Shown here: positions 1 to 43,905 of the stretch, piece after piece | How the letters are laid out: every line of letters starts with the position of its first letter | Numbering within the stretch: position 1 is the stretch's first letter | Assembly (NCBI GenBank): GCA_018896355.1 | Contig: JAHIMW010000115.1 | Coordinates: 1-43,905 of the forward strand | Direction: 5' to 3' | Source of the DNA: Pseudomonadota bacterium | GTDB taxonomy: Bacteria > Desulfobacterota > Syntrophia > Syntrophales > UBA5619 | DNA length: 43,905 bases | Made by a program: the position numbers and the translations under genes | Notes under the pieces: generated by a model | What the model was told of the DNA's origin: nothing | The model's database searches: none | The model's input: only the letters and a program-made list of their open reading frames with translations

Positions 1-1
1 G

Positions 2-157
2 TTCACGACACTCTTAGGCCTTCTTTCCGTGGAGATCGCGGTTACGATGCAGAACGCGGGCCTGAAGCTCGGCCTCGCATGCCTCTTTTTCCTGATCGCC
101 CTCGTCTTCGTTTACCGCTCTTTCTACGGGATGAGGATCACCGGGGATAAAATCTAA
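2..157 (+). CDS. 3' end of a membrane-protein gene (5' part lies outside the window)
   Basis: Frame is open from the window edge to TAA at 155-157. It translates to FTTLLGLLSVEIAVTMQNAGLKLGLACLFFLIALVFVYRSFYGMRITGDKI, a hydrophobic helix plus a short tail. A strong terminator follows. Confidence 0.45.
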   Translation, partial: FTTLLGLLSVEIAVTMQNAGLKLGLACLFFLIALVFVYRSFYGMRITGDKI

Positions 158-195
158 ACAAGGGTCCCTGAATCCAGGTCAGATGATCAATGCTC

Positions 196-230
196 AAAAA
201 AAAGCGTCCCGGAACGGGGCGCTTTTTTTT
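196..230. terminator. Bidirectional rho-independent terminator
   Basis: A8 (196-203), 8-bp stem GCGTCCCG/CGGGGCGC (204-211 / 215-222, one G-U pair), GAA loop, T8 (223-230). Confidence 0.8.
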
Positions 231-290
231 ACCTGTCGCTGAAACGACACATTACGGTCGATCAAATCGGGACCGCTTTAATACAAAAAA

Positions 291-422
291 TGGTGGATGG
301 AAAAGGAGGGAGCCTAAAAACCATCCACCATTATAAAACTGAAAGGGGTTTGATGACCGAACCGCCTTTCAGATTATTCCTGGGCAGTGGATGGTCGGGA
401 GAGAACAGAAAAACCATCCACC
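291..422. repeat. Three consecutive hairpins; the outer two share the same stem sequence
   Basis: Hairpin A: TGGTGGATGG (291-300) / CCATCCACCA (321-330), 20-nt loop. Hairpin B: CTGAAAGG (339-346) / CCTTTCAG (365-372). Hairpin C: GTGGATGG (387-394) / CCATCCAC (414-421), 19-nt loop. Both A and C loops end in AAAAA. Read on the minus strand, hairpins A and B are each followed by a T-run. Confidence 0.5.
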
Positions 423-464
423 GATCTACAAAGAAAATACAATGACCACGTCCGTACAATTATT

Positions 465-665
465 CTATTCCGAAAGAAAAAAGGTCATGCTCTTGTTCCG
501 GTCCTTTATTTTCTTTTTTTTTGCTTTCCCTTCCGGAACACCCTCCTCCAGTGCCTCCTCATTCGGGGCCAGGAAAAAATTATACTCATCAATTCGGCCG
601 GGGCCAAGAGGTTTATTTCCCCCCTTGCTACCGCGTGATTTATCCTTCTTACTTTCACCTTGCAT
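465..665 (-). CDS. Possible 66-aa lysine-rich small protein, hypothetical
   Basis: The ORF-track ORF 465..668 has an ATG at 665. The translation is MQGESKKDKSRGSKGGNKPLGPGRIDEYNFFLAPNEEALEEGVPEGKAKKKKIKDRNKS... There is no clear SD, but the start overlaps the stop of the upstream 45-aa ORF by 11 nt (ATGCAAGGTGA), which suggests coupling. Confidence 0.3.
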   Translation of the reverse strand: MQGESKKDKSRGSKGGNKPLGPGRIDEYNFFLAPNEEALEEGVPEGKAKKKKIKDRNKSMTFFLSE

Positions 666-792
666 CAAGAAAACAGGTCTCTATTTCAATGGCCACAGAC
701 TTTTGAAAAACTGTCCACGTATTTAGAGTTGTCGAGCTGTGCCAAACATTCACAGCCTTAATAATAGCAATAGTAATGCCAATTTCCGTCAT
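655..792 (-). CDS. Possible 45-aa small protein, hypothetical (below the ORF-track size cutoff)
   Basis: Hand translation of the minus strand gives AGGAGA-AATGA-ATG (SD spacing about 5 nt). The product is MTEIGITIAIIKAVNVWHSSTTLNTWTVFQKSVAIEIETCFLDAR, ending at a TGA that overlaps the next ORF's ATG. The local region is low in GC. Confidence 0.25.
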   Translation of the reverse strand: MTEIGITIAIIKAVNVWHSSTTLNTWTVFQKSVAIEIETCFLDAR

Positions 793-1066
793 TCATTTCT
801 CCTGGGCAGATCCTTCCGGATTTTTTCAGTAACAATACAATGATATCATAGTGATGATTTATAGCGGCTCAATAAAATGCCTTTTCTTCTCTTCTAAAAG
901 CGATCGGAGGAGGATAAAATCCTGGAAGCACAGAACGGAAAAGTGCAGATACCGCACGGCTCCGCCGGAATGATGGGATGAAAATCAAGAAACCAGTGGC
1001 AACGAGAGGGACGTGCGGCAATGGCACGGAATGTTCATATTAAGCACGATGGATTATTGAATACAT

Positions 1067-1921
1067 TCATTTGATATCATTATTGATTTTCTTTTGTTCC
1101 CGAATAAGCTTGTATCGGGAAATCCCCAAGCACCTTGCCGCCTCGGTCTTGTTTCCTCTGCTCGCCGCCAGGGTATTCTCGATAATCTTCCTCTTGATAT
1201 CGTTGGTGATTCTTTCCATGACCCGTGTAAAATCGATTCCTTCGGGGGAGAGTTGCGGCAGGATGTTGTCGATCTGGAGTCGGAGTTTTTCCTGGTTTGT
1301 CGTGATTCTCATCTCCGCCGGCAAATTTTCACAGGTAATCTGGAACCCGTCATTGTGGAGGATCATAATCCGCTCGATAATATTTTTCAGCTCACGGACA
1401 TTCCCAGGCCAGGGATAGGCGGTCAGAATGCGCTCCGCATCCTCCGTGAATCCGGTGACCTTCTTCTTGAATTTTCGGTTGAACTCCTCCACATAGTACC
1501 GGGAATCGCGGCGCAATTGACATCGACAAAGCGTTTGGTGTTCCGGTTGCTCTGCCGGTGGATCGCCCGGGCGATCAGTTCCTTCCCTGTGCCGCTTTCT
1601 CCCTGAATCAGGATGTTCGTGTTGTGCCCGGCCACCTCTTCGATCACATGAAACAGGCTGAGCATCTTTTTCGATTTGCCGAGAATATTGTGAAATCCGA
1701 GGAGCATATCCTCCCGCTCCTTGAGTTTCTCCACCTCCGTCTTGAGGGACTTCGTCCACCACCTCATCGAGGATCTTTACAAGGATTTCATTTACATTGG
1801 AGGGCGTAGTCAACAGAGAATTCAAGCGGAATATGCTTTGCAGAAGCTTATCCTTGTCCAGCAGAAGTATAGAGGAGATCCGCGAACGGTCATCCGTGAT
1901 TTGCGACGGTTGGGACATCAA
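1067..1921 (-). pseudogene. Sigma54-dependent transcriptional activator (EBP) remnant with two internal deletions/frameshifts
   Basis: Frame A encodes a GAF-like N-terminus (SSILLLDKDKLLQSIFRLNSLLTTPSNVNEILVKILDEVVDE). Frame B (1423..1767) then carries the linker plus Walker A (GFHNILGKSKKMLSLFHVIEEVAGHNTNILIQGESGTGKELIARAIHRQS...VNCAAIP). Frame A resumes at YYVEEFNRKFKKKV...YPWPGNVRELKNIIERI plus a Fis-type HTH (NKTEAARCLGISRYKL). Walker B, the GAFTGA loop and the arginine-finger region are all missing. Confidence 0.75.
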
Positions 1922-1998
1922 TCAACCCTTTCTCATTGCTTTTCCGACCGATGATAGAATCAGGATTCGCTGCAATAGTGAACGCTATCGGAAAGAAA

Positions 1999-4038
1999 TC
2001 AGCCGACCTTATCGTAGGCAAAGAACTGCATCGTAAAAACGGCCCTTCCCTGCGTGGCGGAGCGGAGATCCGTCGAATAGCCGAACATCGCCTTCAGGGG
2101 GACCCTTGCGCGGATATCGCTGACCGCCCCTTTCGGAGCTATGCCCTGGATCTCTCCGCGCCGGGCATGAATGTCGCCGATCACCTCCCCCATAAATTCG
2201 CTCGGGGTGATGATATCCACCAGCATCAACGGCCCCAGAAGCACGGGATCGGCCTTCAGGCAGCCCTCCCGAAAGGCGGAGGAGGAGGCGATCTTGCAGC
2301 CGAGCGGCGTCGTTTCCCCTTCTTTCTGGTTCCCTCCGAGGAGGACGACCCGGATATCGATGACCGGATACCCCGCGAGAACGCCGCTCAGCACCCTTTC
2401 GCGGACGCCCTCTTCCATCGCGACCAGCAGTTCTTCCGGAATGACGGCCCCTTCTTCGAGTCGGCGAACGATCTCGACCCCGCCGCCCCGGTCGGTCGGC
2501 TCAAGAATGAGCTTCACATGACCGAAATGTTTTTTCTCTCCCAGTTCCCTTTCGAAGAGCCCCTCGCATTCGACGCGCTTCTGGATCGTCTCCCGATGAA
2601 CGACCCGCGGCTTGCCTACGTTCACCCGGGCGTTGAATTCACGCTGCAGGCGGTCGGTAATTATTTCGAGGTGAAGCTCCCCCATGCCGGAGAGGACCGT
2701 CTGGGCTGTCTCGTCGTCGTACTTGACCCGGAGGGTCGGATCCTCCTCCATGAGTTTGCTCAGGGCGGCGGTCAGTTTCTCCTGATCGGCGGGCGTCTTG
2801 GCCTCGATCGCCTGGCTGATGACCGGCTCATAAAAATCAATCGGTTCAAGCAGGATCGGGTGCGCCTCATCACAGATTGTATCACCCGTCGTGATCTCCT
2901 TGAGCCCCAAGACGGCGACGATGTCGCCGGCGCCCGCCTGCTCCACCCGCTCCCGTTTGTTTGCGTGCATCTTCAAGAGGCGGGCGATCTTCTCCCTCTT
3001 CCCTCGGCTCGCGTTGTAGAGTTCATCCCCCGTGTGGAGGCGTCCCGAATAGATCCGTAGATAGGTCAGTTTTCTTCCCTCGTCCTGCATGATCTTGAAG
3101 GCCAGGGCCGCCAGGGGCTCCTTGTCGCTGCTCACCCGGACCTCTTTCTGCTTCGTCAGCGGATTCAGGCCCGTGACGGGGGGGATCTCTTCCGGCGAGG
3201 GCAGATAGTGAACCACCGCGTCCAGAAGCGGCTGCACCCCTTTGTTCCGGAGGGCCGAACCGCAGACGACGGGCACGATCTTCAGAGAGATCGTCGCCTT
3301 GCGGATCGCCTCGATGATCTCCTGCTCGGGGATCTCCGTCCCGTCGAGATATTTCTCTGCGATCGCGTCGTCCAGATCCGCAAGCAGCGCGATCATCCGG
3401 TCACGATGCTCCAGAGCCTGCGCCCGGATCTCTTCCGGAATATCCGCATATCCGTAGGAGGCTCCCTTGGTCGCGTCATCCCAGGTGATCACCTGCCGCC
3501 GGATGAGGTCGACGACCCCCCGGAAGGCCTCCTCCTCCCCGAACGGGATCTGGATCGGCAAAGGCAGGGAGTTGAAGCGCTCCTTCATCTGCCTGATCGT
3601 ACCGGCATGGTCCGCACCGACCCGGTCCATCTTGTTGATGAACGCCACCTTGGGAACGCCGTACTTGTCGGCCTGGTGCCAGACGGTTTCCGACTGAGGC
3701 TCAACCCCCCCTACAGCGCAGAAGACGACGACGGCCCCGTCGAGGACCCGGAGACTCCGCTCGACTTCAATTGTAAAATCGACATGACCGGGCGTATCAA
3801 TGATGTGAATCTCGTGGTTTTCCCAGGTGCAAGTGGTCACCGCCGAGGTGATGGTGATCCCCCTCTCCTGCTCCTGCGGCATCCAGTCCATCACAGCCTC
3901 GCCGTCATGGACCTCGCCCATCTTGTAGGATTTGCCCGTGTAGAAGAGAATTCGCTCCGTCACCGTCGTTTTACCCGCGTCGATATGAGCGGCGATTCCG
4001 ATATTCCTCGTGCGGGAGAGTCTGGATTTGGATGCCAT
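1999..4038 (-). CDS. fusA: Elongation factor G family GTPase (paralog, not in an str-operon context)
   Basis: 679 aa. G1 motif AHIDAGKTT, then DTPGHVDF and NKMD, followed by EF-G domains II-V through to the C-terminus. Confidence 0.9.
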
Positions 4039-4064
4039 AGAGATTCACCACGGGGCCAAGCCCG

Positions 4065-4697
4065 CTATCCCTCTTTCGGCGGCGCCGCCGGAGCGATCAG
4101 TTCCCGGTTCATCATGAACGGGCTGCGGAGACCGATATGTCCTTTAAGCGATTCCCTTTCCTTGCCGCCAATCAGAATTCTGACCTTCTTGATCGACGGC
4201 AGGTTGGTGGTCAGCGTATTGGTCAGTGAATAGACGGTCGCCATTTCCGCGGCGCTTCCTCCCGGATGATTCGCCACAAGACTCTCCCGGAAATTGACGG
4301 AGAGGATCTCATCCCCTTCCTTTTTGACGCCCTCTATCTCCGTCTTCGCGGGAAAGGTGTTGACCAGCCCCGTCTTCGAGCCGGCGATGAGGGCCAGGAC
4401 GATCTCCTTCGCCTGATCCTCCGGCTCCTTTCCTTTGGGGATGAACCGCTTTTCAGGAACGAGAAAACGTTCGTTGGCATCGGAAAAAAAGAGGGTTACC
4501 TCCTGTTTCTCCCTCTTTTTCGATGCGGTCTGTCTCCCTGTGGCGGGTGGATAGATATAATCGAACAGGGTAATAAAAAAAATGGCCAGAAAGACCACGG
4601 AGGCAACGACAATCACGGAAAGGAGTAAAACCCTTCGGCCCTTCTTCGTTTTCTTGTGTTTGACCTCTGCGGTCCGCCTTTGCTTTTTCGTGGCCAT
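4065..4697 (-). CDS. GerMN-domain protein with an N-terminal membrane anchor
   Basis: 210 aa. It has a basic N-terminus, one TM helix (VLLLSVIVVASVVFLAIFFITLF), and a GerM-like region (VTLFFSDANERFLVPEKRFIP...ILSVNFRESL...GGSAAEMATVYSLTNTL). Confidence 0.65.
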   Translation of the reverse strand: MATKKQRRTAEVKHKKTKKGRRVLLLSVIVVASVVFLAIFFITLFDYIYPPATGRQTASKKREKQEVTLFFSDANERFLVPEKRFIPKGKEPEDQAKEIVLALIAGSKTGLVNTFPAKTEIEGVKKEGDEILSVNFRESLVANHPGGSAAEMATVYSLTNTLTTNLPSIKKVRILIGGKERESLKGHIGLRSPFMMNRELIAPAAPPKEG

Positions 4698-4811
4698 AAG
4701 ATCCTTCGTCCTTCCCGTTTGCGAGTTCCGGCAACGTAGGGCATTTTCACGACAGTGTCAAGAAGAGATCAACCACTAGCCCGACGACGGCCTGGAGGGA
4801 TGTGTCAGTCT

Positions 4812-5417
4812 TTATCTATTTTTCTCCGATGATGATCCGTGATTGCCATTGACCCACCAGTCGCTTTTGTCCTTAAACCACCAGTTGGAAGAATCGGTGT
4901 CGAGAATGGTCTCGGCCAGACTGCGGGCGTTTTCCGTGGTAAGACGCAGAACGGCGAAACGGATCCACTCCCGGCTGTATTTGTTTCCCAGATCGCCACA
5001 CTCCTTCAACTGGAGGATCAGCGCGAGCTGATCGGCATCCCGAGCTAACAGGGCCTCTCTCGTCTCTTTCCCGTTGAATTCGTCGAGAGCGGCCTCGATC
5101 TCCCCACCGAAGAAAAGCGGCTCCGCGAGCTCCCGGGTCGCCTTCTTCTCATCCACCGTCACATATTTCTTGTTCACGTAATTCATGTCGCCCGTACGGG
5201 CCTCGGGCAGATCATGCATAAGGCAGAGTCGGAGGACCTTTAACTCATCCGCCTCCGAATCCATTTTGCACAGGACGTAGCCGATGTAAAGCGTCCGTAA
5301 AACATGTTCGGCCACCGATTCGCACCCGGAACCCAGAAACTGGAAACCGCTCCGCGGGGTTTTTTTCAGCATCCCGACTTCAAAAAGAAAATCTGCTATC
5401 TCCCTCATCTTTTTCAT
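4812..5417 (-). CDS. HD-domain phosphohydrolase (YfbR-like 5'-deoxynucleotidase family)
   Basis: 201 aa. Motifs: LKKTPRSGF...ESVAEHVLR...LCLMHDLPEARTGD, matching the H..HD..D metal-ligand pattern. Confidence 0.8.
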   Translation of the reverse strand: MKKMREIADFLFEVGMLKKTPRSGFQFLGSGCESVAEHVLRTLYIGYVLCKMDSEADELKVLRLCLMHDLPEARTGDMNYVNKKYVTVDEKKATRELAEPLFFGGEIEAALDEFNGKETREALLARDADQLALILQLKECGDLGNKYSREWIRFAVLRLTTENARSLAETILDTDSSNWWFKDKSDWWVNGNHGSSSEKNR

Positions 5418-5491
5418 TCACCCATTGACCATGATCCACGATCAGCTTTTCAACGTGGTCTCAACCCAAACGGAAAACCTGCTTCTTTAAG

Positions 5492-5710
5492 TCACCCTCG
5501 CTTCAACATCCGGATCCGGTTTGCCATCATCTCGGAAATATTTCTCACCTGAAGCTGGAGGGCGGCGATCCCTTCCGGTTTCATCGCCCCCACCCGGTCC
5601 AGATGCTCCTTCCAGTATTCCAGCAGACTGATCTCGTTCTCCTTCAGCTTTCGGTCGAACCGCAGCTGGATCTCCTTCAGCAGAGCCGCCTGCTGCTCCA
5701 TTTCCGCCAT
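5492..5710 (-). CDS. Hypothetical 72-aa helical protein
   Basis: Clean ORF in the same orientation as the HD gene downstream. It is coiled-coil-like (MAEMEQQAALLKEIQLRFDRKLKENEISLLEYWKEHL...) and I recognise no family. Confidence 0.45.
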   Translation of the reverse strand: MAEMEQQAALLKEIQLRFDRKLKENEISLLEYWKEHLDRVGAMKPEGIAALQLQVRNISEMMANRIRMLKRG

Positions 5711-5953
5711 GAACCCTCCTAACCCCGTCGCATGCGCCTTCGCAAAACCATTACGGAAGCAGATGTACAGCCTGCCCTGTTATTCCCAATCGGCTCATAT
5801 ATATCACTTCAAACCGATCTTGCAACCCAGAAAATGGTCAACATCCGATCATGGCCTCCCCGTGCGGTAACGATTGCCCCATTCCCGCTGGACATTTCAA
5901 GAAGATTGTCGTAAGACTTGGCAGCACATTGGACTTCAAAGGAGGGAGGGGTT

Positions 5954-7144
5954 ATGTCGCTTGATTTCGAATTCACACCGGAGCAGAAAATGATCGAGGA
6001 GATCGTCTGGCGCTGGGCATCCAGCTGGCTGGAACCGCAGATGGAGGAACTCTACGAGCAGGACCGGATGCCTCCGGACCTGTTCCGGGAACTGGGCAAG
6101 ATCGGCGTCAACGGCATCGTCTTTGAAGAAAAATACGGCGGTGCGGGCCTCGGCTACGTGGAGACCCTGCTCATCTACGAAACCATCGCCCGGGTGAGCA
6201 ACGCCCTGGCCATGACCGTGGGGGCCAGCCAAACCCTCTGCTTCGACAACTTCCGACGAAACGCGACCGAAGAGCAGAAGATGGAAATCCTCCCCCGGGC
6301 TTGCAGCGGCGAGTACGTCGGCTGCCTGGGAATCACCGAACCCAACGCCGGCTCCGATGCGATGGGGATGACCACCCGGGCCGTGAAGGTGAATGACCGC
6401 TATGTCGTGAACGGGAGCAAGGCATTCATCACCAACGGCAACGTCGCCGATGTCATGCTCTTCTATGCGAAGACCGACCCCGCCCGCGGAGCGCACGGAA
6501 TTTCCGCTTTTTATTTTCTGACGAACGGGGTAAAGGGGCTTTACCGCGAAAAAATCAAAAAGTGGGGCATGCGGAGCTCCCCCACGGCGCTGATCACCTT
6601 CGATGACATGGAAATTCCCGAAGGAAACCTGATTGGCGGGTTGAATCGCGGCGGGGCAATTCTCACCAACGGTCTCTGCACGGAGCGGATCACCCTGAGC
6701 GGCTGCTCTCTGGGCTCGCAGCGGGCCTGCCTCGAGCTGAGCCTGCGGTACGCCAGGGAAAGAATCCAATTCGGGAAGCCGATCTCTTCGTTCCAGTTCA
6801 TCCAGGGCAAGCTCGCCGACATGTACACTGGCTACATGGCCTCCAGATGGATGGCCTACAGCGCCGCCGCCTACTGCGACTCCCTGGAGAAAAAGGTCGG
6901 GGGGAAGGGAACCGACCTGGACCGCAAGGCGGCCGCCGCCCTCCTCTTCTGCGGAGAGATGGGCACGAAGGTGGCCGCGGACGCCATCCAGATCCACGGA
7001 GGCTACGGCTACTGCCAGGAATACGCGGTCTCCCGGCACTATCTCGATCAGAAACTCTGGGATATCGGCGCCGGTACCGCGGAGGTGCGCCGGATGATCA
7101 TTGCCCGGGAGCTTCTCCGGGACAACTTCCAGAGCGCCCGGTAA
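5954..7144 (+). CDS. Acyl-CoA dehydrogenase
   Basis: ATG at 5954 lies 7 nt after AAGGAGGGAGGGG. The ORF-track start at 5918 looks like an over-extension. ACAD features seen: GCLGITEPNAGSD, FITNG, QIHGGYGY, and a C-terminal IGAGTAEV. Confidence 0.9.
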   Translation: MSLDFEFTPEQKMIEEIVWRWASSWLEPQMEELYEQDRMPPDLFRELGKIGVNGIVFEEKYGGAGLGYVETLLIYETIARVSNALAMTVGASQTLCFDNFRRNATEEQKMEILPRACSGEYVGCLGITEPNAGSDAMGMTTRAVKVNDRYVVNGSKAFITNGNVADVMLFYAKTDPARGAHGISAFYFLTNGVKGLYREKIKKWGMRSSPTALITFDDMEIPEGNLIGGLNRGGAILTNGLCTERITLSGCSLGSQRACLELSLRYARERIQFGKPISSFQFIQGKLADMYTGYMASRWMAYSAAAYCDSLEKKVGGKGTDLDRKAAAALLFCGEMGTKVAADAIQIHGGYGYCQEYAVSRHYLDQKLWDIGAGTAEVRRMIIARELLRDNFQSAR

Positions 7145-7155
7145 CGGATGGAGAA

Positions 7156-8910
7156 ATGACCAGAATTTTATCGCAATCGGGAAACGCGCCCAAGCACGGA
7201 GGAACAGAAGGGCGGTGTCAAAATGGCTGGCGCCTATTTTGGAGAACGTCTTCACGGTCGCTGTTTCGAAGGTCCGTTATACTTGTTGCCATGATATTCC
7301 TGCCCCTTCTCCATGCCCCGCTTTCGGCCCGTGAGGACAGCGCCCGCCTCGTTCTTCAAAAGACGGCCGGCGGCGGCAGCAGGGTCCATGTTGTTAAAAA
7401 AGGGGAATGGATCCACCGCATCCTCAAGAGCCATTTCGGGGAAGAACCGGTTTCTTACGCCCTGATTCGCCGGTTGAACCCCGGAATCAGGAATCTGAAC
7501 CGTATACGGCCCGGCCAAAGGATCGTTCTTCCGGTCCCGGGCAGCTCAGAACCTTCCGAATCGATCTCCGACATCGACAGGGAAAACTCCTCCCCGCCGG
7601 TTATTTACCGTATCCTGGAGGGGGACTCCATCAGCCGGATCATTCTGTCCGAAATGAACGTAAACCCCGCGGAAGCCCTCCCGGCCTATCGTCTCATTCG
7701 CAAGCTGAATCCGGAGATCCCGGATCTAAACCGGCTTCCGGCCGGCCAGTCCCTCCGCCTGCCCCCGGCGCCCGCTCGTTCGGCCGTCGCGCCGGCGGCG
7801 CCCCTGAAAACCGCCGCCCCTCCTGCGGAAGAGTCCAAAGCGGAAAAGGCGGCAATTCCGGAGTCCCTTTTCGGAATCATCCGGCCGGTCATCGGCCGGA
7901 TGCGGGGAATGGTCACCGCTACGGGAAGTTACTTCATCCCCCTGCAGGAGACCACACAGGTCACCATCGACTGCTCCCAGATCCCGGTCGTGGAACTGGA
8001 TGATGGAACAACGGTTCTTCTGGATTACGGAGATCGTCTGTCGGAGAATCTGAAAAAACTGATCCGCCAATCCTGGAAAAACTATGCCTTTCTGACGGCG
8101 GAAGAGTTTCGTGACGGACTCGGGGGCTTGCTGGGGATTATCCGCCATTCCAAAAATTACAGGATGGTTCGGACCGACAAACCCCTTGAGTTGACTTCGA
8201 AGCCGGAGATCCTCGTCTTCCCCGACTGGCTCATCATCGGCAAAGAGACGGCAAGCGGCGCAACCTACCGTCAGGGGCTCTTCCTGCTCGATCGCGGCGA
8301 ACGGCCCCTCCCCGCAGAGGCAAGGGCTTTCCTCGAGAAAAGCGGTGTCGCCGTGACGGAGATCGCAGAAGACCGCGCGGTCTCTTCCCTGGAAACACCG
8401 TCTGCACTGCAACCAGCCATTGCGGATTTTCGAGCCCTGAAGGGCATCGACCTCGCGGAAAAACTTCTTTCAACCCTCGGTGTGACGCCGATCCGGAACG
8501 CTGAGGTCGTCGTCTTCGACCAGGCCCGCAACGGATTCAACCTCTCCGTCACGGCCGATCTGCTCATCCGGAAGGGAGAGAAGCGGTTCATCCTGCAAAC
8601 GAAGAGGCTGCCTGAACAGTTCGTCCAGGTTCTCCGGGAGGCGGGTACGGAGGTGATCCCGATCGGAGAAAAGGATCAGGGCAGGTCCCTCGTCGAAGCC
8701 GTGCTTCAGGGGCTGGGGATCCCCGTCTCCTTCGGTTATTTCTCCTTTCGGATTCCCGAAGAGGGCAAACGCCCGCGGCTTACGGGCTCTTTTTCCACCC
8801 TTCGGGTGATGAACGAAGGGGAACCGATATACCTGATCGATTTCGATGTGCCTCCCGCAGGCCTTCCTTTTTTCAACGGCCGCCGGGAAGGACGTGTCGT
8901 CCGATACTGA
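7156..8910 (+). CDS. Secreted/anchored protein with two LysM domains and a roughly 370-aa uncharacterised C-terminal domain
   Basis: Start chosen at the ATG at 7156, 12 nt after the acd stop. The ORF-track start at 6847 overlaps acd. A signal-like segment is present (SRSLFRRSVILVAMIFLPLLHAPLSA). LysM 1 is HVVKKGEWIHRILKSHF...IRPGQRIVLP. LysM 2 is YRILEGDSISRIIL...LPAGQSLRLP. A Pro/Ala linker follows. Confidence 0.65.
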   Translation: MTRILSQSGNAPKHGGTEGRCQNGWRLFWRTSSRSLFRRSVILVAMIFLPLLHAPLSAREDSARLVLQKTAGGGSRVHVVKKGEWIHRILKSHFGEEPVSYALIRRLNPGIRNLNRIRPGQRIVLPVPGSSEPSESISDIDRENSSPPVIYRILEGDSISRIILSEMNVNPAEALPAYRLIRKLNPEIPDLNRLPAGQSLRLPPAPARSAVAPAAPLKTAAPPAEESKAEKAAIPESLFGIIRPVIGRMRGMVTATGSYFIPLQETTQVTIDCSQIPVVELDDGTTVLLDYGDRLSENLKKLIRQSWKNYAFLTAEEFRDGLGGLLGIIRHSKNYRMVRTDKPLELTSKPEILVFPDWLIIGKETASGATYRQGLFLLDRGERPLPAEARAFLEKSGVAVTEIAEDRAVSSLETPSALQPAIADFRALKGIDLAEKLLSTLGVTPIRNAEVVVFDQARNGFNLSVTADLLIRKGEKRFILQTKRLPEQFVQVLREAGTEVIPIGEKDQGRSLVEAVLQGLGIPVSFGYFSFRIPEEGKRPRLTGSFSTLRVMNEGEPIYLIDFDVPPAGLPFFNGRREGRVVRY

Positions 8911-8920
8911 AAAAGGATTT

Positions 8921-9904
8921 ATGCCGTCGAAAGTAAAAGGAATAGAGCTTTTTTCTGGAGGTCTGGACAGCATCCTGGCCTTCAAGGTGATCGCGGAACA
9001 GGGGATTGAAGTTTTGGGGATCACCTTTGAGACCCCCTTTTTCAGCGCCGCGAAGGCGCGTATGACCGCGGAGAGGATCGGTCTGCCGCTCGTCGTTCTC
9101 GACATCACGACAGAACACCTGCGGATGCTGCGGGCGCCCCGCTACGGCTATGGAAGGAACATGAACCCCTGCATCGACTGCCACACACTGATGCTCCAGG
9201 TTGCCGGGCGGCGTATGGACGCAGAAGGCGCCGATTTCGTTTTTACAGGGGAGGTTCTGGGGGAACGCCCCATGTCCCAGGGGAAACAATCCCTCTACAT
9301 TGTGGCAAAAAATGCCGGTTACCCGGACCGCATCCTCCGTCCCCTCAGCGCCAGACTCCTGCCGGAGACGGAACCGGAACGGTCCGGCAAAGTGGATCGC
9401 AGCAGCCTTTGCGATATCCAGGGGAGAGGCCGAAAACGGCAGATGGAGATGGCCGTCCATTACGGCATCACATCCTATCCCCCACCCGCCAGTGGCTGCC
9501 TTCTCACCGATCCCATCTTCTCCCGGCGTCTCCGCGACCTCTTTGATCATCATCGCGATCACGAAATCCGGGATATCGAGCTTCTGAAGGTTGGAAGGCA
9601 CTTTCGCCTCGATGAAAAAACGAAGGCAATCGTTGGCCGGAACGCCATGGACAATGAAACCATCGAGAGTCTGGCCAAGAGCGGTGATGCGCTGATCCGG
9701 ATCGATTCCTTTCCTGGACCGACCGTTCTTGTTCCCGGCGGCGGCGATGAAGGAACACGGCTCATGTCTGCCGGGATCTGCGCCCGTTACTGCGACGGTC
9801 CGCGCGACCGCGAGCTGGTCGCCGGTTGCCTCCGGGACGGGAGCGCGACATCGCTTACAGTCCTTGCCGCAATCCCGGAAGAGACCGAACGCCTGCTCAT
9901 CTAA
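8921..9904 (+). CDS. PP-loop ATPase, ThiI/MnmA-like tRNA sulfurtransferase family
   Basis: ATG at 8921, 10 nt after the LysM gene stop. PP-loop motif LFSGGLDS, then NPCIDCH, then FTGEVLGERPMSQ. The exact subfamily was not resolved. Confidence 0.65.
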   Translation: MPSKVKGIELFSGGLDSILAFKVIAEQGIEVLGITFETPFFSAAKARMTAERIGLPLVVLDITTEHLRMLRAPRYGYGRNMNPCIDCHTLMLQVAGRRMDAEGADFVFTGEVLGERPMSQGKQSLYIVAKNAGYPDRILRPLSARLLPETEPERSGKVDRSSLCDIQGRGRKRQMEMAVHYGITSYPPPASGCLLTDPIFSRRLRDLFDHHRDHEIRDIELLKVGRHFRLDEKTKAIVGRNAMDNETIESLAKSGDALIRIDSFPGPTVLVPGGGDEGTRLMSAGICARYCDGPRDRELVAGCLRDGSATSLTVLAAIPEETERLLI

Positions 9905-9916
9905 CAGGCTGTTGAA

Positions 9917-9937
9917 AAACGCCCGTCTGCGGCGTTT
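9917..9937 (+). terminator. Weak hairpin after the PP-loop gene, between convergent genes
   Basis: AAACGCC / GGCGTTT 7-bp stem with a 7-nt loop. Only three Ts follow, so this is a weak terminator at best. Confidence 0.3.
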
Positions 9938-10038
9938 CCCTCATCCTTCGCCGTCCAACGTACCAGCGAGTACGCCTCACGGCTCGGGATTTCGGGGGCC
10001 TTGCATCCGGACATTTTTGAACAGCCTGCTGAGGCGGT

Positions 10039-11589
10039 TCAGGAAGGCAGGTGCTGCGGCCGGAGGAGATCCGTGACGGTCTTGACCGGATTGAAGGTGG
10101 ATAGCGGAACATCAACGAAGACGGTGTTCCAAAAGGCCATCGACCCGTTCCATAGACCGGGCCGTTCCAGCGCGAGAAGCTCCCTCCCCTTCTCCGACTT
10201 CCGGGTGATCGCCACCGCCGCAGGATCGATAAACGCCGGGAGATCGAATTTCCGCCCTTGGAAATCCCGGACGCCGCAGACCAGATCAACGGGGTTGAAG
10301 TGCGTTGCGGACAACCAGACGGCATGCTGTTTCGGGTCGTTTCGGTCAATCTGCGACTCCTCGATGATCTGCAGAGAGGCCCCCCCCCTCCCATCCGCAT
10401 CCTCAACCCAGAAAGGACCGCCGCCCGGCTCCCCCTCGTTTTTCACCATCCCGCAGACCCTGAGAGGCCGGTTCAGTTTCCGGAAAAGAAACGACCGTCG
10501 CTCGGAAAGGGAAAGATCCCGGAAACCGGTCGGGAAGCCGATGTTTACCCTCTTTTCCGCAAAATCGCGGAACCGCTTCAATTCTTCCTCCGTACCGCCC
10601 CCCCCCGCGAGAAGTCGAACTGAGGCAAAGATCTCCTCCTGAAGCCGGATCAGATAGCCGGCCAGGAGTTTCTTCCAGAGGGATGTCCCCGTCTTGAGAC
10701 GATCCGGCACGGTATTGTCGATGTTCTTCAGGAAGATGATCTCTTCATCGAGGAGATTCAGGTTCCGGAGGAGCGAGCCGTGCCCTCCCGGTCGAAAGAC
10801 CGGTTTTCCCCGGTCATCGCGGAACGGCAGGTTCTCCGAATCGACGGCGATGGTGTCCGTCGCCGGCTCCTGCGTGGAAATGCCGACCTCAAAAACGGTA
10901 TCCAGCCGGGATTCGTAATCGCGGATCACTTGCGAAAGAAGCGTTTGGACGGTGCTTTCATGTTCTCGGTAAACAGTAAAATGGACGCGGGAGACGTTTT
11001 TTGCATCGCGGGCGTAGAGGGCCGCCTCGACGAGATGCTCTTCGAGGGCGGTCCGACTCCCTTCCGGATAGTCATGGAATTTCAGAAGCGCTTTGGGCAG
11101 GCATCCGTAATTCAGCCCCTCCTCCATCAGGACGGATTTCAGGATGGCCACATCTTCCGCTTTCCCGATCAGGGACTCCAGATCCTCTCCTGCTGCGGCG
11201 ACGGCCGCCCGCAGATCGGGGAAAAAGGCATAGCGTTTCAGGTCGCCGGAAAAGGCCTTGCGCGCTGCCCCGTCGGCGAAACCGCCAGCGGCGAGGCAGC
11301 GATACCACTCCCGGAACATCCGGCTCGCCGCCCCGGAGGCGGGGACGAATTTCATGAGCCGGTGCCTCCGGCGGGCCTCCTCGTAGGCCGCAAACAGCGA
11401 TGGGCGCTCCGACTCGGGGATGACGACGATCCCGTCGCCCGCAACGCACGGGCGGTTCAGACGGACCGACGGGACCCCCCGCCGGAAGAGCGCAAGCTGC
11501 CTGCCGACCTCTTCCTCTGTGAGCCCCTGTGCGGCGATGCATTGCCTGTCCCCCTCGGACCACCTCTCCCCGGCACCGTTTTCCGTCAT
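10039..11589 (-). CDS. DUF4301-family protein (516 aa)
   Basis: ATG at 11589 is preceded by AAGGAG. The longer ORF-track start at 11826 overlaps the upstream gene. The N-terminus LTEEEVGRQLALFRRGVPSVRLNRPCVAGDGI and the length match my memory of DUF4301. Motifs FVPASGAASRMF and FRPGGHGSLL resemble UDP-sugar pyrophosphorylase signatures. Confidence 0.7.
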   Translation of the reverse strand: MTENGAGERWSEGDRQCIAAQGLTEEEVGRQLALFRRGVPSVRLNRPCVAGDGIVVIPESERPSLFAAYEEARRRHRLMKFVPASGAASRMFREWYRCLAAGGFADGAARKAFSGDLKRYAFFPDLRAAVAAAGEDLESLIGKAEDVAILKSVLMEEGLNYGCLPKALLKFHDYPEGSRTALEEHLVEAALYARDAKNVSRVHFTVYREHESTVQTLLSQVIRDYESRLDTVFEVGISTQEPATDTIAVDSENLPFRDDRGKPVFRPGGHGSLLRNLNLLDEEIIFLKNIDNTVPDRLKTGTSLWKKLLAGYLIRLQEEIFASVRLLAGGGGTEEELKRFRDFAEKRVNIGFPTGFRDLSLSERRSFLFRKLNRPLRVCGMVKNEGEPGGGPFWVEDADGRGGASLQIIEESQIDRNDPKQHAVWLSATHFNPVDLVCGVRDFQGRKFDLPAFIDPAAVAITRKSEKGRELLALERPGLWNGSMAFWNTVFVDVPLSTFNPVKTVTDLLRPQHLPS

Positions 11590-11602
11590 TTCTTCATCTC
11601 CT

Positions 11603-11896
11603 TTAGACGGCCAACTCCTCCATCGGCAGCAGAAAGCTCCGGACACCGGCGCGCGGATGTTCCCGTTTGAGTTCACGGAGCCTCGCGTCAAGATGGGCGA
11701 TCGCGTCATCGGCCACGGCCATGAAAAGGACATTGTTCCTGCCGGGCCAGAAGTGAGTACCCAGCTTCGGCTCCGTTTCCGTCCCCTCCCCCTGTGCCTC
11801 CACCATCTTCGTGTATCCCCGGACACCGGCTTCCTTCAGGGCGGCAATCACCTCTTCATCGGCCGCCTCGCAGTAGATGATCAGAAACATTTTCAT
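11603..11896 (-). CDS. Small P-II-fold-like protein of the type found next to RND pumps
   Basis: 97 aa: MKMFLIIYCEAADEEVIAALKEAGVRGYTKMVEAQGEGTE...HFWPGRNNVLFMAV. SD is GGGAGG. It lies directly downstream of the RND gene. It resembles the family I recall as PG0541-type transporter-associated proteins. That assignment is from memory, not a search. Confidence 0.55.
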   Translation of the reverse strand: MKMFLIIYCEAADEEVIAALKEAGVRGYTKMVEAQGEGTETEPKLGTHFWPGRNNVLFMAVADDAIAHLDARLRELKREHPRAGVRSFLLPMEELAV

Positions 11897-11994
11897 GGTT
11901 GTCCACCTCCCGATTCACCACTGAAGAACGTGACGCGTCAACAGTGTTAACGGAAAAGAGTGTTTCGCCTCTCGCTTCACACCTCACACCTCAC
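11897..11994 (-). repeat. Degenerate heptanucleotide-repeat element (GTGAGGN)n with an inverted distal arm
   Basis: The minus strand reads GTGAGGT GTGAGGT GTGAAGC GAGAGGC GAAACAC, followed by ACNNNNN-phased units. The junction GAAACAC resembles GAAAGAC in the nuoL-nuoM element. The first unit contains the last codons and the TGA stop of the RND gene. Confidence 0.5.
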
Positions 11995-14900
11995 GATGTT
12001 TACGCTTGTCGCGGCGCCTCTTGAAGATATCCTGCCAGTCGTCGAAGAGATCGTAGGCCGCCGGGACGACGACGAGCGTCAGGAAAAGCGAGGTCAGGAG
12101 TCCGCCGATCACCGCGATCCCCATCGGAGAACGTGTTTCCGATCCCTCTCCGACGCCGAACGCAACCGGCAGCATCCCGAAAATCATCGCGACGGTGGTC
12201 ATCAGGATCGGCCGGAGCCGGACCGGTCCGGCCTGGAGGATCGCCTCCCGCCGGGAAACGCCTCTACCCCGGAGGACATTCGCATAGTCGACGAGCAGAA
12301 TCGCATTTTTCTTCACAAGCCCCATCAGCAGAATAAGACCGATGAAGCTGAAGATATTCAGCGTATTTCCGGTGATCAACAGCGCGCCGAACGCGCCGAT
12401 GAATGAGAGCGGCATCGCCAGAAGAACCGTGAAGGGGTGAACGAAACTCTCGAATTGGGCGGCCAGGACCATGTAGGCCATGATGACCCCGAGGATCAGC
12501 GCGAACATCAGGTACTGAAAGGATTCGCCCATCGTTTCCGCCGTCCCCTTGTACTTGGGAAGATAGTCGGCGGGCAGGATTCGGCCGGCGATCGCGTTCA
12601 GCTCCTCGACCGCCTGCCCCAGGGGTTTCCCTTCGAGGCTGGCGAACAGCGAGATCGACCGCTGCCGGTCGACCCGGTTGATGACGCTCGGCCCGCCCCC
12701 CTCCTGGATGCGGACGAGGTTTCGGAGCTCCACGAGCCGGCCGTCCCGCGACCGGACATAGAGCCTGCTCAGATCGTCGGGATTGGTCCGTTCCTCCGGG
12801 TTCAGGCGGATTCGGAGATCGTACCGCTTTCCCCGGCTCTCGTCCTTGTATTTGGTCACCTCGGTCTCTCCGCTGATCAGCAGGTTGACAGCCTCGGCGA
12901 TCGCGGCCACATCCACGCCGAGATCGGCTGCCTTGTCCCGGTCGATAAAGACCTTGAGTTCCGGCTTTCCCATCTCCAGCGAGGTGTCCACATCGACGAT
13001 TCCCGGCAGTTTTGAAAACTCGCCGGCGATCTGCCGGGTATAGGTCTGGAGCGCATCCAGATCGCGCCCCCGGACGCTGAACTGGATCGGCACCTGCCGC
13101 TGCCCGCCGCCGATCAGGGAGAGATCCTCGGCGGATACCTTGAGCCCCGGAATTTTTCTGAGTTTATTCCGGATCTCCTTCTTGAGCTGCTCCTGGCTCT
13201 TCTTACGTTCGGCCTTCGGAACGAGGCGCGTCATCATCATCCCCCGGTTGACGGCGCCCCCGCGGCCAAGGCGATAGTAGACCGCGCTGACCTCCGGCGT
13301 CTCCCTGACGATCTTTTCGGCAGGCTTGAAAAGCTCGTCCGACTTTTCCAGGGAATAGTCGATCGGCGCCTCCAGGCGGACAAGGAACTGTCCCTGGTCC
13401 TCCGGGGGAATGAACTCCTTGCCGATGAACGTCGTCATGTAGAGACTTCCGGCAAATATAAGGAGCGCCCCGATCAGCATGGCGCCGCGGTGGCGGAGCG
13501 AAAAGGCCAGCAGCGGCCGGTAGCCGGCCTCAATCTGCTTGTATCCCCGCTCAAACCGGTCCGCAAAACGTCCCCTCGGCTTGACTTGGACAGCGGCGTC
13601 CGTCCCGGGATTGCCGTGCCGGGGGGGTATCCGCTTCAGGAAGATCGAGGCCAGCATCGGCGTCAGCGTGAAGGAGACGAGGAGTGAAACGAGGACCGAA
13701 AAGACGACGGTCAGCGCAAACTGGAGGAAGAAGCGGCCGATGATCCCCTTCATGAAGGCGACGGGGAGAAAGATCGCGACAATCGCGAAGGTCGTCGCCA
13801 TGACCGCCAGACCGATCTCCGAGGTGGCGAAGGTCGACGCCTCCCGCGGCGCCATCCCCTCTTCCACGTGGCGGTAGATGTTCTCGATCACGATAATCGC
13901 GTCGTCGATGAGCAGCCCCACCGAAAGGGTCAGCGCGAGCATCGTCATGTTGTTGAAGGTAAAGCCGAAGGCGCGGATCAGCGCGAAGGTGGCGATGATC
14001 GACACCGGCAGCGCGACCGCGCTGATCAACGTCGTCCGGAAGTTTCGGAGGAAGAGGAATACGGCCAGAACCGCGAAGAAGCTCCCGAGGAGCAGATGCT
14101 TCTGCACCTCATCGATCGAGCGCTGGATGAATACGGACTGATCCATAGCGATGTTCAGGCTGATCCCGGGCGGAAGGGTCTTTCTGATCTTCTCGATCTC
14201 CGCCTTGACGCGGTTGGCGACCTGGACGGTATTGGTCCCGGACTGCTTCTGCACCCCCATCGCGATCGCCGGGACGCCGTTGTAGCGGACCAGGGTGCGT
14301 TTCTCCTCCATCCCGTCTTCGGCCTTGCCGATATCCTTAAGACGAACGGGAGCGCCCTTGTCGTAGGCGACCACCATGTCGTTGATCTCTGAAATATTGG
14401 CGAATTCCCCCTTGACCATCACCGTGTATTCCTTCGAGAGGCTCTCGATCCGGCCGCCCGGCAGCTCGACGTTCTGCCGCATCAGGGCAGTCATCACATC
14501 CGTCGCCGCGACCCCATAGGCCCGGAGCTTGTCGGCGTCGAGCCAGACGCGGATCTGCCGCAGGCGGAGCCCCCACAACTGGACGTCGCCGACGCCGTTG
14601 ATCCGCTGCAATTGCTCCTTGAGGACCTCATCGACGTAGGTGGAGAGCTCTTTGACCGATTTTTGTCCCGAAAGATTCATCCAGAGCACCGCCGTCGCAT
14701 CGGGATCGACTTTGGCGATCCTCGGTTCTTCGATGTCAGCGGGCAGTTTGTTGCGGATCAGGGCGACCTTCTCCCTCACATCCTGGGCGGCCAGATCGAT
14801 GTTCCGATCGAGGACGAACTCGATCGTCACCCGGGAATCCCCTGACGTACTGCTCGACGTGATGCTCTTGACGCCGTTGATCGTGTTGACCGCCCCTTCG

Positions 14901-15100
14901 ATCCTGTCTGTAACGTCAACGTCGATGACCTCGGGGCTCGCCCCGTTCAGGTGTGTGGAAACCGTCACAATCGGGAAATCGACCTTCGGAAAGAGGTCCA
15001 CACCGATCTTCGGATAACTGACCACACCGAGGACCACCAGGCCCATGATGGCCATGGTGGCGAAAACCGGTCTCTTGACCGAGGTATCAGCGAGCCACAT
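11984..15100 (-). CDS. RND efflux transporter permease (AcrB/HAE1-like)
   Basis: 1038 aa with a typical 12-TM / two-large-loop layout. The N-terminus is RPVFATMAIMGLVVLGVVSYPKIGVDLFP. It overlaps the MFP gene by 14 nt. Confidence 0.95.
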   Translation of the reverse strand: MWLADTSVKRPVFATMAIMGLVVLGVVSYPKIGVDLFPKVDFPIVTVSTHLNGASPEVIDVDVTDRIEGAVNTINGVKSITSSSTSGDSRVTIEFVLDRNIDLAAQDVREKVALIRNKLPADIEEPRIAKVDPDATAVLWMNLSGQKSVKELSTYVDEVLKEQLQRINGVGDVQLWGLRLRQIRVWLDADKLRAYGVAATDVMTALMRQNVELPGGRIESLSKEYTVMVKGEFANISEINDMVVAYDKGAPVRLKDIGKAEDGMEEKRTLVRYNGVPAIAMGVQKQSGTNTVQVANRVKAEIEKIRKTLPPGISLNIAMDQSVFIQRSIDEVQKHLLLGSFFAVLAVFLFLRNFRTTLISAVALPVSIIATFALIRAFGFTFNNMTMLALTLSVGLLIDDAIIVIENIYRHVEEGMAPREASTFATSEIGLAVMATTFAIVAIFLPVAFMKGIIGRFFLQFALTVVFSVLVSLLVSFTLTPMLASIFLKRIPPRHGNPGTDAAVQVKPRGRFADRFERGYKQIEAGYRPLLAFSLRHRGAMLIGALLIFAGSLYMTTFIGKEFIPPEDQGQFLVRLEAPIDYSLEKSDELFKPAEKIVRETPEVSAVYYRLGRGGAVNRGMMMTRLVPKAERKKSQEQLKKEIRNKLRKIPGLKVSAEDLSLIGGGQRQVPIQFSVRGRDLDALQTYTRQIAGEFSKLPGIVDVDTSLEMGKPELKVFIDRDKAADLGVDVAAIAEAVNLLISGETEVTKYKDESRGKRYDLRIRLNPEERTNPDDLSRLYVRSRDGRLVELRNLVRIQEGGGPSVINRVDRQRSISLFASLEGKPLGQAVEELNAIAGRILPADYLPKYKGTAETMGESFQYLMFALILGVIMAYMVLAAQFESFVHPFTVLLAMPLSFIGAFGALLITGNTLNIFSFIGLILLMGLVKKNAILLVDYANVLRGRGVSRREAILQAGPVRLRPILMTTVAMIFGMLPVAFGVGEGSETRSPMGIAVIGGLLTSLFLTLVVVPAAYDLFDDWQDIFKRRRDKRKHREV

Positions 15101-16217
15101 TGACCTGCACCCCTTCCATCAAATTGTTCTGCCCCACGGTCACGACGAGCTCCTTTGCCTTCAATCCTTCGGCGATCTCCATGAATTCACCGTATTTGCG
15201 GCCGACCTTCACCACCTTTTCCTTCGCCCGGTCACCCTCAACGGTGAAGAGTTTGGTGGTTGAATTGTCGTAAAGAAGGGCGGTAATCGGTACGACGACC
15301 CTGTTTTTTGCCGGCCCGGTGTAGAGCGTCACGCGGGCGAAAAACCCCGGCTTCAGGCTTCCATCATGATTCGAAACTTGCGCCTCCACCAGAAGGGAGC
15401 GTGTTTTCTCCTCGATGCTGGGATAGAGCGTCTTCACCTTTCCTCGAAATTCACGCCCGGGGTATGAATCCACGGTAAATACGACATCCTGCCCCTCCCG
15501 GAGGCGCCCCACATCCTTCTCTGGAACGCTGAAGGCAAGCTTCAGTTGATCGATCCGGATGATCGAGATCAGATTGGTTCCGTTCCGGATGTAGTCCCCC
15601 GCCGTCACTCTCTTCTCTTTAACGACACCCGCCATCGGGGCAGATATCTTGGTCCTGGTCAACTTCTCCCGCGTCAGCGCGAGGCCGCCTTTCGCCCGTT
15701 CCATGTCACCCTGGGCCAGGGCCAGTCGTGCCGCAATGTCATCGAACTGCTGCTTTGTGACAAGCTCCTCCCGGTAGAGGGCCTCCTTGCGCCGATGCTC
15801 CTGGCCCGCGTTCGCCAGACTTGCCTCCGCCTGTTTGAGGGCGGCCTCGGCCCGCTCCGCGTCGAGGCGGTAATCGGTCTCCTTGATCTCGGCGATGAGC
15901 TGGCCGTGTGAAACGGGAGATCCCTCGTCCACACGGATCGATTGGAGGATTCCGTCCACCTCCGAACTGACGATGACCTCCTCATAGGGCTTGAGGGTTC
16001 CGACGGACTCCACGAAAGGCCGGAGGGAGCGGCTCTCCGCCGTCCAGACGCGGACGTTGACGGCGCGATCCTTCACCGCCTTCTGTTCCGGTTTCTTGCA
16101 TCCGACGTTTGCGAAAAGCGCTGCGCACAGCAGAATGGCCGAGATGAGAGCGCCGGCTCTGAATCGGCGCCGATTCGATCCGTTTTCCCCCGTTAAAGAT
16201 GATGCTCTTCCGAACAT
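15087..16217 (-). CDS. RND efflux periplasmic adaptor (MFP/HlyD family), lipoprotein
   Basis: 376 aa. Lipobox-like FANVGC, then coiled-coil hairpin and beta-barrel regions typical of AcrA-like adaptors. SD is GGAAGGAGAG. Confidence 0.9.
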   Translation of the reverse strand: MFGRASSLTGENGSNRRRFRAGALISAILLCAALFANVGCKKPEQKAVKDRAVNVRVWTAESRSLRPFVESVGTLKPYEEVIVSSEVDGILQSIRVDEGSPVSHGQLIAEIKETDYRLDAERAEAALKQAEASLANAGQEHRRKEALYREELVTKQQFDDIAARLALAQGDMERAKGGLALTREKLTRTKISAPMAGVVKEKRVTAGDYIRNGTNLISIIRIDQLKLAFSVPEKDVGRLREGQDVVFTVDSYPGREFRGKVKTLYPSIEEKTRSLLVEAQVSNHDGSLKPGFFARVTLYTGPAKNRVVVPITALLYDNSTTKLFTVEGDRAKEKVVKVGRKYGEFMEIAEGLKAKELVVTVGQNNLMEGVQVNVAR

Positions 16218-16247
16218 GAAACCCTCTCCTTCCTGACAACAAAATAG

Positions 16248-17561
16248 CTATGGTTTTACGGCCAGGGACGCAAGCAGCGTACCCGTGGCTTTTTTCATCC
16301 GGAGCAGCGACAGTTGATAATTGTAAATCGCCGACGCCACCTTTCGCTCGGCCGACACGAGCAGCGTGTTGGCATCCATCACATCGAGGCTGTTCGCAAG
16401 GCCGAAATTGAACTGCCTTTCCACGGCGCGGTAATTGTCACGGGCAAAGAGAAGCTGATCGTTGAGGAACCGAAGGATTCCCTTCTGCGTAACCACATCC
16501 AGGTAGACGCTCCGGACCTCGATGTCGATCCCCTTCTTCATCTCCTCGACCTGAAGCGCCGCCTGTCTCTCCCGGGACTTCGCCTCCGATACGTCCGCCT
16601 TCCGGAGTCCCCCGTCGAAGAACGGAAAGTTCAGCGCAACCCCTGCGTAGATGCTCTCCCGGTTCAGATTCGACGCGGCCGGAGACTGATCGGTCCCGGC
16701 ATATACGCCGAAGAGGGAGAGGCTGGGCCAGGAGGCCCCTTCGGCAATGCGGATCTGGTCGGCGGCGATCTGTTTCTGGACATCCAGGCTCTTGAGGTCG
16801 GCCCGCGCGGCAAAGGCCTGTTGCTGGAAGAGGGGCAGATCCTTGATCTCCTCTTCCGCCGCGTGAACTTCACTGAGTGTGTAGGGGACTCTGATCCCGG
16901 CATTGCTCGCCAGAACGGCCAGCGCCAGTTCAAGGCCGTTTTGCGCTTGAAGGCTCTCCGACTTCGCCCCGGAAAGTTCCCCCTCGGCGCGCAGAAGCGC
17001 GGTCTTCGTCACTTCGCCGATCTTCAGCCGCTGTTCGGCGGCGTCGCGGTGCTTCTGCAGCCGCTGCAGATTCGCGTCGGCGATATCCAGGTTTTTTCGC
17101 GCCATCAGACAGTTGTAATAGGCCACGGCCACGTACCGAAGGAGGTAATCCTCGCGGACCGCCGTCAGGTCATGCCGGCTCTTCGTCACGTTCTGCCGGG
17201 AGATTCCGAGCGCCGTCAGCTCCCGGCCGCCCAGGGAAACGGTCTCTTCGGCCCGAATCCCCCAGGTGTAGGCCAACTCCGGCTGCAGGACACCCCCCGT
17301 TGCGGTAAACTTCTTTTCCGAATACTGGGTGTAACCGCCCGTCGCCGTCAGGCGGGGCAGCAAATAGGAGAAAGCCTTATCCTTGCCCGTCTCGGCAATG
17401 GCAAGGTTTTCCTCCGCCATCTTGAGCTTTTCAGAACGGGCCAGCGCGATCCGGAAGAGATCGTCCAGAGAGTACTCCTCCGCAAAAAGGGAGGCCGGCG
17501 TCGCCAAGCAGAGAGAAAACGCGAAGACGCCGGCCGCCAGTAAAAATAACACCTTTTTCAT
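16248..17561 (-). CDS. TolC-family outer membrane efflux protein (second of two)
   Basis: Start taken at MKKVLFLLAAGVFAFSLCLA, with AGGAG 7 nt upstream. The protein has the two-repeat OEP architecture. Confidence 0.85.
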   Translation of the reverse strand: MKKVLFLLAAGVFAFSLCLATPASLFAEEYSLDDLFRIALARSEKLKMAEENLAIAETGKDKAFSYLLPRLTATGGYTQYSEKKFTATGGVLQPELAYTWGIRAEETVSLGGRELTALGISRQNVTKSRHDLTAVREDYLLRYVAVAYYNCLMARKNLDIADANLQRLQKHRDAAEQRLKIGEVTKTALLRAEGELSGAKSESLQAQNGLELALAVLASNAGIRVPYTLSEVHAAEEEIKDLPLFQQQAFAARADLKSLDVQKQIAADQIRIAEGASWPSLSLFGVYAGTDQSPAASNLNRESIYAGVALNFPFFDGGLRKADVSEAKSRERQAALQVEEMKKGIDIEVRSVYLDVVTQKGILRFLNDQLLFARDNYRAVERQFNFGLANSLDVMDANTLLVSAERKVASAIYNYQLSLLRMKKATGTLLASLAVKP

Positions 17562-17592
17562 GATCACTCCTCGTCCCACTAAACGGAATCAT

Positions 17593-17614
17593 GCCGGCAA
17601 ATTTCTTTGCCGGC
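17593..17614 (-). other. Perfect 9-bp hairpin between the two TolC genes
   Basis: GCCGGCAAA-TTTC-TTTGCCGGC. No T-run follows on the coding strand, so it may be an mRNA-stabilising or attenuating structure rather than a terminator. Confidence 0.4.
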
Positions 17615-17703
17615 CGTTCACATTGCCGCCCGTCCCGCTGTCACCCCGTGATGATCGTTGGCCTTGGGCCTTCGTCAAACGGACCTTCTCTTGGGCGATG
17701 CCC

Positions 17704-19089
17704 TCACTCCACCCCGTCCGGAGCGGCAACCCCCATCGCCCTTTCCAGCTTCGCCCGGCCGATGCTGTAATCTCCGAGGGCGTTGTCGTGATCCGCTTTT
17801 GCCTTTGTCAGAAGGGTCTGGGCGTCGATCACATCGGTCGAGGTCCCTACCTGCTCCCGGTATCGCTCGGTGTTGATCCGGAAATTTTCTTCGGCCTGTT
17901 CGGTCGCCTTTTTCGCCACATGGATCTGCGTTCCCGCCTCATGAAGGAGGATCCAGGCGTTCTTGACTTCCAAGGCGATCTGCTCCCGGATGTTGGTCAG
18001 GATGTCCGCCGTCTGGTTCTCCCGGCTGAGGCCGGCCTCCACACGGCTTTTGGTCTTTCCCCACTCCCAGAAATTCCAGTTTGCCACGGCCATGACGTAC
18101 CAGTTCTCCTGGTCCCGGTAGGGGCTCCCGGCGACACCCGGTGTGTCGCCGTACCTGGCGTAATTCCCGACCAGCCCGACGTTCGGGTAATATTCGCTTC
18201 GGGCCAGCTTGACCTGGTTCTTCGCCTGTTCCAGGCGGAACGTGTATGACCGGATCTCCGGACGGTTTTCCATGGCCGCGGCAATGCAGCCGTCGAGCGG
18301 CTTCGTAAAGGGCCGGTCATTCAGGGCGTCTTCGATCTCCACGGGGGCGTTGATCTCCCGCCTGAGGAGCGTGTTGAATTTCGATTTCGCCATTTCCAGG
18401 CTGTTTTCCGCCCGTACCAGAAACTGCCGACCGTTCGCCAGTTCAACTTCGGCGTAGAGAAGATCGTTCCTTGGAATGATACCGACGTCATAATACCCCT
18501 GGGCCGTATCCCGGTGGGCCGTCAACCGCTCGATGGACTGCCTGGCTACCGCATGGATACGGCCCGCCTTCAGGATATTGAAATAGGCGATCTTGACTTC
18601 TTGAACGAGATCCTGGACCGTCGCGGTCTCTTCCAAGCGGGCAATCTCGCTTCCCAGACGGCTCGCATCGTAGCTCGCAAGAATCCCTCCCCCGGCGAAG
18701 AGGGGCTGCCGCACCTCGACATTCCAGTTGTAGTTCTCCTTCGTCCCGGCCTGGTAGGTGCTGGGAGGAATCGTCACCGGGATCGGCGAGGGACCGGGAA
18801 AGGTAAAGGAACCGCCCGGAGATGTGACCGTAGGATCATCGTTGAGTCGCGTGTAGCTGTAGGAGGTGCTGAATTTCGGCAGAAAGCCGGTGAACGCCTC
18901 CTTCCGCTGCGCCTCAGCCCCCTTCACCCCTTCCCGAGCCGCATGGATGAGGACGCTCCGCTTCAGCGCGAGATCGATGCTTTCGGATAGCGACAGCGGC
19001 TTTACCGTTTCCGCCGCGTGAACGGCGGTCACCGTTGCGGCAATCAGCGTGACGAGGACTCCGCGGAGAAACCATCGTTTAGTGCCCAT
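17704..19089 (-). CDS. TolC-family outer membrane efflux protein (first of two)
   Basis: 461 aa with signal peptide MGTKRWFLRGVLVTLIAATVTAVHA and OEP repeats. Confidence 0.85.
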   Translation of the reverse strand: MGTKRWFLRGVLVTLIAATVTAVHAAETVKPLSLSESIDLALKRSVLIHAAREGVKGAEAQRKEAFTGFLPKFSTSYSYTRLNDDPTVTSPGGSFTFPGPSPIPVTIPPSTYQAGTKENYNWNVEVRQPLFAGGGILASYDASRLGSEIARLEETATVQDLVQEVKIAYFNILKAGRIHAVARQSIERLTAHRDTAQGYYDVGIIPRNDLLYAEVELANGRQFLVRAENSLEMAKSKFNTLLRREINAPVEIEDALNDRPFTKPLDGCIAAAMENRPEIRSYTFRLEQAKNQVKLARSEYYPNVGLVGNYARYGDTPGVAGSPYRDQENWYVMAVANWNFWEWGKTKSRVEAGLSRENQTADILTNIREQIALEVKNAWILLHEAGTQIHVAKKATEQAEENFRINTERYREQVGTSTDVIDAQTLLTKAKADHDNALGDYSIGRAKLERAMGVAAPDGVE

Positions 19090-19375
19090 TTTTTCTGACC
19101 CCCTCCAGTTTCATGGCGGTTGAGAGATCCTTGTACATGTTGTTCACGGAGAAATGGGGAGCGAAGTTGCGTTCGATCATCCGGGGCCCGCGAACCTCCA
19201 TGGCGCCGGTGCGGGCCCCGCCGACACTCGTTATCTCTATGACCTTCCCTGGATCGATACCCGCCTTTTTTGCCAGCACCAGGGCCGCCGCCACTTCGGC
19301 CGGAGATCCGGCCCATGCCGCACCGGCTTCGACCACTTCAGCCACCTTTTCGTTTGAAAGCATTAACGCTTGCAT
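19079..19375 (-). pseudogene. Fragment of a 3-hydroxyisobutyrate/6-phosphogluconate dehydrogenase-type gene (C-terminal domain only)
   Basis: 98 aa: ...AGSPAEVAAALVLAKKAGIDPGKVIEITSVGGARTGAMEVRGPRMIERNFAPHFSVNNMYKDLSTAMKL. There is no Rossmann N-domain upstream in any frame. The 3' end is cut short and overlaps the TolC start codon. Confidence 0.6.
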
Positions 19376-19500
19376 GTGGAGGCTAAAAGATATTCATACC
19401 GCAATCTTTTCATATCATGCAGGTAAAACCTTTGTGCAGGTCGCCACAATCGAGATAGCGATAATAATTTCTTAGACTTGCCGAGAGCAACCGAGGCCTT

Positions 19501-19806
19501 CTACTTCTTGAACACTTTAAAAAGCCTTTCAAGGACAGGTTTCTCGATCTTCGCCAAGGCATCGCACTCGCCCGCATCAAGCCACATTCCTCTGCAGGAT
19601 GAACATTCATCTATCTTTATGCCCTTGAAATCAATTTCTATAAGATCCGTCCCGCACTTAGGACATTTCATAAAGTGCAGTTCTCTCAGTTTCTCTCTTT
19701 GCTCGCTGGATGCCTGTTTCTTCCTCTGTTCCTCTCTCCGCTTCTGCATCTCCTGTTCTATTCGCACGAAATACTCTTCTTCACGTTCCGTCGGCTTTAC
19801 CGGCAT
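19501..19806 (-). CDS. zf-TFIIB-type zinc-ribbon protein
   Basis: 101 aa. A charged N-terminus is followed by CPKCGTDLIEIDFKGIKIDECSSCRGMWLDAGE. SD is GGGAGG. Confidence 0.75.
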   Translation of the reverse strand: MPVKPTEREEEYFVRIEQEMQKRREEQRKKQASSEQREKLRELHFMKCPKCGTDLIEIDFKGIKIDECSSCRGMWLDAGECDALAKIEKPVLERLFKVFKK

Positions 19807-19826
19807 AGAGACCTCCCGTCTTCGGA

Positions 19827-19859
19827 TTTAATCTCCCTTCCTCCGGAAAGGAGATTAAA
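19827..19859 (-). other. 10-bp perfect inverted repeat in the 5' leader of the zinc-ribbon gene
   Basis: TTTAATCTCC (19827-19836) / GGAGATTAAA (19850-19859) with a 13-nt loop, about 20 nt upstream of the start codon at 19806. Confidence 0.35.
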
Positions 19860-20545
19860 GTGCAACCAATGTATTCGTTCTGCTGAACTGACTGACAAGG
19901 CATTGCATTTTCTCAGCGGGAGTTTACGAAGAACGATCTTGTGTGTCAATGGAATAATGGGGGACCGCTCAATTTCTATTGACTTATGTTTCAATATGGT
20001 CATATCATTCGTAATAAATCAAGACAAATGAAAAACTGTTGATGTCCGGCCGAAGAAGCTGCCGTTCTTTAAGGTAGGGCTCTTCACACGGACGGGATCT
20101 TCACAGAGGCATCTATCTTTGCTTGTATCAGGGCTAAAGAGGCAGGCATCCCTGTAGTTGCAGACGGGGAACTCTTAGGGACGGAATGCTGGACATCGCC
20201 CGATTGAGTGACTGAAGAACCCAACATCCTCGCCTGATATCAACTGATCGACCACTCCCCTTTTATGATATTCTTTCTCATGGTTTACATCTACTACCTT
20301 CAAACAGCATTCAATGATCTGGGCCGATAAGCCGCCATGAACATTAGCGATTGGAAGTCTGGCTTATCCTGTCGCTGATACTCCGTATCGATAAAAGGAA
20401 GAAAGACTTTTTAGACAAGTACGCTTAACCCTAATGATCAATCGCATCATTTTTTACTTGACAGCGGCAACGTATTCAGTGTAGCGAGACGGAACTTTTT
20501 GGTGTTGATCGCCTTTTTGCATTGAACTTTTTTCTCGAGGGAAGC

Positions 20546-20899
20546 ATGATTGAATACATCCCCATCCTGATCTTGCTCTGCTTTGCCATTATGATTGCCG
20601 TTCTGATCGTCGGCGCTTCGCACCTTCTGGGTCACCGAATTTCACGAAAAACCAAACTTTCCACCTACGAGTGCGGGATGCAGACCATCGGCCCCACCCG
20701 GATGAAGATGAACATCCGCTATTACATCATCGCCATGCTGTTTCTGATCTTCGATATCGAAATTATGTTTCTCTACCCGTGGGCGCTGGTGACGGGGGGA
20801 CTCGGGATGTTCGGATTCGTCGAGATGCTGATTTTCGTTGCGATCCTGTTTGTCGGTTATCTCTATGTGTGGAAGAAAGGGGCCCTGGAATGGGAGTAG
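20546..20899 (+). CDS. nuoA: NADH-quinone oxidoreductase subunit A
   Basis: ATG at 20546 ([11 protein letters not shown]...). Motifs: YECGM, and [15 protein letters not shown]. Confidence 0.9.
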
Positions 20900-21384
20900 A
20901 AGCCGCGGCGACCGCCTCTTTGCAGGAAGTAATAAACTGGGCAAGAAAAAATTCCATATGGCCTGTAACCTTCGGCCTTGCCTGCTGCGCGTTGGAGATG
21001 ATGGTGGCAAGTTCGTCAACCTATGACATTGCCCGTTTCGGCTCGGAGGTGTTCCGGCCCTCTCCCCGCCAGACGGACCTGATGATCGTCGCCGGAACCG
21101 TGACCAGGAAAATGGCGCCCATGCTGAAGCGCATCTATGAGCAGATGCCCGAACCGAAATGGGTCATCGCCTACGGAGCCTGCGCATGCAGCGGCGGAAT
21201 TTTCCAGACCTACAATGTCGTCCAGGGCGTCGACCAGATCATCCCCGTGGATGTCTACGTGCCCGGCTGTCCACCCCGGCCCGAAGGTCTTCTGAAAGGG
21301 ATCATAACCCTTCAGGAGAAGATCGCCGCAGAACCGGCGGGACAACGAAACCTTGTCAGTTTGCCGTGGAGGAACAATGGCTAA
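20890..21384 (+). CDS. nuoB: NADH-quinone oxidoreductase subunit B
   Basis: ATG at 20890 overlaps the nuoA stop. N2-cluster ligands are present: [25 protein letters not shown]. Confidence 0.95.
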
Positions 21385-21874
21385 GTGCATGGCCGGTGAT
21401 CTGCTGAAGGAAAACTTCCCGGAGGCGGTGCGGGACTGCGAAGAGTTCAGAGGGGAGACCAGCATCACCGTTGATGCGGGCAGGCTCAGAGAGGTCATGA
21501 CTTTCATGAAGGAAGAAGAGAAGCTTTGTTACGATCTTCTCCTCGACCTTGCCGGCGTCGACTTCAATGACCGCTCTCCCCGCTTCATGATCGCTTATCT
21601 GTTGCACAGCACGAAATTCAACAACAAACTCCGGATCAAAACGACGGTGGCAGAAGGCGCTTCGCTCGATACGGTCAGCGATATCTGGCTGGCGGCGGAC
21701 TACATGGAGCGGGAAGTGTATGACATGTTCGGGATTATATTCAATAACCACCCGAATTTAAAACGTATTCTTCTTACCGATGATTTTGTCGGCCACCCGT
21801 TGAGAAAGGATTTCCCCGTCAAAGGAGCGGATTTCGATCAACCGCTTCAGGTTTGCTTAGAGGAAGAACAATAA
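21377..21874 (+). CDS. nuoC: NADH-quinone oxidoreductase subunit C
   Basis: ATG at 21377 overlaps the nuoB stop (ATGGCTAA), with GGAGGA upstream. The 30-kDa subunit motif is [22 protein letters not shown]. Confidence 0.9.
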
Positions 21875-21896
21875 CGTTTTGAGGGCAAAAGAATCG

Positions 21897-23072
21897 ATGG
21901 CTGAATCCCGCTACATGACGATCAATATGGGGCCGCAGCATCCCGCAACGCACGGCGTTCTGAGGCTGCTTCTGGAGCTTGACGGGGAGATCATCGTCAA
22001 GGCCGAGCCGCACATCGGTTATCTGCATCGGGGCATCGAAAAACTGGCCGAATCCATGACCTATCCCCAGGCCCTCACGCTGACGGACCGGCTTGACTAT
22101 ACAAGCGCCCTCTCCAACAATCTTGCCTACTGCCTTGCCGTGGAGAAACTGCTGGACATCAACATACCGAAGAGGGCCCAGTATCTGCGGGTTCTGATGG
22201 CCGAACTTCAGCGGATCGCCGCCCACCTTCTCTGGCTCGCGACGCATGCGCTCGATCTGGGGGCGATGACGCTGCTCTTCTACGCCTTCCGGGAAAGGGA
22301 AACCATCATGGAGATCCTGGAATTGGCGACCGGCGCAAGGCTGACGCCGAGCTTCATCCGGATCGGCGGCCTTGCGAGCGACATTCCCGACACCTTTCTG
22401 CCCCGTGTGAAGGCGTTTGTAGAGGATTTCCCCAAGCGGATGGATGATTACGAAACGCTGCTGACGGAAAACATCATCTGGAAGAAAAGGACGACGAACA
22501 TCGCGCCGATGTCCGCGGAGGAGTGCATTCAGTACGGCGTCACGGGGCCGGTGCTGAGGGCTTCCGGCGTTTCTTACGACGTCCGAAAGGCCTATCCCTA
22601 CTCGAGCTACGAAGATTTTGACTTTGAAATCCCGCTGGGCAGGAACGGGGATGTCTATGACCGGTATCTGGTGAGACTGATAGAAATGCGGCAGTCGAAC
22701 CGGATTGTAAAGCAGGCCGCGGAGAAGCTGCCCGGCGGTCCGTTCGCCGCTGTTGACGCCCCGCTGGTTGTGCCGCCGGCTAAGGAGGAGGTGGGCCGGG
22801 ACATTGCGGCGCTGATCCGCCATTTCAAGATCATGGAGGAGGGCTTCCGGCCGCCGTGCGGCGAGGTTTACGCCTCCGTCGAATCGTCGAAGGGGGAACT
22901 CGGTTTCTATCTGATCAGCGACGGGACCAACAAGCCCTTCCGGATGAGGATCAGACCACCCTCCTTCATCAATCTGGCCGCGTTGCCGAAGATGATCGAG
23001 GGACAGATGGTCGCCGATGTCGTTGCCGCCATCGGCAGTATCGACATCGTGTTGGGAGAGATCGACAGATAG
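21897..23072 (+). CDS. nuoD: NADH-quinone oxidoreductase subunit D
   Basis: Motifs: MTINMGPQHPATHGVLRL...PHIGYLHRGIEK...; C-terminus DIVLGEIDR. The start could also be the TTG at 21879. Confidence 0.95.
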   Translation: MAESRYMTINMGPQHPATHGVLRLLLELDGEIIVKAEPHIGYLHRGIEKLAESMTYPQALTLTDRLDYTSALSNNLAYCLAVEKLLDINIPKRAQYLRVLMAELQRIAAHLLWLATHALDLGAMTLLFYAFRERETIMEILELATGARLTPSFIRIGGLASDIPDTFLPRVKAFVEDFPKRMDDYETLLTENIIWKKRTTNIAPMSAEECIQYGVTGPVLRASGVSYDVRKAYPYSSYEDFDFEIPLGRNGDVYDRYLVRLIEMRQSNRIVKQAAEKLPGGPFAAVDAPLVVPPAKEEVGRDIAALIRHFKIMEEGFRPPCGEVYASVESSKGELGFYLISDGTNKPFRMRIRPPSFINLAALPKMIEGQMVADVVAAIGSIDIVLGEIDR

Positions 23073-23079
23073 GATCATT

Positions 23080-25038
23080 ATGACTGACATCATTTTCAGT
23101 TCCTGGCAGAACGAACGGTTTGACGGCAGGGAGGCCGCGGCGACGGACGACAAGTCTCCCGCGAAAGTGAAGCTGGCCGCCGAGTTCGGCCCCGGGGAGC
23201 GGATCAAGGCCTTTATGGGCTGGGACGGCATCGCGCTGCGCGATGACGACGTCGACATCGTCGACATGTGCGCAAAGTATGCGGAGGCGGTGCAGGGGGA
23301 ATCGTGCGGCAAGTGTTTCCCCTGCCGCGTCGGGACAAGGATCGTCGCCGACTGGCTAAAGAAGATCGCCGCCGGAGAGGGACAGAAAGAGTACCCGGGG
23401 AAAATCCGAGAACTGGCGCTCTCCATCCGCGACGGCTCCAAATGCGGGATCGGCCAGACGGGGATGACCCCCATCCTCCACGCTCTGCAACATTTCCCGC
23501 AGGCCTTTGCCGCCGCGATCACGGAACAGAAGAAGGCCGGAGAGGGCAACTACCGCTACTCCGTCACCGCCCCCTGCATCAGCGTCTGCCCCAGCAGCCT
23601 CGACATCCCCCGTTATGTGGAAGAGATCAGCGAACAGCGATTCGCCGATTCACTGGCGACTATCCGGCAGGCGGTCTGCATGGCCGGGACGCTGGGAAGG
23701 GTCTGCATCCGACCGTGCGAATCCAACTGCCGCCGGGCGAATATCGATGAAGCCGTCTCCATCAAATGGCTGAAGCGGTATGTCGCCGACTATGAGATAG
23801 AAAAGAACCGACATCCTGAGATCAGCGGCCGCCATCATAATAAAGAGAGCAAGAAGGTGGCGGTCATCGGCGCCGGTCCGGCCGGATTGTCTTGCGCCTA
23901 CTATCTGGCCCTGATGGGTTATCGGGTCACCATCTTTGAAAAACTGCCGGAGCCCGGCGGCATGGCCGCCGTGGGTATCCCCGATTACCGCCTGCCGCGG
24001 GCGATCCTCCGCAGCGAGGTGGCGATTGTAGAGGAGGCCGGTGTGGAGATCCGCTATGGCGTCGAGATCGGGAAGGATATCAAATTCGCCGACATCCGGA
24101 ATGATCATGACGCCGTCTTCATCGGCGTTGGCGCCCAAGGCAATTCGCCGATGGGGGTGGAGGGTGAAGAGAAGAACTACCGCGGTTTCATCTCCGGCGT
24201 CCAGTATCTTCTGGACATAAACCTGGGAAGAGATCCCTACCCGGAAGGGAAAAAGGTGGTGGTCGTCGGCGGCGGCAACGTCGCGATTGACTGCGTGCGC
24301 TCCTCCTTCCGTATCGGGAAACCGGATGTGAACCTCGTCTACCGACGGTCGAAGACGGAGATGCCCGCCGACCCGGTGGAGATCAAGGACGCCGAGGAGG
24401 AAAAGGTCAACTTCCACTACCTCTGCAATCCGACGAAAATACTCGAGAAAGACGGAAAGGTCGTCGGGGTCGAATGCATCCGCATGGAGCTGGGCGAACC
24501 GGATCAAAGCGGCCGAAGAAGGCCCGTGCCCGTACCCGGTTCGGAATTTGTCATTGAAACGGATATCCTGATCCCTGCCATCGGCCAGAAGGTGGATTAC
24601 TCCTTCCTGGAAGAGGCGGACGGCATCAAGCTGTCGAAATGGAAAACGGTTGATTCCGATGGAGAGACATTTGTCACCTCGCAGGCGGGGGTGTTCGCCT
24701 CCGGCGACTGCGTCACCGGTCCCGATGTGCTGGTCAGGGCAACGGGCAACGGCAAGAGGGCGGCGGAAAAGATCGACCTCTTCCTGACCGGCAACAAGGT
24801 GGAAGCCTCGATCGAGGAAAGATTCAGGACCCTTTTTTCCACCATCGGGGTCTACGACAAAGAGGAGCAGCTTGGCGTCATCGGCGGCCTCAGGCGGGCA
24901 CACCTGCCAATGCTCGACCCGGAAGAGCGGAAGCGGACCTTCGAGGAAGTGGAGGCAGGCTACAATGCCCCTGCGGCGATCGGTGAGGCGGCACGCTGTC
25001 TCCGTTGCTACAGGATCGGCATGATTGCACTGGGTTGA
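23080..25038 (+). CDS. Fusion flavoprotein: NuoF C-terminal 4Fe-4S domain + GltD/SfrB-like FAD/NAD(P)H oxidoreductase (occupies the nuoE/nuoF position)
   Basis: 652 aa from the ATG at 23080. N-domain: ESCGKCFPCRVGT...GSKCGIGQTG, the NuoF N3-cluster signature. No FMN/NADH-binding 51-kDa core is present. Then come GltD-type Cys clusters (CISVCPSSLDIP, RVCIRPCESNCRR) and two dinucleotide folds (VAVIGAGPAGLSCAYYL, VVVVGGGNVAIDCV). Confidence 0.85.
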   Translation: MTDIIFSSWQNERFDGREAAATDDKSPAKVKLAAEFGPGERIKAFMGWDGIALRDDDVDIVDMCAKYAEAVQGESCGKCFPCRVGTRIVADWLKKIAAGEGQKEYPGKIRELALSIRDGSKCGIGQTGMTPILHALQHFPQAFAAAITEQKKAGEGNYRYSVTAPCISVCPSSLDIPRYVEEISEQRFADSLATIRQAVCMAGTLGRVCIRPCESNCRRANIDEAVSIKWLKRYVADYEIEKNRHPEISGRHHNKESKKVAVIGAGPAGLSCAYYLALMGYRVTIFEKLPEPGGMAAVGIPDYRLPRAILRSEVAIVEEAGVEIRYGVEIGKDIKFADIRNDHDAVFIGVGAQGNSPMGVEGEEKNYRGFISGVQYLLDINLGRDPYPEGKKVVVVGGGNVAIDCVRSSFRIGKPDVNLVYRRSKTEMPADPVEIKDAEEEKVNFHYLCNPTKILEKDGKVVGVECIRMELGEPDQSGRRRPVPVPGSEFVIETDILIPAIGQKVDYSFLEEADGIKLSKWKTVDSDGETFVTSQAGVFASGDCVTGPDVLVRATGNGKRAAEKIDLFLTGNKVEASIEERFRTLFSTIGVYDKEEQLGVIGGLRRAHLPMLDPEERKRTFEEVEAGYNAPAAIGEAARCLRCYRIGMIALG

Positions 25039-25048
25039 ACGGTAAATA

Positions 25049-27607
25049 ATGGACATGATTCGGTTAACCATTGACGGAAAAGAGATCACCACCCGGGAGG
25101 GGAGAACCATCCTCGAAGCGGCCCGGGAGGGGGGCATCGACATCCCGACCCTCTGTTACCATGAGCAGCTTTCCCCAATCGCCTCCTGCCGCCTCTGCGT
25201 AGTCGATGTGGAAGGCTATGAGAAGCCGATGACCTCCTGCACGACGCCGGCGGTGGATGGTCTTTCCGTAACCTCACGATCTGAGGGGCTTTTGAAGATG
25301 AGGCGGGAAATCCTGAACCTCATCCTCACCGCTCACCCGCTGGATTGCCCCCAGTGCGACAAGGGTGGGGAATGTCGGGTCCAGGAGCTCGCCTATGAAC
25401 ACGGGATCGAGAAGGTTGAATACGCGGCCCTTCGGGAAGATAGAAAAGAGGGCTACGCCACGCCGCTGATCCGTTACTGGGAGCTCCGCTGCGTCCTCTG
25501 CGGAAGATGCGTCCAGGGCTGCCGGGAGGTGTCGGGAAGAGCGGCCATCGACATCAAGGGCAACGGTTTTGAGGCCCGAATCGCCCCGACGGAAAACGGC
25601 GACTGCATCTCCTGCGGCGAATGTCTCTCCCTCTGCCCGGTCGGCGCCCTGACGGAAGCGCTGAGCCCGGTCAAGGGGAGGGTCTGGCAGAGTGAAAGAA
25701 CCGATACCGCCTGCCCCCATTGCGGCTTCGGATGCCGGCTGACGCTGAACGTTTTGGACGGGAAAATCATCAGCAAGGTGATCAGTGAGACGAACCTCCC
25801 GCCCAACAACACTTCACTCTGCATCCGCGGGCGTTTCGGCTATGATTTTGCGAACCACGAGGCAAGGTTGACTGAACCCTTTCAACGAATCGATGGCGAG
25901 ATAAAGAAACTCGAACGGGAAGCGGCGCTGAATATAACTGTGGAAAATCTTCAGCGGATCTCCGCCGAGGGCAAGGGGATCGGGTTTATCGTCTCGCCCC
26001 GGGCAACCAACGAAGAGATCTTCCTGATCTCCCGGATTGCGGCGCACTTCGAGAATGGCCGCGTTGCCTCCGCCGCCGCCTACCATACGGGGAAAGTGGC
26101 CTCCGCCTTCCGCCGGATGGGGATAAATCCCGGTTATCATTACGAAACGATCCGCACCTGCAAAACTATCATTGTCGCCGGCGCCGATCTGCTGATCAAC
26201 AATCATCTGCTGGCCAACAAGGTCAGGGAGGCCGTAAGATTCAACGGCTCCAGGGTGATCGTCGTTGACCCCCTCCCCAGTGCGCTGTCCGGCATCGCCG
26301 ACGCCTATTTGAAGATTGCGCCCGGGCAGGACGCCCTGGTTTTCAACGCGCTCTCCCGAAGGCTGCTCTTAGACGGCAAGTACGACAAGGATGCGGAAAC
26401 ATTGGAGGGTTTTGTTGAATTGAGGCAGTCCCTCACGACAGCCGATGAAGAGACCCCGCCGCTTTCGACCGGCGTCGAAGCGGCGATGCTGGACAAGGCC
26501 TATGGTCTGATCCGGGATGAAGGGGATACCGGGGTTATTTTTGCCTCCGGCATCACGACCAGTGAAGAAAGCCTCGCAGCGCTTCTGAATTTCTGCCTCC
26601 TGAAAGGTCTGCACAAGCGGGGGATGATCATGCCGGCCGCCCTCCAGTCCAATGCCGTGGGTGCGGTTGCGATCCTGAAGGAGCTGGCCTCGCCCGATGA
26701 GCTTATCCGCGATTCCGAGATCTCCGGACTTTTCATCTACGAAGATGACCCGTTCCATTACCTGAACGGAGAGTTGGTCAAAAAGGGCTTAAGTCAAAAG
26801 GCGTTCATCGCGGTGTGCGATCTGCTGCCGACGGCCGTGATGGATTTTGCCGGTCTGGTCCTGCCCTCCGCCAGTTTTGCCGAGAAGGAAGGCACCTTCA
26901 TCTCCGGTGACGGCAGCGTGAGGGCCGTCAAGAAGGCTTGCAGCGGAAAGGCGGCGGGATACGAATTTCTGAATGAACTCTTCAGCCGTCTCGGAGGAAA
27001 ACGATACAGCAACCCGGCGGAGATCACCGATGAAATCCAGGGCCTGGGCCTCCTCAAAGAAGAGGGCGACGCGAAAGAGCCGGGGATCGGCAAGGCAAGG
27101 TTTGCGGCATCCGGGGACATCTTGCCGCAAGGTGTCCCCCCTAACATCATGATGCCTCATCGTGTCCCCTCCCACGCAAAGGATGCGCATGCAGAGACCG
27201 GAAAATACCGGCTGATCCTCCGCGACCTCTTCATGAACCACCACCTCTGGGGACATGATGCCGCAGCATCAAGTGCTAAGTGCAGGGTGCTGAGTGCTGA
27301 GTTTTTTTCTTCTCAGTCCTCAGCACTCAGTCCTCAGCACTCAGTCCTGTATCCCCCAAAGGATCGGCTTTTCATATCCCCTGAAGATGCCGCGCTCCTC
27401 CAGATCGCCGATGGGGAGAGTCTTTGCATCGAAAGCGCCGACGGCGCCGTTACCAGGCCGGTTACGATCAAGGCGGGAGTGAAAACGGGTGTTCTGGAGT
27501 GCGTTCTCGGGGACACCTTGCGACAAGGTGTCCCCATACGGAGCGAAATACTTGCGCTTTCGTTGCGGCCGTCCAAGGTGATTGCGGTATCCGCTCGGAA
27601 GGTTTAA
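25049..27607 (+). CDS. nuoG: NuoG/SfrA-like Fe-S subunit with a catalytically silent molybdopterin-oxidoreductase-like domain
   Basis: 852 aa. 2Fe-2S domain (CYHEQLSPIASCRLCVV...MTSC), HPLDCPQCDKGGEC, CISCGECLSLCPVGAL, and CPHCGFGCRL...LCIRGRFG. The position that holds Cys/Sec in formate dehydrogenases reads AAAYHTGKVA. The C-terminal barrel domain is LFISPEDAALLQIADGESLCIES. Confidence 0.85.
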   Translation: MDMIRLTIDGKEITTREGRTILEAAREGGIDIPTLCYHEQLSPIASCRLCVVDVEGYEKPMTSCTTPAVDGLSVTSRSEGLLKMRREILNLILTAHPLDCPQCDKGGECRVQELAYEHGIEKVEYAALREDRKEGYATPLIRYWELRCVLCGRCVQGCREVSGRAAIDIKGNGFEARIAPTENGDCISCGECLSLCPVGALTEALSPVKGRVWQSERTDTACPHCGFGCRLTLNVLDGKIISKVISETNLPPNNTSLCIRGRFGYDFANHEARLTEPFQRIDGEIKKLEREAALNITVENLQRISAEGKGIGFIVSPRATNEEIFLISRIAAHFENGRVASAAAYHTGKVASAFRRMGINPGYHYETIRTCKTIIVAGADLLINNHLLANKVREAVRFNGSRVIVVDPLPSALSGIADAYLKIAPGQDALVFNALSRRLLLDGKYDKDAETLEGFVELRQSLTTADEETPPLSTGVEAAMLDKAYGLIRDEGDTGVIFASGITTSEESLAALLNFCLLKGLHKRGMIMPAALQSNAVGAVAILKELASPDELIRDSEISGLFIYEDDPFHYLNGELVKKGLSQKAFIAVCDLLPTAVMDFAGLVLPSASFAEKEGTFISGDGSVRAVKKACSGKAAGYEFLNELFSRLGGKRYSNPAEITDEIQGLGLLKEEGDAKEPGIGKARFAASGDILPQGVPPNIMMPHRVPSHAKDAHAETGKYRLILRDLFMNHHLWGHDAAASSAKCRVLSAEFFSSQSSALSPQHSVLYPPKDRLFISPEDAALLQIADGESLCIESADGAVTRPVTIKAGVKTGVLECVLGDTLRQGVPIRSEILALSLRPSKVIAVSARKV
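27272..27349 (+). repeat. Heptanucleotide-repeat hairpin inserted in frame inside the nuoG-like CDS
   Basis: Left arm: AGTGCTA AGTGCAG GGTGCTG AGTGCTG AG. Then T7 (27302-27308). Right arm: CTTCTCA GTCCTCA GCACTCA GTCCTCA GCACTCA GTCCTG. CTGAGTGCTGAG (27290-27301) is perfectly complementary to CTCAGCACTCAG at both 27319-27330 and 27333-27344. The element is 78 nt = 26 codons with no stop. Confidence 0.75.
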
Positions 27608-27634
27608 CTTTAACGGGTCGTTTAAGGTTTTGAT

Positions 27635-28621
27635 ATGGAACTGTACTACTATATCCTGGAAGTGGTCCTGAAAAATCTGGTCGTCATTTCGATCCTGATG
27701 CTCTTTGTCGCCTATCTCACCCTCGCGGAAAGGAAATTCCTGGGCTACCTCCAGGTCCGACTGGGACCAAACCGGGTGGGAACCTGGGGATTGCTCCAGC
27801 CCATTGCGGACGGGATAAAATCCTTTGTCAAAGAAGACATCATTCCGATCAACGCCGACAAGCCCGTTTATGTGATCGCCCCGATAATCTCGTTTGTCGC
27901 CGCCCTTTCGATGTTTGCCGTCATTCCGTTTGGCGACAGCGTCACCCTCTTCGGGCGGGAGATCAAACTGGTCATCGCGGATGTGGATATCGGGATCCTC
28001 TACATCTTCGCCATGGGTACCCTCGGGGAATACGGCATAGTCCTGGGAGGCTGGTCATCGGGCAACAAATACGCCATCCTGGGGTCGCTCCGGGCGGCGG
28101 CGCAGATGATCAGTTACGAGGTCGCGCTGGGACTCATCGTGATCGGAACGATTATTCTTTCCGGCTCCCTGCGCCTGACCGAAATTGTCGAAGCCCAGAG
28201 GGATTGCTGGTTTATCGTCTATCAACCCTTTGCCTTTCTTTTATACATTGTGGCGGCCCTGGCCGAGCTCAACCGGACGCCCTTCGACATGCCTGAATCG
28301 GAAAGCGAGCTCGCCTCCGGATTCAACATCGAGTACAGCAGCATGAAGTTCGCACTTTTCATGATTGCCGAGTATATCCATCTGGTCACGGTGGCCGCCC
28401 TGACCACGACGCTGTTTCTGGGCGGCTGGCTGGGGCCGGTTTTGCCCGGACCGGTGTGGTTTATCCTGAAAACGTGCCTGATCATCTTCATCTTCATCTG
28501 GGTCCGAGGCACCTACCCGCGGATGCGTTACGACCACATCATGAAATTCGGGTGGAAGTTCCTCTTTCCGGCGGCGCTCGCCAATGTGGTGATCACCGCC
28601 TTTATTGTGGCGCTGAGATAG
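27635..28621 (+). CDS. nuoH: NADH-quinone oxidoreductase subunit H
   Basis: 328 aa. Motifs: LAERKFLGYLQVRLGPNRVG and LAELNRTPFDMPESESEL. Confidence 0.95.
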   Translation: MELYYYILEVVLKNLVVISILMLFVAYLTLAERKFLGYLQVRLGPNRVGTWGLLQPIADGIKSFVKEDIIPINADKPVYVIAPIISFVAALSMFAVIPFGDSVTLFGREIKLVIADVDIGILYIFAMGTLGEYGIVLGGWSSGNKYAILGSLRAAAQMISYEVALGLIVIGTIILSGSLRLTEIVEAQRDCWFIVYQPFAFLLYIVAALAELNRTPFDMPESESELASGFNIEYSSMKFALFMIAEYIHLVTVAALTTTLFLGGWLGPVLPGPVWFILKTCLIIFIFIWVRGTYPRMRYDHIMKFGWKFLFPAALANVVITAFIVALR

Positions 28622-28631
28622 AGAGGCTTTT

Positions 28632-29036
28632 ATGATACTCCCTCTGCTGAAAGGGCTGAAACTGACGTTGAAGATGTTTTTTTCCAAACCGGTTACCATA
28701 CGGTATCCGGAAGAAAAAAGGGCGATATCCCCCCGCTGGCGGGGAATGCATTACTTTGAAAAAAACGGGACGGGCGAGACCGCCTGCGTGGCCTGCGGGT
28801 TATGCGTGGCCGTCTGTCCTTCGCACTGCATCACGCTGGAAATCCGGGAGCGGGAAGACGGTTCCCGCTATCCCGGAAGATATGAAATCGACGCCCTCCG
28901 ATGCATCTTCTGCGGCTTCTGCCAGGAGGCCTGTCCGGTCAACGCGATCAAATTGGGACAGAACTACGAGTACGTTCATTACGCAAGGAAAGATTTCCTG
29001 CTGACGAAGGAAAGCCTGCTTTCGGCCAAAGGATGA
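28632..29036 (+). CDS. nuoI: NADH-quinone oxidoreductase subunit I
   Basis: 134 aa with two ferredoxin motifs, CVACGLCVAVCP and CIFCGFCQEACP. Confidence 0.95.
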   Translation: MILPLLKGLKLTLKMFFSKPVTIRYPEEKRAISPRWRGMHYFEKNGTGETACVACGLCVAVCPSHCITLEIREREDGSRYPGRYEIDALRCIFCGFCQEACPVNAIKLGQNYEYVHYARKDFLLTKESLLSAKG

Positions 29037-29040
29037 AAAG

Positions 29041-29577
29041 ATGGATGCGATAGGATTCAAGTTCATACTGTTCATGATTACGGCGCTCGTGGTCATCGTC
29101 TCTTCGGTACTGATGGCAACCCGGAAAAATCCCATTCACAGCGCACTGTGGATGATCGTCACCTTCTTTGCGATGGCCGTCATTTATCTGCTGCTCAACG
29201 CCCAGTTCATCGCGGTGGCCCAGGTCATGGTCTATGCCGGCGCCATCATGATGCTGATTCTCTTCGTCATCATGATGGTCAACATGGACAAGACTCAGGA
29301 GGGGGAGACAACCAGGGAAACCTGGTCATTCGGCAAAAAGATGGCCGCGGCACTGCTGATGGTCATCCTGCTCGTCGAATTGCTCTTCGGCGCGCTGTTT
29401 TACCGGATGACGGCAAAGGTGGGCGATTATCCGGCCGATGCGGTCGCCGCTGCGGGGAATGCCAAAACGATGGGAGCAATGCTGTACGGACAGTATCTCT
29501 TTCCGTTCGAGATTGCATCGATCCTGCTTTTGATCGGTATTGTGGGCGCCGTCGTCATTGCCAAAAAGAACAAATGA
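29041..29577 (+). CDS. nuoJ: NADH-quinone oxidoreductase subunit J
   Basis: 178 aa, polytopic. Motifs: NPIHSALWMIVTFF and VMVYAGAIMMLILFVIMM. Confidence 0.9.
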   Translation: MDAIGFKFILFMITALVVIVSSVLMATRKNPIHSALWMIVTFFAMAVIYLLLNAQFIAVAQVMVYAGAIMMLILFVIMMVNMDKTQEGETTRETWSFGKKMAAALLMVILLVELLFGALFYRMTAKVGDYPADAVAAAGNAKTMGAMLYGQYLFPFEIASILLLIGIVGAVVIAKKNK

Positions 29578-29607
29578 CGGCGTGGTCGTCATCAACAGGA
29601 GAAAGAT

Positions 29608-29919
29608 ATGTTTCAGGAAATCCCTCCCGGCTTGTGTTTGGTATTGAGCGGCATCCTTTTTTCGATCGGGGCGATCGGTGCAATCACCCGAAGAAATGTG
29701 ATCGTCATCTTCATGTGCATCGAACTCATGCTGAACGCGGTTAATCTGGCATTCATCGCCTCCGGCAACGCATTCTCCTCGATGGACGGAGCGGTGTTCG
29801 TTTTTTTCATCATGACCGTCGCCGCCGTGGAGGCCGCGGTCGGTCTGGCCATTTTTGTGATGGTCTACCGGCTTCAGGGAACGGTCAACGCCGATGAAGT
29901 CAACCTGCTGAGAGGCTGA
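29608..29919 (+). CDS. nuoK: NADH-quinone oxidoreductase subunit K
   Basis: 103 aa with three TM helices. Motifs: CIELMLNAVNLAF and VAAVEAAVGLAI. Confidence 0.9.
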   Translation: MFQEIPPGLCLVLSGILFSIGAIGAITRRNVIVIFMCIELMLNAVNLAFIASGNAFSSMDGAVFVFFIMTVAAVEAAVGLAIFVMVYRLQGTVNADEVNLLRG

Positions 29920-29943
29920 AAAAAAGAATGAGGAAGTACATCC

Positions 29944-31926
29944 ATGGCTGAATTCATCTGGCTGATACCCTTTTTCCCGGCATTGGGATTCATCATCAAC
30001 ACCTCCCTCGGAAGTCGAACCTCGCGGAGCTTCGTTTCCTGGGTCGCCTGCCTCGCAATCTTTTTCTCCTTTCTGGCATCCCTCGCCGTTTTTCTACAGT
30101 TTCTGGAGATGCCGGCGGCGGCCAGGATCTTCGAAACCGACCTCTACAACTGGATCGCCTCGGGCGAATTTCGTGTGCCGATCGGTTTTAGGCTCGACAC
30201 CCTTTCGGTGATCATGTGCCTTGTGGTCACCGGGGTGGGTTTTCTGATCCACGTCTACTCCATCGGGTATATGCACGATGATCCCGGATTCAAGCGATTT
30301 TTCATCTACATGAACCTCTTCGTCTTCATGATGCTTCTTCTGGTGACGGGGAACAACCTGCTCTTGATGTTCGTCGGGTGGGAAGGCGTCGGCCTCTGTT
30401 CCTATCTGCTGATCGGCTTCTGGTATGAAAAGGATTCGGCGTCAACCGCCGGTAAAAAAGCCTTTATTGTCAACAGAATCGGAGACTTCGGTTTCCTGTT
30501 GGGCATCTTTCTGTTATTTGTCAGTCTGGGTGCCGAGGGGGTCTGGACGCTCAATTTCGGGGAGATACAGAATAGCGCCCATCTGCTGAACGGCAACGCC
30601 GTGACGCTGATCACGCTGCTGTTTTTTGTCGGGGCCGTCGGAAAATCGGCACAGATCCCCCTTTACGTCTGGCTGCCCGACGCGATGGAAGGTCCGACGC
30701 CGGTAAGCTCGCTGATCCATGCGGCGACCATGGTCACGGCAGGCGTCTACATGATCGCCCGGCTGAATTTTCTCTACAGCATGGCGCCGGAAACGATGAT
30801 CATTGTCGCGCTGATCGGCTTATTGACGGCATTTTTCGCCGCCTCGATCGGTTTCGCCCAGTACGACATCAAGAAGGTGCTCGCCTATTCCACGATCAGC
30901 CAGTTGGGCTTCATGTTCGTGGCGATGGGTGTGGGCGCCTATGCGGCGGGCATTTTCCATCTGATGACCCACGCCTTTTTCAAGGGCCTCCTCTTTTTGG
31001 GGGCGGGAAGCGTAATGCACGCGATGAGCGGGGAGTTGGACCTTCGAAACATGGGGGGATTGAGAAAGAAGATCCCCGTCACCTACTGGACCTTTTTTAT
31101 CGCCTGCCTGGCCATTTCCGGGATACCCGGTTTGTCAGGTTTCTTCAGCAAGGACGAGATCCTCTGGAAGGCCTTCAGCACCGGCCATACGCTGATCTGG
31201 CTGCTGGCCGCCGTAACGGCAGGCATGACCGCCTTCTACATGTTCCGGCTTTTCTTCACCATCTTTCACGGGGAGTGTCGCGCCTCCGCGGAAGTCAAAC
31301 ATCATATCCACGAATCCCCCAAGGTCATGACCATCCCGCTTACGATCCTGGCCTTTTTATCCCTTGTCGGCGGTTACGTGGGCATTCCCGCTCTACTCGG
31401 AGGAAATAACGCGATCGAACACTTTCTGGCGCCGATTTTCGGTCCGGCTGCTCCTGCTTCAACCACGGCGGGCGGTTTTGACCTGATCCCTGCGGCCTGG
31501 GCCTCCACAACGGCCGCGGCGGGCCACGATACCTCACTGGAAATGACCCTGATGGTCGCCTCCGTAATGATTGCCCTTTTCGGAATCACACTGGCCTTCA
31601 TCCTCTACGTCAAGCGGCCTGAACTTCCGGGACGTTTTGCGGCAGCCTTCTCGCGACTCTACCGCACCGTCAACAACAAGTATTTCGTCGATGAGTTTTA
31701 TGAGATGCTCTTTGTCCGGGGCACCCTGAAGGCGGGCGCCTTGCTCCTCAAGGTGGTGGACAACGGCATGATCGAAGGCGCCGTCAACGGCCTGGCCGTC
31801 GTTGTGGAACGGGCGGGCGGACGATTAAGAAGGCTGGAGACCGGTTACGTTCAGGAATATGCACTCGCCATCATCCTCGGCGCGGTGATCGTGATCGGCT
31901 ATCTTGTCGTAATACCGATGTTTTAG
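29944..31926 (+). CDS. nuoL: NADH-quinone oxidoreductase subunit L
   Basis: 660 aa antiporter-like subunit. Motifs: FVGWEGVGLCSYLLIGFW and KSAQIPLYVWLPDAMEGPTPVSSLIHAATMV. A C-terminal lateral-helix region is present. Confidence 0.95.
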   Translation: MAEFIWLIPFFPALGFIINTSLGSRTSRSFVSWVACLAIFFSFLASLAVFLQFLEMPAAARIFETDLYNWIASGEFRVPIGFRLDTLSVIMCLVVTGVGFLIHVYSIGYMHDDPGFKRFFIYMNLFVFMMLLLVTGNNLLLMFVGWEGVGLCSYLLIGFWYEKDSASTAGKKAFIVNRIGDFGFLLGIFLLFVSLGAEGVWTLNFGEIQNSAHLLNGNAVTLITLLFFVGAVGKSAQIPLYVWLPDAMEGPTPVSSLIHAATMVTAGVYMIARLNFLYSMAPETMIIVALIGLLTAFFAASIGFAQYDIKKVLAYSTISQLGFMFVAMGVGAYAAGIFHLMTHAFFKGLLFLGAGSVMHAMSGELDLRNMGGLRKKIPVTYWTFFIACLAISGIPGLSGFFSKDEILWKAFSTGHTLIWLLAAVTAGMTAFYMFRLFFTIFHGECRASAEVKHHIHESPKVMTIPLTILAFLSLVGGYVGIPALLGGNNAIEHFLAPIFGPAAPASTTAGGFDLIPAAWASTTAAAGHDTSLEMTLMVASVMIALFGITLAFILYVKRPELPGRFAAAFSRLYRTVNNKYFVDEFYEMLFVRGTLKAGALLLKVVDNGMIEGAVNGLAVVVERAGGRLRRLETGYVQEYALAIILGAVIVIGYLVVIPMF

Positions 31927-31932
31927 AAGAAT

Positions 31933-32044
31933 GTGAGGTGTGAAGGGTGAGGCGTGAAGAGTTGAGAGTTATGGGTGAAGTGTTCAATGTAAGGCGAGAA
32001 GTGCGAGGTGAAAGACACTCCTCACCCCTTACTCCTCACTCTTT
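31933..32044 (+). repeat. Array of 12 GTG-phased heptamers followed by about 4 inverted heptamers, in the nuoL-nuoM spacer
   Basis: Direct units: GTGAGGT GTGAAGG GTGAGGC GTGAAGA GTTGAGA GTTATGG GTGAAGT GTTCAAT GTAAGGC GAGAAGT GCGAGGT GAAAGAC. Inverted units: ACTCCTC ACCCCTT ACTCCTC ACTCTTT. GGTGAGG at 31945-31951 is complementary to CCTCACC at 32021-32027. The spacer is 136 nt, against 4-30 nt elsewhere in the operon. Confidence 0.75.
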
Positions 32045-32062
32045 TTGATAATGGATCGGTGA

Positions 32063-33592
32063 ATGAACATGGTATTCCCTCTGTTAAGCGCAATTATTTT
32101 TTTACCCCTGGCCGCTGCGTTTGTTTTGATACTGCTGCCGCGGAAAAACACCCTGCTGACAAAGGTTTTTACGCTCGTCTGGACGATTCTGGAATTTGGC
32201 CTCTCCCTCCCGCTGTTCTTCAATTTTAATGAAAAAACGGCGGGGATGCAGTTTATGGAAAACCTCGACTGGTTTCCCGAATTCGGCATCGGCTACACCC
32301 TCGGCGTGGACGGCATCAGCATGCTGCTGGTGCTCTTGACGACCTTCCTCACCGTGCTGTGCGTGCTCTGTTCCTGGAACGCGATCACGGACAAGGTAAA
32401 GGAATACTATGCGTCGTTCCTGCTGCTGGAAACGGCCATGCTGGGCGCCCTCTGCGCGCTGGATCTCGTCCTCTTTTACATCTTCTGGGAGCTGATGCTG
32501 GTTCCGATGTACCTGCTGATCGGCGTCTGGGGCGGCCCGCGCCGGATCTATGCGGCCATCAAGTTTTTTCTCTTTACCATGGTGGGCAGCGTCCTGATGC
32601 TGCTGGCGATCATGGCCCTCTATTTCCACTACGGCCGCGATACGGGCATCTATACCTTCAATCTGCTGGAACTCTACAAGGCGAGCATCCCCGTCGTGAA
32701 GCAATACTGGCTCTTTGCCGCCTTTGCGCTCTCCTTCGCGATCAAGGTGCCGATGTTCCCCTTTCATACGTGGTTGCCCGACGCCCATACGGAGGCGCCC
32801 ACGGCGGGCAGCGTCATTCTGGCCGGCGTCTTGCTGAAAATGGGGACTTATGGATTCCTGAGGTTTGCCATCCCCCTCTTCCCGCAGGCCGCCTTTGCCG
32901 CGGCGCCGATCATCTCCATTCTCGCACTGATCGGGATCATCTACGGCGCCATCATGTGCATCATGCAGACGGACCTGAAACGGCTGATCGCCTACTCATC
33001 GGTCAGCCACCTGGGGTATGTGATGCTCGGCATCTTTGCGTTCAACATGCAGGGGCTGGAAGGGGGCATCTACCAGATGCTCAATCACGGCATCAGCACG
33101 GGGGGGCTGTTCCTCATTGTCGGCATGATCTATGAGAGACGGCACACGCGGATGATCGCCGACTTCGGAGGTCTTTCCAAGGTGATGCCGAAGCTGGCCG
33201 TTTTTTTCATGATCATCACACTCTCCTCGATCGCGTTGCCCGGCACTAACGGCTTCGTGGGAGAATTTCTGATCCTGCTCGGCGCCTTCCGAAGCAACGT
33301 CGCTTATGGAGTGCTGGCCGCCTCCGGCGTCATTCTGGGCGCGGTGTACATGCTGTGGATGTTCCAGCGCGTGATGTTCGGACAGATTACGAATGAGGAA
33401 AACAGAGGTTTAAAAGACGTTACAAAAAGGGAAACGGTCATCCTTTGCGCGATTGTCTTTTTCATATTTTTCATGGGACTCTACTCCCAGGCTTTTTTCC
33501 GAAAGATGGACGCAACGGCCGCAGGCTATCTCCAAAACATGCAGACGAAAATTGCGAGCAGCAATCCGGCGGGACCGGTTCCGTGGAGATGA
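32063..33592 (+). CDS. nuoM: NADH-quinone oxidoreductase subunit M
   Basis: 509 aa. Motifs: FAIKVPMFPFHTWLPDAHTEAPTAGSVILAGVLLKMG. Confidence 0.95.
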   Translation: MNMVFPLLSAIIFLPLAAAFVLILLPRKNTLLTKVFTLVWTILEFGLSLPLFFNFNEKTAGMQFMENLDWFPEFGIGYTLGVDGISMLLVLLTTFLTVLCVLCSWNAITDKVKEYYASFLLLETAMLGALCALDLVLFYIFWELMLVPMYLLIGVWGGPRRIYAAIKFFLFTMVGSVLMLLAIMALYFHYGRDTGIYTFNLLELYKASIPVVKQYWLFAAFALSFAIKVPMFPFHTWLPDAHTEAPTAGSVILAGVLLKMGTYGFLRFAIPLFPQAAFAAAPIISILALIGIIYGAIMCIMQTDLKRLIAYSSVSHLGYVMLGIFAFNMQGLEGGIYQMLNHGISTGGLFLIVGMIYERRHTRMIADFGGLSKVMPKLAVFFMIITLSSIALPGTNGFVGEFLILLGAFRSNVAYGVLAASGVILGAVYMLWMFQRVMFGQITNEENRGLKDVTKRETVILCAIVFFIFFMGLYSQAFFRKMDATAAGYLQNMQTKIASSNPAGPVPWR

Positions 33593-33605
33593 AAGGTAAA
33601 AAATT

Positions 33606-35063
33606 ATGGTTGTCATGAAGCCGGAACTTGCCTTCGGCTGGATCATGCCGGAGATTGTAATTACGCTCGTCGCCGTTCTCATTTTACTTTTGTCCGCCTT
33701 TCGCCGGAAGAACGATACCGGGCGCCTTGCGGGCGGTCTGTCGCTGATCGGCGCGGCTCTCGCGCTTTTCCTGACCTTCCGGTTATGGAACGGCGACCTC
33801 GACATCTTTAACGGGCTCTACACGATCGACAACTTCGGCGTTTTTTTCAAGGCGCTGGCGCTGGTGATTTCACTTCTCGTGACGCTGTTGTCGCTTCGCT
33901 ACGTCGAACGCGAAGAGATGATCAAAGGCGAATATTACGCCCTGCTGCTGTTCGGCACTCTGGGCATGATGATCATGGTCTCCTCCAACCATTTCGTCAC
34001 GATCTTCATCGGCCTGGAGGTGATGTCCATTGCAATCTATGTCCTTTGCGGACTGCTGATCGGCAATCCCCGGTCGGCGGAGGCGTCGCTCAAATATTTT
34101 TTGCTGGGGGCCTTTGCCACCGCCTTTCTGCTGTACGGCATCGCGCTGATCTACGGCACGACCGGCATACTGGACGTCCGCGAAATCGCGCGTTATGTCA
34201 CCTCCGGTAACTTCGTGATTACACCCGCCTTCATGGCGGGGATGGCCCTGCTCATCGTGGGGTTCGGTTTCAAGACGGCCTCCGTCCCCTTTCATATGTG
34301 GACGCCCGATGTCTATGAGGGCGCCCCGACCTCCATCACCGCGTACATGGCGACCGGTGTGAAGGCTGCTGCCTTCGGCGCATTCCTCCGGGTCTTCTAC
34401 ACGGCTCTCTACCCCTTCTTGACGGAATGGACGGGCCTGTTGTGGATCATCGCCGTCGTGACAATGACCCTGGGAAACATCACCGCGCTGATGCAGAACG
34501 ATATCAAAAGGATGCTCGCCTATTCCAGCATCGCCCATGCCGGATACATTCTGATCGCCTTCGCCGTCGGCGACAGGATTTTCTCCGCAAGCATCCTCTA
34601 TTATCTCCTCGTTTACAGCTTCATGAACATCGGGGCCTTTGCGGTCGTCATCCTTCTGGGTCGGAAAGAGGCGCCCAATACGGGCATCGAATCCTATGCG
34701 GGCCTCGCGACAAGACACCCGATGATCGCGCTGTCGATGAGCGTTTTTCTGCTATCGCTGGCGGGCGTCCCTCCCCTTGCCGGCTTCATGGGCAAGTTTT
34801 ATGTCCTCAGCGACGCGATCAAAGCCGGGTATTACTGGCTGGCGATTATCGGCGTACTCAACAGCGTGGTGGCCGTTTACTATTACCTCCGGGTCATCAT
34901 GTACATGTATTTCAAGGAACCGGAAGGCGAGATCGGCGGAATTGATCGATCTCCGGCCTACGCGGTCGTGATTGGCGTCAGCATCTGGGCATTGTTCCAT
35001 ATGGGCATCTTCCCGCGCTCTTTCCTGATGATCGCGCGGGAGTCGGTCAACATCTTCATGTAG
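33606..35063 (+). CDS. nuoN: NADH-quinone oxidoreductase subunit N
   Basis: 485 aa. Motifs: FKTASVPFHMWTPDVYEGAPTSITAYM. Confidence 0.95.
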   Translation: MVVMKPELAFGWIMPEIVITLVAVLILLLSAFRRKNDTGRLAGGLSLIGAALALFLTFRLWNGDLDIFNGLYTIDNFGVFFKALALVISLLVTLLSLRYVEREEMIKGEYYALLLFGTLGMMIMVSSNHFVTIFIGLEVMSIAIYVLCGLLIGNPRSAEASLKYFLLGAFATAFLLYGIALIYGTTGILDVREIARYVTSGNFVITPAFMAGMALLIVGFGFKTASVPFHMWTPDVYEGAPTSITAYMATGVKAAAFGAFLRVFYTALYPFLTEWTGLLWIIAVVTMTLGNITALMQNDIKRMLAYSSIAHAGYILIAFAVGDRIFSASILYYLLVYSFMNIGAFAVVILLGRKEAPNTGIESYAGLATRHPMIALSMSVFLLSLAGVPPLAGFMGKFYVLSDAIKAGYYWLAIIGVLNSVVAVYYYLRVIMYMYFKEPEGEIGGIDRSPAYAVVIGVSIWALFHMGIFPRSFLMIARESVNIFM

Positions 35064-35320
35064 GGAAAAGCGGTTTGGTTTCGTAACAGGCGCGTTACCC
35101 CCACCCCGGTCAAAACCCGTGCCCGGGCCATTCCGGGGATAGCATATCGATGATCGGGAATTCTCCCCTACCCTTCGTCTCCTCCATTTTGCCGCATAAG
35201 CCTGCTCCGTTTCATATTCTTCGCTGCGGCGATAATGACGACTCTGGAGCAGGTCAATAAAGGTTGAAAATCCGAACGGATCGAAGTATGTTTACGTATA
35301 AGGTATCTATGGAGGAAGCC

Positions 35321-36229
35321 ATGTTTCAAAAAACCCCTGTTCTGGCGGCCGTGGTGGTTGCGTTTCTTATCCTTGGCCTGAGCGGCTGCGTCGCCCAGAG
35401 CGACTACCTCAGGAAACAGGCCGAGGCCGATGCCCTGAACCGTGATCTGGCGGCCCGGACGTCGCAAAACAGCGACTTGAAGGCGCAAATTGATAAGTTG
35501 ACGGCCGCAACGGAGGGACTGATTGCGGATAAGGATGCGCTGATTGCCGATAAGGATGGGCTGATTACTGATAAGAAGAGACTGATTGCCGACACGGAGA
35601 GGTTTGAGAAGGAACGGACCGCTCTTGAAGTCCGCCTGAACAGAATCACCGAAGAGACAAGCCGGACAATCGAAGGGTTGCGGAACCATCAGATTGAACT
35701 GGAAGGCGATAAGCAGATGCTCGCGGAAAGCATCTCCCTGTTGAGGCAAACGAAAGAGGTGGAGGTCCGGAAGGTCAGCAAGACCTACGAGGATCTCCTC
35801 TCCGAGATGAAGAACGAAATCGCGCAGGGGCAGATCGCCATTACCGAGCTCAGGGGAAAACTGACCGTGGATGTTGTGGACAGGATCCTCTTCGACTCCG
35901 GTCAGACGGAAATCCGACCGGAGGGTCTGGGCGTGCTGAAGCGCGTCGTCGAGATTCTGATGACCGTGACGGACAAGGTGATTCGCGTCGAGGGACACAC
36001 GGACAGCATCCCGATCGGAGGGGCCCTCGCAAAAAGGTATCCCACAAACTGGGAGCTTTCCGCGGCGCGGGCGCTCAACGTCACCCGGTTCCTGGAAAAG
36101 GAGGGAATCGATCCCGCCCTGCTCTCGGCGGTTGCCTTTGGGGAACACCAGCCGATTGCCGAAAACGACACCCCCGAAGGGCGGGCGAGGAACCGCCGGA
36201 TCGCGATCATCCTTCTGCCAAGGGAATAA
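35321..36229 (+). CDS. OmpA/MotB-domain lipoprotein with a long coiled coil
   Basis: ATG at 35321 after GGAGGA. Lipobox LGLSGC. Coiled coil includes four 21-nt/7-aa tandem repeats (LIADKDA LIADKDG LITDKKR LIADTER, 35519-35602). C-terminal OmpA-like region: VEGHTDSIPIGG...NWELSAARALNV...NRRIAIILLP. Confidence 0.85.
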   Translation: MFQKTPVLAAVVVAFLILGLSGCVAQSDYLRKQAEADALNRDLAARTSQNSDLKAQIDKLTAATEGLIADKDALIADKDGLITDKKRLIADTERFEKERTALEVRLNRITEETSRTIEGLRNHQIELEGDKQMLAESISLLRQTKEVEVRKVSKTYEDLLSEMKNEIAQGQIAITELRGKLTVDVVDRILFDSGQTEIRPEGLGVLKRVVEILMTVTDKVIRVEGHTDSIPIGGALAKRYPTNWELSAARALNVTRFLEKEGIDPALLSAVAFGEHQPIAENDTPEGRARNRRIAIILLPRE

Positions 36230-36390
36230 TGAAACTGGGACGGCTTCGTAAAAAGACCGCAGGCAAGACGCGCGAATCCTGAGGAATGAGGCGTACTTTG
36301 GCGTACGCCGCAATGACGAAGGATGAAGTGCAACGCAGCATCCGGACTTTTTACGAAGCCGTTATGACGAAATCGGAATCAGGCGCAAAC

Positions 36391-37452
36391 ATGACGGCCC
36401 TACCCAACATCCGTGACCTCTCCCTGGAGGAGATCGAGGTTTTGATCGCCAGCCTCGGCAAGGAGAAGTACCGCGCACGGCAGATCATGAAATGGCTTTA
36501 CATCGGCGGGGCGACCTCCTTCGCGGAGATGACAACCCTCGCGCGGGAGTTCCGCACGCGGATGGAGGGGCTCACCCGAATCGCCGAACCCGCAATCGAC
36601 CGGATACAGACCGCGTCGGACGGGACGAAAAAGGTCCTCTTCCGCATCGAGGACGGTCTCTTCATCGAAAGCGTCCTGATCCCCGGACGGAACCACTGGA
36701 CCGCCTGCATCTCAACCCAGGCGGGCTGCGCGATGGGCTGCCGCTTCTGCCTGACCGGACGGCAGGGGCTCAGGCGAAACCTCCTCCCCTCCGAGATCAC
36801 CGGCCAAATGACGATGCTCCGGCGCCACACGCCCGAGGGTCCGGAGATCAAGAACATCGTTTTGATGGGAATGGGGGAACCGCTTGCGAACTACGACCAC
36901 ACCCTGAAGGCGATCCGGATCATCACCTCCGATCACGGTCTCGGTTTCTCCAACCGGAAAATCACCGTCTCCACCTGCGGCATCGCCCCTCTGATCGTGA
37001 AACTGGGAAAAGACGTCTGTGTCAACCTCGCCATCTCGCTCAACGCCCCGGACGACCGGCTACGGGATGAGCTGATGCCCGTGAACCGAAAATACCCGCT
37101 GAGGGAGCTGCTGGCCGCCTGCCGGGGCTACCCGATGCCGGGGCGGCGAATGCTGACCTTCGAGTACACCCTCATGGCCGGCGTCAACGACTCTCCGGCG
37201 GATGCGGAAAAACTGGCCCGCCTGCTCCGCGGCCTCCGCTGCAAGTTGAACCTCATCGCCTTCAACGAGTTTCCCGGTGCACCCTACCGGACTCCAACCC
37301 CGGAGGCGGTCTCGGCCTTTCAACAGGTTCTGCTCGACCGCCATTACACCGCCATCCTCCGCGCGAGTCGCGGCCGGGACATCCTTGCCGCCTGCGGCCA
37401 GTTGAGCGGTCAGGCCGCCCCCGGCAATGGCAATATGAGAGAATTTATGTGA
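36391..37452 (+). CDS. rlmN: 23S rRNA/tRNA adenine-C2 methyltransferase RlmN (radical SAM)
   Basis: Motifs: YRARQIMKWLY, CAMGCRFCLTG (CxxxCxxC), and C-terminal GRDILAACGQL. The start is uncertain. In-frame ATGs at 36286 and 36364 are alternatives. Confidence 0.9.
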   Translation: MTALPNIRDLSLEEIEVLIASLGKEKYRARQIMKWLYIGGATSFAEMTTLAREFRTRMEGLTRIAEPAIDRIQTASDGTKKVLFRIEDGLFIESVLIPGRNHWTACISTQAGCAMGCRFCLTGRQGLRRNLLPSEITGQMTMLRRHTPEGPEIKNIVLMGMGEPLANYDHTLKAIRIITSDHGLGFSNRKITVSTCGIAPLIVKLGKDVCVNLAISLNAPDDRLRDELMPVNRKYPLRELLAACRGYPMPGRRMLTFEYTLMAGVNDSPADAEKLARLLRGLRCKLNLIAFNEFPGAPYRTPTPEAVSAFQQVLLDRHYTAILRASRGRDILAACGQLSGQAAPGNGNMREFM

Positions 37453-37576
37453 ACAGATCCGCTTTACAACTTATCAAACATGATGTACGTGATAACCGCT
37501 ATCCTCAATTTTTCCCAAGTGCTTGATCAGGCCCAGGTAGAACCATTTTCGAATCTTTTTCAAGGAGAATAATAAA

Positions 37577-38143
37577 ATGAAGGTCGTTGCGTTTAACGGC
37601 AGCCCAAGAAAGGACGGCAATACATCGATCCTGATCCGTCATGTTTTCAGCGAACTTGAAAAACAGGGGATTGAAACCGATTTGGTGCAACTCTCGGAAA
37701 AAGAAATTCATGGCTGCATCGCCTGTGAGAAGTGCAGTCAAAACCGGGATCGGCATTGCGCTGTAAAAAGTGACGCCGCAAACGAATATATCGACAAGAT
37801 GCTCGGGGCAGAAGGGATTATCCTCGGCTCACCCGTTTACTTCCAGGACGTGACGCCGCAAATGAAGGCCCTGATCGATCGCACCGGCTATGTGGCGAGA
37901 TCCAACGGCAGAATGTTCAAGGACAAGGTTGGGGCATCCTTGGTTGCGTTGCGACGGTCAGGAGGGATTAGCGCTCTTGACACCATGAACCATTTTTTTC
38001 TGAGTGGACAGATGATCATTGTGGGTCGGGGAATCGCTTTTGGCCGGGAAATAGGGGAAGTAGAAAAGGACGATGAAGGGATCGGGCTTGTGAAATTACT
38101 CGGGCAAAAGATGGCCTGGCTACTTAAAAAAATATATGGGTAA
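37577..38143 (+). CDS. Iron-sulfur flavoprotein (Isf)-like NADPH-dependent FMN reductase family protein
   Basis: 188 aa. Motifs: MKVVAFNGSPRKDGNTS, and a compact Cys motif CIACEKCSQNRDRHC (CX2CX2CX7C). SD is AAGGAGAA. This is the first gene of the AT-richer block. Confidence 0.8.
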   Translation: MKVVAFNGSPRKDGNTSILIRHVFSELEKQGIETDLVQLSEKEIHGCIACEKCSQNRDRHCAVKSDAANEYIDKMLGAEGIILGSPVYFQDVTPQMKALIDRTGYVARSNGRMFKDKVGASLVALRRSGGISALDTMNHFFLSGQMIIVGRGIAFGREIGEVEKDDEGIGLVKLLGQKMAWLLKKIYG

Positions 38144-38216
38144 ACGGTCTCATCAAACATTTATTTAAATGGCAGAGCGTCGAAAGTGGAGGGTATTTTG
38201 AGAAAGGAGAACGATT

Positions 38217-38468
38217 ATGGGTGAGCAAAAGGTTAAGCTCTATTCAAGACCTGCTTGAGCATGGTGCATACAAGCAAAAGAGTTTCTTTTGCAAAAAGGT
38301 GTAGAAATTGAAGAGCATGACCTCTTGAAAAATCCATTGAGCAACGAGGAGATCCTTACATTGGTGACAACCAAAGACGGGCAGATGAGAACGCCAATTA
38401 TCACCCGGGGAGATGAAGTTATTGTCTTTGGTTATAACCGGGACAAGTTGGGAAAATTGTTTCCGTAA
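38217..38468 (+). CDS. Glutaredoxin-like (NrdH/YruB-type) thioredoxin-fold protein with in-frame TGA at the first redox position; probable selenoprotein
   Basis: AAAGGAGA lies 6 nt before the ATG at 38217. The single frame reads MGEQKVKLYSRPA-TGA-AWCIQAKEFLLQKGVEIEEHDLLKNPLSNEEILTLVTTKDGQMRTPIITRGDEVIVFGYNRDKLGKLFP, ending at TAA 38466-38468. The TGA (38256-38258) sits exactly where the first Cys of CxxC belongs. The ORF track misses the gene and shows only an antisense shadow ORF (38244..38480). Confidence 0.7.
38274..38292 (+). promoter_or_regulatory. Candidate bacterial SECIS hairpin
   Basis: GCAAAAGA-GTT-TCTTTTGC is a perfect 8-bp stem starting 15 nt after the TGA. The apical loop begins with G, 23 nt after the TGA. 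Confidence 0.5.
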
Positions 38469-38506
38469 GGACGATGTCATTGGACAGATAATGTGTTACC
38501 CCAAAA

Positions 38507-38530
38507 CTGAAATATTTTTCAGATTTTGCT
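38507..38530 (+). terminator. Weak AT-rich terminator-like hairpin after the glutaredoxin-like gene
   Basis: CTGAAA-TATT-TTTCAG followed by ATTTTGCT. The stem is short and AT-rich. Confidence 0.35.
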
Positions 38531-39022
38531 TGCACAAAGACACGGATGATGATAGCGAGCAACTACGACCCCGAGAGTTTAAATTTGTTTGAGTAATTCA
38601 TACTTAAAACGTAGGGAAATGGACAGATGACAGCAAGCGGCGTAACCTTAAAGACCAGCCTCTTATCGGATCTCCGGCAGATCTTAAAAGTCCGCATAGA
38701 AGCGGTTGTTTCGACGGTATTTTTTACGCAGTTTACAATAAAACCTTTTGAATGCCCCCTCGTTGCAAATCATCTTGGTATGGTTTCGGGCTAGATGTCT
38801 GCAATCGGGGGCTGATAAGTCATCTGCCTATTCCTGTCTGATATGAGGATGTTTTTATTAACTTTGGTAGAGAAAAAGAGGAAGAGTCTATGAATGTCGT
38901 TTAGAAAAGGATCTGGGGAAGAGGAAGGTTTCATTCATGCCATTGCAGTAAGTTTTTTTTTAAGAATTTATGAAAGGAACCGTTGAGATGTTCAATGCAT
39001 CAAATCGCAAGGGAGGTAAATT

Positions 39023-40027
39023 ATGAAGGAAGAGGAATTGTTAAGCAACAAACTCTTAGATGTAATTGAATCCTGTGGGGTGAGTAGAAGGGACTTTCTC
39101 AAATATTCCGCTGCAATGGCAGCATTATTCGGAATTTCAGAATTTGAATTTGCCACGAAAGTTGTTCAGGCAATGGAAAGTGCCTCTAAAAAACCTCCGG
39201 TTATTTGGTTGGAGGGGCAAGATTGTGCTGGATGTACCATTTCATTCACCCAGATCCTAAACCCACCTGCTTCGTCCATCATCTTAGACAAAATTTCGCT
39301 TAGATATCATGAAACCGTCATGGCTGGTGCAGGACATCTCGCTGAAAAAGTCTATCATGATACGGTAAAAGAAGGCGGGTATGTGTTAATTGTAGAAGGT
39401 TCTGTCCCCTCTGCGGATGACCGCTTCTGTATGGTGGGCGGCCGACCCTTCAAAACGATTTTAGAGGAAGCAGCCCAAAAGGCCGGAGCAATCATTGCAG
39501 TGGGAGCTTGTGCTACCTACGGTGGCATTCCTGCAGCAACTCCGTCCAAAGGTATTGGTCTCAATAAAGCTCTTCCTGGAAAGACGGTAATCAATCTTCC
39601 AACCTGTCCTGTTCATCCAGATCATTTAGCTGGAACAGTTCTCTACTTTTTGACTACAGGAAAAGTCCCCCCGCTGGACAATGTGGGCCGTCCGTTGATC
39701 TATTACGCTGAGTCGATTCATGATAACTGTAGACGGCGGGCTCATTTCGATGAAAATCATTTTCTCGAAGACTGGAATGACCCTGGTCAGAAAGAATGGT
39801 GCATGCTGCATAAAGGCTGTAAGGGGACCATGACTAACTCTGACTGTCCAATCCGAAGATGGAATGATGGGATCAGTTTCTGCATCGATTGCGGAGCTCC
39901 ATGTATGGGATGTGCACAACCAGAATTCTACCAGGAGATGTCTCCTCTTTACACTGCTGAGAGCATCATTTCAAAAAGAATCTTGGCGATGAAAGAGGCC
40001 GGCTCGTTCAAAAGAGAGAATAGCTAA
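39023..40027 (+). CDS. [NiFe] hydrogenase small subunit, Tat-exported
   Basis: 334 aa. Twin-arginine signal VSRRDFLKYSAAMAALFG. Cluster ligands: GQDCAGCTISF, GACATYGG, PTCPVHP, HDNCRRR, CIDCGAPCMGC. The C-terminus has no hydrophobic anchor. Confidence 0.9.
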   Translation: MKEEELLSNKLLDVIESCGVSRRDFLKYSAAMAALFGISEFEFATKVVQAMESASKKPPVIWLEGQDCAGCTISFTQILNPPASSIILDKISLRYHETVMAGAGHLAEKVYHDTVKEGGYVLIVEGSVPSADDRFCMVGGRPFKTILEEAAQKAGAIIAVGACATYGGIPAATPSKGIGLNKALPGKTVINLPTCPVHPDHLAGTVLYFLTTGKVPPLDNVGRPLIYYAESIHDNCRRRAHFDENHFLEDWNDPGQKEWCMLHKGCKGTMTNSDCPIRRWNDGISFCIDCGAPCMGCAQPEFYQEMSPLYTAESIISKRILAMKEAGSFKRENS

Positions 40028-40044
40028 AGGAGGGAGAATTTCAT

Positions 40045-41607
40045 ATGGCTAAGAAAATTACGATAGATCCTGTAACAAGGATTGAAGGACACTTAAAAAT
40101 TGAAATAGAGGTTGAAGGGGACAAGGTAAAGAATGCATGGAGTAGCGGAACCATGGCCCGAGGCTTTGAGGCCTTACTCCAGGGGAAGGACCCTCGAGAC
40201 GCTCCTTTCGTTACCTCCCGTTTCTGCGGGGTTTGTTATAGCGTTCATCAATTGGCCTCTGCTCGTGCTCTGGACGCGGCTTTTGGAGCAAAAGTTCCCT
40301 GGGGGGGGAATTTGATCAGAAATCTGGTCATGGGCGCCCAGTATATCTATGACCATCCACTTCATTTTTATCAGTTAAGTGCTCTCGACTATATCGATAT
40401 CATGGCTATAGCCAATTACAATGGGAAAGATAAAGATTTGTTAGCTGTGAAGAATAAGGTTGTCAACTTAGTAAAATCCAAAGATACCTATCCTCTGACC
40501 CCAAGATATAAACCTGATGGCTTCTGTGTCAAAGACCCGGAGGTTGTCATCACTGCTTTCAAACATTATATCGATGCGATGAAGATGCATGCTCACGCAA
40601 GGAATATGGGAGCGATATGGGGCGGCCACACTCCCCATTACCAGAATATTGTCGTCGGAGGGGTCACGTCATATCCGGATATCAATCAGGTTGCCCGGTT
40701 CCGCACCATGCTCGACGAGCAGGCAAAGTTTATTAATGAGGTTTACATACCGGATGTCCTGGCCTTCGGAACGGGTCCACTTTGGGAACTTGCCAAGATG
40801 GGTTTAGGAGGTGGCCATTACAACTATCTATCCTATGGGGCTCTTGAAAAGGATCCGGAAGGCAAATCTCTTGTTTTCCCACCCGGTGTCATTATGGGTT
40901 TGAACCCGGCGAATATTAAGGTTGAGCCATTTGATCCCCAAAAAATCACTGAATCAGTGAAATATGCCTGGTATAAGGAAAACAAACCTGTCCACCCTTA
41001 TCAGGGCGAACAGGTTTTTGATCTTGATAAAAAGGAAGCCTACACCTTTGTCAAAGCTCCTCGCTATAACGGTAAACCTATGGAAGTTGGACCTTTAGCA
41101 CGGATGCTTGTGGCCAAAAATCCCTCTGTTCTCGGATTAGTGGGTAAAGGTGCGAAGCCAGGCGCTGTGGCTCGCCATGCAGCCCGCGCCATTGAGACAA
41201 AACTGGTGGTAGATGCCTGTTATCAATGGTGTGATATGCTTCTTAGCGAAATGACCAAGCCTGGATTTAAAATTCACGATAAGGAGCATTGGGATCCACC
41301 GGAACGTGGTATGGGCGCTGGATTTTATGAAGCACCCCGAGGCGCCTTAGGCCATTGGATTGAAGTAGAAGGGAAAAAGATTAAGAATTATCAAGCAGTT
41401 GTTCCATCAACCTGGAATGCATCGCCTCGTGATGAGAATGGAGTTCGTGGGCAGTATGAGGAATCCCTCATCGGCGCTCCCGTCCCCGATCCTGAAAATC
41501 CCATCAATGTTGTTCGGATCATTCGTTCCTTCGATCCTTGCTTGGCTTGTGCTATCCATCTCATTGATCCAAAAACCAACGAGATCCGGAAATTTATTAT
41601 AGAATGA
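40045..41607 (+). CDS. [NiFe] hydrogenase large subunit
   Basis: 520 aa. Motifs: PVTRIEGHLKIEIEV, RFCGVCYSVH, and C-terminal DPCLACAIH followed by a cleavable tail. SD is AAGGAGGG. Confidence 0.95.
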   Translation: MAKKITIDPVTRIEGHLKIEIEVEGDKVKNAWSSGTMARGFEALLQGKDPRDAPFVTSRFCGVCYSVHQLASARALDAAFGAKVPWGGNLIRNLVMGAQYIYDHPLHFYQLSALDYIDIMAIANYNGKDKDLLAVKNKVVNLVKSKDTYPLTPRYKPDGFCVKDPEVVITAFKHYIDAMKMHAHARNMGAIWGGHTPHYQNIVVGGVTSYPDINQVARFRTMLDEQAKFINEVYIPDVLAFGTGPLWELAKMGLGGGHYNYLSYGALEKDPEGKSLVFPPGVIMGLNPANIKVEPFDPQKITESVKYAWYKENKPVHPYQGEQVFDLDKKEAYTFVKAPRYNGKPMEVGPLARMLVAKNPSVLGLVGKGAKPGAVARHAARAIETKLVVDACYQWCDMLLSEMTKPGFKIHDKEHWDPPERGMGAGFYEAPRGALGHWIEVEGKKIKNYQAVVPSTWNASPRDENGVRGQYEESLIGAPVPDPENPINVVRIIRSFDPCLACAIHLIDPKTNEIRKFIIE

Positions 41608-42137
41608 TTGATCTGACCGGACCTTCCAATTTTAAGAAAAAAGAGGAAGAGAGAAACTCTTCCCCTAATATCATCATTTTAGGAGTAGGGAATCTTCTCC
41701 TTTCCGATGAGGGAGTGGGGGTTCATGTCGCCAACGAGCTTATGAAAATGGACTTATCTCCAGAAGTTTCAGTGGTGGAAGGAGGAACAGACGGGTTTAG
41801 TCTTTTAAATATCATTACGGAAGCAGACAGATTAATCATAATTGATGCTGTAAAAGGAGATGCTCCCCCAGGTTCTATCTATCGTTTTGACATTGGCGAA
41901 GTTCAAAACTCTCCATTTGGTTTCAAAACATCGGTTCATCAGATTGGAATTTTAGAGGTCTTAGATTTATCAAACCTGATAGGAAAAACCCCCCACACCA
42001 CTGTGATCGGTATTGAACCAAAATGCTTGGAAATGGGAATGGAGCTTTCTCCAGAAATCAAGGCGAAAATTCCGAGAATTATTGAATTAATATTGGATGA
42101 GTTAAAAAGAGAGGCAAAACATCACCTGTCACCTTAA
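41604..42137 (+). CDS. Hydrogenase maturation endopeptidase (HyaD/HybD/HoxM family)
   Basis: 177 aa. Motifs: IIILGVGNLLLSDEGVGVHV, and IIIDAV. The ATGA overlaps the large-subunit stop. Confidence 0.85.
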   Translation: MIDLTGPSNFKKKEEERNSSPNIIILGVGNLLLSDEGVGVHVANELMKMDLSPEVSVVEGGTDGFSLLNIITEADRLIIIDAVKGDAPPGSIYRFDIGEVQNSPFGFKTSVHQIGILEVLDLSNLIGKTPHTTVIGIEPKCLEMGMELSPEIKAKIPRIIELILDELKREAKHHLSP

Positions 42138-42302
42138 AGGCACCTGTCCTCTTCTTACAAATCCTTAAACCTTTACATTCTCAATCAAAATCAAACACCG
42201 GGGTTGAACTGAAGGGATTGTAATTGGAATATGGAACCGGGTGACGAAGTCAAGGCCCAACTTGCTGGATCATAACATAAATGATAAAATTTTAAACAGA
42301 TT

Positions 42303-43905
42303 ATGAAACGGACCGAGATTAATATCACTGGAATCGTTCAAGGAATTGGCTTCAGACCCTTTATCTATAATTTAGCGAGAAGGTATTCTATTCGAGGATG
42401 GGTACTAAACAACGAAAAGGGGGTTTTGATCGATGCCGAAAGCGAAGATGGAAACCTTGACCTCTTCTTAAAAGATATTTCCAGACTTGCCCCTCCCTTA
42501 GCCCGGATTGAAACGTTCGACGTCAGATGTCTCGTCCCTCTGAACTACACCACTTTCGAAATCAGAAAAAGCGAGGAAGTTCAGGATAAATTCGTCCTCA
42601 TCTCTCCTGATGTGGCAACATGTGATCAATGTCTCACCGAGCTTTTCTCACCGCAAAACTTTCGTTATCGATACCCATTTATCAATTGTACCCTCTGTGG
42701 TCCAAGATTTACGATTATTCAGGATATCCCGTATGATCGGCACAAAACGACCATGGCTCCTTTTAAGATGTGTCCTGTCTGCCAGGAGGAGTATGAAGAT
42801 CCGACGAATCGGCGTTTTCATGCCCAACCCAATGCCTGTCCTGCCTGTGGCCCCTCCCTTTGTCTGAAGGATCGAGATGGAAAAGAAGTTTTTGGAGATC
42901 CGATTGAGAAAACCCTGGATCTGCTCGCCAAGGGAGAGATCGTGGCGATCAAAGGCCTGGGGGGATTCCACCTGGCATGTGATGCAAAAAATCAAGAAGC
43001 TGTTTCCTCTTTGAGGTCCCGAAAGTTTAGAGAAGGCAAGCCCTTTGCTGTGATGTGCCGGAATATTGAAGCAGTAAAGGAACACTGTGAAATTAACAAA
43101 GAAGAGGAGAAGCTATTATTAAGTGTGGAAAGGCCGATTGTCATTCTGAGAAGAAAGGAAGATTCTTCAATCGCCCACGCTGTCGCTCCTCATCAGAATA
43201 CCCTCGGTGTCATGCTCCCCTACTCACCGCTTCACCATCTTCTCCTTGATGGTCTCATCAAGGCTTTAGTGATGACAAGTGGCAATGTGAGTGATGAACC
43301 CATCTCTTATAAAAATGAGGAGGCCTTTCACCGTCTCTCCAGGATCGCCGACTATTTCCTTTTTCATAATCGCGAGATTCACATGAGGTGCGATGATTCG
43401 GTGACAAGGATCATCGAAGGAAAACCCTATGTCCTTCGGAGGTCCAGAGGCTATGTCCCATTCCCTATCAAGCTCTCTTTTCCCCTTGAAATGATCCTGG
43501 CCTGTGGGGGCGAACTGAAAAATACCTTTTGTCTGACCCGCGGTCAATATGCTTTTATGAGTCATCACATTGGGGACCTTGAGAATTTAGAAACCCTCAC
43601 CTCTTTTGAAGAAGGAATCGAGCATTTTAAGAAGCTCTTCTACATCGAGCCAAAGGCAGTGGCGCATGATCTTCATCCGGATTATCTTTCTACCCAGTAT
43701 GCTCTATCGATTCAAGATCTTCCAAGAATCGGTGTCCAACATCACCATGCCCATATTGTCAGCGCGATGGTTGAAAATGGACTTGAAGGGGATGTGATCG
43801 GGGTTGCTATGGATGGGACAGGCTTTGGATTGGATGGAACCATCTGGGGAGGTGAATTTATAAAAGCTAATCTAAAAGATTTTGATCGATTAGCCCATCT
43901 GAAAA
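42303..43905 (+). CDS. hypF: Carbamoyltransferase HypF (5' partial; runs off the window end)
   Basis: Hand translation from the ATG at 42303 is open to the window edge. Acylphosphatase-like start: ITGIVQGIGFRPFIYNLA. Two zinc fingers: CDQC...CTLCGPRF and CPVC...CPACGPSL. YrdC-like: IVAIKGLGGFHLACDA. Then VMTSGNVSDEPI and HHHAH. It is absent from the ORF track because no stop lies in the window. Confidence 0.9.
   Translation, partial: MKRTEINITGIVQGIGFRPFIYNLARRYSIRGWVLNNEKGVLIDAESEDGNLDLFLKDISRLAPPLARIETFDVRCLVPLNYTTFEIRKSEEVQDKFVLISPDVATCDQCLTELFSPQNFRYRYPFINCTLCGPRFTIIQDIPYDRHKTTMAPFKMCPVCQEEYEDPTNRRFHAQPNACPACGPSLCLKDRDGKEVFGDPIEKTLDLLAKGEIVAIKGLGGFHLACDAKNQEAVSSLRSRKFREGKPFAVMCRNIEAVKEHCEINKEEEKLLLSVERPIVILRRKEDSSIAHAVAPHQNTLGVMLPYSPLHHLLLDGLIKALVMTSGNVSDEPISYKNEEAFHRLSRIADYFLFHNREIHMRCDDSVTRIIEGKPYVLRRSRGYVPFPIKLSFPLEMILACGGELKNTFCLTRGQYAFMSHHIGDLENLETLTSFEEGIEHFKKLFYIEPKAVAHDLHPDYLSTQYALSIQDLPRIGVQHHHAHIVSAMVENGLEGDVIGVAMDGTGFGLDGTIWGGEFIKANLKDFDRLAHLK

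Follow-up and report, generated by a model that had tools for sequence, protein, structure and literature searches.

A complex I operon of a Syntrophus-related bacterium with an SfrB/FdhB-type iron-sulfur flavoprotein in the place of the NADH-input module: a putative NADPH:menaquinone oxidoreductase

Known forms of complex I receive electrons from NADH (via NuoEFG), F420H2 (via FpoF), flavodoxin (in Campylobacter) or ferredoxin (in NDH-1). A nuo operon from a bacterium related to Syntrophus raises the question of whether another electron donor is used in nature. Within the window, i.e., the entire 43,905-nucleotide stretch of DNA analyzed here (contig JAHIMW010000115.1, assembly GCA_018896355.1), the slot that holds nuoEFG in canonical operons is filled by two genes alone. 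Their products, proteins of 652 and 852 residues, are designated X and G, respectively.

The operon is tight and has the order nuoA-B-C-D-X-G-H-I-J-K-L-M-N (positions 20546-35063; Table 1). Spacing between its genes ranges from -10 to +30 nt (7 nt for nuoD-X, 10 nt for X-G and 27 nt for G-nuoH), the exception being 136 nt between nuoL and nuoM. The gene order, coordinates and close packing given in the original prediction, which was made from the DNA sequence, all match, including the nuoL-nuoM spacer. All 11 core subunits, NuoA-D and NuoH-N, match NCBIfam complex I subunit models and are encoded co-linearly in this one operon; most of them reach a curated cut-off, with nuoA, nuoH and nuoJ below every one. 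In NuoB, the ligands of cluster N2 (C32/C33, C98 and C127) are all in place, and NuoI has two CxxCxxCxxxCP motifs. NuoD carries the HPATHG and DRLDY quinone-site motifs and just three scattered Cys residues, and motif inspection revealed no NiFe CxxC motifs in this protein. Nothing is missing from the Q and P modules, which are canonical in make-up, and by these motifs the Q module is of the quinone-reductase type.

Table 1. Features of the nuo operon and of the X and G proteins (window coordinates)
Feature	Position	Strand	Evidence
nuoA	20546..20899	+	NCBIfam NuoA models, E 1.6e-35
nuoB, cluster N2 subunit	20890..21384	+	NuoB models above cut-offs
nuoC	21377..21874	+	TIGR01961, 134 bits (cut-off 122)
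nuoD, quinone-site subunit	21897..23072	+	TIGR01962, 575 bits (cut-off 459)
X, 652-aa SfrB/FdhB-type iron-sulfur flavoprotein, putative NADPH-binding subunit	23080..25038	+	Pfam, AF2, Foldseek
X aa 62-145, N3-type [4Fe-4S] four-helix domain (C76, C79, C82, C122)	23263..23514	+	PF10589, E 3e-22
X aa 163-243, GltD/DPD-type 2x[4Fe-4S] (C166, C170, C209, C213, C217)	23566..23808	+	PF14691 (Fer4_20), E 1.3e-20
X aa 258-558, FAD (GAGPAG) and NAD(P)H (GGGNVA...VYRRSKTEMPA) Rossmann folds	23851..24753	+	PF07992 (Pyr_redox_2), E 2.8e-29
X aa 640-643, C-terminal CLRC	24997..25008	+	Alignment
G, 852-aa NuoG/SfrA-type Fe-S subunit, degenerate molybdopterin domain	25049..27607	+	Pfam, NCBIfam
G aa 1-270, Fe-S wire	25049..25858	+	Ligands fully or almost fully conserved, 32 embedded orthologues
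G aa 273-852, molybdopterin-oxidoreductase-like domain without catalytic Cys/Sec-His	25865..27604	+	Alignment
nuoH	27635..28621	+	NuoH models, E 2.8e-121
nuoI, N6a/N6b	28632..29036	+	TIGR01971, 155 bits (cut-off 113)
nuoJ	29041..29577	+	NuoJ models
nuoK	29608..29919	+	NF004320, 111 bits (cut-off 57)
nuoL	29944..31926	+	NF005141, 772 bits (cut-off 556)
nuoM	32063..33592	+	TIGR01972, 636 bits (cut-off 264)
nuoN	33606..35063	+	TIGR01770, 472 bits (cut-off 333)

The operon had been predicted to lack both NuoE and the FMN/NADH core of NuoF, and our searches agree. PF01257 (NuoE) had no matches among the operon proteins, and tblastn searches of the whole window with E. coli NuoE/NuoF, FdsG/FdsB and one HydB/HydC-like pair as queries revealed no NuoE relative (E>1). 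NuoF-type proteins aligned in these searches by their last ~110-148 residues only, to residues 6-150 of X, and the FMN/NADH domain of NuoF (PF01512) was not found in X by Pfam. In one relative (L007), a HydB/HydC-type pair resembling NuoF and NuoE lies directly beside the operon, which counts against X and G being the input module.

X has the domain set that had been proposed for it, with PF10589, a GltD-type Fer4_20 domain and Pyr_redox domains. This single-chain architecture (PF10589, Fer4_20 and Pyr_redox_2 in ~650 residues) is that of SfrB and of the beta subunits of NADP-dependent formate dehydrogenases (FDHs), and X groups with proteins of these types, as the predicted relationship to SfrB implied. 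Its orthologues carry the automatic database name "formate dehydrogenase (NADP+) beta subunit". The cofactor ligands of X are invariant across 46 orthologues embedded in nuo operons; the seven GltD-cluster Cys and four N3 Cys are all invariant, as are the Rossmann motifs. The PF14691 match begins at profile position 29, and the C-terminal CLRC, which is invariant in 56 of 56 aligned family members and aligns with the RCxxC of 9n5u_A and 9bov_A, probably supplies the first CxxC of a permuted GltD cluster motif. A dN/dS of 0.08-0.15 indicates purifying selection. The best Foldseek matches of the AF2 model (pLDDT 78) were NfnABC, StnC, NfnB and GltD, and the DPD fold was also matched. When X was considered as a glutamate synthase subunit, the GltD fold and cofactor motifs were found; X scored below the cut-off of all GltD and gltA equivalog models, and the window has no cognate GltB or NfnA gene.

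G contains the Pfam domains Fer2_4, NADH-G_4Fe-4S_3, Fer4_Nqo3, Molybdop_Fe4S4, Molybdopterin and Molydop_binding. Its N-terminal part has ligands for N1b [2Fe-2S] (C36, 47, 50 and 64), N5 (H96 and C100, 103 and 109), two ferredoxin-domain [4Fe-4S] clusters (C148, 151, 154 and 158; C186, 189, 192 and 196) and an N7/FS0-type cluster (C222, 225, 229 and 258). Among 32 G orthologues, all four N1b Cys and the three N5 Cys are invariant, and the N5 His is present in 30. The N4 ligands are retained as well, although the molybdopterin domain varies freely. Residues C158, C186, C189 and C192 are absent from the NuoG proteins of E. coli and Neisseria, so that G would have one extra cluster; the extra clusters of G also occur in ordinary FdsA-type FDHs. 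In the alignment, no catalytic Cys was present in G at the FDH Sec/Cys-His column. Thus, G does have the NuoG cofactor layout without a catalytic Cys/Sec, as had been noted earlier.

The best NCBIfam model for G is NuoG TIGR01973 (331 bits, below its cut-off of 470), Fdh-alpha TIGR01591 gives 201 bits (cut-off 666), and the AF2 model of G matches the folds of both FdsA and NuoG. Purifying selection is also evident here (dN/dS 0.16-0.29). In a phylogenetic tree, embedded G proteins, canonical NuoG and an SfrA-like protein formed one group with 97% bootstrap and no resolved order inside. This grouping does not allow G to be assigned to SfrA in preference to NuoG, as the original prediction had implied by calling the module SfrAB-like. 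As a candidate Mo/W-bisPGD FDH alpha subunit, G was rejected on the basis of the Cys-free Sec column and the TIGR01591 score. Embedded G proteins form a spectrum from FDH-like (in Desulfohalobiaceae) to NuoG-like (in the window), and those of other clades can exceed the FDH-alpha cut-off of 666 bits (779 bits for L051 and 725 bits for L026), with the Cys-His dyad kept in L051. That the window's G is still a catalytic molybdo- or tungstoenzyme, e.g., an FDH that makes the complex formate-linked in this organism, is nevertheless extremely improbable: besides its score and the missing Cys, just 31% of FDH-invariant positions survive in its clade.

The conservation of the nuoD-X-G-nuoH arrangement was then surveyed in related genomes, where it proved to be kept widely. 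Of 67 related loci counted at species level, 51 have nuoD immediately before X, and the complete D-X-G-H order is seen in 38 loci, with X identities from 92% down to 49%. Members of Syntrophales, Syntrophorhabdales and Desulfohalobiaceae contribute these loci; on a 2.47-Mb contig, X and G overlap by 4 nt. The observation is one of whole genes and is repeated in dozens of independent genomes, and it is not a chance pattern. At the genomic level, synteny and domain content give good support to the core of the original prediction, i.e., that a GltD/SfrB-like flavoprotein module occupies the NuoEF(G) slot, and we lean towards the view that X and G are the peripheral module through which electrons enter (or leave) a complex I of 13 subunits.

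Some relatives suggest a different role. Pairs of X and a G-like protein with no nuo genes nearby occur in a Desulfuromonadales locus (L064) and in L055, and an orphan copy of X is located amid housekeeping genes (L031). Since orphan X paralogues nest within the embedded clade, X can work outside the nuo context. In two further loci (L053 and L058), X adjoins nuoH and G is absent, giving nuoABCD-X-HIJKL operons, which implies that a wire from X through G to NuoI is not obligatory in every lineage or that the module is dispensable. X and G could therefore be a soluble SfrAB-like NADPH oxidoreductase (e.g., NADPH:ferredoxin) that is merely co-transcribed with an 11-subunit "headless" Nuo. In that case the core would be fed by ferredoxin, like cyanobacterial NDH-1, while X and G supply or drain a shared redox pool; eleven-subunit Nuo complexes are indeed common in related anaerobes and are usually taken to be ferredoxin-dependent (PMC4287179, PMC11238625). 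However, in 51 deeply diverged loci the insertion point never differs: it is the nuoD/nuoH junction, where canonical operons have their N module. In addition, gaps of a few nt and stop/start overlaps fit co-translation and possibly stoichiometric assembly, and G has kept the exact NuoG-to-NuoI ligand set N1b-N4-N5 even though its would-be catalytic domain decayed. We consider a soluble role unlikely on these grounds.

If X and G do form a peripheral module, the complex would most likely function as a reversible proton-pumping NADPH:menaquinone oxidoreductase. Hydride from NADPH would be transferred to the FAD of X. Single electrons would leave this flavin via both GltD-type [4Fe-4S] clusters and reach the N3-type cluster near the N terminus of the same protein. 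They would proceed to N1b and then to the N4/N5 clusters of G, to N6a/N6b of NuoI and to N2 of NuoB, and menaquinone would be reduced at the NuoD/NuoH site, with protons pumped by NuoH/L/M/N. In the reverse mode, the proton-motive force would drive electrons from menaquinol to NADP+, which would be of use to a syntroph. In this scheme, we infer the docking of X and G on the Nuo core, the choice of NADPH over NADH, the type of quinone, the coupling to pumping and the physiological direction.

In Nfn enzymes, bifurcation takes place at the GltD-type FAD, and a linear electron path in X is therefore an assumption. The NfnB-like flavin of X might instead split NADPH electrons between a high-potential Nuo/menaquinone branch and a low-potential acceptor such as ferredoxin (or act in confurcation), comparable to Fix/EtfABCX. 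Among solved structures, X is most closely related to the bifurcating enzymes NfnABC, StnABC and NfnAB, and a side branch could be made by the G cluster that is extra to E. coli NuoG together with the N7/FS0-type cluster. Yet the operon has no gene for a second exit partner, whether of NfnA, NuoF or ferredoxin type, and the extra clusters of G have the FdsA-type parallel mentioned above. Moreover, GltD and DPD are non-bifurcating enzymes in which the same two [4Fe-4S] clusters act as a linear wire. A bifurcating or confurcating head thus appears very improbable.

With regard to the nucleotide, by homology X would use NADPH rather than NADH. GltD-family enzymes of relaxed specificity exist, and the same architecture might accept NADH or both nucleotides; in function, it would then be a conventional NADH:quinone complex I whose dehydrogenase head is non-homologous. 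This alternative is improbable in view of the invariant GGGNVA...VYRR(S/T)xxEMPA motif, which is common to X and solved NADPH-dependent relatives; its VYRR-bearing part is found in the NADPH-oxidising NfnABC/Stn subunits. SfrAB, Moorella FDH, StnC and NfnB are likewise NADPH users (PMC7483475, PMC13040438). SfrB is a subunit of an NADPH:Fe3+ oxidoreductase (PMC7483475), and the beta subunit of the Moorella NADPH-dependent FDH is the product of a gene designated sfrB2 (PMC13040438).

These soluble enzymes also bear on the origin of the module. SfrAB of Geobacter sulfurreducens was compared through a proxy, the soluble pair of L064. Its beta subunit resembles X (43% identity over the full length) in combining an N3-type domain with GltD-type clusters and FAD/NADPH domains, and its alpha subunit, the closest outgroup to G (30.6% identity), combines a NuoG-like Fe-S N-terminus with a molybdopterin-like domain that lacks a catalytic Cys/Sec. 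The difference is that SfrAB is soluble and its genes lie apart from nuo genes, whereas X and G lie between nuoD and nuoH. The NADP-dependent FdhAB of the Moorella thermoacetica type, exemplified by L055 of Dethiosulfatarculus, has the same beta architecture (44% identity to X), also aligned over the full length. Its alpha subunit is a true selenocysteine FDH with a TGA before HAPTV and a Sec-His active site, in contrast to the window's G, which has no such site and a degenerate molybdopterin domain. The alpha-beta pairing of L064 and L055, with a NuoG-like N-terminus and a molybdopterin-type domain in one partner, is that of X and G.

The original prediction had interpreted X as keeping only the docking domain of NuoF, which implies that a resident NuoF decayed. 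This is not consistent with our data: the soluble pairs of L064 and L055 share the same three domains in loci without nuo genes (the orphan of L031 also has the architecture of X), and the N3 domain of X, whose best PDB relatives are StnB/HydB/HoxF, matches the domains of HydB/StnB/HoxF-type proteins more closely (E about 1e-19) than it does that of respiratory NuoF (E about 1e-8). By these sequence comparisons, the N3 domain is native to the SfrB/NADP-FDH beta family and entered the operon with the module. The X/G module most likely descends from a heterodimer of the NADP-dependent FdhAB/SfrAB type, rather than from a decayed resident NuoF.

More tentatively, and with some doubt on our part, nuo-embedded X and G may represent a case in which a complex I core of 11 subunits independently captured an NADP-dependent FdhAB, with the stages still living. 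These would be soluble pairs with Sec-containing FDH, embedded FDH-like modules with the Cys-His kept (Desulfohalobiaceae), embedded modules with an intact pterin domain and no Cys, and finally the fully degenerate NuoG-like form of the window. Such a series would be a visible replay of a possible origin of the canonical N-module, and the way in which the FDH-like domain degenerates by degrees from clade to clade is relevant to how complex I gained NuoG. The end product in Syntrophales and Syntrophorhabdales would be the reversible proton-pumping NADPH:menaquinone oxidoreductase, by which, in syntrophic growth, reverse electron transport driven by the proton-motive force could move electrons from acyl-CoA-derived menaquinol to low-potential NADPH.

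Several other systems resemble this arrangement in part. Relative to the canonical NuoE/NuoF/NuoG of 14-subunit complex I, the operon slot is the same, G has the N1b, N5, N4 and N7 ligands and a NuoG-like fold, and homology links the N-terminal domain of X with the N3 domain of NuoF; the differences are the lack of NuoE and of the FMN/NADH domain, FAD in a GltD-type fold with NADPH as the predicted donor, and two extra [4Fe-4S] clusters in X and one in G. In Campylobacter and Helicobacter, NuoE/F are replaced at the same operon position by other proteins and a NuoG-like subunit is kept (PMC3144371, PMC4453560), but the replacements are small and flavodoxin-fed, whereas X is a large iron-sulfur flavoprotein predicted to bind pyridine nucleotide. 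Fpo/Fqo with FpoF also have an 11-subunit core and a single alternative flavoprotein input (PMC3144371); however, FpoF and X are unrelated proteins, and FpoF takes F420H2 as its substrate and works without a NuoG-like subunit. The bifurcating transhydrogenases NfnABC/StnABC (PDB 9bov, 9n5u and 8oh5), which provide the best structural and sequence matches for residues 157-644 of X, likewise combine GltD-like and NuoG-like parts (PMC7483475). These enzymes differ in being soluble, in having the two parts fused in one chain, and in their need for NuoF-like FMN and NuoE-like subunits, neither of which is encoded in the operon or the window.

As far as we found, the searchable open literature describes no proton-pumping complex I wired to NADPH via a GltD-type FAD flavoprotein. 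To our knowledge, none has been characterized. If X and G assemble with Nuo, they would provide a new input chemistry for complex I, in a variant found widely among Syntrophales and Syntrophorhabdales, groups with a key syntrophic role in methanogenic sediments and digesters. How these organisms lift electrons from acyl-CoA oxidation to low potential is a long-standing question, and a reversible pump acting between NADPH and menaquinone would answer it in a concrete, testable way. Genes of this kind are named "FAD-dependent oxidoreductase", "molybdopterin-dependent oxidoreductase", "YjgC" or "NADP-FDH subunit" in databases, so that in metabolic reconstructions these organisms are counted among those with a headless Nuo.

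The nuo operon is one co-linear plus-strand run from nuoA to nuoN that includes, between nuoD and nuoH, the genes for X, an SfrB/FdhB-type iron-sulfur flavoprotein, and G, a NuoG/SfrA-type Fe-S subunit. ORF listing, translation and gap lengths confirmed the gene order, nuoA-B-C-D-X-G-H-I-J-K-L-M-N, and its tight packing, with intergenic gaps of -10 to +30 nt and the 136-nt nuoL-nuoM spacer as the sole exception. Each of the 11 core subunits is matched by an NCBIfam model of a complex I subunit, in most cases at or above a curated cut-off; nuoA, nuoH and nuoJ score under all curated cut-offs. Motif inspection assigns the Q module to the quinone-reductase type, with the tandem-Cys N2 ligands in NuoB, a pair of CxxCxxCxxxCP motifs in NuoI, and HPATHG and DRLDY but no NiFe-type CxxC pairs in NuoD.

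Features of the window; nuoA to nuoN, with X and G, are from ORF listing and translation
Feature	Position	Strand
RND efflux system	11984-19089	-
Small ORF	19113-19475	
Small ORF	19478-19831	
AT-rich non-coding leader of nuoA, ~700 nt	19832-20545	
Promoter-like site, TTGACT/TATCAT	19979-20008	
nuoA	20546-20899	+
nuoB	20890-21384	+
nuoC	21377-21874	+
nuoD	21897-23072	+
X, 652 aa, MTDIIF...	23080-25038	+
X, CxxxCP half-motif	23575-23592	
X, C640/C643	24997-25008	
G, 852 aa	25049-27607	+
G, insertion aa ~668-770	27050-27360	
nuoH	27635-28621	+
nuoI	28632-29036	+
nuoJ	29041-29577	+
nuoK	29608-29919	+
nuoL	29944-31926	+
nuoM	32063-33592	+
nuoN	33606-35063	+
FMN_red-type flavoprotein	37577-38143	
Periplasmic [NiFe] hydrogenase small subunit, Tat motif SRRDFLKYSAAMAALFG	39023-40027	
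[NiFe] hydrogenase large subunit	40045-41607	
HycI-type protease	41604-42137	

The domain set predicted for X was recovered by Pfam, i.e., the NuoF Fe-S region (PF10589, aa 62-145), Fer4_20 (aa 163-243) and Pyr_redox_2 (aa 258-558), with no PF01512 FMN domain found in the protein. NCBIfam relates its body to GltD/NfnB-like NADPH flavoproteins, every equivalog score being below cut-off, and aligns aa 40-147 with only positions 303-410 of the 410 in NuoF. E. coli NuoE/NuoF, FdsG/FdsB and a HydC/HydB-like pair were compared with all six frames of the whole window and gave no NuoE relative and no NuoF-type core, the only matches being to the C-terminal NuoF stretch; with the Pfam result, this upholds the claim that NuoE and the FMN/NADH core of NuoF are missing. 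For residues 157-644, the matches among solved structures are the GltD/NfnB-like part of NfnABC (9bov_A, 9n5u_A; E about 1e-110) and also StnC (8oh5_C), NfnB, GltD and DPD. StnB/HydB/HoxF match the N-terminal domain at E 1e-19 to 1e-17, versus about 1e-8 for respiratory NuoF. Fold ranking of an AlphaFold2 model (pLDDT 78, pTM 0.78) agrees with the sequence ranking.

In 46 orthologues embedded in nuo operons, the four N3 cysteines (76, 79, 82 and 122), the seven GltD-cluster cysteines (166, 170, 209, 213, 217, 640 and 643), the FAD motif GAGPAG and the second Rossmann motif, GGGNVA...VYRR(S/T)xxEMPA, are all invariant. The canonical GltD N-terminal motif RCxxCxxxxCxxxCP appears split in X: the CxxxCP half occupies aa 166-171 and RCLRC lies at the very C-terminus, an arrangement found in 56/56 aligned family members. 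The GltD Fe-S domain looks circularly permuted in the family as a whole.

G has the Pfam domain set of NuoG, and among NCBIfam models it scores best with NuoG (331 bits, cut-off 470), ahead of Fdh-alpha at 201 bits (cut-off 666). The Fe-S ligands show little or no variation among 32 embedded orthologues: N1b (C36, 47, 50, 64), N5 (H96, C100, 103, 109), two ferredoxin-domain clusters (C148, 151, 154, 158 and C186, 189, 192, 196) and an N7/FS0-type cluster (C222, 225, 229, 258). C158/186/189/192 are missing from the NuoG of E. coli and Neisseria, and G therefore has one more [4Fe-4S] cluster, which also occurs in FdsA, the SfrA-like protein and a Sinorhizobium plasmid NuoG. In the window's clade, G has no Cys at the FDH Sec/Cys-His column and keeps 31% of 123 positions that do not vary among four Mo/W enzymes, versus 38% in NuoG references. 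The ligand alignment agrees with the original observation of a NuoG cofactor layout without a catalytic Cys/Sec. The AF2 model (pLDDT 75.5) matches FdsA-type FDH alpha subunits at TM about 0.69-0.71 on the query and, about equally, NuoG/Nqo3 (0.58-0.62 on the query, 0.65-0.67 on the target). A role for the window's G as a catalytic FDH was rejected on the low Fdh-alpha score, the Cys-less Sec column and the few FDH-invariant positions, and the best description of the protein is an electron wire and scaffold of NuoG type whose molybdopterin domain is dead. Most of its added length relative to close orthologues (852 aa vs 804-811 aa) comes from a low-confidence insertion in the C-terminal part (aa ~668-770) that is probably disordered.

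Relatives of X number in the thousands, and the best of them belong to MAGs of Syntrophaceae, Syntrophales and Syntrophorhabdales. Databases list them as 'FAD-dependent oxidoreductase' or, in the JGI naming, as 'formate dehydrogenase (NADP+) beta subunit', and those of G as 'molybdopterin-dependent oxidoreductase', 'YjgC' or 'NADP-FDH alpha'; apart from an occasional 'NuoG' for relatives of G, public annotation does not treat either as a Nuo subunit. Taking one genome per species gave 67 loci, which were sorted by tblastn with all Nuo proteins of the window. The nuoD-X-G-nuoH order recurs: nuoD lies immediately 5' of X in 51 loci, 38 of which have the full D-X-G-H order (including Desulfovermiculus and a second Desulfohalobiaceae genome), with X identity ranging from 92% to 49%. 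The remainder comprise 3 contigs that begin within X, 10 orphan X genes, 2 loci with X and a G-like gene and no nuo genes, and 1 unrelated GltD-type protein. The same operon is present on a 2.47-Mb contig, where X and G overlap by 4 nt. For X, dN/dS against two relatives was 0.15 and 0.08; for G it was 0.29 and 0.16, compared with 0.06-0.10 for nuoD and nuoH.

In two Syntrophus-type genomes nuoABCD-X runs straight into nuoH without a G gene: in one, 14 nt (7953-7967) separate the X stop from the nuoH start in a clean junction (L053), and in the other X is also internally gapped (L058, 2459-4203). These loci suggest module loss in one Syntrophus sub-clade, where the module would therefore be dispensable or decaying. 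Orphan X paralogues (L030-L035, L038, L047, L049; e.g., L031 6001-7953) are 53-57% identical, retain all cofactor ligands and have housekeeping genes (purH, hisD) as neighbours in Desulfobacterales-type MAGs. NuoEF-like proteins do occur in genomes with embedded X: directly 5' of nuoA and divergent from it, locus L007 (2-3202, minus strand) encodes NuoE-like (151 aa), HydB-type NuoF-like (630 aa, PF01512) and HydA-like proteins, a set typical of soluble HydABC/FDH enzymes. In locus L020 the operon is accompanied by a split molybdopterin FDH that probably contains Sec (961-3012). Redox modules cluster near the nuo-X-G operon in relatives.

Soluble-type relatives bear on the origin of the module. 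In a Desulfuromonadales locus (L064), a 679-aa protein with all three X domains adjoins an 855-aa G-like protein, an SfrAB pattern with the same architecture and partner but no nuo genes nearby. In Dethiosulfatarculus sandiegensis (L055, 5959-10693), an X-like protein (44% identity) lies beside an FDH alpha subunit that, unlike the window's G, has selenocysteine (in-frame TGA in CART-U-HAPTV), which is the NADP-FDH pattern; in Moorella, the gene for the NADP-FDH beta subunit is named sfrB2 (PMC13040438). Since these proteins share the three-domain architecture, the N3-type domain is native to the X family. X had been thought to keep the docking domain of NuoF; an N3-type domain with NuoF C-terminal homology is indeed there, but its HydB-like affinity and the nuo-free pairs led us to reject an in-situ remnant of a resident NuoF.

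Neighbour-joining trees (Kimura distances, bootstraps) cluster embedded G, canonical NuoG and the SfrA-like protein with 97% bootstrap, apart from FdsA, Sec-FDH and a YjgC-like protein; the trees are crude, rate differences may distort this group, and its internal order is unclear. In the X tree, Desulfohalobiaceae X groups with the L055 FDH beta subunit, and orphan copies nest within the embedded clade. The embedded G proteins form a gradient from FDH-like to NuoG-like. Desulfohalobiaceae G (L051 8044-10716) has 78% of the FDH-invariant positions, scores 779 bits with Fdh-alpha and keeps Cys-His, and G of the L026 group (8035-10710), from another Thermodesulfobacteriota clade, has 71%, 725 bits and no Cys, both scores exceeding the curated cut-off of 666; these systems, together with L054 (7153-9825), may be formate-linked complex I variants. 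The soluble SfrA-like protein of L064 has 52% and 415 bits (NuoG model, 434 bits), and the window's clade 201-215 bits (NuoG model, 331-359 bits). The simplest reading, from crude trees, is that the operon acquired an FdhAB/SfrAB-type module between nuoD and nuoH and that the FDH site of this module decayed afterwards.

With moderate confidence, we propose that X and G form a reversible NADPH input to a proton-pumping complex I with menaquinone as acceptor. Electrons would pass from NADPH to FAD, two [4Fe-4S] clusters and the N3-type cluster, all within X, then to N1b, N4 and N5 in G, and through N6a/N6b of NuoI and N2 of NuoB to menaquinone, and the membrane arm would pump protons. The order in canonical complex I is N3-N1b-N4-N5-N6a-N6b-N2, and from ligand conservation we infer that it is carried over. 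The nucleotide is predicted to be NADPH because of the VYRR motif and the substrate of family members (PMC7483475; PMC13040438). Alternatively, though less probably, the NfnB-like FAD of X may be bifurcating; and the occurrence of soluble homologues and orphan X copies speaks against docking of X and G on the Nuo core. If X and G do feed complex I, the NADPH:menaquinone reaction would be expected to be reversible, and in a syntroph pmf-driven electron transfer from menaquinol to NADP+ is attractive as the in vivo direction. A Tat-signal periplasmic [NiFe] hydrogenase, encoded 4 kb downstream of the operon, is compatible with a menaquinone-centred chain.

Alternative complex I inputs are already known, among them FpoF, the Campylobacter NuoE/F replacements and ferredoxin-dependent NDH-1 (PMC3144371; PMC4453560). 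No mention of a GltD/SfrB-type flavoprotein as occupant of the N-module slot was found in Moparthi & Hägerhäll 2011, Spero 2015, Degli Esposti 2015, the 2025 NuoHMMER survey or the 2024 Desulfitobacterium paper. Degli Esposti 2015 records only a gltD-related subunit in place of NuoI in mbx-like operons; the 'Nuo13' of that paper, considered as a name for the X/G operon, was rejected, as it denotes fused NuoCD there. The searchable open full-text literature yielded no description of nuoABCD-[SfrB-like]-[G]-nuoHIJKLMN, and within it the X/G-headed operon is probably undescribed so far.

Rfam and tRNA scans of the whole window gave no RNA feature, the leader of nuoA included; a promoter scan gave none above shuffles, and promoter/terminator scans gave nothing notable within the D-X-G-H stretch. 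The two small ORFs just 5' of the leader have no family matches. GC drops from ~0.60 to 0.40-0.48 across 37500-43905, a region that may represent an island gained by horizontal transfer or else a join in the assembly; no cytochrome b gene follows the hydrogenase genes up to the window end. Upstream of the operon, the RND efflux system, with genes for an AcrB-type pump (1038 aa), a membrane-fusion protein and two outer-membrane factors, appears unrelated to X and G.

Follow-up and report, generated by a model that had tools for sequence, protein, structure and literature searches.

The NuoG-like gene analysed here carries a 78-nt hairpin that most probably represents one copy of a small, non-coding, hairpin-forming heptamer family, recently placed in the gene and tolerated there as a selfish or neutral insert. 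The window, i.e., the whole stretch of DNA that was analysed, comprised 43,905 nucleotides (contig JAHIMW010000115.1 of assembly GCA_018896355.1); it stems from an uncultured Syntrophales bacterium, represented by a draft MAG with 257 contigs and a completeness of 91%. The host gene was recognised from its open reading frame, Pfam domains and solved homologues:

25049..27607, + strand: gene for a NuoG-like, molybdopterin-oxidoreductase-type subunit (852-aa ORF)

Pfam matches in the encoded protein were Fer2_4, NADH-G_4Fe-4S_3, Molybdop_Fe4S4, Molybdopterin, and Molydop_binding, and its solved homologues were FdsA (6tg9, 3e-81) and NuoG (8e9g, 1e-58). The gene lies in a nuo operon, preceded by NuoD and a NuoF-4Fe4S/GltD-like fusion and followed by NuoH, I, J, K, and L. 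It encodes a core complex-I-type subunit and is a conserved respiratory gene. With 852 aa, the protein is approximately 35-45 residues longer than most of its orthologues (804-815 aa); 26 of the additional residues stem from the hairpin and the remainder from other small repeats. An AlphaFold model of mediocre quality (mean pLDDT 56.6) was used only to contrast the linker with the C-terminal domain. Residues 725-769 showed no secondary structure and a pLDDT of 23-31, as compared with 76-85 for the C-terminal domain, although a shallow, gapped alignment (25 sequences) would also give low pLDDT values. In this model, the hairpin falls in a low-confidence coil directly before the well-modelled C-terminal domain, in line with the position in the linker that a preliminary description of this DNA had proposed.

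Alignment to the nearest strain, L133, which is without the hairpin, defined the boundaries of the insert and its parts:

27271..27348, + strand: 78-nt heptamer-array hairpin insertion, 26 codons reading SAKCRVLSAEFFSSQSSALSPQHSVL
27271..27301, + strand: left arm, AAGTG CTAAGTG CAGGGTG CTGAGTG CTGAG, in the 'forward' orientation, which normally has TGA in all three frames
27302..27311, + strand: loop, TTTTTTTCTT, 10 nt, not built from heptamers and including a T7 run
27312..27348, + strand: right arm, (CTCAGTCCTCAGCA) x 2.6, in the 'reverse' orientation, which leaves every frame free of stops

The preliminary description had located the element at 27272-27349; its length of 78 nt was correct, while comparison with the nearest strain shifted it one base further to the left. 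Apart from this shift, all earlier statements on the sequence itself were borne out. The left arm contains the GTG-phased heptamers GTGCTAA, GTGCAGG, GTGCTGA, and GTGCTGA, the 12-nt left-arm segment CTGAGTGCTGAG has two exactly complementary sites in the right arm, and the 26 codons are free of stops and in frame with the 852-aa ORF. Tandem Repeats Finder described the left arm (27272-27302) as a period of 7 with 4.4 copies and 79% matches. The right arm is a perfect 14-nt period of two alternating heptamers (37 nt, 2.6 copies). A 15-mer pattern gave seven matches, versus 0.74 expected by chance, with every match located within 27273-27347. The ends of the insert, AAGTGCTGAG ... CTCAGCACTT, are complementary in most copies of the family, so that terminal inverted repeats are present. 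Judging from its open frame, the hairpin would be translated as a low-complexity loop of 26 residues, for which VLSAEFFSSQSSALSPQHSVLYPPK is the predicted tryptic peptide.

The predicted RNA fold of the hairpin had a free energy of -42.5 kcal/mol, versus -21.7 ± 3.1 kcal/mol for shuffled sequences (z -6.69), and none of 200 shuffles was equally stable. A function as intrinsic terminator was rejected: the T7 run lies in the loop, and it is CCTGTATCCCCC that comes after the stem. A very stable predicted stem (z -6.7) might instead be kept for a role at the RNA level, by slowing ribosomes before the last domain, by serving as an RNase III entry site, or by acting as a decay barrier that tunes the upstream/downstream nuo ratio. 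Intergenic members of the family do lie at gene junctions, a position that makes roles of this kind plausible. However, the hairpin in the NuoG-like gene is strain-specific and absent from the nearest strains, which argues against a needed function, and searches of Rfam yielded no family above its gathering score, with chance-level scores only (at most 22 bits, versus cut-offs of 39-96). Retention for an RNA-level role was therefore considered very unlikely.

Comparison of filled and empty sites indicated how the hairpin entered the gene. Strain L133 shares 2495 of 2526 aligned bases over the gene (98.8%) and has, at the insert site, three tandem 24-nt units in place of the hairpin. The hairpin was also absent from L134, G015, G010, G018, G016, and G005. 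The 26-aa insertion is thus not general to orthologues, as had been anticipated: it is missing from orthologues in other genera as well as from the 98.8%-identical strain, and the earlier proposal that a repeat had landed in a respiratory gene, which is a conserved one, was supported. Relative to the empty allele, no target-site duplication was found at the junctions GCATC/AAGTGC and CAGTCCT/GTATCC. A search of metagenome contigs for further strains with the flanking 24-mer AACCACCACCTCTGGGGACATGAT returned no match. At the level of these sequence comparisons, the insertion into the NuoG-like gene was shown to be a recent event in the history of this strain.

Since the element is repetitive and the MAG is a draft of 257 contigs, a repeat-induced chimera could in principle mimic such an insertion. 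A second, independently deposited assembly (GCA_022013455.1) carries the same 78 nt, with 1 mismatch in 6553 nt, and because its allele is identical the hairpin is not an assembly artefact. The insert, moreover, keeps the reading frame and includes a change that removes a stop. The probability of an artefact is, in our view, negligible.

The preliminary description had regarded the element as a dispersed STRR/REP-like repeat, and approximately 11 heptamer-hairpin loci were indeed found in the genome. Their arms consist of tandem heptamers GTGCTGA/GGACTGA and the complements TCAGCAC/TCAGTCC. The other ten loci lie between genes or overlap gene ends, the copy in the NuoG-like gene being the exception; an example is TAGTGCTGAG, found at three of them (C35, C140, and C248). 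In this genome, the family is normally intergenic, on or just after stop codons. In local alignments, the loop and adjacent arm of the copy in the NuoG-like gene were identical at 37 of 38 positions with locus C117 and at 35 of 39 with C247, and the loop comparison with these distant copies (GTTTTTTTCTT vs GTGTTTTTCTT) was near-identical. As the loop is common to two other copies, copying probably involved the hairpin as a whole. No gene mobilising the heptamer hairpin was found and, with no target-site duplication either, the shared loop is the single observation that argues for movement as a unit. Around the copies in this 91%-complete MAG, no insertion sequence sharing their ends, as a parent element would, was seen.

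Arrays of the family also change in length. Locus C248 and its orthologous intergenic copy in a relative (G015:C18) have closely similar flanks and differ by +14 nt in the array, in agreement with the earlier expectation of gains and losses by whole 7-nt units. At the C140 spacer, the hairpin is present, absent, or remodelled in five relatives and differs in all five; in G008, one GTGCTGAGGA unit is found. These observations could also be read as growth in place, whereby slipped-strand mispairing and inverted duplication multiplied a proto-unit in a 27-nt palindrome, stop-bearing intermediates were selected out, and nothing was inserted. Such growth would fit the gain and loss of units (+14 nt), and the one-unit version in G008 could be a seed rather than a footprint. 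Heptamers furthermore follow the same type B GCATC at three places (this site in G000 and G001, and a second site in G001), which fits a local nucleation site; of the four intragenic events observed, three have GCATC directly before them. Local growth would, however, not yield a loop and adjacent arm near-identical to those of two distant copies. In addition, the whole 78 nt is either present or absent between 98.8%-identical strains, and no intermediates between the filled and empty alleles were seen among the strains compared at this site. Growth in place was therefore judged unlikely, and placement of a complete hairpin is the preferred reading.

The hairpin sits within a 27-nt GGGGACA..TGTCCCC palindrome that belongs to a family separate from the heptamer hairpins and far commoner; this nesting in a second palindrome family was overlooked in the preliminary description. 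The palindrome copies and fragments in the gene are:

27249..27270, + strand: 5' part of the split host palindrome (type B), GGGGACATGATGCCGCAGCATC, read GHDAAAS; intact as GGGGGACATGATGCCGCATCGTGTCCCCC at the same site in G015
27349..27357, + strand: 3' part of the split host palindrome (type B), GTATCCCCC, read (L)YPP
27113..27139, + strand: complete type A palindrome of 27 nt, GGGGACATCTTGCCGCAAGGTGTCCCC, reading GDILPQGVP in frame
27148..27169, + strand: type B palindrome fragment, CATGATGCCTCATCGTGTCCCC, reading MMPHRVP in frame
27509..27535, + strand: complete type A palindrome of 27 nt, GGGGACACCTTGCGACAAGGTGTCCCC, reading GDTLRQGVP in frame, within the C-terminal domain

The type A palindrome at 27113..27139 is a single copy here and a tandem pair in sister strains, and that at 27509..27535 is missing from several orthologues, which read LFQKRSE there. 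The genome contains 113 copies of the 27-nt palindromes, which are depleted in coding DNA (39% in long open frames, versus 71% of random sites). Because the palindromes are abundant in the genome and the NuoG-like gene holds three more copies or fragments besides the one that hosts the hairpin, the linker was interpreted as a repeat hotspot. Y1_Tnp genes at C145 and C14 have related GGGGACA-type palindromes on their flanks and no heptamer arrays; a RAYT was therefore rejected as mobiliser of the heptamer hairpin.

In the preferred reading, events took the following order. A 27-nt REP-like palindrome had first colonised the weakly conserved segment that separates the conserved YRLILRDLF strand from the C-terminal barrel domain, and the heptamer hairpin was then placed inside that palindrome. 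The whole hairpin, arms and loop, was probably duplicated in one piece, perhaps through transposition by some enzyme or else at a replication fork, where hairpins may undergo template switching or gene conversion with one another. Subsequently, such arrays gain or lose 7-nt units, as seen in intergenic copies, and within the gene only frame-keeping changes would survive. The copy is presumably of no use to the cell and would be a selfish or neutral insert that got through selection and is tolerated; a hairpin of -42 kcal/mol in the mRNA might nevertheless carry a cost or have a regulatory effect.

Only one of the six frames is open across the insert, and this is the frame of the gene. If the left arm had the consensus sequence, translation in the frame of the gene would give SAEC*VLSAE, and the position of the stop is marked by a single altered codon:

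27284..27286, + strand: AGG codon, where a consensus unit would place an in-frame TGA (TGC TGA became TGC AGG)

The NuoG-like gene stays open because the consensus in-frame TGA reads AGG. The odd unit GTGCAGG is the source of this codon, which the preliminary description did not remark upon. The orthologue in G001 also contains a hairpin, with TGC CGA and TGC CAA at the positions equivalent to AGG; this hairpin is an independent insertion in a sister species, in which the two equivalent stops were changed likewise. Heptamers inside this gene were in frame in all six relatives that have them and, among 131 cross-phylum heptamer matches, 18 fell within long open frames, every one of them in the stop-free orientation.

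These coding constraints bear on the earlier claim that the site could act as a contingency (phase-variable) locus, where the NuoG-like subunit would be switched off and on in the population as 7-nt units come and go. The unit length of 7 would suit such a switch, since simulated changes of -7, +7, -14, and +14 nt each truncated the protein at 773-815 residues, and the length of related arrays does shift in multiples of 7 in the course of evolution. The arrays are, however, imperfect or short: matches in the left arm reach 79%, and what is perfect amounts to 2.6 copies of a 14-mer, well below typical switching tracts. The same allele was moreover found in two assemblies, related genes with heptamers are always in frame, and the closest strains do without the array. 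The gene, finally, encodes a core subunit in the nuo operon rather than a surface or restriction function. The contingency-locus claim was accordingly not upheld, and a phase switch appears highly improbable.

Beyond this genome, GGACTGA/GTGCTGA units are found on viral contigs and in numerous phyla, among them Acidobacteriota, Nitrospirota, Chloroflexota, Planctomycetota, Deinococcota, and Cyanobacteria. Within the genus-level group of the host, heptamers were present in only half of the genomes. A literature string search for heptamer dimers retrieved only unrelated plant and animal papers. Elsewhere, heptamer pairs with long loops enclose genes for PF05635 (23S rRNA intervening-sequence protein, a four-helix bundle), not transposases, and GGACTGA/GTGCTGA-type arms bracket such a gene at three loci of different lineages (L073, L109, and L128). 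No PF05635 gene was found in the present genome (MAG 91% complete). Among 30 relatives, G001, G004, G008, G010, and G015 have hairpins without PF05635, and G011, G019, G022, and G029 have PF05635 without CTCAG arrays. PF05635 was therefore rejected as the agent that maintains the hairpins here, because it is missing from this genome and its presence in relatives does not track the heptamers.

A tentative and, in our estimate, rather doubtful generalisation is that GGACTGA/GTGCTGA/GTACTGA hairpins form one horizontally spreading family of tiny mobile palindromes in many phyla and phage contigs. Some of their loops would carry a PF05635 gene, perhaps as the autonomous form, and the hairpins would insert in the stems of other palindromes and rarely in genes, through an enzyme or replication mechanism that recognises the heptamer. 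If true, such an enzyme or mechanism would account for the recurrence of the same 7-mers across phyla.

The case provides a clean, datable example of repeat DNA entering and surviving in an essential gene, with an insert of a whole number of codons and an empty allele known in a 98.8%-identical strain. Pairs of filled and empty sites offer material for working out what makes and spreads heptamer hairpins. The linker itself is a strain-variable mosaic of at least five mini-repeat pieces, which matters for annotation and for the use of the gene as a marker.

Several known repeat classes resemble the hairpin. TAACTGA heptamer direct repeats occur in marine Beggiatoaceae, cyanobacteria, and Bacteroidetes, with a patchy distribution across phyla that was taken to suggest horizontal spread without a known mechanism (MacGregor, 2015; PMC4679880). 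They are mostly intergenic; the forward orientation stops all three frames and ends ORFs, while the reverse orientation is occasionally translated at the protein periphery (PMC4679880). The heptamers described here share with them the unit form NNNCTGA, a mostly intergenic location, forward stops in all frames, and patchy occurrence among phyla. They differ in their units (GGACTGA, GTGCTGA, and GTACTGA) and in forming inverted, hairpin-forming arrays instead of direct repeats upstream of start codons. Judging by the open frame, an entire hairpin, mutated forward arm included, would, in contrast to the TAACTGA repeats, be translated in the interior of a conserved protein. In Xanthomonas and Nostoc, intergenic DNA is enriched in GGGAATC and GGGGA(C/T)T heptameric repeats, which lie within approximately 50 bp of stop or start codons and vary in unit number (Rehm et al., 2015; PMC4692102). 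Xanthomonas has 70-75 convergent inverted heptamer pairs per genome that may form stem-loops, and the same study cites the STRR heptamers of Calothrix (PMC4692102). Unlike the present units, those of the GGGAATC type are G-rich, were studied as quadruplex formers, and are under-represented within coding sequences, and an in-frame hairpin inside an essential gene was not described for them (PMC4692102). Features common to the STRR, GGGAATC, and TAACTGA classes were all found here: head-to-tail 7-nt units in at least three copies, a mainly intergenic location near stop or start codons, variable unit number, and forward stops in all three frames.

Similarities to other mobile or palindromic elements are partial. 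REP and REPIN elements are associated with RAYT transposases (Nunvar, 2010, PMC2817692; Bertels and Rainey, 2011, PMC3116915). The 27-nt GGGGACA..TGTCCCC host palindromes are REP-like, with more than 100 copies, depletion in coding DNA, and Y1-transposase genes flanked by related palindromes. The heptamer hairpin, in contrast, measures 78 nt at approximately 11 loci, as opposed to 20-40-nt palindromes in more than 100 copies, has no Y1 transposase gene flanked by heptamer arrays, and lacks the GTAG/CGTC tags of classical REP superfamilies (PMC3733652). With MITEs it shares terminal inverted repeats but not a target-site duplication, and it lacks the long perfect repeat tract in an ORF that characterises phase-variable loci. 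PF05635 gene-in-hairpin cassettes have GGACTGA/GTGCTGA-type arms in common with it, whereas its loop is 10 nt long and contains no gene.

The closest parallel for the location within a gene is provided by Rickettsia palindromic elements (RPEs), of which 85 of 728 lie within ORFs in R. felis (PMC1166351). Like RPEs, the hairpin is a small palindromic repeat found in non-coding DNA and in an ORF, where it is in frame as an extra peptide and absent from orthologues. RPEs form families of 100-150 bp without heptamer substructure. They are restricted to Rickettsia and have no sequence relation to the hairpin, which occurs in approximately 11 copies, one of them in a gene. The hairpin is thus a member of heptamer-repeat and in-frame palindrome classes that are already known, and as an example of selfish repeat DNA that persists within a gene it is clear yet rather ordinary.

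The hairpin in the NuoG-like coding sequence was found to be a real feature. It is one copy of a dispersed heptamer-array hairpin, inserted in frame within a REP-like palindrome; the insertion is recent and strain-specific.

27271-27348, + strand, heptamer-array hairpin, AAGTGCTAAGTGCAGGGTGCTGAGTGCTGAG-TTTTTTTCTT-CTCAGTCCTCAGCACTCAGTCCTCAGCACTCAGTCCT

Tandem Repeats Finder resolved a left-arm array of period 7 (27272-27302, 4.4 copies, 79% matches) and a right-arm array of perfect period 14 (27312-27348, 2.6 copies of CTCAGTCCTCAGCA). It also reported a 21-nt tandem repeat elsewhere in the window (35512-35601, approximately four copies, consensus GGAGAGACTGATTGCCGATAA). Searched on both strands with up to three mismatches, the 15-mer GTGCTGAGTGCTGAG yielded seven matches, every one within 27273-27347, against a chance expectation of 0.74. 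A pattern search recovered the two exact right-arm complements of a 12-mer (CTGAGTGCTGAG) that the preliminary description had reported. RNA folding of a 98-nt stretch gave -42.5 kcal/mol, compared with -21.7 +/- 3.1 kcal/mol for shuffled sequences (z = -6.69), and none of 200 shuffles folded as well as the native RNA.

The insert indeed comprises 26 codons in the frame of an 852-aa ORF (25049..27607) and translates to SAKCRVLSAEFFSSQSSALSPQHSVL. This ORF has the architecture of NuoG or a formate-dehydrogenase alpha subunit, with the Pfam domains Fer2_4, NADH-G_4Fe-4S_3, Fer4_Nqo3, Molybdop_Fe4S4, Molybdopterin, and Molydop_binding. The closest solved structures were FdsA (6tg9, 3e-81) and NuoG of bacterial complex I (8e9g, 1e-58), and near homologues carry the labels Syntrophales or "Proteobacteria" MAGs. 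The gene belongs to a nuo operon, where a NuoF-4Fe4S/GltD-like fusion gene precedes it and nuoH-I-J-K-L follow. The upstream 673-aa fusion (23017-25038) joins a NuoF-type 4Fe-4S region to a GltD/DPD-like FAD/NAD(P) oxidoreductase, suggesting that this complex-I-like operon encodes a non-standard module for electron input. An AlphaFold model of the NuoG-like protein, built with 25 homologues, was mediocre overall (mean pLDDT 56.6). Residues 725-769, which include the insert (740-765 in model numbering), showed pLDDT values of 23-31 without secondary structure. On one side they adjoin the conserved strand YRLILRDLF (716-724), on the other a C-terminal domain (770-850) that was modelled well, mostly at pLDDT 76-85. 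Together with length variation among orthologues, this contrast in pLDDT fits the earlier suggestion of a tolerant surface loop.

The genome to which the window belongs (G000; 2.65-Mb draft, 257 contigs, 57% G+C, 91% complete) contains 113 palindromes of 25-29 nt with ends GGGGACA...TGTCCCC, as well as longer variants. Three types predominate, A (GGGGACACCTTGCGGCAAGGTGTCCCC), B (GGGGACATGATGCCGCATCGTGTCCCC), and C (GGGGACAGATTTGAAATCTGTCCCC); types D and E are longer. Long open frames harbor 44 of the 113, compared with 714 of 1000 random sites; the palindromes are thus depleted from coding DNA, though far from excluded. In frame, they encode peptides such as GDTLRQGVP, GHLAARCP, GTPCGKVS, GDMMPHRVP or GHDAASCP, which appear as 9-residue segments in large proteins. 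Those in the NuoG-like gene are:

27113-27139, type A palindrome
27148-27169, partial type B palindrome
27249-27270 with 27349-27357, type B palindrome split around the hairpin
27509-27535, type A palindrome

Within the linker, ILPQGVPPN (27 nt, 27113-27139) occurs once in the window and twice in sister strains, and HDAASYPQ (24 nt, 27249-27357) occurs two or three times in sister strains (L133, L134, P0030). Several palindromes in one gene and these copy-number differences identify the linker as a repeat hotspot, in which the hairpin is nested within an earlier insertion. The GGGGACA families have two candidate RAYTs, the Y1-transposase (PF01797) genes at C145:5744-6067 and C14:8958-9251, with related palindromes on their flanks, type D (GGGGACAGCTCCCCTAT...) and type E (GGGGACATAACACTTAATTC...). 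Many 27-nt palindromes have locus-specific inverted flanks, e.g., gggattat[27-mer]ataatccc (C18:1116, C41:1329, C88:3958/4778/5224/5598, C101:9221), and it looks as if they enter the tips of existing hairpins or generate inverted flanks.

Comparison of orthologues corroborated the insertion. The site lacks the insert in loci L007 and L009, which represent other genera of the family, in two relatives (G005, G010), and in proteins such as P0012, P0013, and P0016. These orthologues, of 804-827 aa, read ...NHHLxxxxxYGKGIARVQKDxLF(I/M)SPEDAA. A first layer of change is a 27-nt palindrome (GGGGGACATGATGCCGCATCGTGTCCCCC, GHDAASCPP) in place of the residues just before GIARVQKD, present in G015, P0003, P0004, P0006-P0008, and P0014. 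The nearest strain in the species, L133 (GCA_018902925.1; 2495 of 2526 aligned bases identical, 98.8%), carries three tandem palindrome-derived 24-nt units (HDASSYPQ HDAASYPQ HDAASYPP) and zero heptamers. A further strain, L134, has the same allele, and P0030 has two 24-nt units. In alignment with L133, the window allele shows a single palindrome copy, interrupted by exactly 78 nt (GGGGACATGATGCCGCAGCATC, 78 nt, GTATCCCCC). Parsimony makes the hairpin-free allele the ancestral one in this species group. A second deposited assembly (GCA_022013455.1), which differs from the window at one of 6553 positions, contains the identical 78 nt, so the insert is real and fixed in that population's consensus.

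A genome scan confirmed that the hairpin is a dispersed repeat, with approximately 11 loci of the same design in G000, on contigs C9, C24, C35, C44, C85 (the window), C111, C117, C140, C163, C247, and C248. Copies usually end in (A/T)AGTGCTGAG ... CTCAGCACT(T/A). The ten loci besides the window copy are intergenic or overlap gene ends: several hairpins start on the stop codon itself (TAGTGCTGAG at C35, C140, and C248), and at C24 and C140 the upstream ORF terminates within the left arm. The window copy shares a non-heptamer loop (GAGT[G/T]TTTTTCTTCTCAG) and adjacent arm units with C117 (37/38 identical over loop and adjacent arm) and C247 (35/39), while C24 and C111 have in common a distinct loop of approximately 50 nt. 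Such shared loops are expected from copying of whole hairpins and not from independent array growth.

Only the gene's own frame is open across the insert; the other five contain stops. With a consensus left arm this frame would read SAEC*VLSAE, and the unit GTGCAGG (consensus GTGCTGA) corresponds exactly to a change of TGC TGA to TGC AGG at 27284-27286. An independent complete hairpin lies approximately 40 residues upstream in the orthologue of the sister species G001 (locus L004, G001:C126, ~3570-3700; also P0005). It matches the window copy in orientation and frame (KKCRALSAECQALSAQSSALSPQHCVLLSPQHSVLCPP), and CGA and CAA occupy the positions of the expected TGA codons. Counting these codons, three would-be stops have been altered in two separate events. 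The odd unit and the single open frame are a signature of selection: the frame is kept by the insert's length and by one repaired codon, which is why the insert survives. The G001 orthologue also has a one-armed remnant at the window's site (QHSVLSTYFS). Heptamers begin directly after type B GCATC in three places (in G000 at the insertion site, in G001/P0009 at that same position, and in G001 also at its upstream site), whereas the G008 junction differs; the pattern could mark a preferred target or merely a tolerant spot.

Unit number varies between relatives. The intergenic C248 copy and its G015 orthologue have closely similar flanks, with G000 longer by two units (+14 nt). The spacer between the two genes at C140 is occupied by a different palindromic element in nearly all of the species:

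G000 (C140:5337-5442), long heptamer hairpin
G001, heptamers whose loop contains a further palindrome
G008, nothing but TAGTGCTGAGGA ahead of the next start codon
G006, G010, and G015, unrelated palindromes; in G015, another palindrome enclosing a type C 27-mer

These differences show that heptamer units are gained and lost and that whole elements turn over quickly. Phase variation had been proposed on the premise that a 7-nt unit change breaks the frame. That premise was right, since simulated changes of -7, +7, -14, and +14 truncated the protein at 773-815 residues, and -21 remained in frame. Use of such switching by the cell is unsupported: the tracts are short or imperfect, the two assemblies are identical, related alleles are all in frame, and the nearest strains lack the array.

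The exact 19-mer CTCAGTCCTCAGCACTCAG was found in at least 120 stretches of a species-level genome collection, against a roughly estimated chance expectation of ~4 (596 Gb, both strands, divided by 4^19). Matches listed came from Acidobacteriota, Nitrospirota, Desulfobacterota, Chloroflexota, Planctomycetota, Trueperaceae, Cyanobacteria, Zetaproteobacteria, Methylomirabilis, and others. An opposite-strand array at most 150 nt away, indicating the same hairpin design, accompanied 49 of the 131 matches listed. Eighteen of the 131 lay in long open frames, all in the stop-free orientation without an opposite arm, so a translated two-armed hairpin is unusual for this family. Viral contigs contributed 25 stretches, one with at least 10 matches: the 40.8-kb IMGVR_UViG_3300005578_000008 (L148, L153, L156, L162, L167), on which exact 19-mer density is far above that of the window's genome.

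Among 30 relatives searched, CTCAG-type arrays were present in 7 of the 15 members of the genus-level group and in a single sister-genus genome; the order's other families covered by the search had none. Six of the seven belong to a subclade whose NuoG-like protein is 80-86% identical; the exception, G013, had two matches. In an even phylum sample, 29 of 301 genomes had a match, a few of them dozens. The motif read backwards, used as control, was abundant in G206 and G248 (56 and 61 matches), indicating that other heptamer families bloom in other lineages of the phylum. So scattered a distribution of one and the same 7-mer argues for horizontal spread or a shared sequence-specific mechanism. 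At three loci, PF05635 genes (E 1e-33 to 1e-36) lie inside inverted GGACTGA/GTGCTGA-type arrays:

L073:2278-3380 (Thermodesulfovibrionales MAG)
L109:798-1242
L128:1827-2456

PF05635 is the 23S rRNA intervening-sequence protein, a four-helix bundle. It was not found in the 91% complete G000 draft, and its presence does not track hairpins among the relatives searched.

The hairpin most likely has no function for its host, and the origin and cross-phylum spread of identical heptamer hairpins are of more interest than the single insertion. In the literature searched, no paper gave these particular heptamer dimers for bacteria. The hairpin belongs to known kinds of element, heptameric repeat arrays and in-frame palindromic insertions. 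Three published cases come nearest to it: TAACTGA repeats, GGGAATC/GGGGAYT repeats, and, for the in-frame behavior, Rickettsia palindromic elements. TAACTGA repeats close all three frames when in forward orientation and are translated at the edges of proteins when reversed, and their horizontal spread was suspected (PMC4679880); each Xanthomonas genome has 70-75 inverted pairs of GGGAATC/GGGGAYT repeats (PMC4692102). The Y1-transposase genes of G000 sit beside palindromes related to the GGGGACA type, as transposase genes do in REP/RAYT systems (PMC2817692, PMC3116915). The palindrome load of this Syntrophales MAG resembles the way RPEs have invaded coding DNA in Rickettsia, and the Rickettsia palindromic elements (PMC1166351) offer the closest description of the hairpin's in-frame behavior.

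Follow-up and report, generated by a model that had tools for sequence, protein, structure and literature searches.

A small glutaredoxin-like gene with an in-frame UGA at its active site probably encodes a selenoprotein in a Syntrophales bacterium

Bacterial SECIS elements obey a rule for the spacing between the UGA and the apical loop (bSECISearch), and glutaredoxin-like selenoproteins with a UxxC motif have been known since the mid-2000s. These Grx (UxxC) proteins belong to pfam00462 and are recorded from Geobacter sulfurreducens, Moorella thermoacetica and Alkaliphilus/Clostridium sp. OhILAs (PMC1794560, Tables 1 and 3; PMC9312934, table, citing Kim et al. 2011). An ArsC-like (UxxC) selenoprotein family is also established (PMC1794560, Table 1; PMC9312934, table); the entry 'Arsenate reductase-like protein UxxC' (COG1393, Spx-MgsR-like; PMC9312934) is represented among the loci that we retrieved by L018-L022. 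The selenoprotein 'Distant Grx-like protein 1' is of the YruB type (TIGR02196) and carries a UxxT motif (PMC9312934, table).

We analysed a 43.9-kb stretch of DNA (the window) and find, with a probability of about 0.88, that its positions 38217-38468 constitute a genuine gene for a small glutaredoxin-like selenoprotein, whose active-site Sec is encoded by UGA. The protein is a member of an already known kind, the Grx-like UxxC selenoproteins, and in this respect it is ordinary rather than surprising. With U placed at the TGA, the conceptual product reads MGEQKVKLYSRPAUAWCIQAKEFLLQKG...GKLFP. The frame comprises 83 sense codons followed by TAA (38466-38468), and its single in-frame stop is the TGA at codon 14. 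An earlier note on this DNA had described the same arrangement: a Shine-Dalgarno site and ATG opening a frame with one TGA, this codon lying in a U-A-W-C motif, and, 15 nt past it, an 8-bp hairpin whose loop starts with G. We recovered each of these elements at its position. GGAG or GGAGG occurs at an equal distance 5' of the ATG in all homologous loci. The coordinates are collected in Table 1.

Table 1 Features of the redoxin gene and its immediate surroundings, in window positions
Feature	Position	Strand	Basis
Full CDS, ATG to TAA, of the probable 83-residue glutaredoxin-like selenoprotein	38217..38468	+	Translation, Pfam PF00462, PDB alignments, full-length family conservation, AF2 model of homolog P0003
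Shine-Dalgarno site AAAGGAGA	38203..38210	+	Direct reading; GGAG 7 nt 5' of ATG 38217
In-frame TGA, proposed Sec codon, residue 14, first position of UxxC	38256..38258	+	Identical column in 16/16 distinct homologous sequences; first Cys of CxxC in Spx 3l78, Grx 7c10 and YruB-like P0014
TGC, resolving Cys, residue 17 of UxxC	38265..38267	+	Cys invariant in the family, via TGC or TGT
SECIS-like hairpin, 8-bp stem GCAAAAGA/UCUUUUGC, loop GUU 38282-38284	38274..38292	+	MFE fold, synonymous-site conservation, pairing in 16 sequences
CCA, invariant Pro60, counterpart of the thioredoxin-fold cis-proline loop	38394..38396	+	Written with 3 synonymous codons among family members; stands opposite the Pro of 'RRPII' (Spx) and 'VPVI' (Grx)
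59-aa TTG-started fragment, a mis-annotation rather than a separate feature	38289..38468	+	Reported by gene callers
Antisense 78-aa ORF	38244-38480	-	ORF listing
Upstream neighbour, FMN_red-family flavoprotein with compact CxxCxxCx7C motif, iron-sulfur-flavoprotein-like	37577..38143	+	Pfam PF03358 at 4e-33; motif seen

The gene was said by the same note to be hidden from the list of open reading frames, and indeed the 59-aa fragment on the sense strand and the antisense ORF are all that is listed at this locus. We reject the antisense ORF as a real gene: it is the sense frame that contains the Pfam domain and shows selection at the codon level. A scan of all TGA-bridged frames in the window, including 19 others outside genes of which none is protein-like, yielded no other convincing selenoprotein gene.

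The read-through product, with U read as C, matches the Pfam Glutaredoxin model PF00462 at 42.6 bits (E=7e-11), the gathering score being 22.9 bits; residues 6-69 span the whole profile (1-60 of 60). Among solved structures it comes closest to Spx 3l78 (E=1.4e-8) and Grx 7c10 (E=9e-7), and in both of them the U stands opposite the first Cys of CxxC. The AF2 model of a 66%-identical homolog, P0003, which also served as the query for the exhaustive homolog search, is of moderate confidence (pLDDT 70). Its secondary structure elements (E6-10, H15-26, E31-35, H43-49, E61-64, E67-71, H75-81) follow the b1-a1-b2-a2-b3-b4-a3 topology of glutaredoxins, with helix 1 beginning directly after position 14. 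Foldseek matched this model to Spx as the best hit, to Grx and to NrdH. Both in the PDB alignments and in Foldseek, the N-terminal half resembles Spx/ArsC no less than Grx. Judged from these alignments, the window protein is a thioredoxin-fold redox protein of glutaredoxin size, with an Spx/ArsC-like N-terminal half.

The fold had been labelled beforehand as NrdH/YruB-type glutaredoxin-like. The second part of the label stands with the PF00462 score; the first proved too specific, as none of the YruB, NrdH and Spx models reaches its cut-off. YruB TIGR02196 is the best NCBIfam match of the window protein, yet it fails with 54.6 bits against 88.55; NrdH-redoxin TIGR02194 gives 27.9 bits against 85.75, and Spx/MgsR TIGR01617, covering residues 6-54 only, 41.8 bits against 75.05. 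The same is true of the Uxx-star model NF041212 (45.2 < 66), of NF041211 (36.4 < 100), NF041114 (24.3 < 72) and NF047338 (28.6 < 97), and of NF041106 ArsC_rel_Se_1 (31.7 < 85). Two further members of the family likewise fall below all curated NCBIfam cut-offs of the glutaredoxin and ArsC type. NrdH proteins are marked by a C-V/M-Q-C active site and a WSGFRP motif; the window protein has U-A-W-C at its active site and FGYNRDK in place of WSGFRP.

The TGA occupies an identical column in 16 distinct homologous sequences, from about 14 independent lineages with 52-95% amino-acid identity plus the 115-aa Spx-like relatives. The earlier note had placed it exactly at the N-terminal Cys of a CxxC motif, a position borne out by the alignments with Spx 3l78, Grx 7c10 and the YruB-like protein P0014. 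Where it had proposed to inspect this column in homologs, we found either Cys or TGA, and TGA in every relative closer than the YruB-like Cys forms, among those whose DNA was read. These nearest Cys forms carry TPTCPWC and are only about 34-42% identical; distant homologs have TPTC-x-x-C. Within the family itself, which numbers about 95 sequence clusters in the public protein collection, no Cys form was found at the U14 column. A Chloroflexia match (L015) was discarded as a homolog, being a 12-residue chance match (KAYSRPACAWC).

Both sides of the TGA evolve as protein. The pN/pS ratio is 0.34 in codons 2-13 and 0.29 in codons 27-83, with synonymous sites near saturation (pS 0.8), and K7, Y9 and P12 are invariant despite being written with two to four different codons each. 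By this measure, the two sides are under equal purifying selection at the protein level, as parts of one translated protein.

Codons 20-26, which lie in between, behave differently. The hairpin they contain, GCAAAAGA-GTT-TCTTTTGC in DNA, starts 15 nt after the TGA and at the same time encodes A-K-E-F-L-L-Q; the distance from UGA to loop is 23 nt. No other 19-nt stretch of the coding sequence is conserved so well, and the position of the hairpin is invariant across the family. Synonymous minor codons fill 1 of 48 cells here, against 60 of 152 elsewhere (Fisher p=5e-8), and pS drops to 0.06 from about 0.8. All 128 of the 128 stem cells in 16 sequences are paired, and the changes are exclusively A to G opposite U, turning A-U into G-U. 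Six of the eight base pairs never vary, two vary on one side only and none on both; accordingly, there is no compensatory (two-sided) substitution in the stem among the 16 sequences. The first G of the loop is invariant, and its positions 2-3 vary (GUU, GGU, GUA, GUC). The family consensus, GCRAARGAGNNUCUUUUGC, would be expected by chance 0.01 times in the window.

The folding energy of -9.4 kcal/mol is insignificant, with z about -1.2 (range -0.5 to -1.7): we take the hairpin as real because it is conserved, not because of its thermodynamics. Rfam gave no SECIS or other credible RNA family, either over the whole window at the gathering threshold or over 38100-39050 at E<=10. We compared the hairpin with the bacterial SECIS pattern (PMC1794560, Fig. 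4 legend). Altogether, the synonymous freeze argues strongly for a constraint at the RNA level; by analogy with the established bacterial pathway, the hairpin would act as a SECIS bound by SelB.

Translation would then proceed as follows. The ribosome would start at ATG 38217, behind the strong Shine-Dalgarno site. At the UGA, the hairpin with its GUU loop would recruit SelB-GTP-Sec-tRNA(Sec), so that Sec is inserted instead of termination and synthesis runs on to the TAA at 38466. In thioredoxin-fold proteins, the cis-proline loop faces the active site. The mature protein is expected to be a selenol/thiol-disulfide oxidoreductase in which Sec14, at the N-terminus of helix 1, is the attacking nucleophile, Cys17 resolves, and the loop of the invariant Pro60 faces the site.

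Of the three refuting conditions named in the earlier note, each tried in one form or another, two spoke for the selenoprotein and one gave a mixed result. Decay in relatives, which the note had raised as the mark of a dying gene, is not the general state. About 14 lineages keep the frame intact, with the pN/pS values above. In one close lineage, seen in five metagenomes (L009-L013), the gene has decayed into a pseudogene: codon 16 is a second TGA, the hairpin has lost its closing C and there is a -1 frameshift, three lesions in all. Its decay matches a lineage-specific loss of the selenoprotein and has no bearing on the intact copy of the window; because of it, the gene must be regarded as dispensable in some relatives. 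A decaying pseudogene in the window genome as well, that is, a dead gene whose former Cys codon TGC/TGT mutated to TGA, would be in keeping with this close lineage and with the Sec machinery not being found in the window or the fetched loci. Nevertheless we hold this reading to be very improbable, and it is strongly disfavoured: the TGA is common to all members of the family whose DNA was read, the most distant being 52% identical, and to the Spx-like relatives; the family is devoid of any Cys form; the frame has no other defect and shows a pN/pS of about 0.3 to either side of the TGA; and the synonymous freeze is confined to the hairpin, a pattern that a nonsense mutation would not give.

The capacity for decoding Sec was sought in the window and in the lineage. 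The source organism is a Syntrophales bacterium. At the nucleotide level, a Syntrophales MAG matches the window with 92-95% identity. In that MAG, the copy of the redoxin gene is adjoined by a gene for the alpha subunit of an FdnG-type formate dehydrogenase (TIGR01553, 1445 bits, cut-off 814), whose motif QARV-U-HSATVA...FGRGAMTNHW contains a canonical Sec TGA. The use of Sec is also known from Syntrophus aciditrophicus, which has 19 selenoproteins, SelD included (PMC1794560, Table 3). A Sec-using lineage supports the Sec reading of the UGA, and Sec is probably inserted in the window organism too. The genes selA, selB, selC and selD are absent from the window and the fetched loci, and ARAGORN found no tRNA, hence no tRNA-Sec, in the window or in 13 loci. 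Pfam scans of 30 window ORFs identified nuo, an RND efflux system, an EF-G paralog, OmpA, RlmN, Isf and a NiFe hydrogenase. The EF-G paralog is not SelB; the hydrogenase large subunit has Cys (DPCLAC) and no Sec.

Slightly less probable still is a decoding of the UGA as one of the standard amino acids Trp, Gly or Cys, through near-cognate or suppressor read-through or through a reassigned code, with the hairpin as a read-through stimulator or in some other RNA role. Sec insertion is inferred rather than demonstrated, and the hairpin is unlike the textbook fdhF SECIS and has zero Rfam matches, which leaves some room for this reading. However, 13 of the 28 Pfam-supported genes in the window end in TGA, more than in any other stop codon, and so the genetic code is not reassigned. 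Moreover, the codon falls exactly at the catalytic Cys column of CxxC, a signature of Sec and not of Trp or Gly; the 23-nt spacing and the invariant loop G match the bacterial SECIS pattern; and the sister genome has a canonical Sec-FdhA. The least credible reading is that the real gene is the 59-aa ORF from TTG 38289 alone, preceded by 24 codons of untranslated leader: although public pipelines call about 90 clusters this way and it is the sole sense ORF in the mechanical list, its TTG has no Shine-Dalgarno site whereas a strong conserved one precedes ATG 38217, codons 2-13 have the pN/pS of a protein, strand 1, the active site and helix 1 are all missing from the fragment whereas the full frame covers the whole Grx profile, and code-4 gene calls that read through the TGA yield the full-length product.

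The surroundings of the selenoprotein gene say little about its role. Only the close clade (L014, L008, L009-L010) preserves the adjacency to the upstream flavoprotein gene, and a functional link of the redoxin to this iron-sulfur flavoprotein is speculative. Every distant lineage has different neighbours: an MFS transporter, DUF6506, cytochrome P460, a transposase, MutY-like and PfkB genes. The redox-themed neighbourhood suggested earlier, with a [NiFe] hydrogenase cluster downstream, did not survive the comparison, for synteny with the 95%-identical relative ends 140 nt past the gene. We therefore reject the hydrogenase as a functional clue: its vicinity is not conserved and is uninformative on function.

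As to origins, we can only propose tentatively that the window protein stands in a clade of minimal redoxins that are Sec-obligate. The N-terminal module, made up of strand 1, U-x-x-C and helix 1 with the SECIS in the AKEFLLQ codons, may have been inherited almost base for base from an ancestor that it shares with the 115-aa Spx/MgsR-like selenoproteins; the 83-aa form would have arisen by loss of the helical subdomain, or the longer one by its gain, and Sec and SECIS would be older than the split. Such a clade would be unusual, because thiol-oxidoreductase selenoprotein families usually consist of rare Sec forms among abundant Cys forms (PMC1794560).

The practical consequence concerns annotation. 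In the public protein collection, about 90 of the roughly 95 clusters of the family consist of 58-60-aa fragments: a whole subfamily of small selenoproteins is systematically cut to 59-aa 'hypothetical' entries, and no curated NCBIfam model accepts it. Such genes would be recovered by a model of their own, or by a rule combining TGA with the hairpin consensus given above, and the selenoproteome counts of Syntrophales and related anaerobes would rise. In a syntroph already investing in FDH and other Sec enzymes, the gene would provide an additional redoxin of the thiol/selenol type that depends on Sec. It also offers a clean example of a putative SECIS frozen by dual coding and common to two protein architectures. 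Our understanding of Sec decoding itself is unchanged by it.

Compared with the bacterial SECIS elements of E. coli fdhF and Moorella, the hairpin is alike in several ways: it is a stem-loop that lies inside the ORF directly 3' of the UGA, its apical loop has a G (here G-U) at the same kind of distance, 23 nt from UGA to loop, and its sequence is also constrained by its coding role. It differs from them by its perfect, A/U-rich 8-bp stem, its nominal 3-nt loop and the absence of a bulged U, and is best described as a candidate SelB site. 'Distant Grx-like protein 1' and the Uxx-star families of NCBIfam (NF041212, NF041211, NF041114, NF047338) are, like the window protein, small YruB-related glutaredoxin-like selenoproteins, and they are its best NCBIfam neighbours. 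Contrary to them, it has an N-terminal UxxC, neither UxxT nor a C-terminal U-x-x-stop, and its scores stay below their cut-offs.

With the Grx UxxC selenoproteins it shares the small thioredoxin fold above the Pfam Glutaredoxin threshold, Sec as the first residue of UxxC, a SECIS-like hairpin inside the ORF just past the UGA, and an occurrence in anaerobic delta-proteobacterial and clostridial lineages. Nonetheless, its identity to the closest Grx-type sequences that we recovered, which are YruB-like (TPTC/W-P-x-C ... AKEY), amounts to only about 34-42%, and the window clade has its own P-x-U-x-W/S-C motif, an Spx/ArsC-like 'NPLSxEEIL', its own frozen hairpin and no Cys-containing members. The ArsC/Spx-like selenoproteins L018-L022 are longer, at about 115 aa, pass the TIGR01617 cut-off (L019 type, 78.7 > 75.05) and contain a central helical subdomain; the window protein, at 83 aa, is without this insertion of about 35 residues. 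Yet over the N-terminal 49 residues the two are 45% identical, with the same TGA column, the same 15-nt spacing and a hairpin GC(A/G)AA(A/G)GAGUUUCUUUUGC that encodes AKEFLLQ in both, and it is Spx that gives the best PDB and Foldseek match of the window family.

The gene under study is a frame broken only by an in-frame TGA at codon 14, within the motif TGA-GCA-TGG-TGC (U-A-W-C). ORF-based annotation misses it, because a mechanical ORF list contains nothing at this locus except a TTG-started fragment of 59 aa (38289-38468) and a 78-aa ORF on the antisense strand. An earlier note had proposed a selenoprotein gene here, invisible in the ORF track, and its ribosome-binding site, start, TGA, motif and G-initiated hairpin loop all match the sequence exactly. 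Recoding of UGA-14 as Sec by the standard bacterial route is the reading with the best support. We consider this a genuine, unannotated selenoprotein gene with a probability of about 90%; the residual doubt of about 10% concerns the Sec machinery and selenium incorporation in this organism.

Features of the selenoprotein gene, its neighbours and related loci in other genomes or metagenomes (L-numbers)
Feature	Position	Strand	Remarks
Shine-Dalgarno AAAGGAGA	38203-38210	+	Sequence read, upstream of ATG 38217
Selenoprotein CDS	ATG 38217 to TAA 38466-38468	+	83 sense codons
In-frame TGA, codon 14	38256-38258	+	Sole stop inside the frame
SECIS-like hairpin GCAAAAGA/GTT/TCTTTTGC	38274-38292	+	Perfect 8-bp inverted repeat, 15 nt past TGA
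FMN_red-fold flavoprotein, iron-sulfur-flavoprotein-like	37577-38143		Upstream neighbour; CxxCxxCx7C motif
NiFe hydrogenase operon (small subunit, large subunit, HycI protease)	39023-42137		Downstream of selenoprotein gene
FdnG-type formate dehydrogenase (FDH) alpha	L014 10419-13502		In-frame TGA 10989-10991; TIGR01553
115-aa Spx/MgsR-family selenoprotein loci	L018 ~1286-1640; L019-L021 ~4950-5300; L022 ~1640-1990		TIGR01617 passed
Pseudogenised copy (example)	L009 632-875		Second TGA at codon 16, lost closing C, -1 frameshift

Apart from a single 83-aa protein, whose critical column holds W, a first protein search returned nothing but fragments of 59 aa. The DNA of these loci carries the identical in-frame TGA every time, with the upstream coding sequence kept (e.g. 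IKIY-x-KP-x-TGA-x-W-C); the W is TGA translated under code 4. The same TGA is present in a 95%-identical copy from a Syntrophales MAG, found by genome scan. A metagenome scan gave homologs 52-53% identical with the motif U-G-S-C, and 115-aa proteins passing the Spx/MgsR model (78.7 > 75.05), with TGA at the equivalent column (U-T-T-C) and the same spacing and hairpin as in the window gene. At L018-L022 their motif reads W-x-x-U-T-T-C-R-K-AKEFLLQK; these genes are likewise shortened or mis-called in public annotation.

By profile search the family comprises ~95 clusters (90% identity), ~90 of them 58-60-aa fragments; the "full-length" calls have W at the critical column in 6/6 cases, and TGA in the DNA of the 5/5 checked. 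Searched exhaustively with HMMER, 1.84 billion representatives yielded only 80 matches at E<=1e-3, and the nearest Cys forms (TPTC-P-W-C ... AKEY) are YruB-like and ~34-42% identical. From the DNA reads and this search, the column is therefore Cys in distant homologs and TGA in every close relative, which answers the alignment check that the earlier note had proposed. Among more distant YruB-like glutaredoxins in the representative library, P0018, P0020, P0024 and P0028 show W in place of the first Cys of CxxC (TPTW-P-H/W-C, NPSW-E-P-C); these, too, are probably TGA/Sec genes that were translated with code 4.

Codon tests on 8 lineages (52-86% identity) gave pN/pS values of 0.34 for codons 2-13, before the TGA (pS 0.82), 0.36 for codons 15-19 (pS 0.90), 0.24 for hairpin codons 20-26 (pS 0.06) and 0.29 for codons 27-83 (pS 0.81). 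Purifying selection on the N-terminal 13 codons therefore equals that on the rest of the protein. That result rules out two readings, a pseudogene and an untranslated leader followed by a 59-aa ORF.

No other 19-nt stretch of the gene is as conserved as the hairpin: in invariant degenerate codons, minor-codon cells number 1/48 there vs 60/152 elsewhere (Fisher p=5e-8, the cells not being phylogenetically independent). Stem cells are paired in 128/128 cases over 16 distinct sequences, the sole stem substitutions being A->G opposite U; two-sided compensatory changes are absent from these sequences, so covariation gives no proof of the pairing itself. Loop positions 2-3 vary (GUU, GGU, GUA, GUC) and the first G is invariant, although GAA would be synonymous. 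In fold energy the hairpin does not stand out (-9.4 kcal/mol, z about -1.2), and Rfam gives no match. The hairpin loop, which contains G-U, begins 23 nt past the UGA. We infer that SelB binds, that Sec is actually inserted and that the product has redox activity and a partner: the hairpin would recruit SelB with Sec-tRNA(Sec), as in standard recoding, yielding an 83-residue U-x-x-C redoxin with Sec14 as nucleophile and Cys17 as resolving residue.

Among genuine stops in the window TGA is the most frequent (13/28 Pfam-supported genes end in it); the code is therefore standard. Neither Sec machinery nor tRNA-Sec was found within the 43.9-kb window or in any fetched locus. Indirect evidence for Sec decoding in the lineage is good. 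The sister genome is Sec-using: its contig L014, a Syntrophales MAG sequence with 92-95% nucleotide identity to window 29339-38607, bears directly 3' of its gene copy the FDH alpha gene, with a Tat signal and its TGA in the hallmark motif EHQARV-U-HSATVAALAESFGRGAMTNHW. Joined across the TGA, the product matches TIGR01553 over its full extent, at 1445 bits (cut-off 814). For Syntrophus aciditrophicus, the order's reference member, 19 selenoproteins are listed, SelD among them (PMC1794560, Table 3). The analysis itself demonstrates the gene structure, the fold, the Sec/Cys column, the conservation, the constraint at RNA level, the standard code and the Sec use of the sister genome, and the selenoprotein interpretation is supported.

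Decay in close relatives, which the earlier note named among the findings that would refute its proposal, does occur, but in a single lineage (L009-L013, identical in five metagenomes; identity to the window is ~84% across 932 nt and ~91% across the gene), which is nested within a set of intact copies (those of the window, L014, L008 and every distant member). Three lesions mark this lineage: codon 16 has gone from TGG to TGA, the closing C of the hairpin is lost, and there is a -1 frameshift; the FMN_red flavoprotein gene upstream is intact. Since the hairpin is hit, this lineage illustrates relaxed constraint, and it fits lineage-specific selenoprotein loss, a well-documented pattern (PMC1794560). 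Gene callers give a 68-aa chimeric ORF (P0005) there.

Scored with C in place of U, the 83-residue product exceeds the Pfam Glutaredoxin gathering score (42.6 bits against 22.9) and covers the whole profile. No NCBIfam match reaches its curated cut-off: YruB (TIGR02196) 54.6 bits against 88.55, Uxx-star (NF041212) 45.2 against 66, Spx/MgsR (TIGR01617) 41.8 against 75.05, ArsC-type selenoprotein (NF041106) 31.7 against 85 and NrdH (TIGR02194) 27.9 against 85.75. Among solved structures, Spx 3l78 (E=1.4e-8) is closest in sequence, followed by glutaredoxin 7c10 (9e-7); in both alignments U falls on the first Cys of CxxC, and Pro60 opposite the conserved proline before strand 3. For the homolog P0003 (66% identical), an AlphaFold model of only moderate confidence (pLDDT 70) has the topology b1-a1-b2-a2-b3-b4-a3, helix 1 beginning immediately after position 14; Foldseek matches it to Spx, glutaredoxins and NrdH. 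These matches make the protein a minimal thioredoxin-fold redoxin. It is collinear with glutaredoxin-like proteins of the YruB type, and in the N-terminal half Spx/ArsC is at least as near. The label "NrdH/YruB-type" given at first was thus too specific.

The neighbourhood gives no reliable clue to function, because the hydrogenase is unconserved at 95% identity and the neighbours of distant members are unrelated. Of the redox-themed setting suggested earlier, the upstream flavoprotein stands, as sole kept neighbour and within the close clade only, but the hydrogenase operon is absent from the 95%-identical relative, where synteny stops at ~38607 and FDH follows. The flavoprotein's compact Cys cluster (C-IA-C-EK-C-SQNRDRH-C) is typical of iron-sulfur flavoproteins; no NCBIfam model matches at E<=1e-10. 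Close strains thus carry either FDH (L014) or NiFe hydrogenase (window 38607-42137) at one locus, a difference of interest for syntrophic H2/formate transfer. The hydrogenase large subunit (40045-41607) passes NF033181 NiFeSe_hydrog (737 bits, cut-off 600) but has Cys, not Sec, in its C-terminal DPCLAC, and so is a Cys version of a NiFeSe-type enzyme. Elsewhere, in the nuo operon (20671-35063), a 673-aa ORF (23017-25038) combining NuoF-type 4Fe-4S, GltD-like Fer4_20 and pyridine-nucleotide-disulfide oxidoreductase domains replaces canonical NuoE and NuoF, followed by an 852-aa NuoG-like gene with molybdopterin domains. Positions 5417-6847 and 19100-20670, >1 kb each, hold no Pfam-supported ORF; the long ORFs that overlap on the two strands at 5918-7255 lack any domain match.

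Listed selenoprotein families include the experimentally studied Grx (pfam00462, UxxC), "distant Grx-like 1" (YruB, UxxT) and ArsC-like (UxxC) (PMC1794560 Table 1; PMC9312934 table). The window gene would work in the manner of these families, and the Pfam criterion places it in the Grx domain family; it fails every curated subfamily model tested. Its family is its own clade, with three mildly unusual properties: the ~95 clusters hold no Cys-containing members; the SECIS is kept almost base for base, because the same codons encode AKEFLLQ; and the UGA-plus-SECIS module also occurs in a second architecture, the 115-aa Spx-like proteins. This recurrence suggests that the Sec module has a common origin in both, the helical subdomain having been gained or lost. 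In practice the gene matters for annotation, because public data contain the whole subfamily in truncated form.
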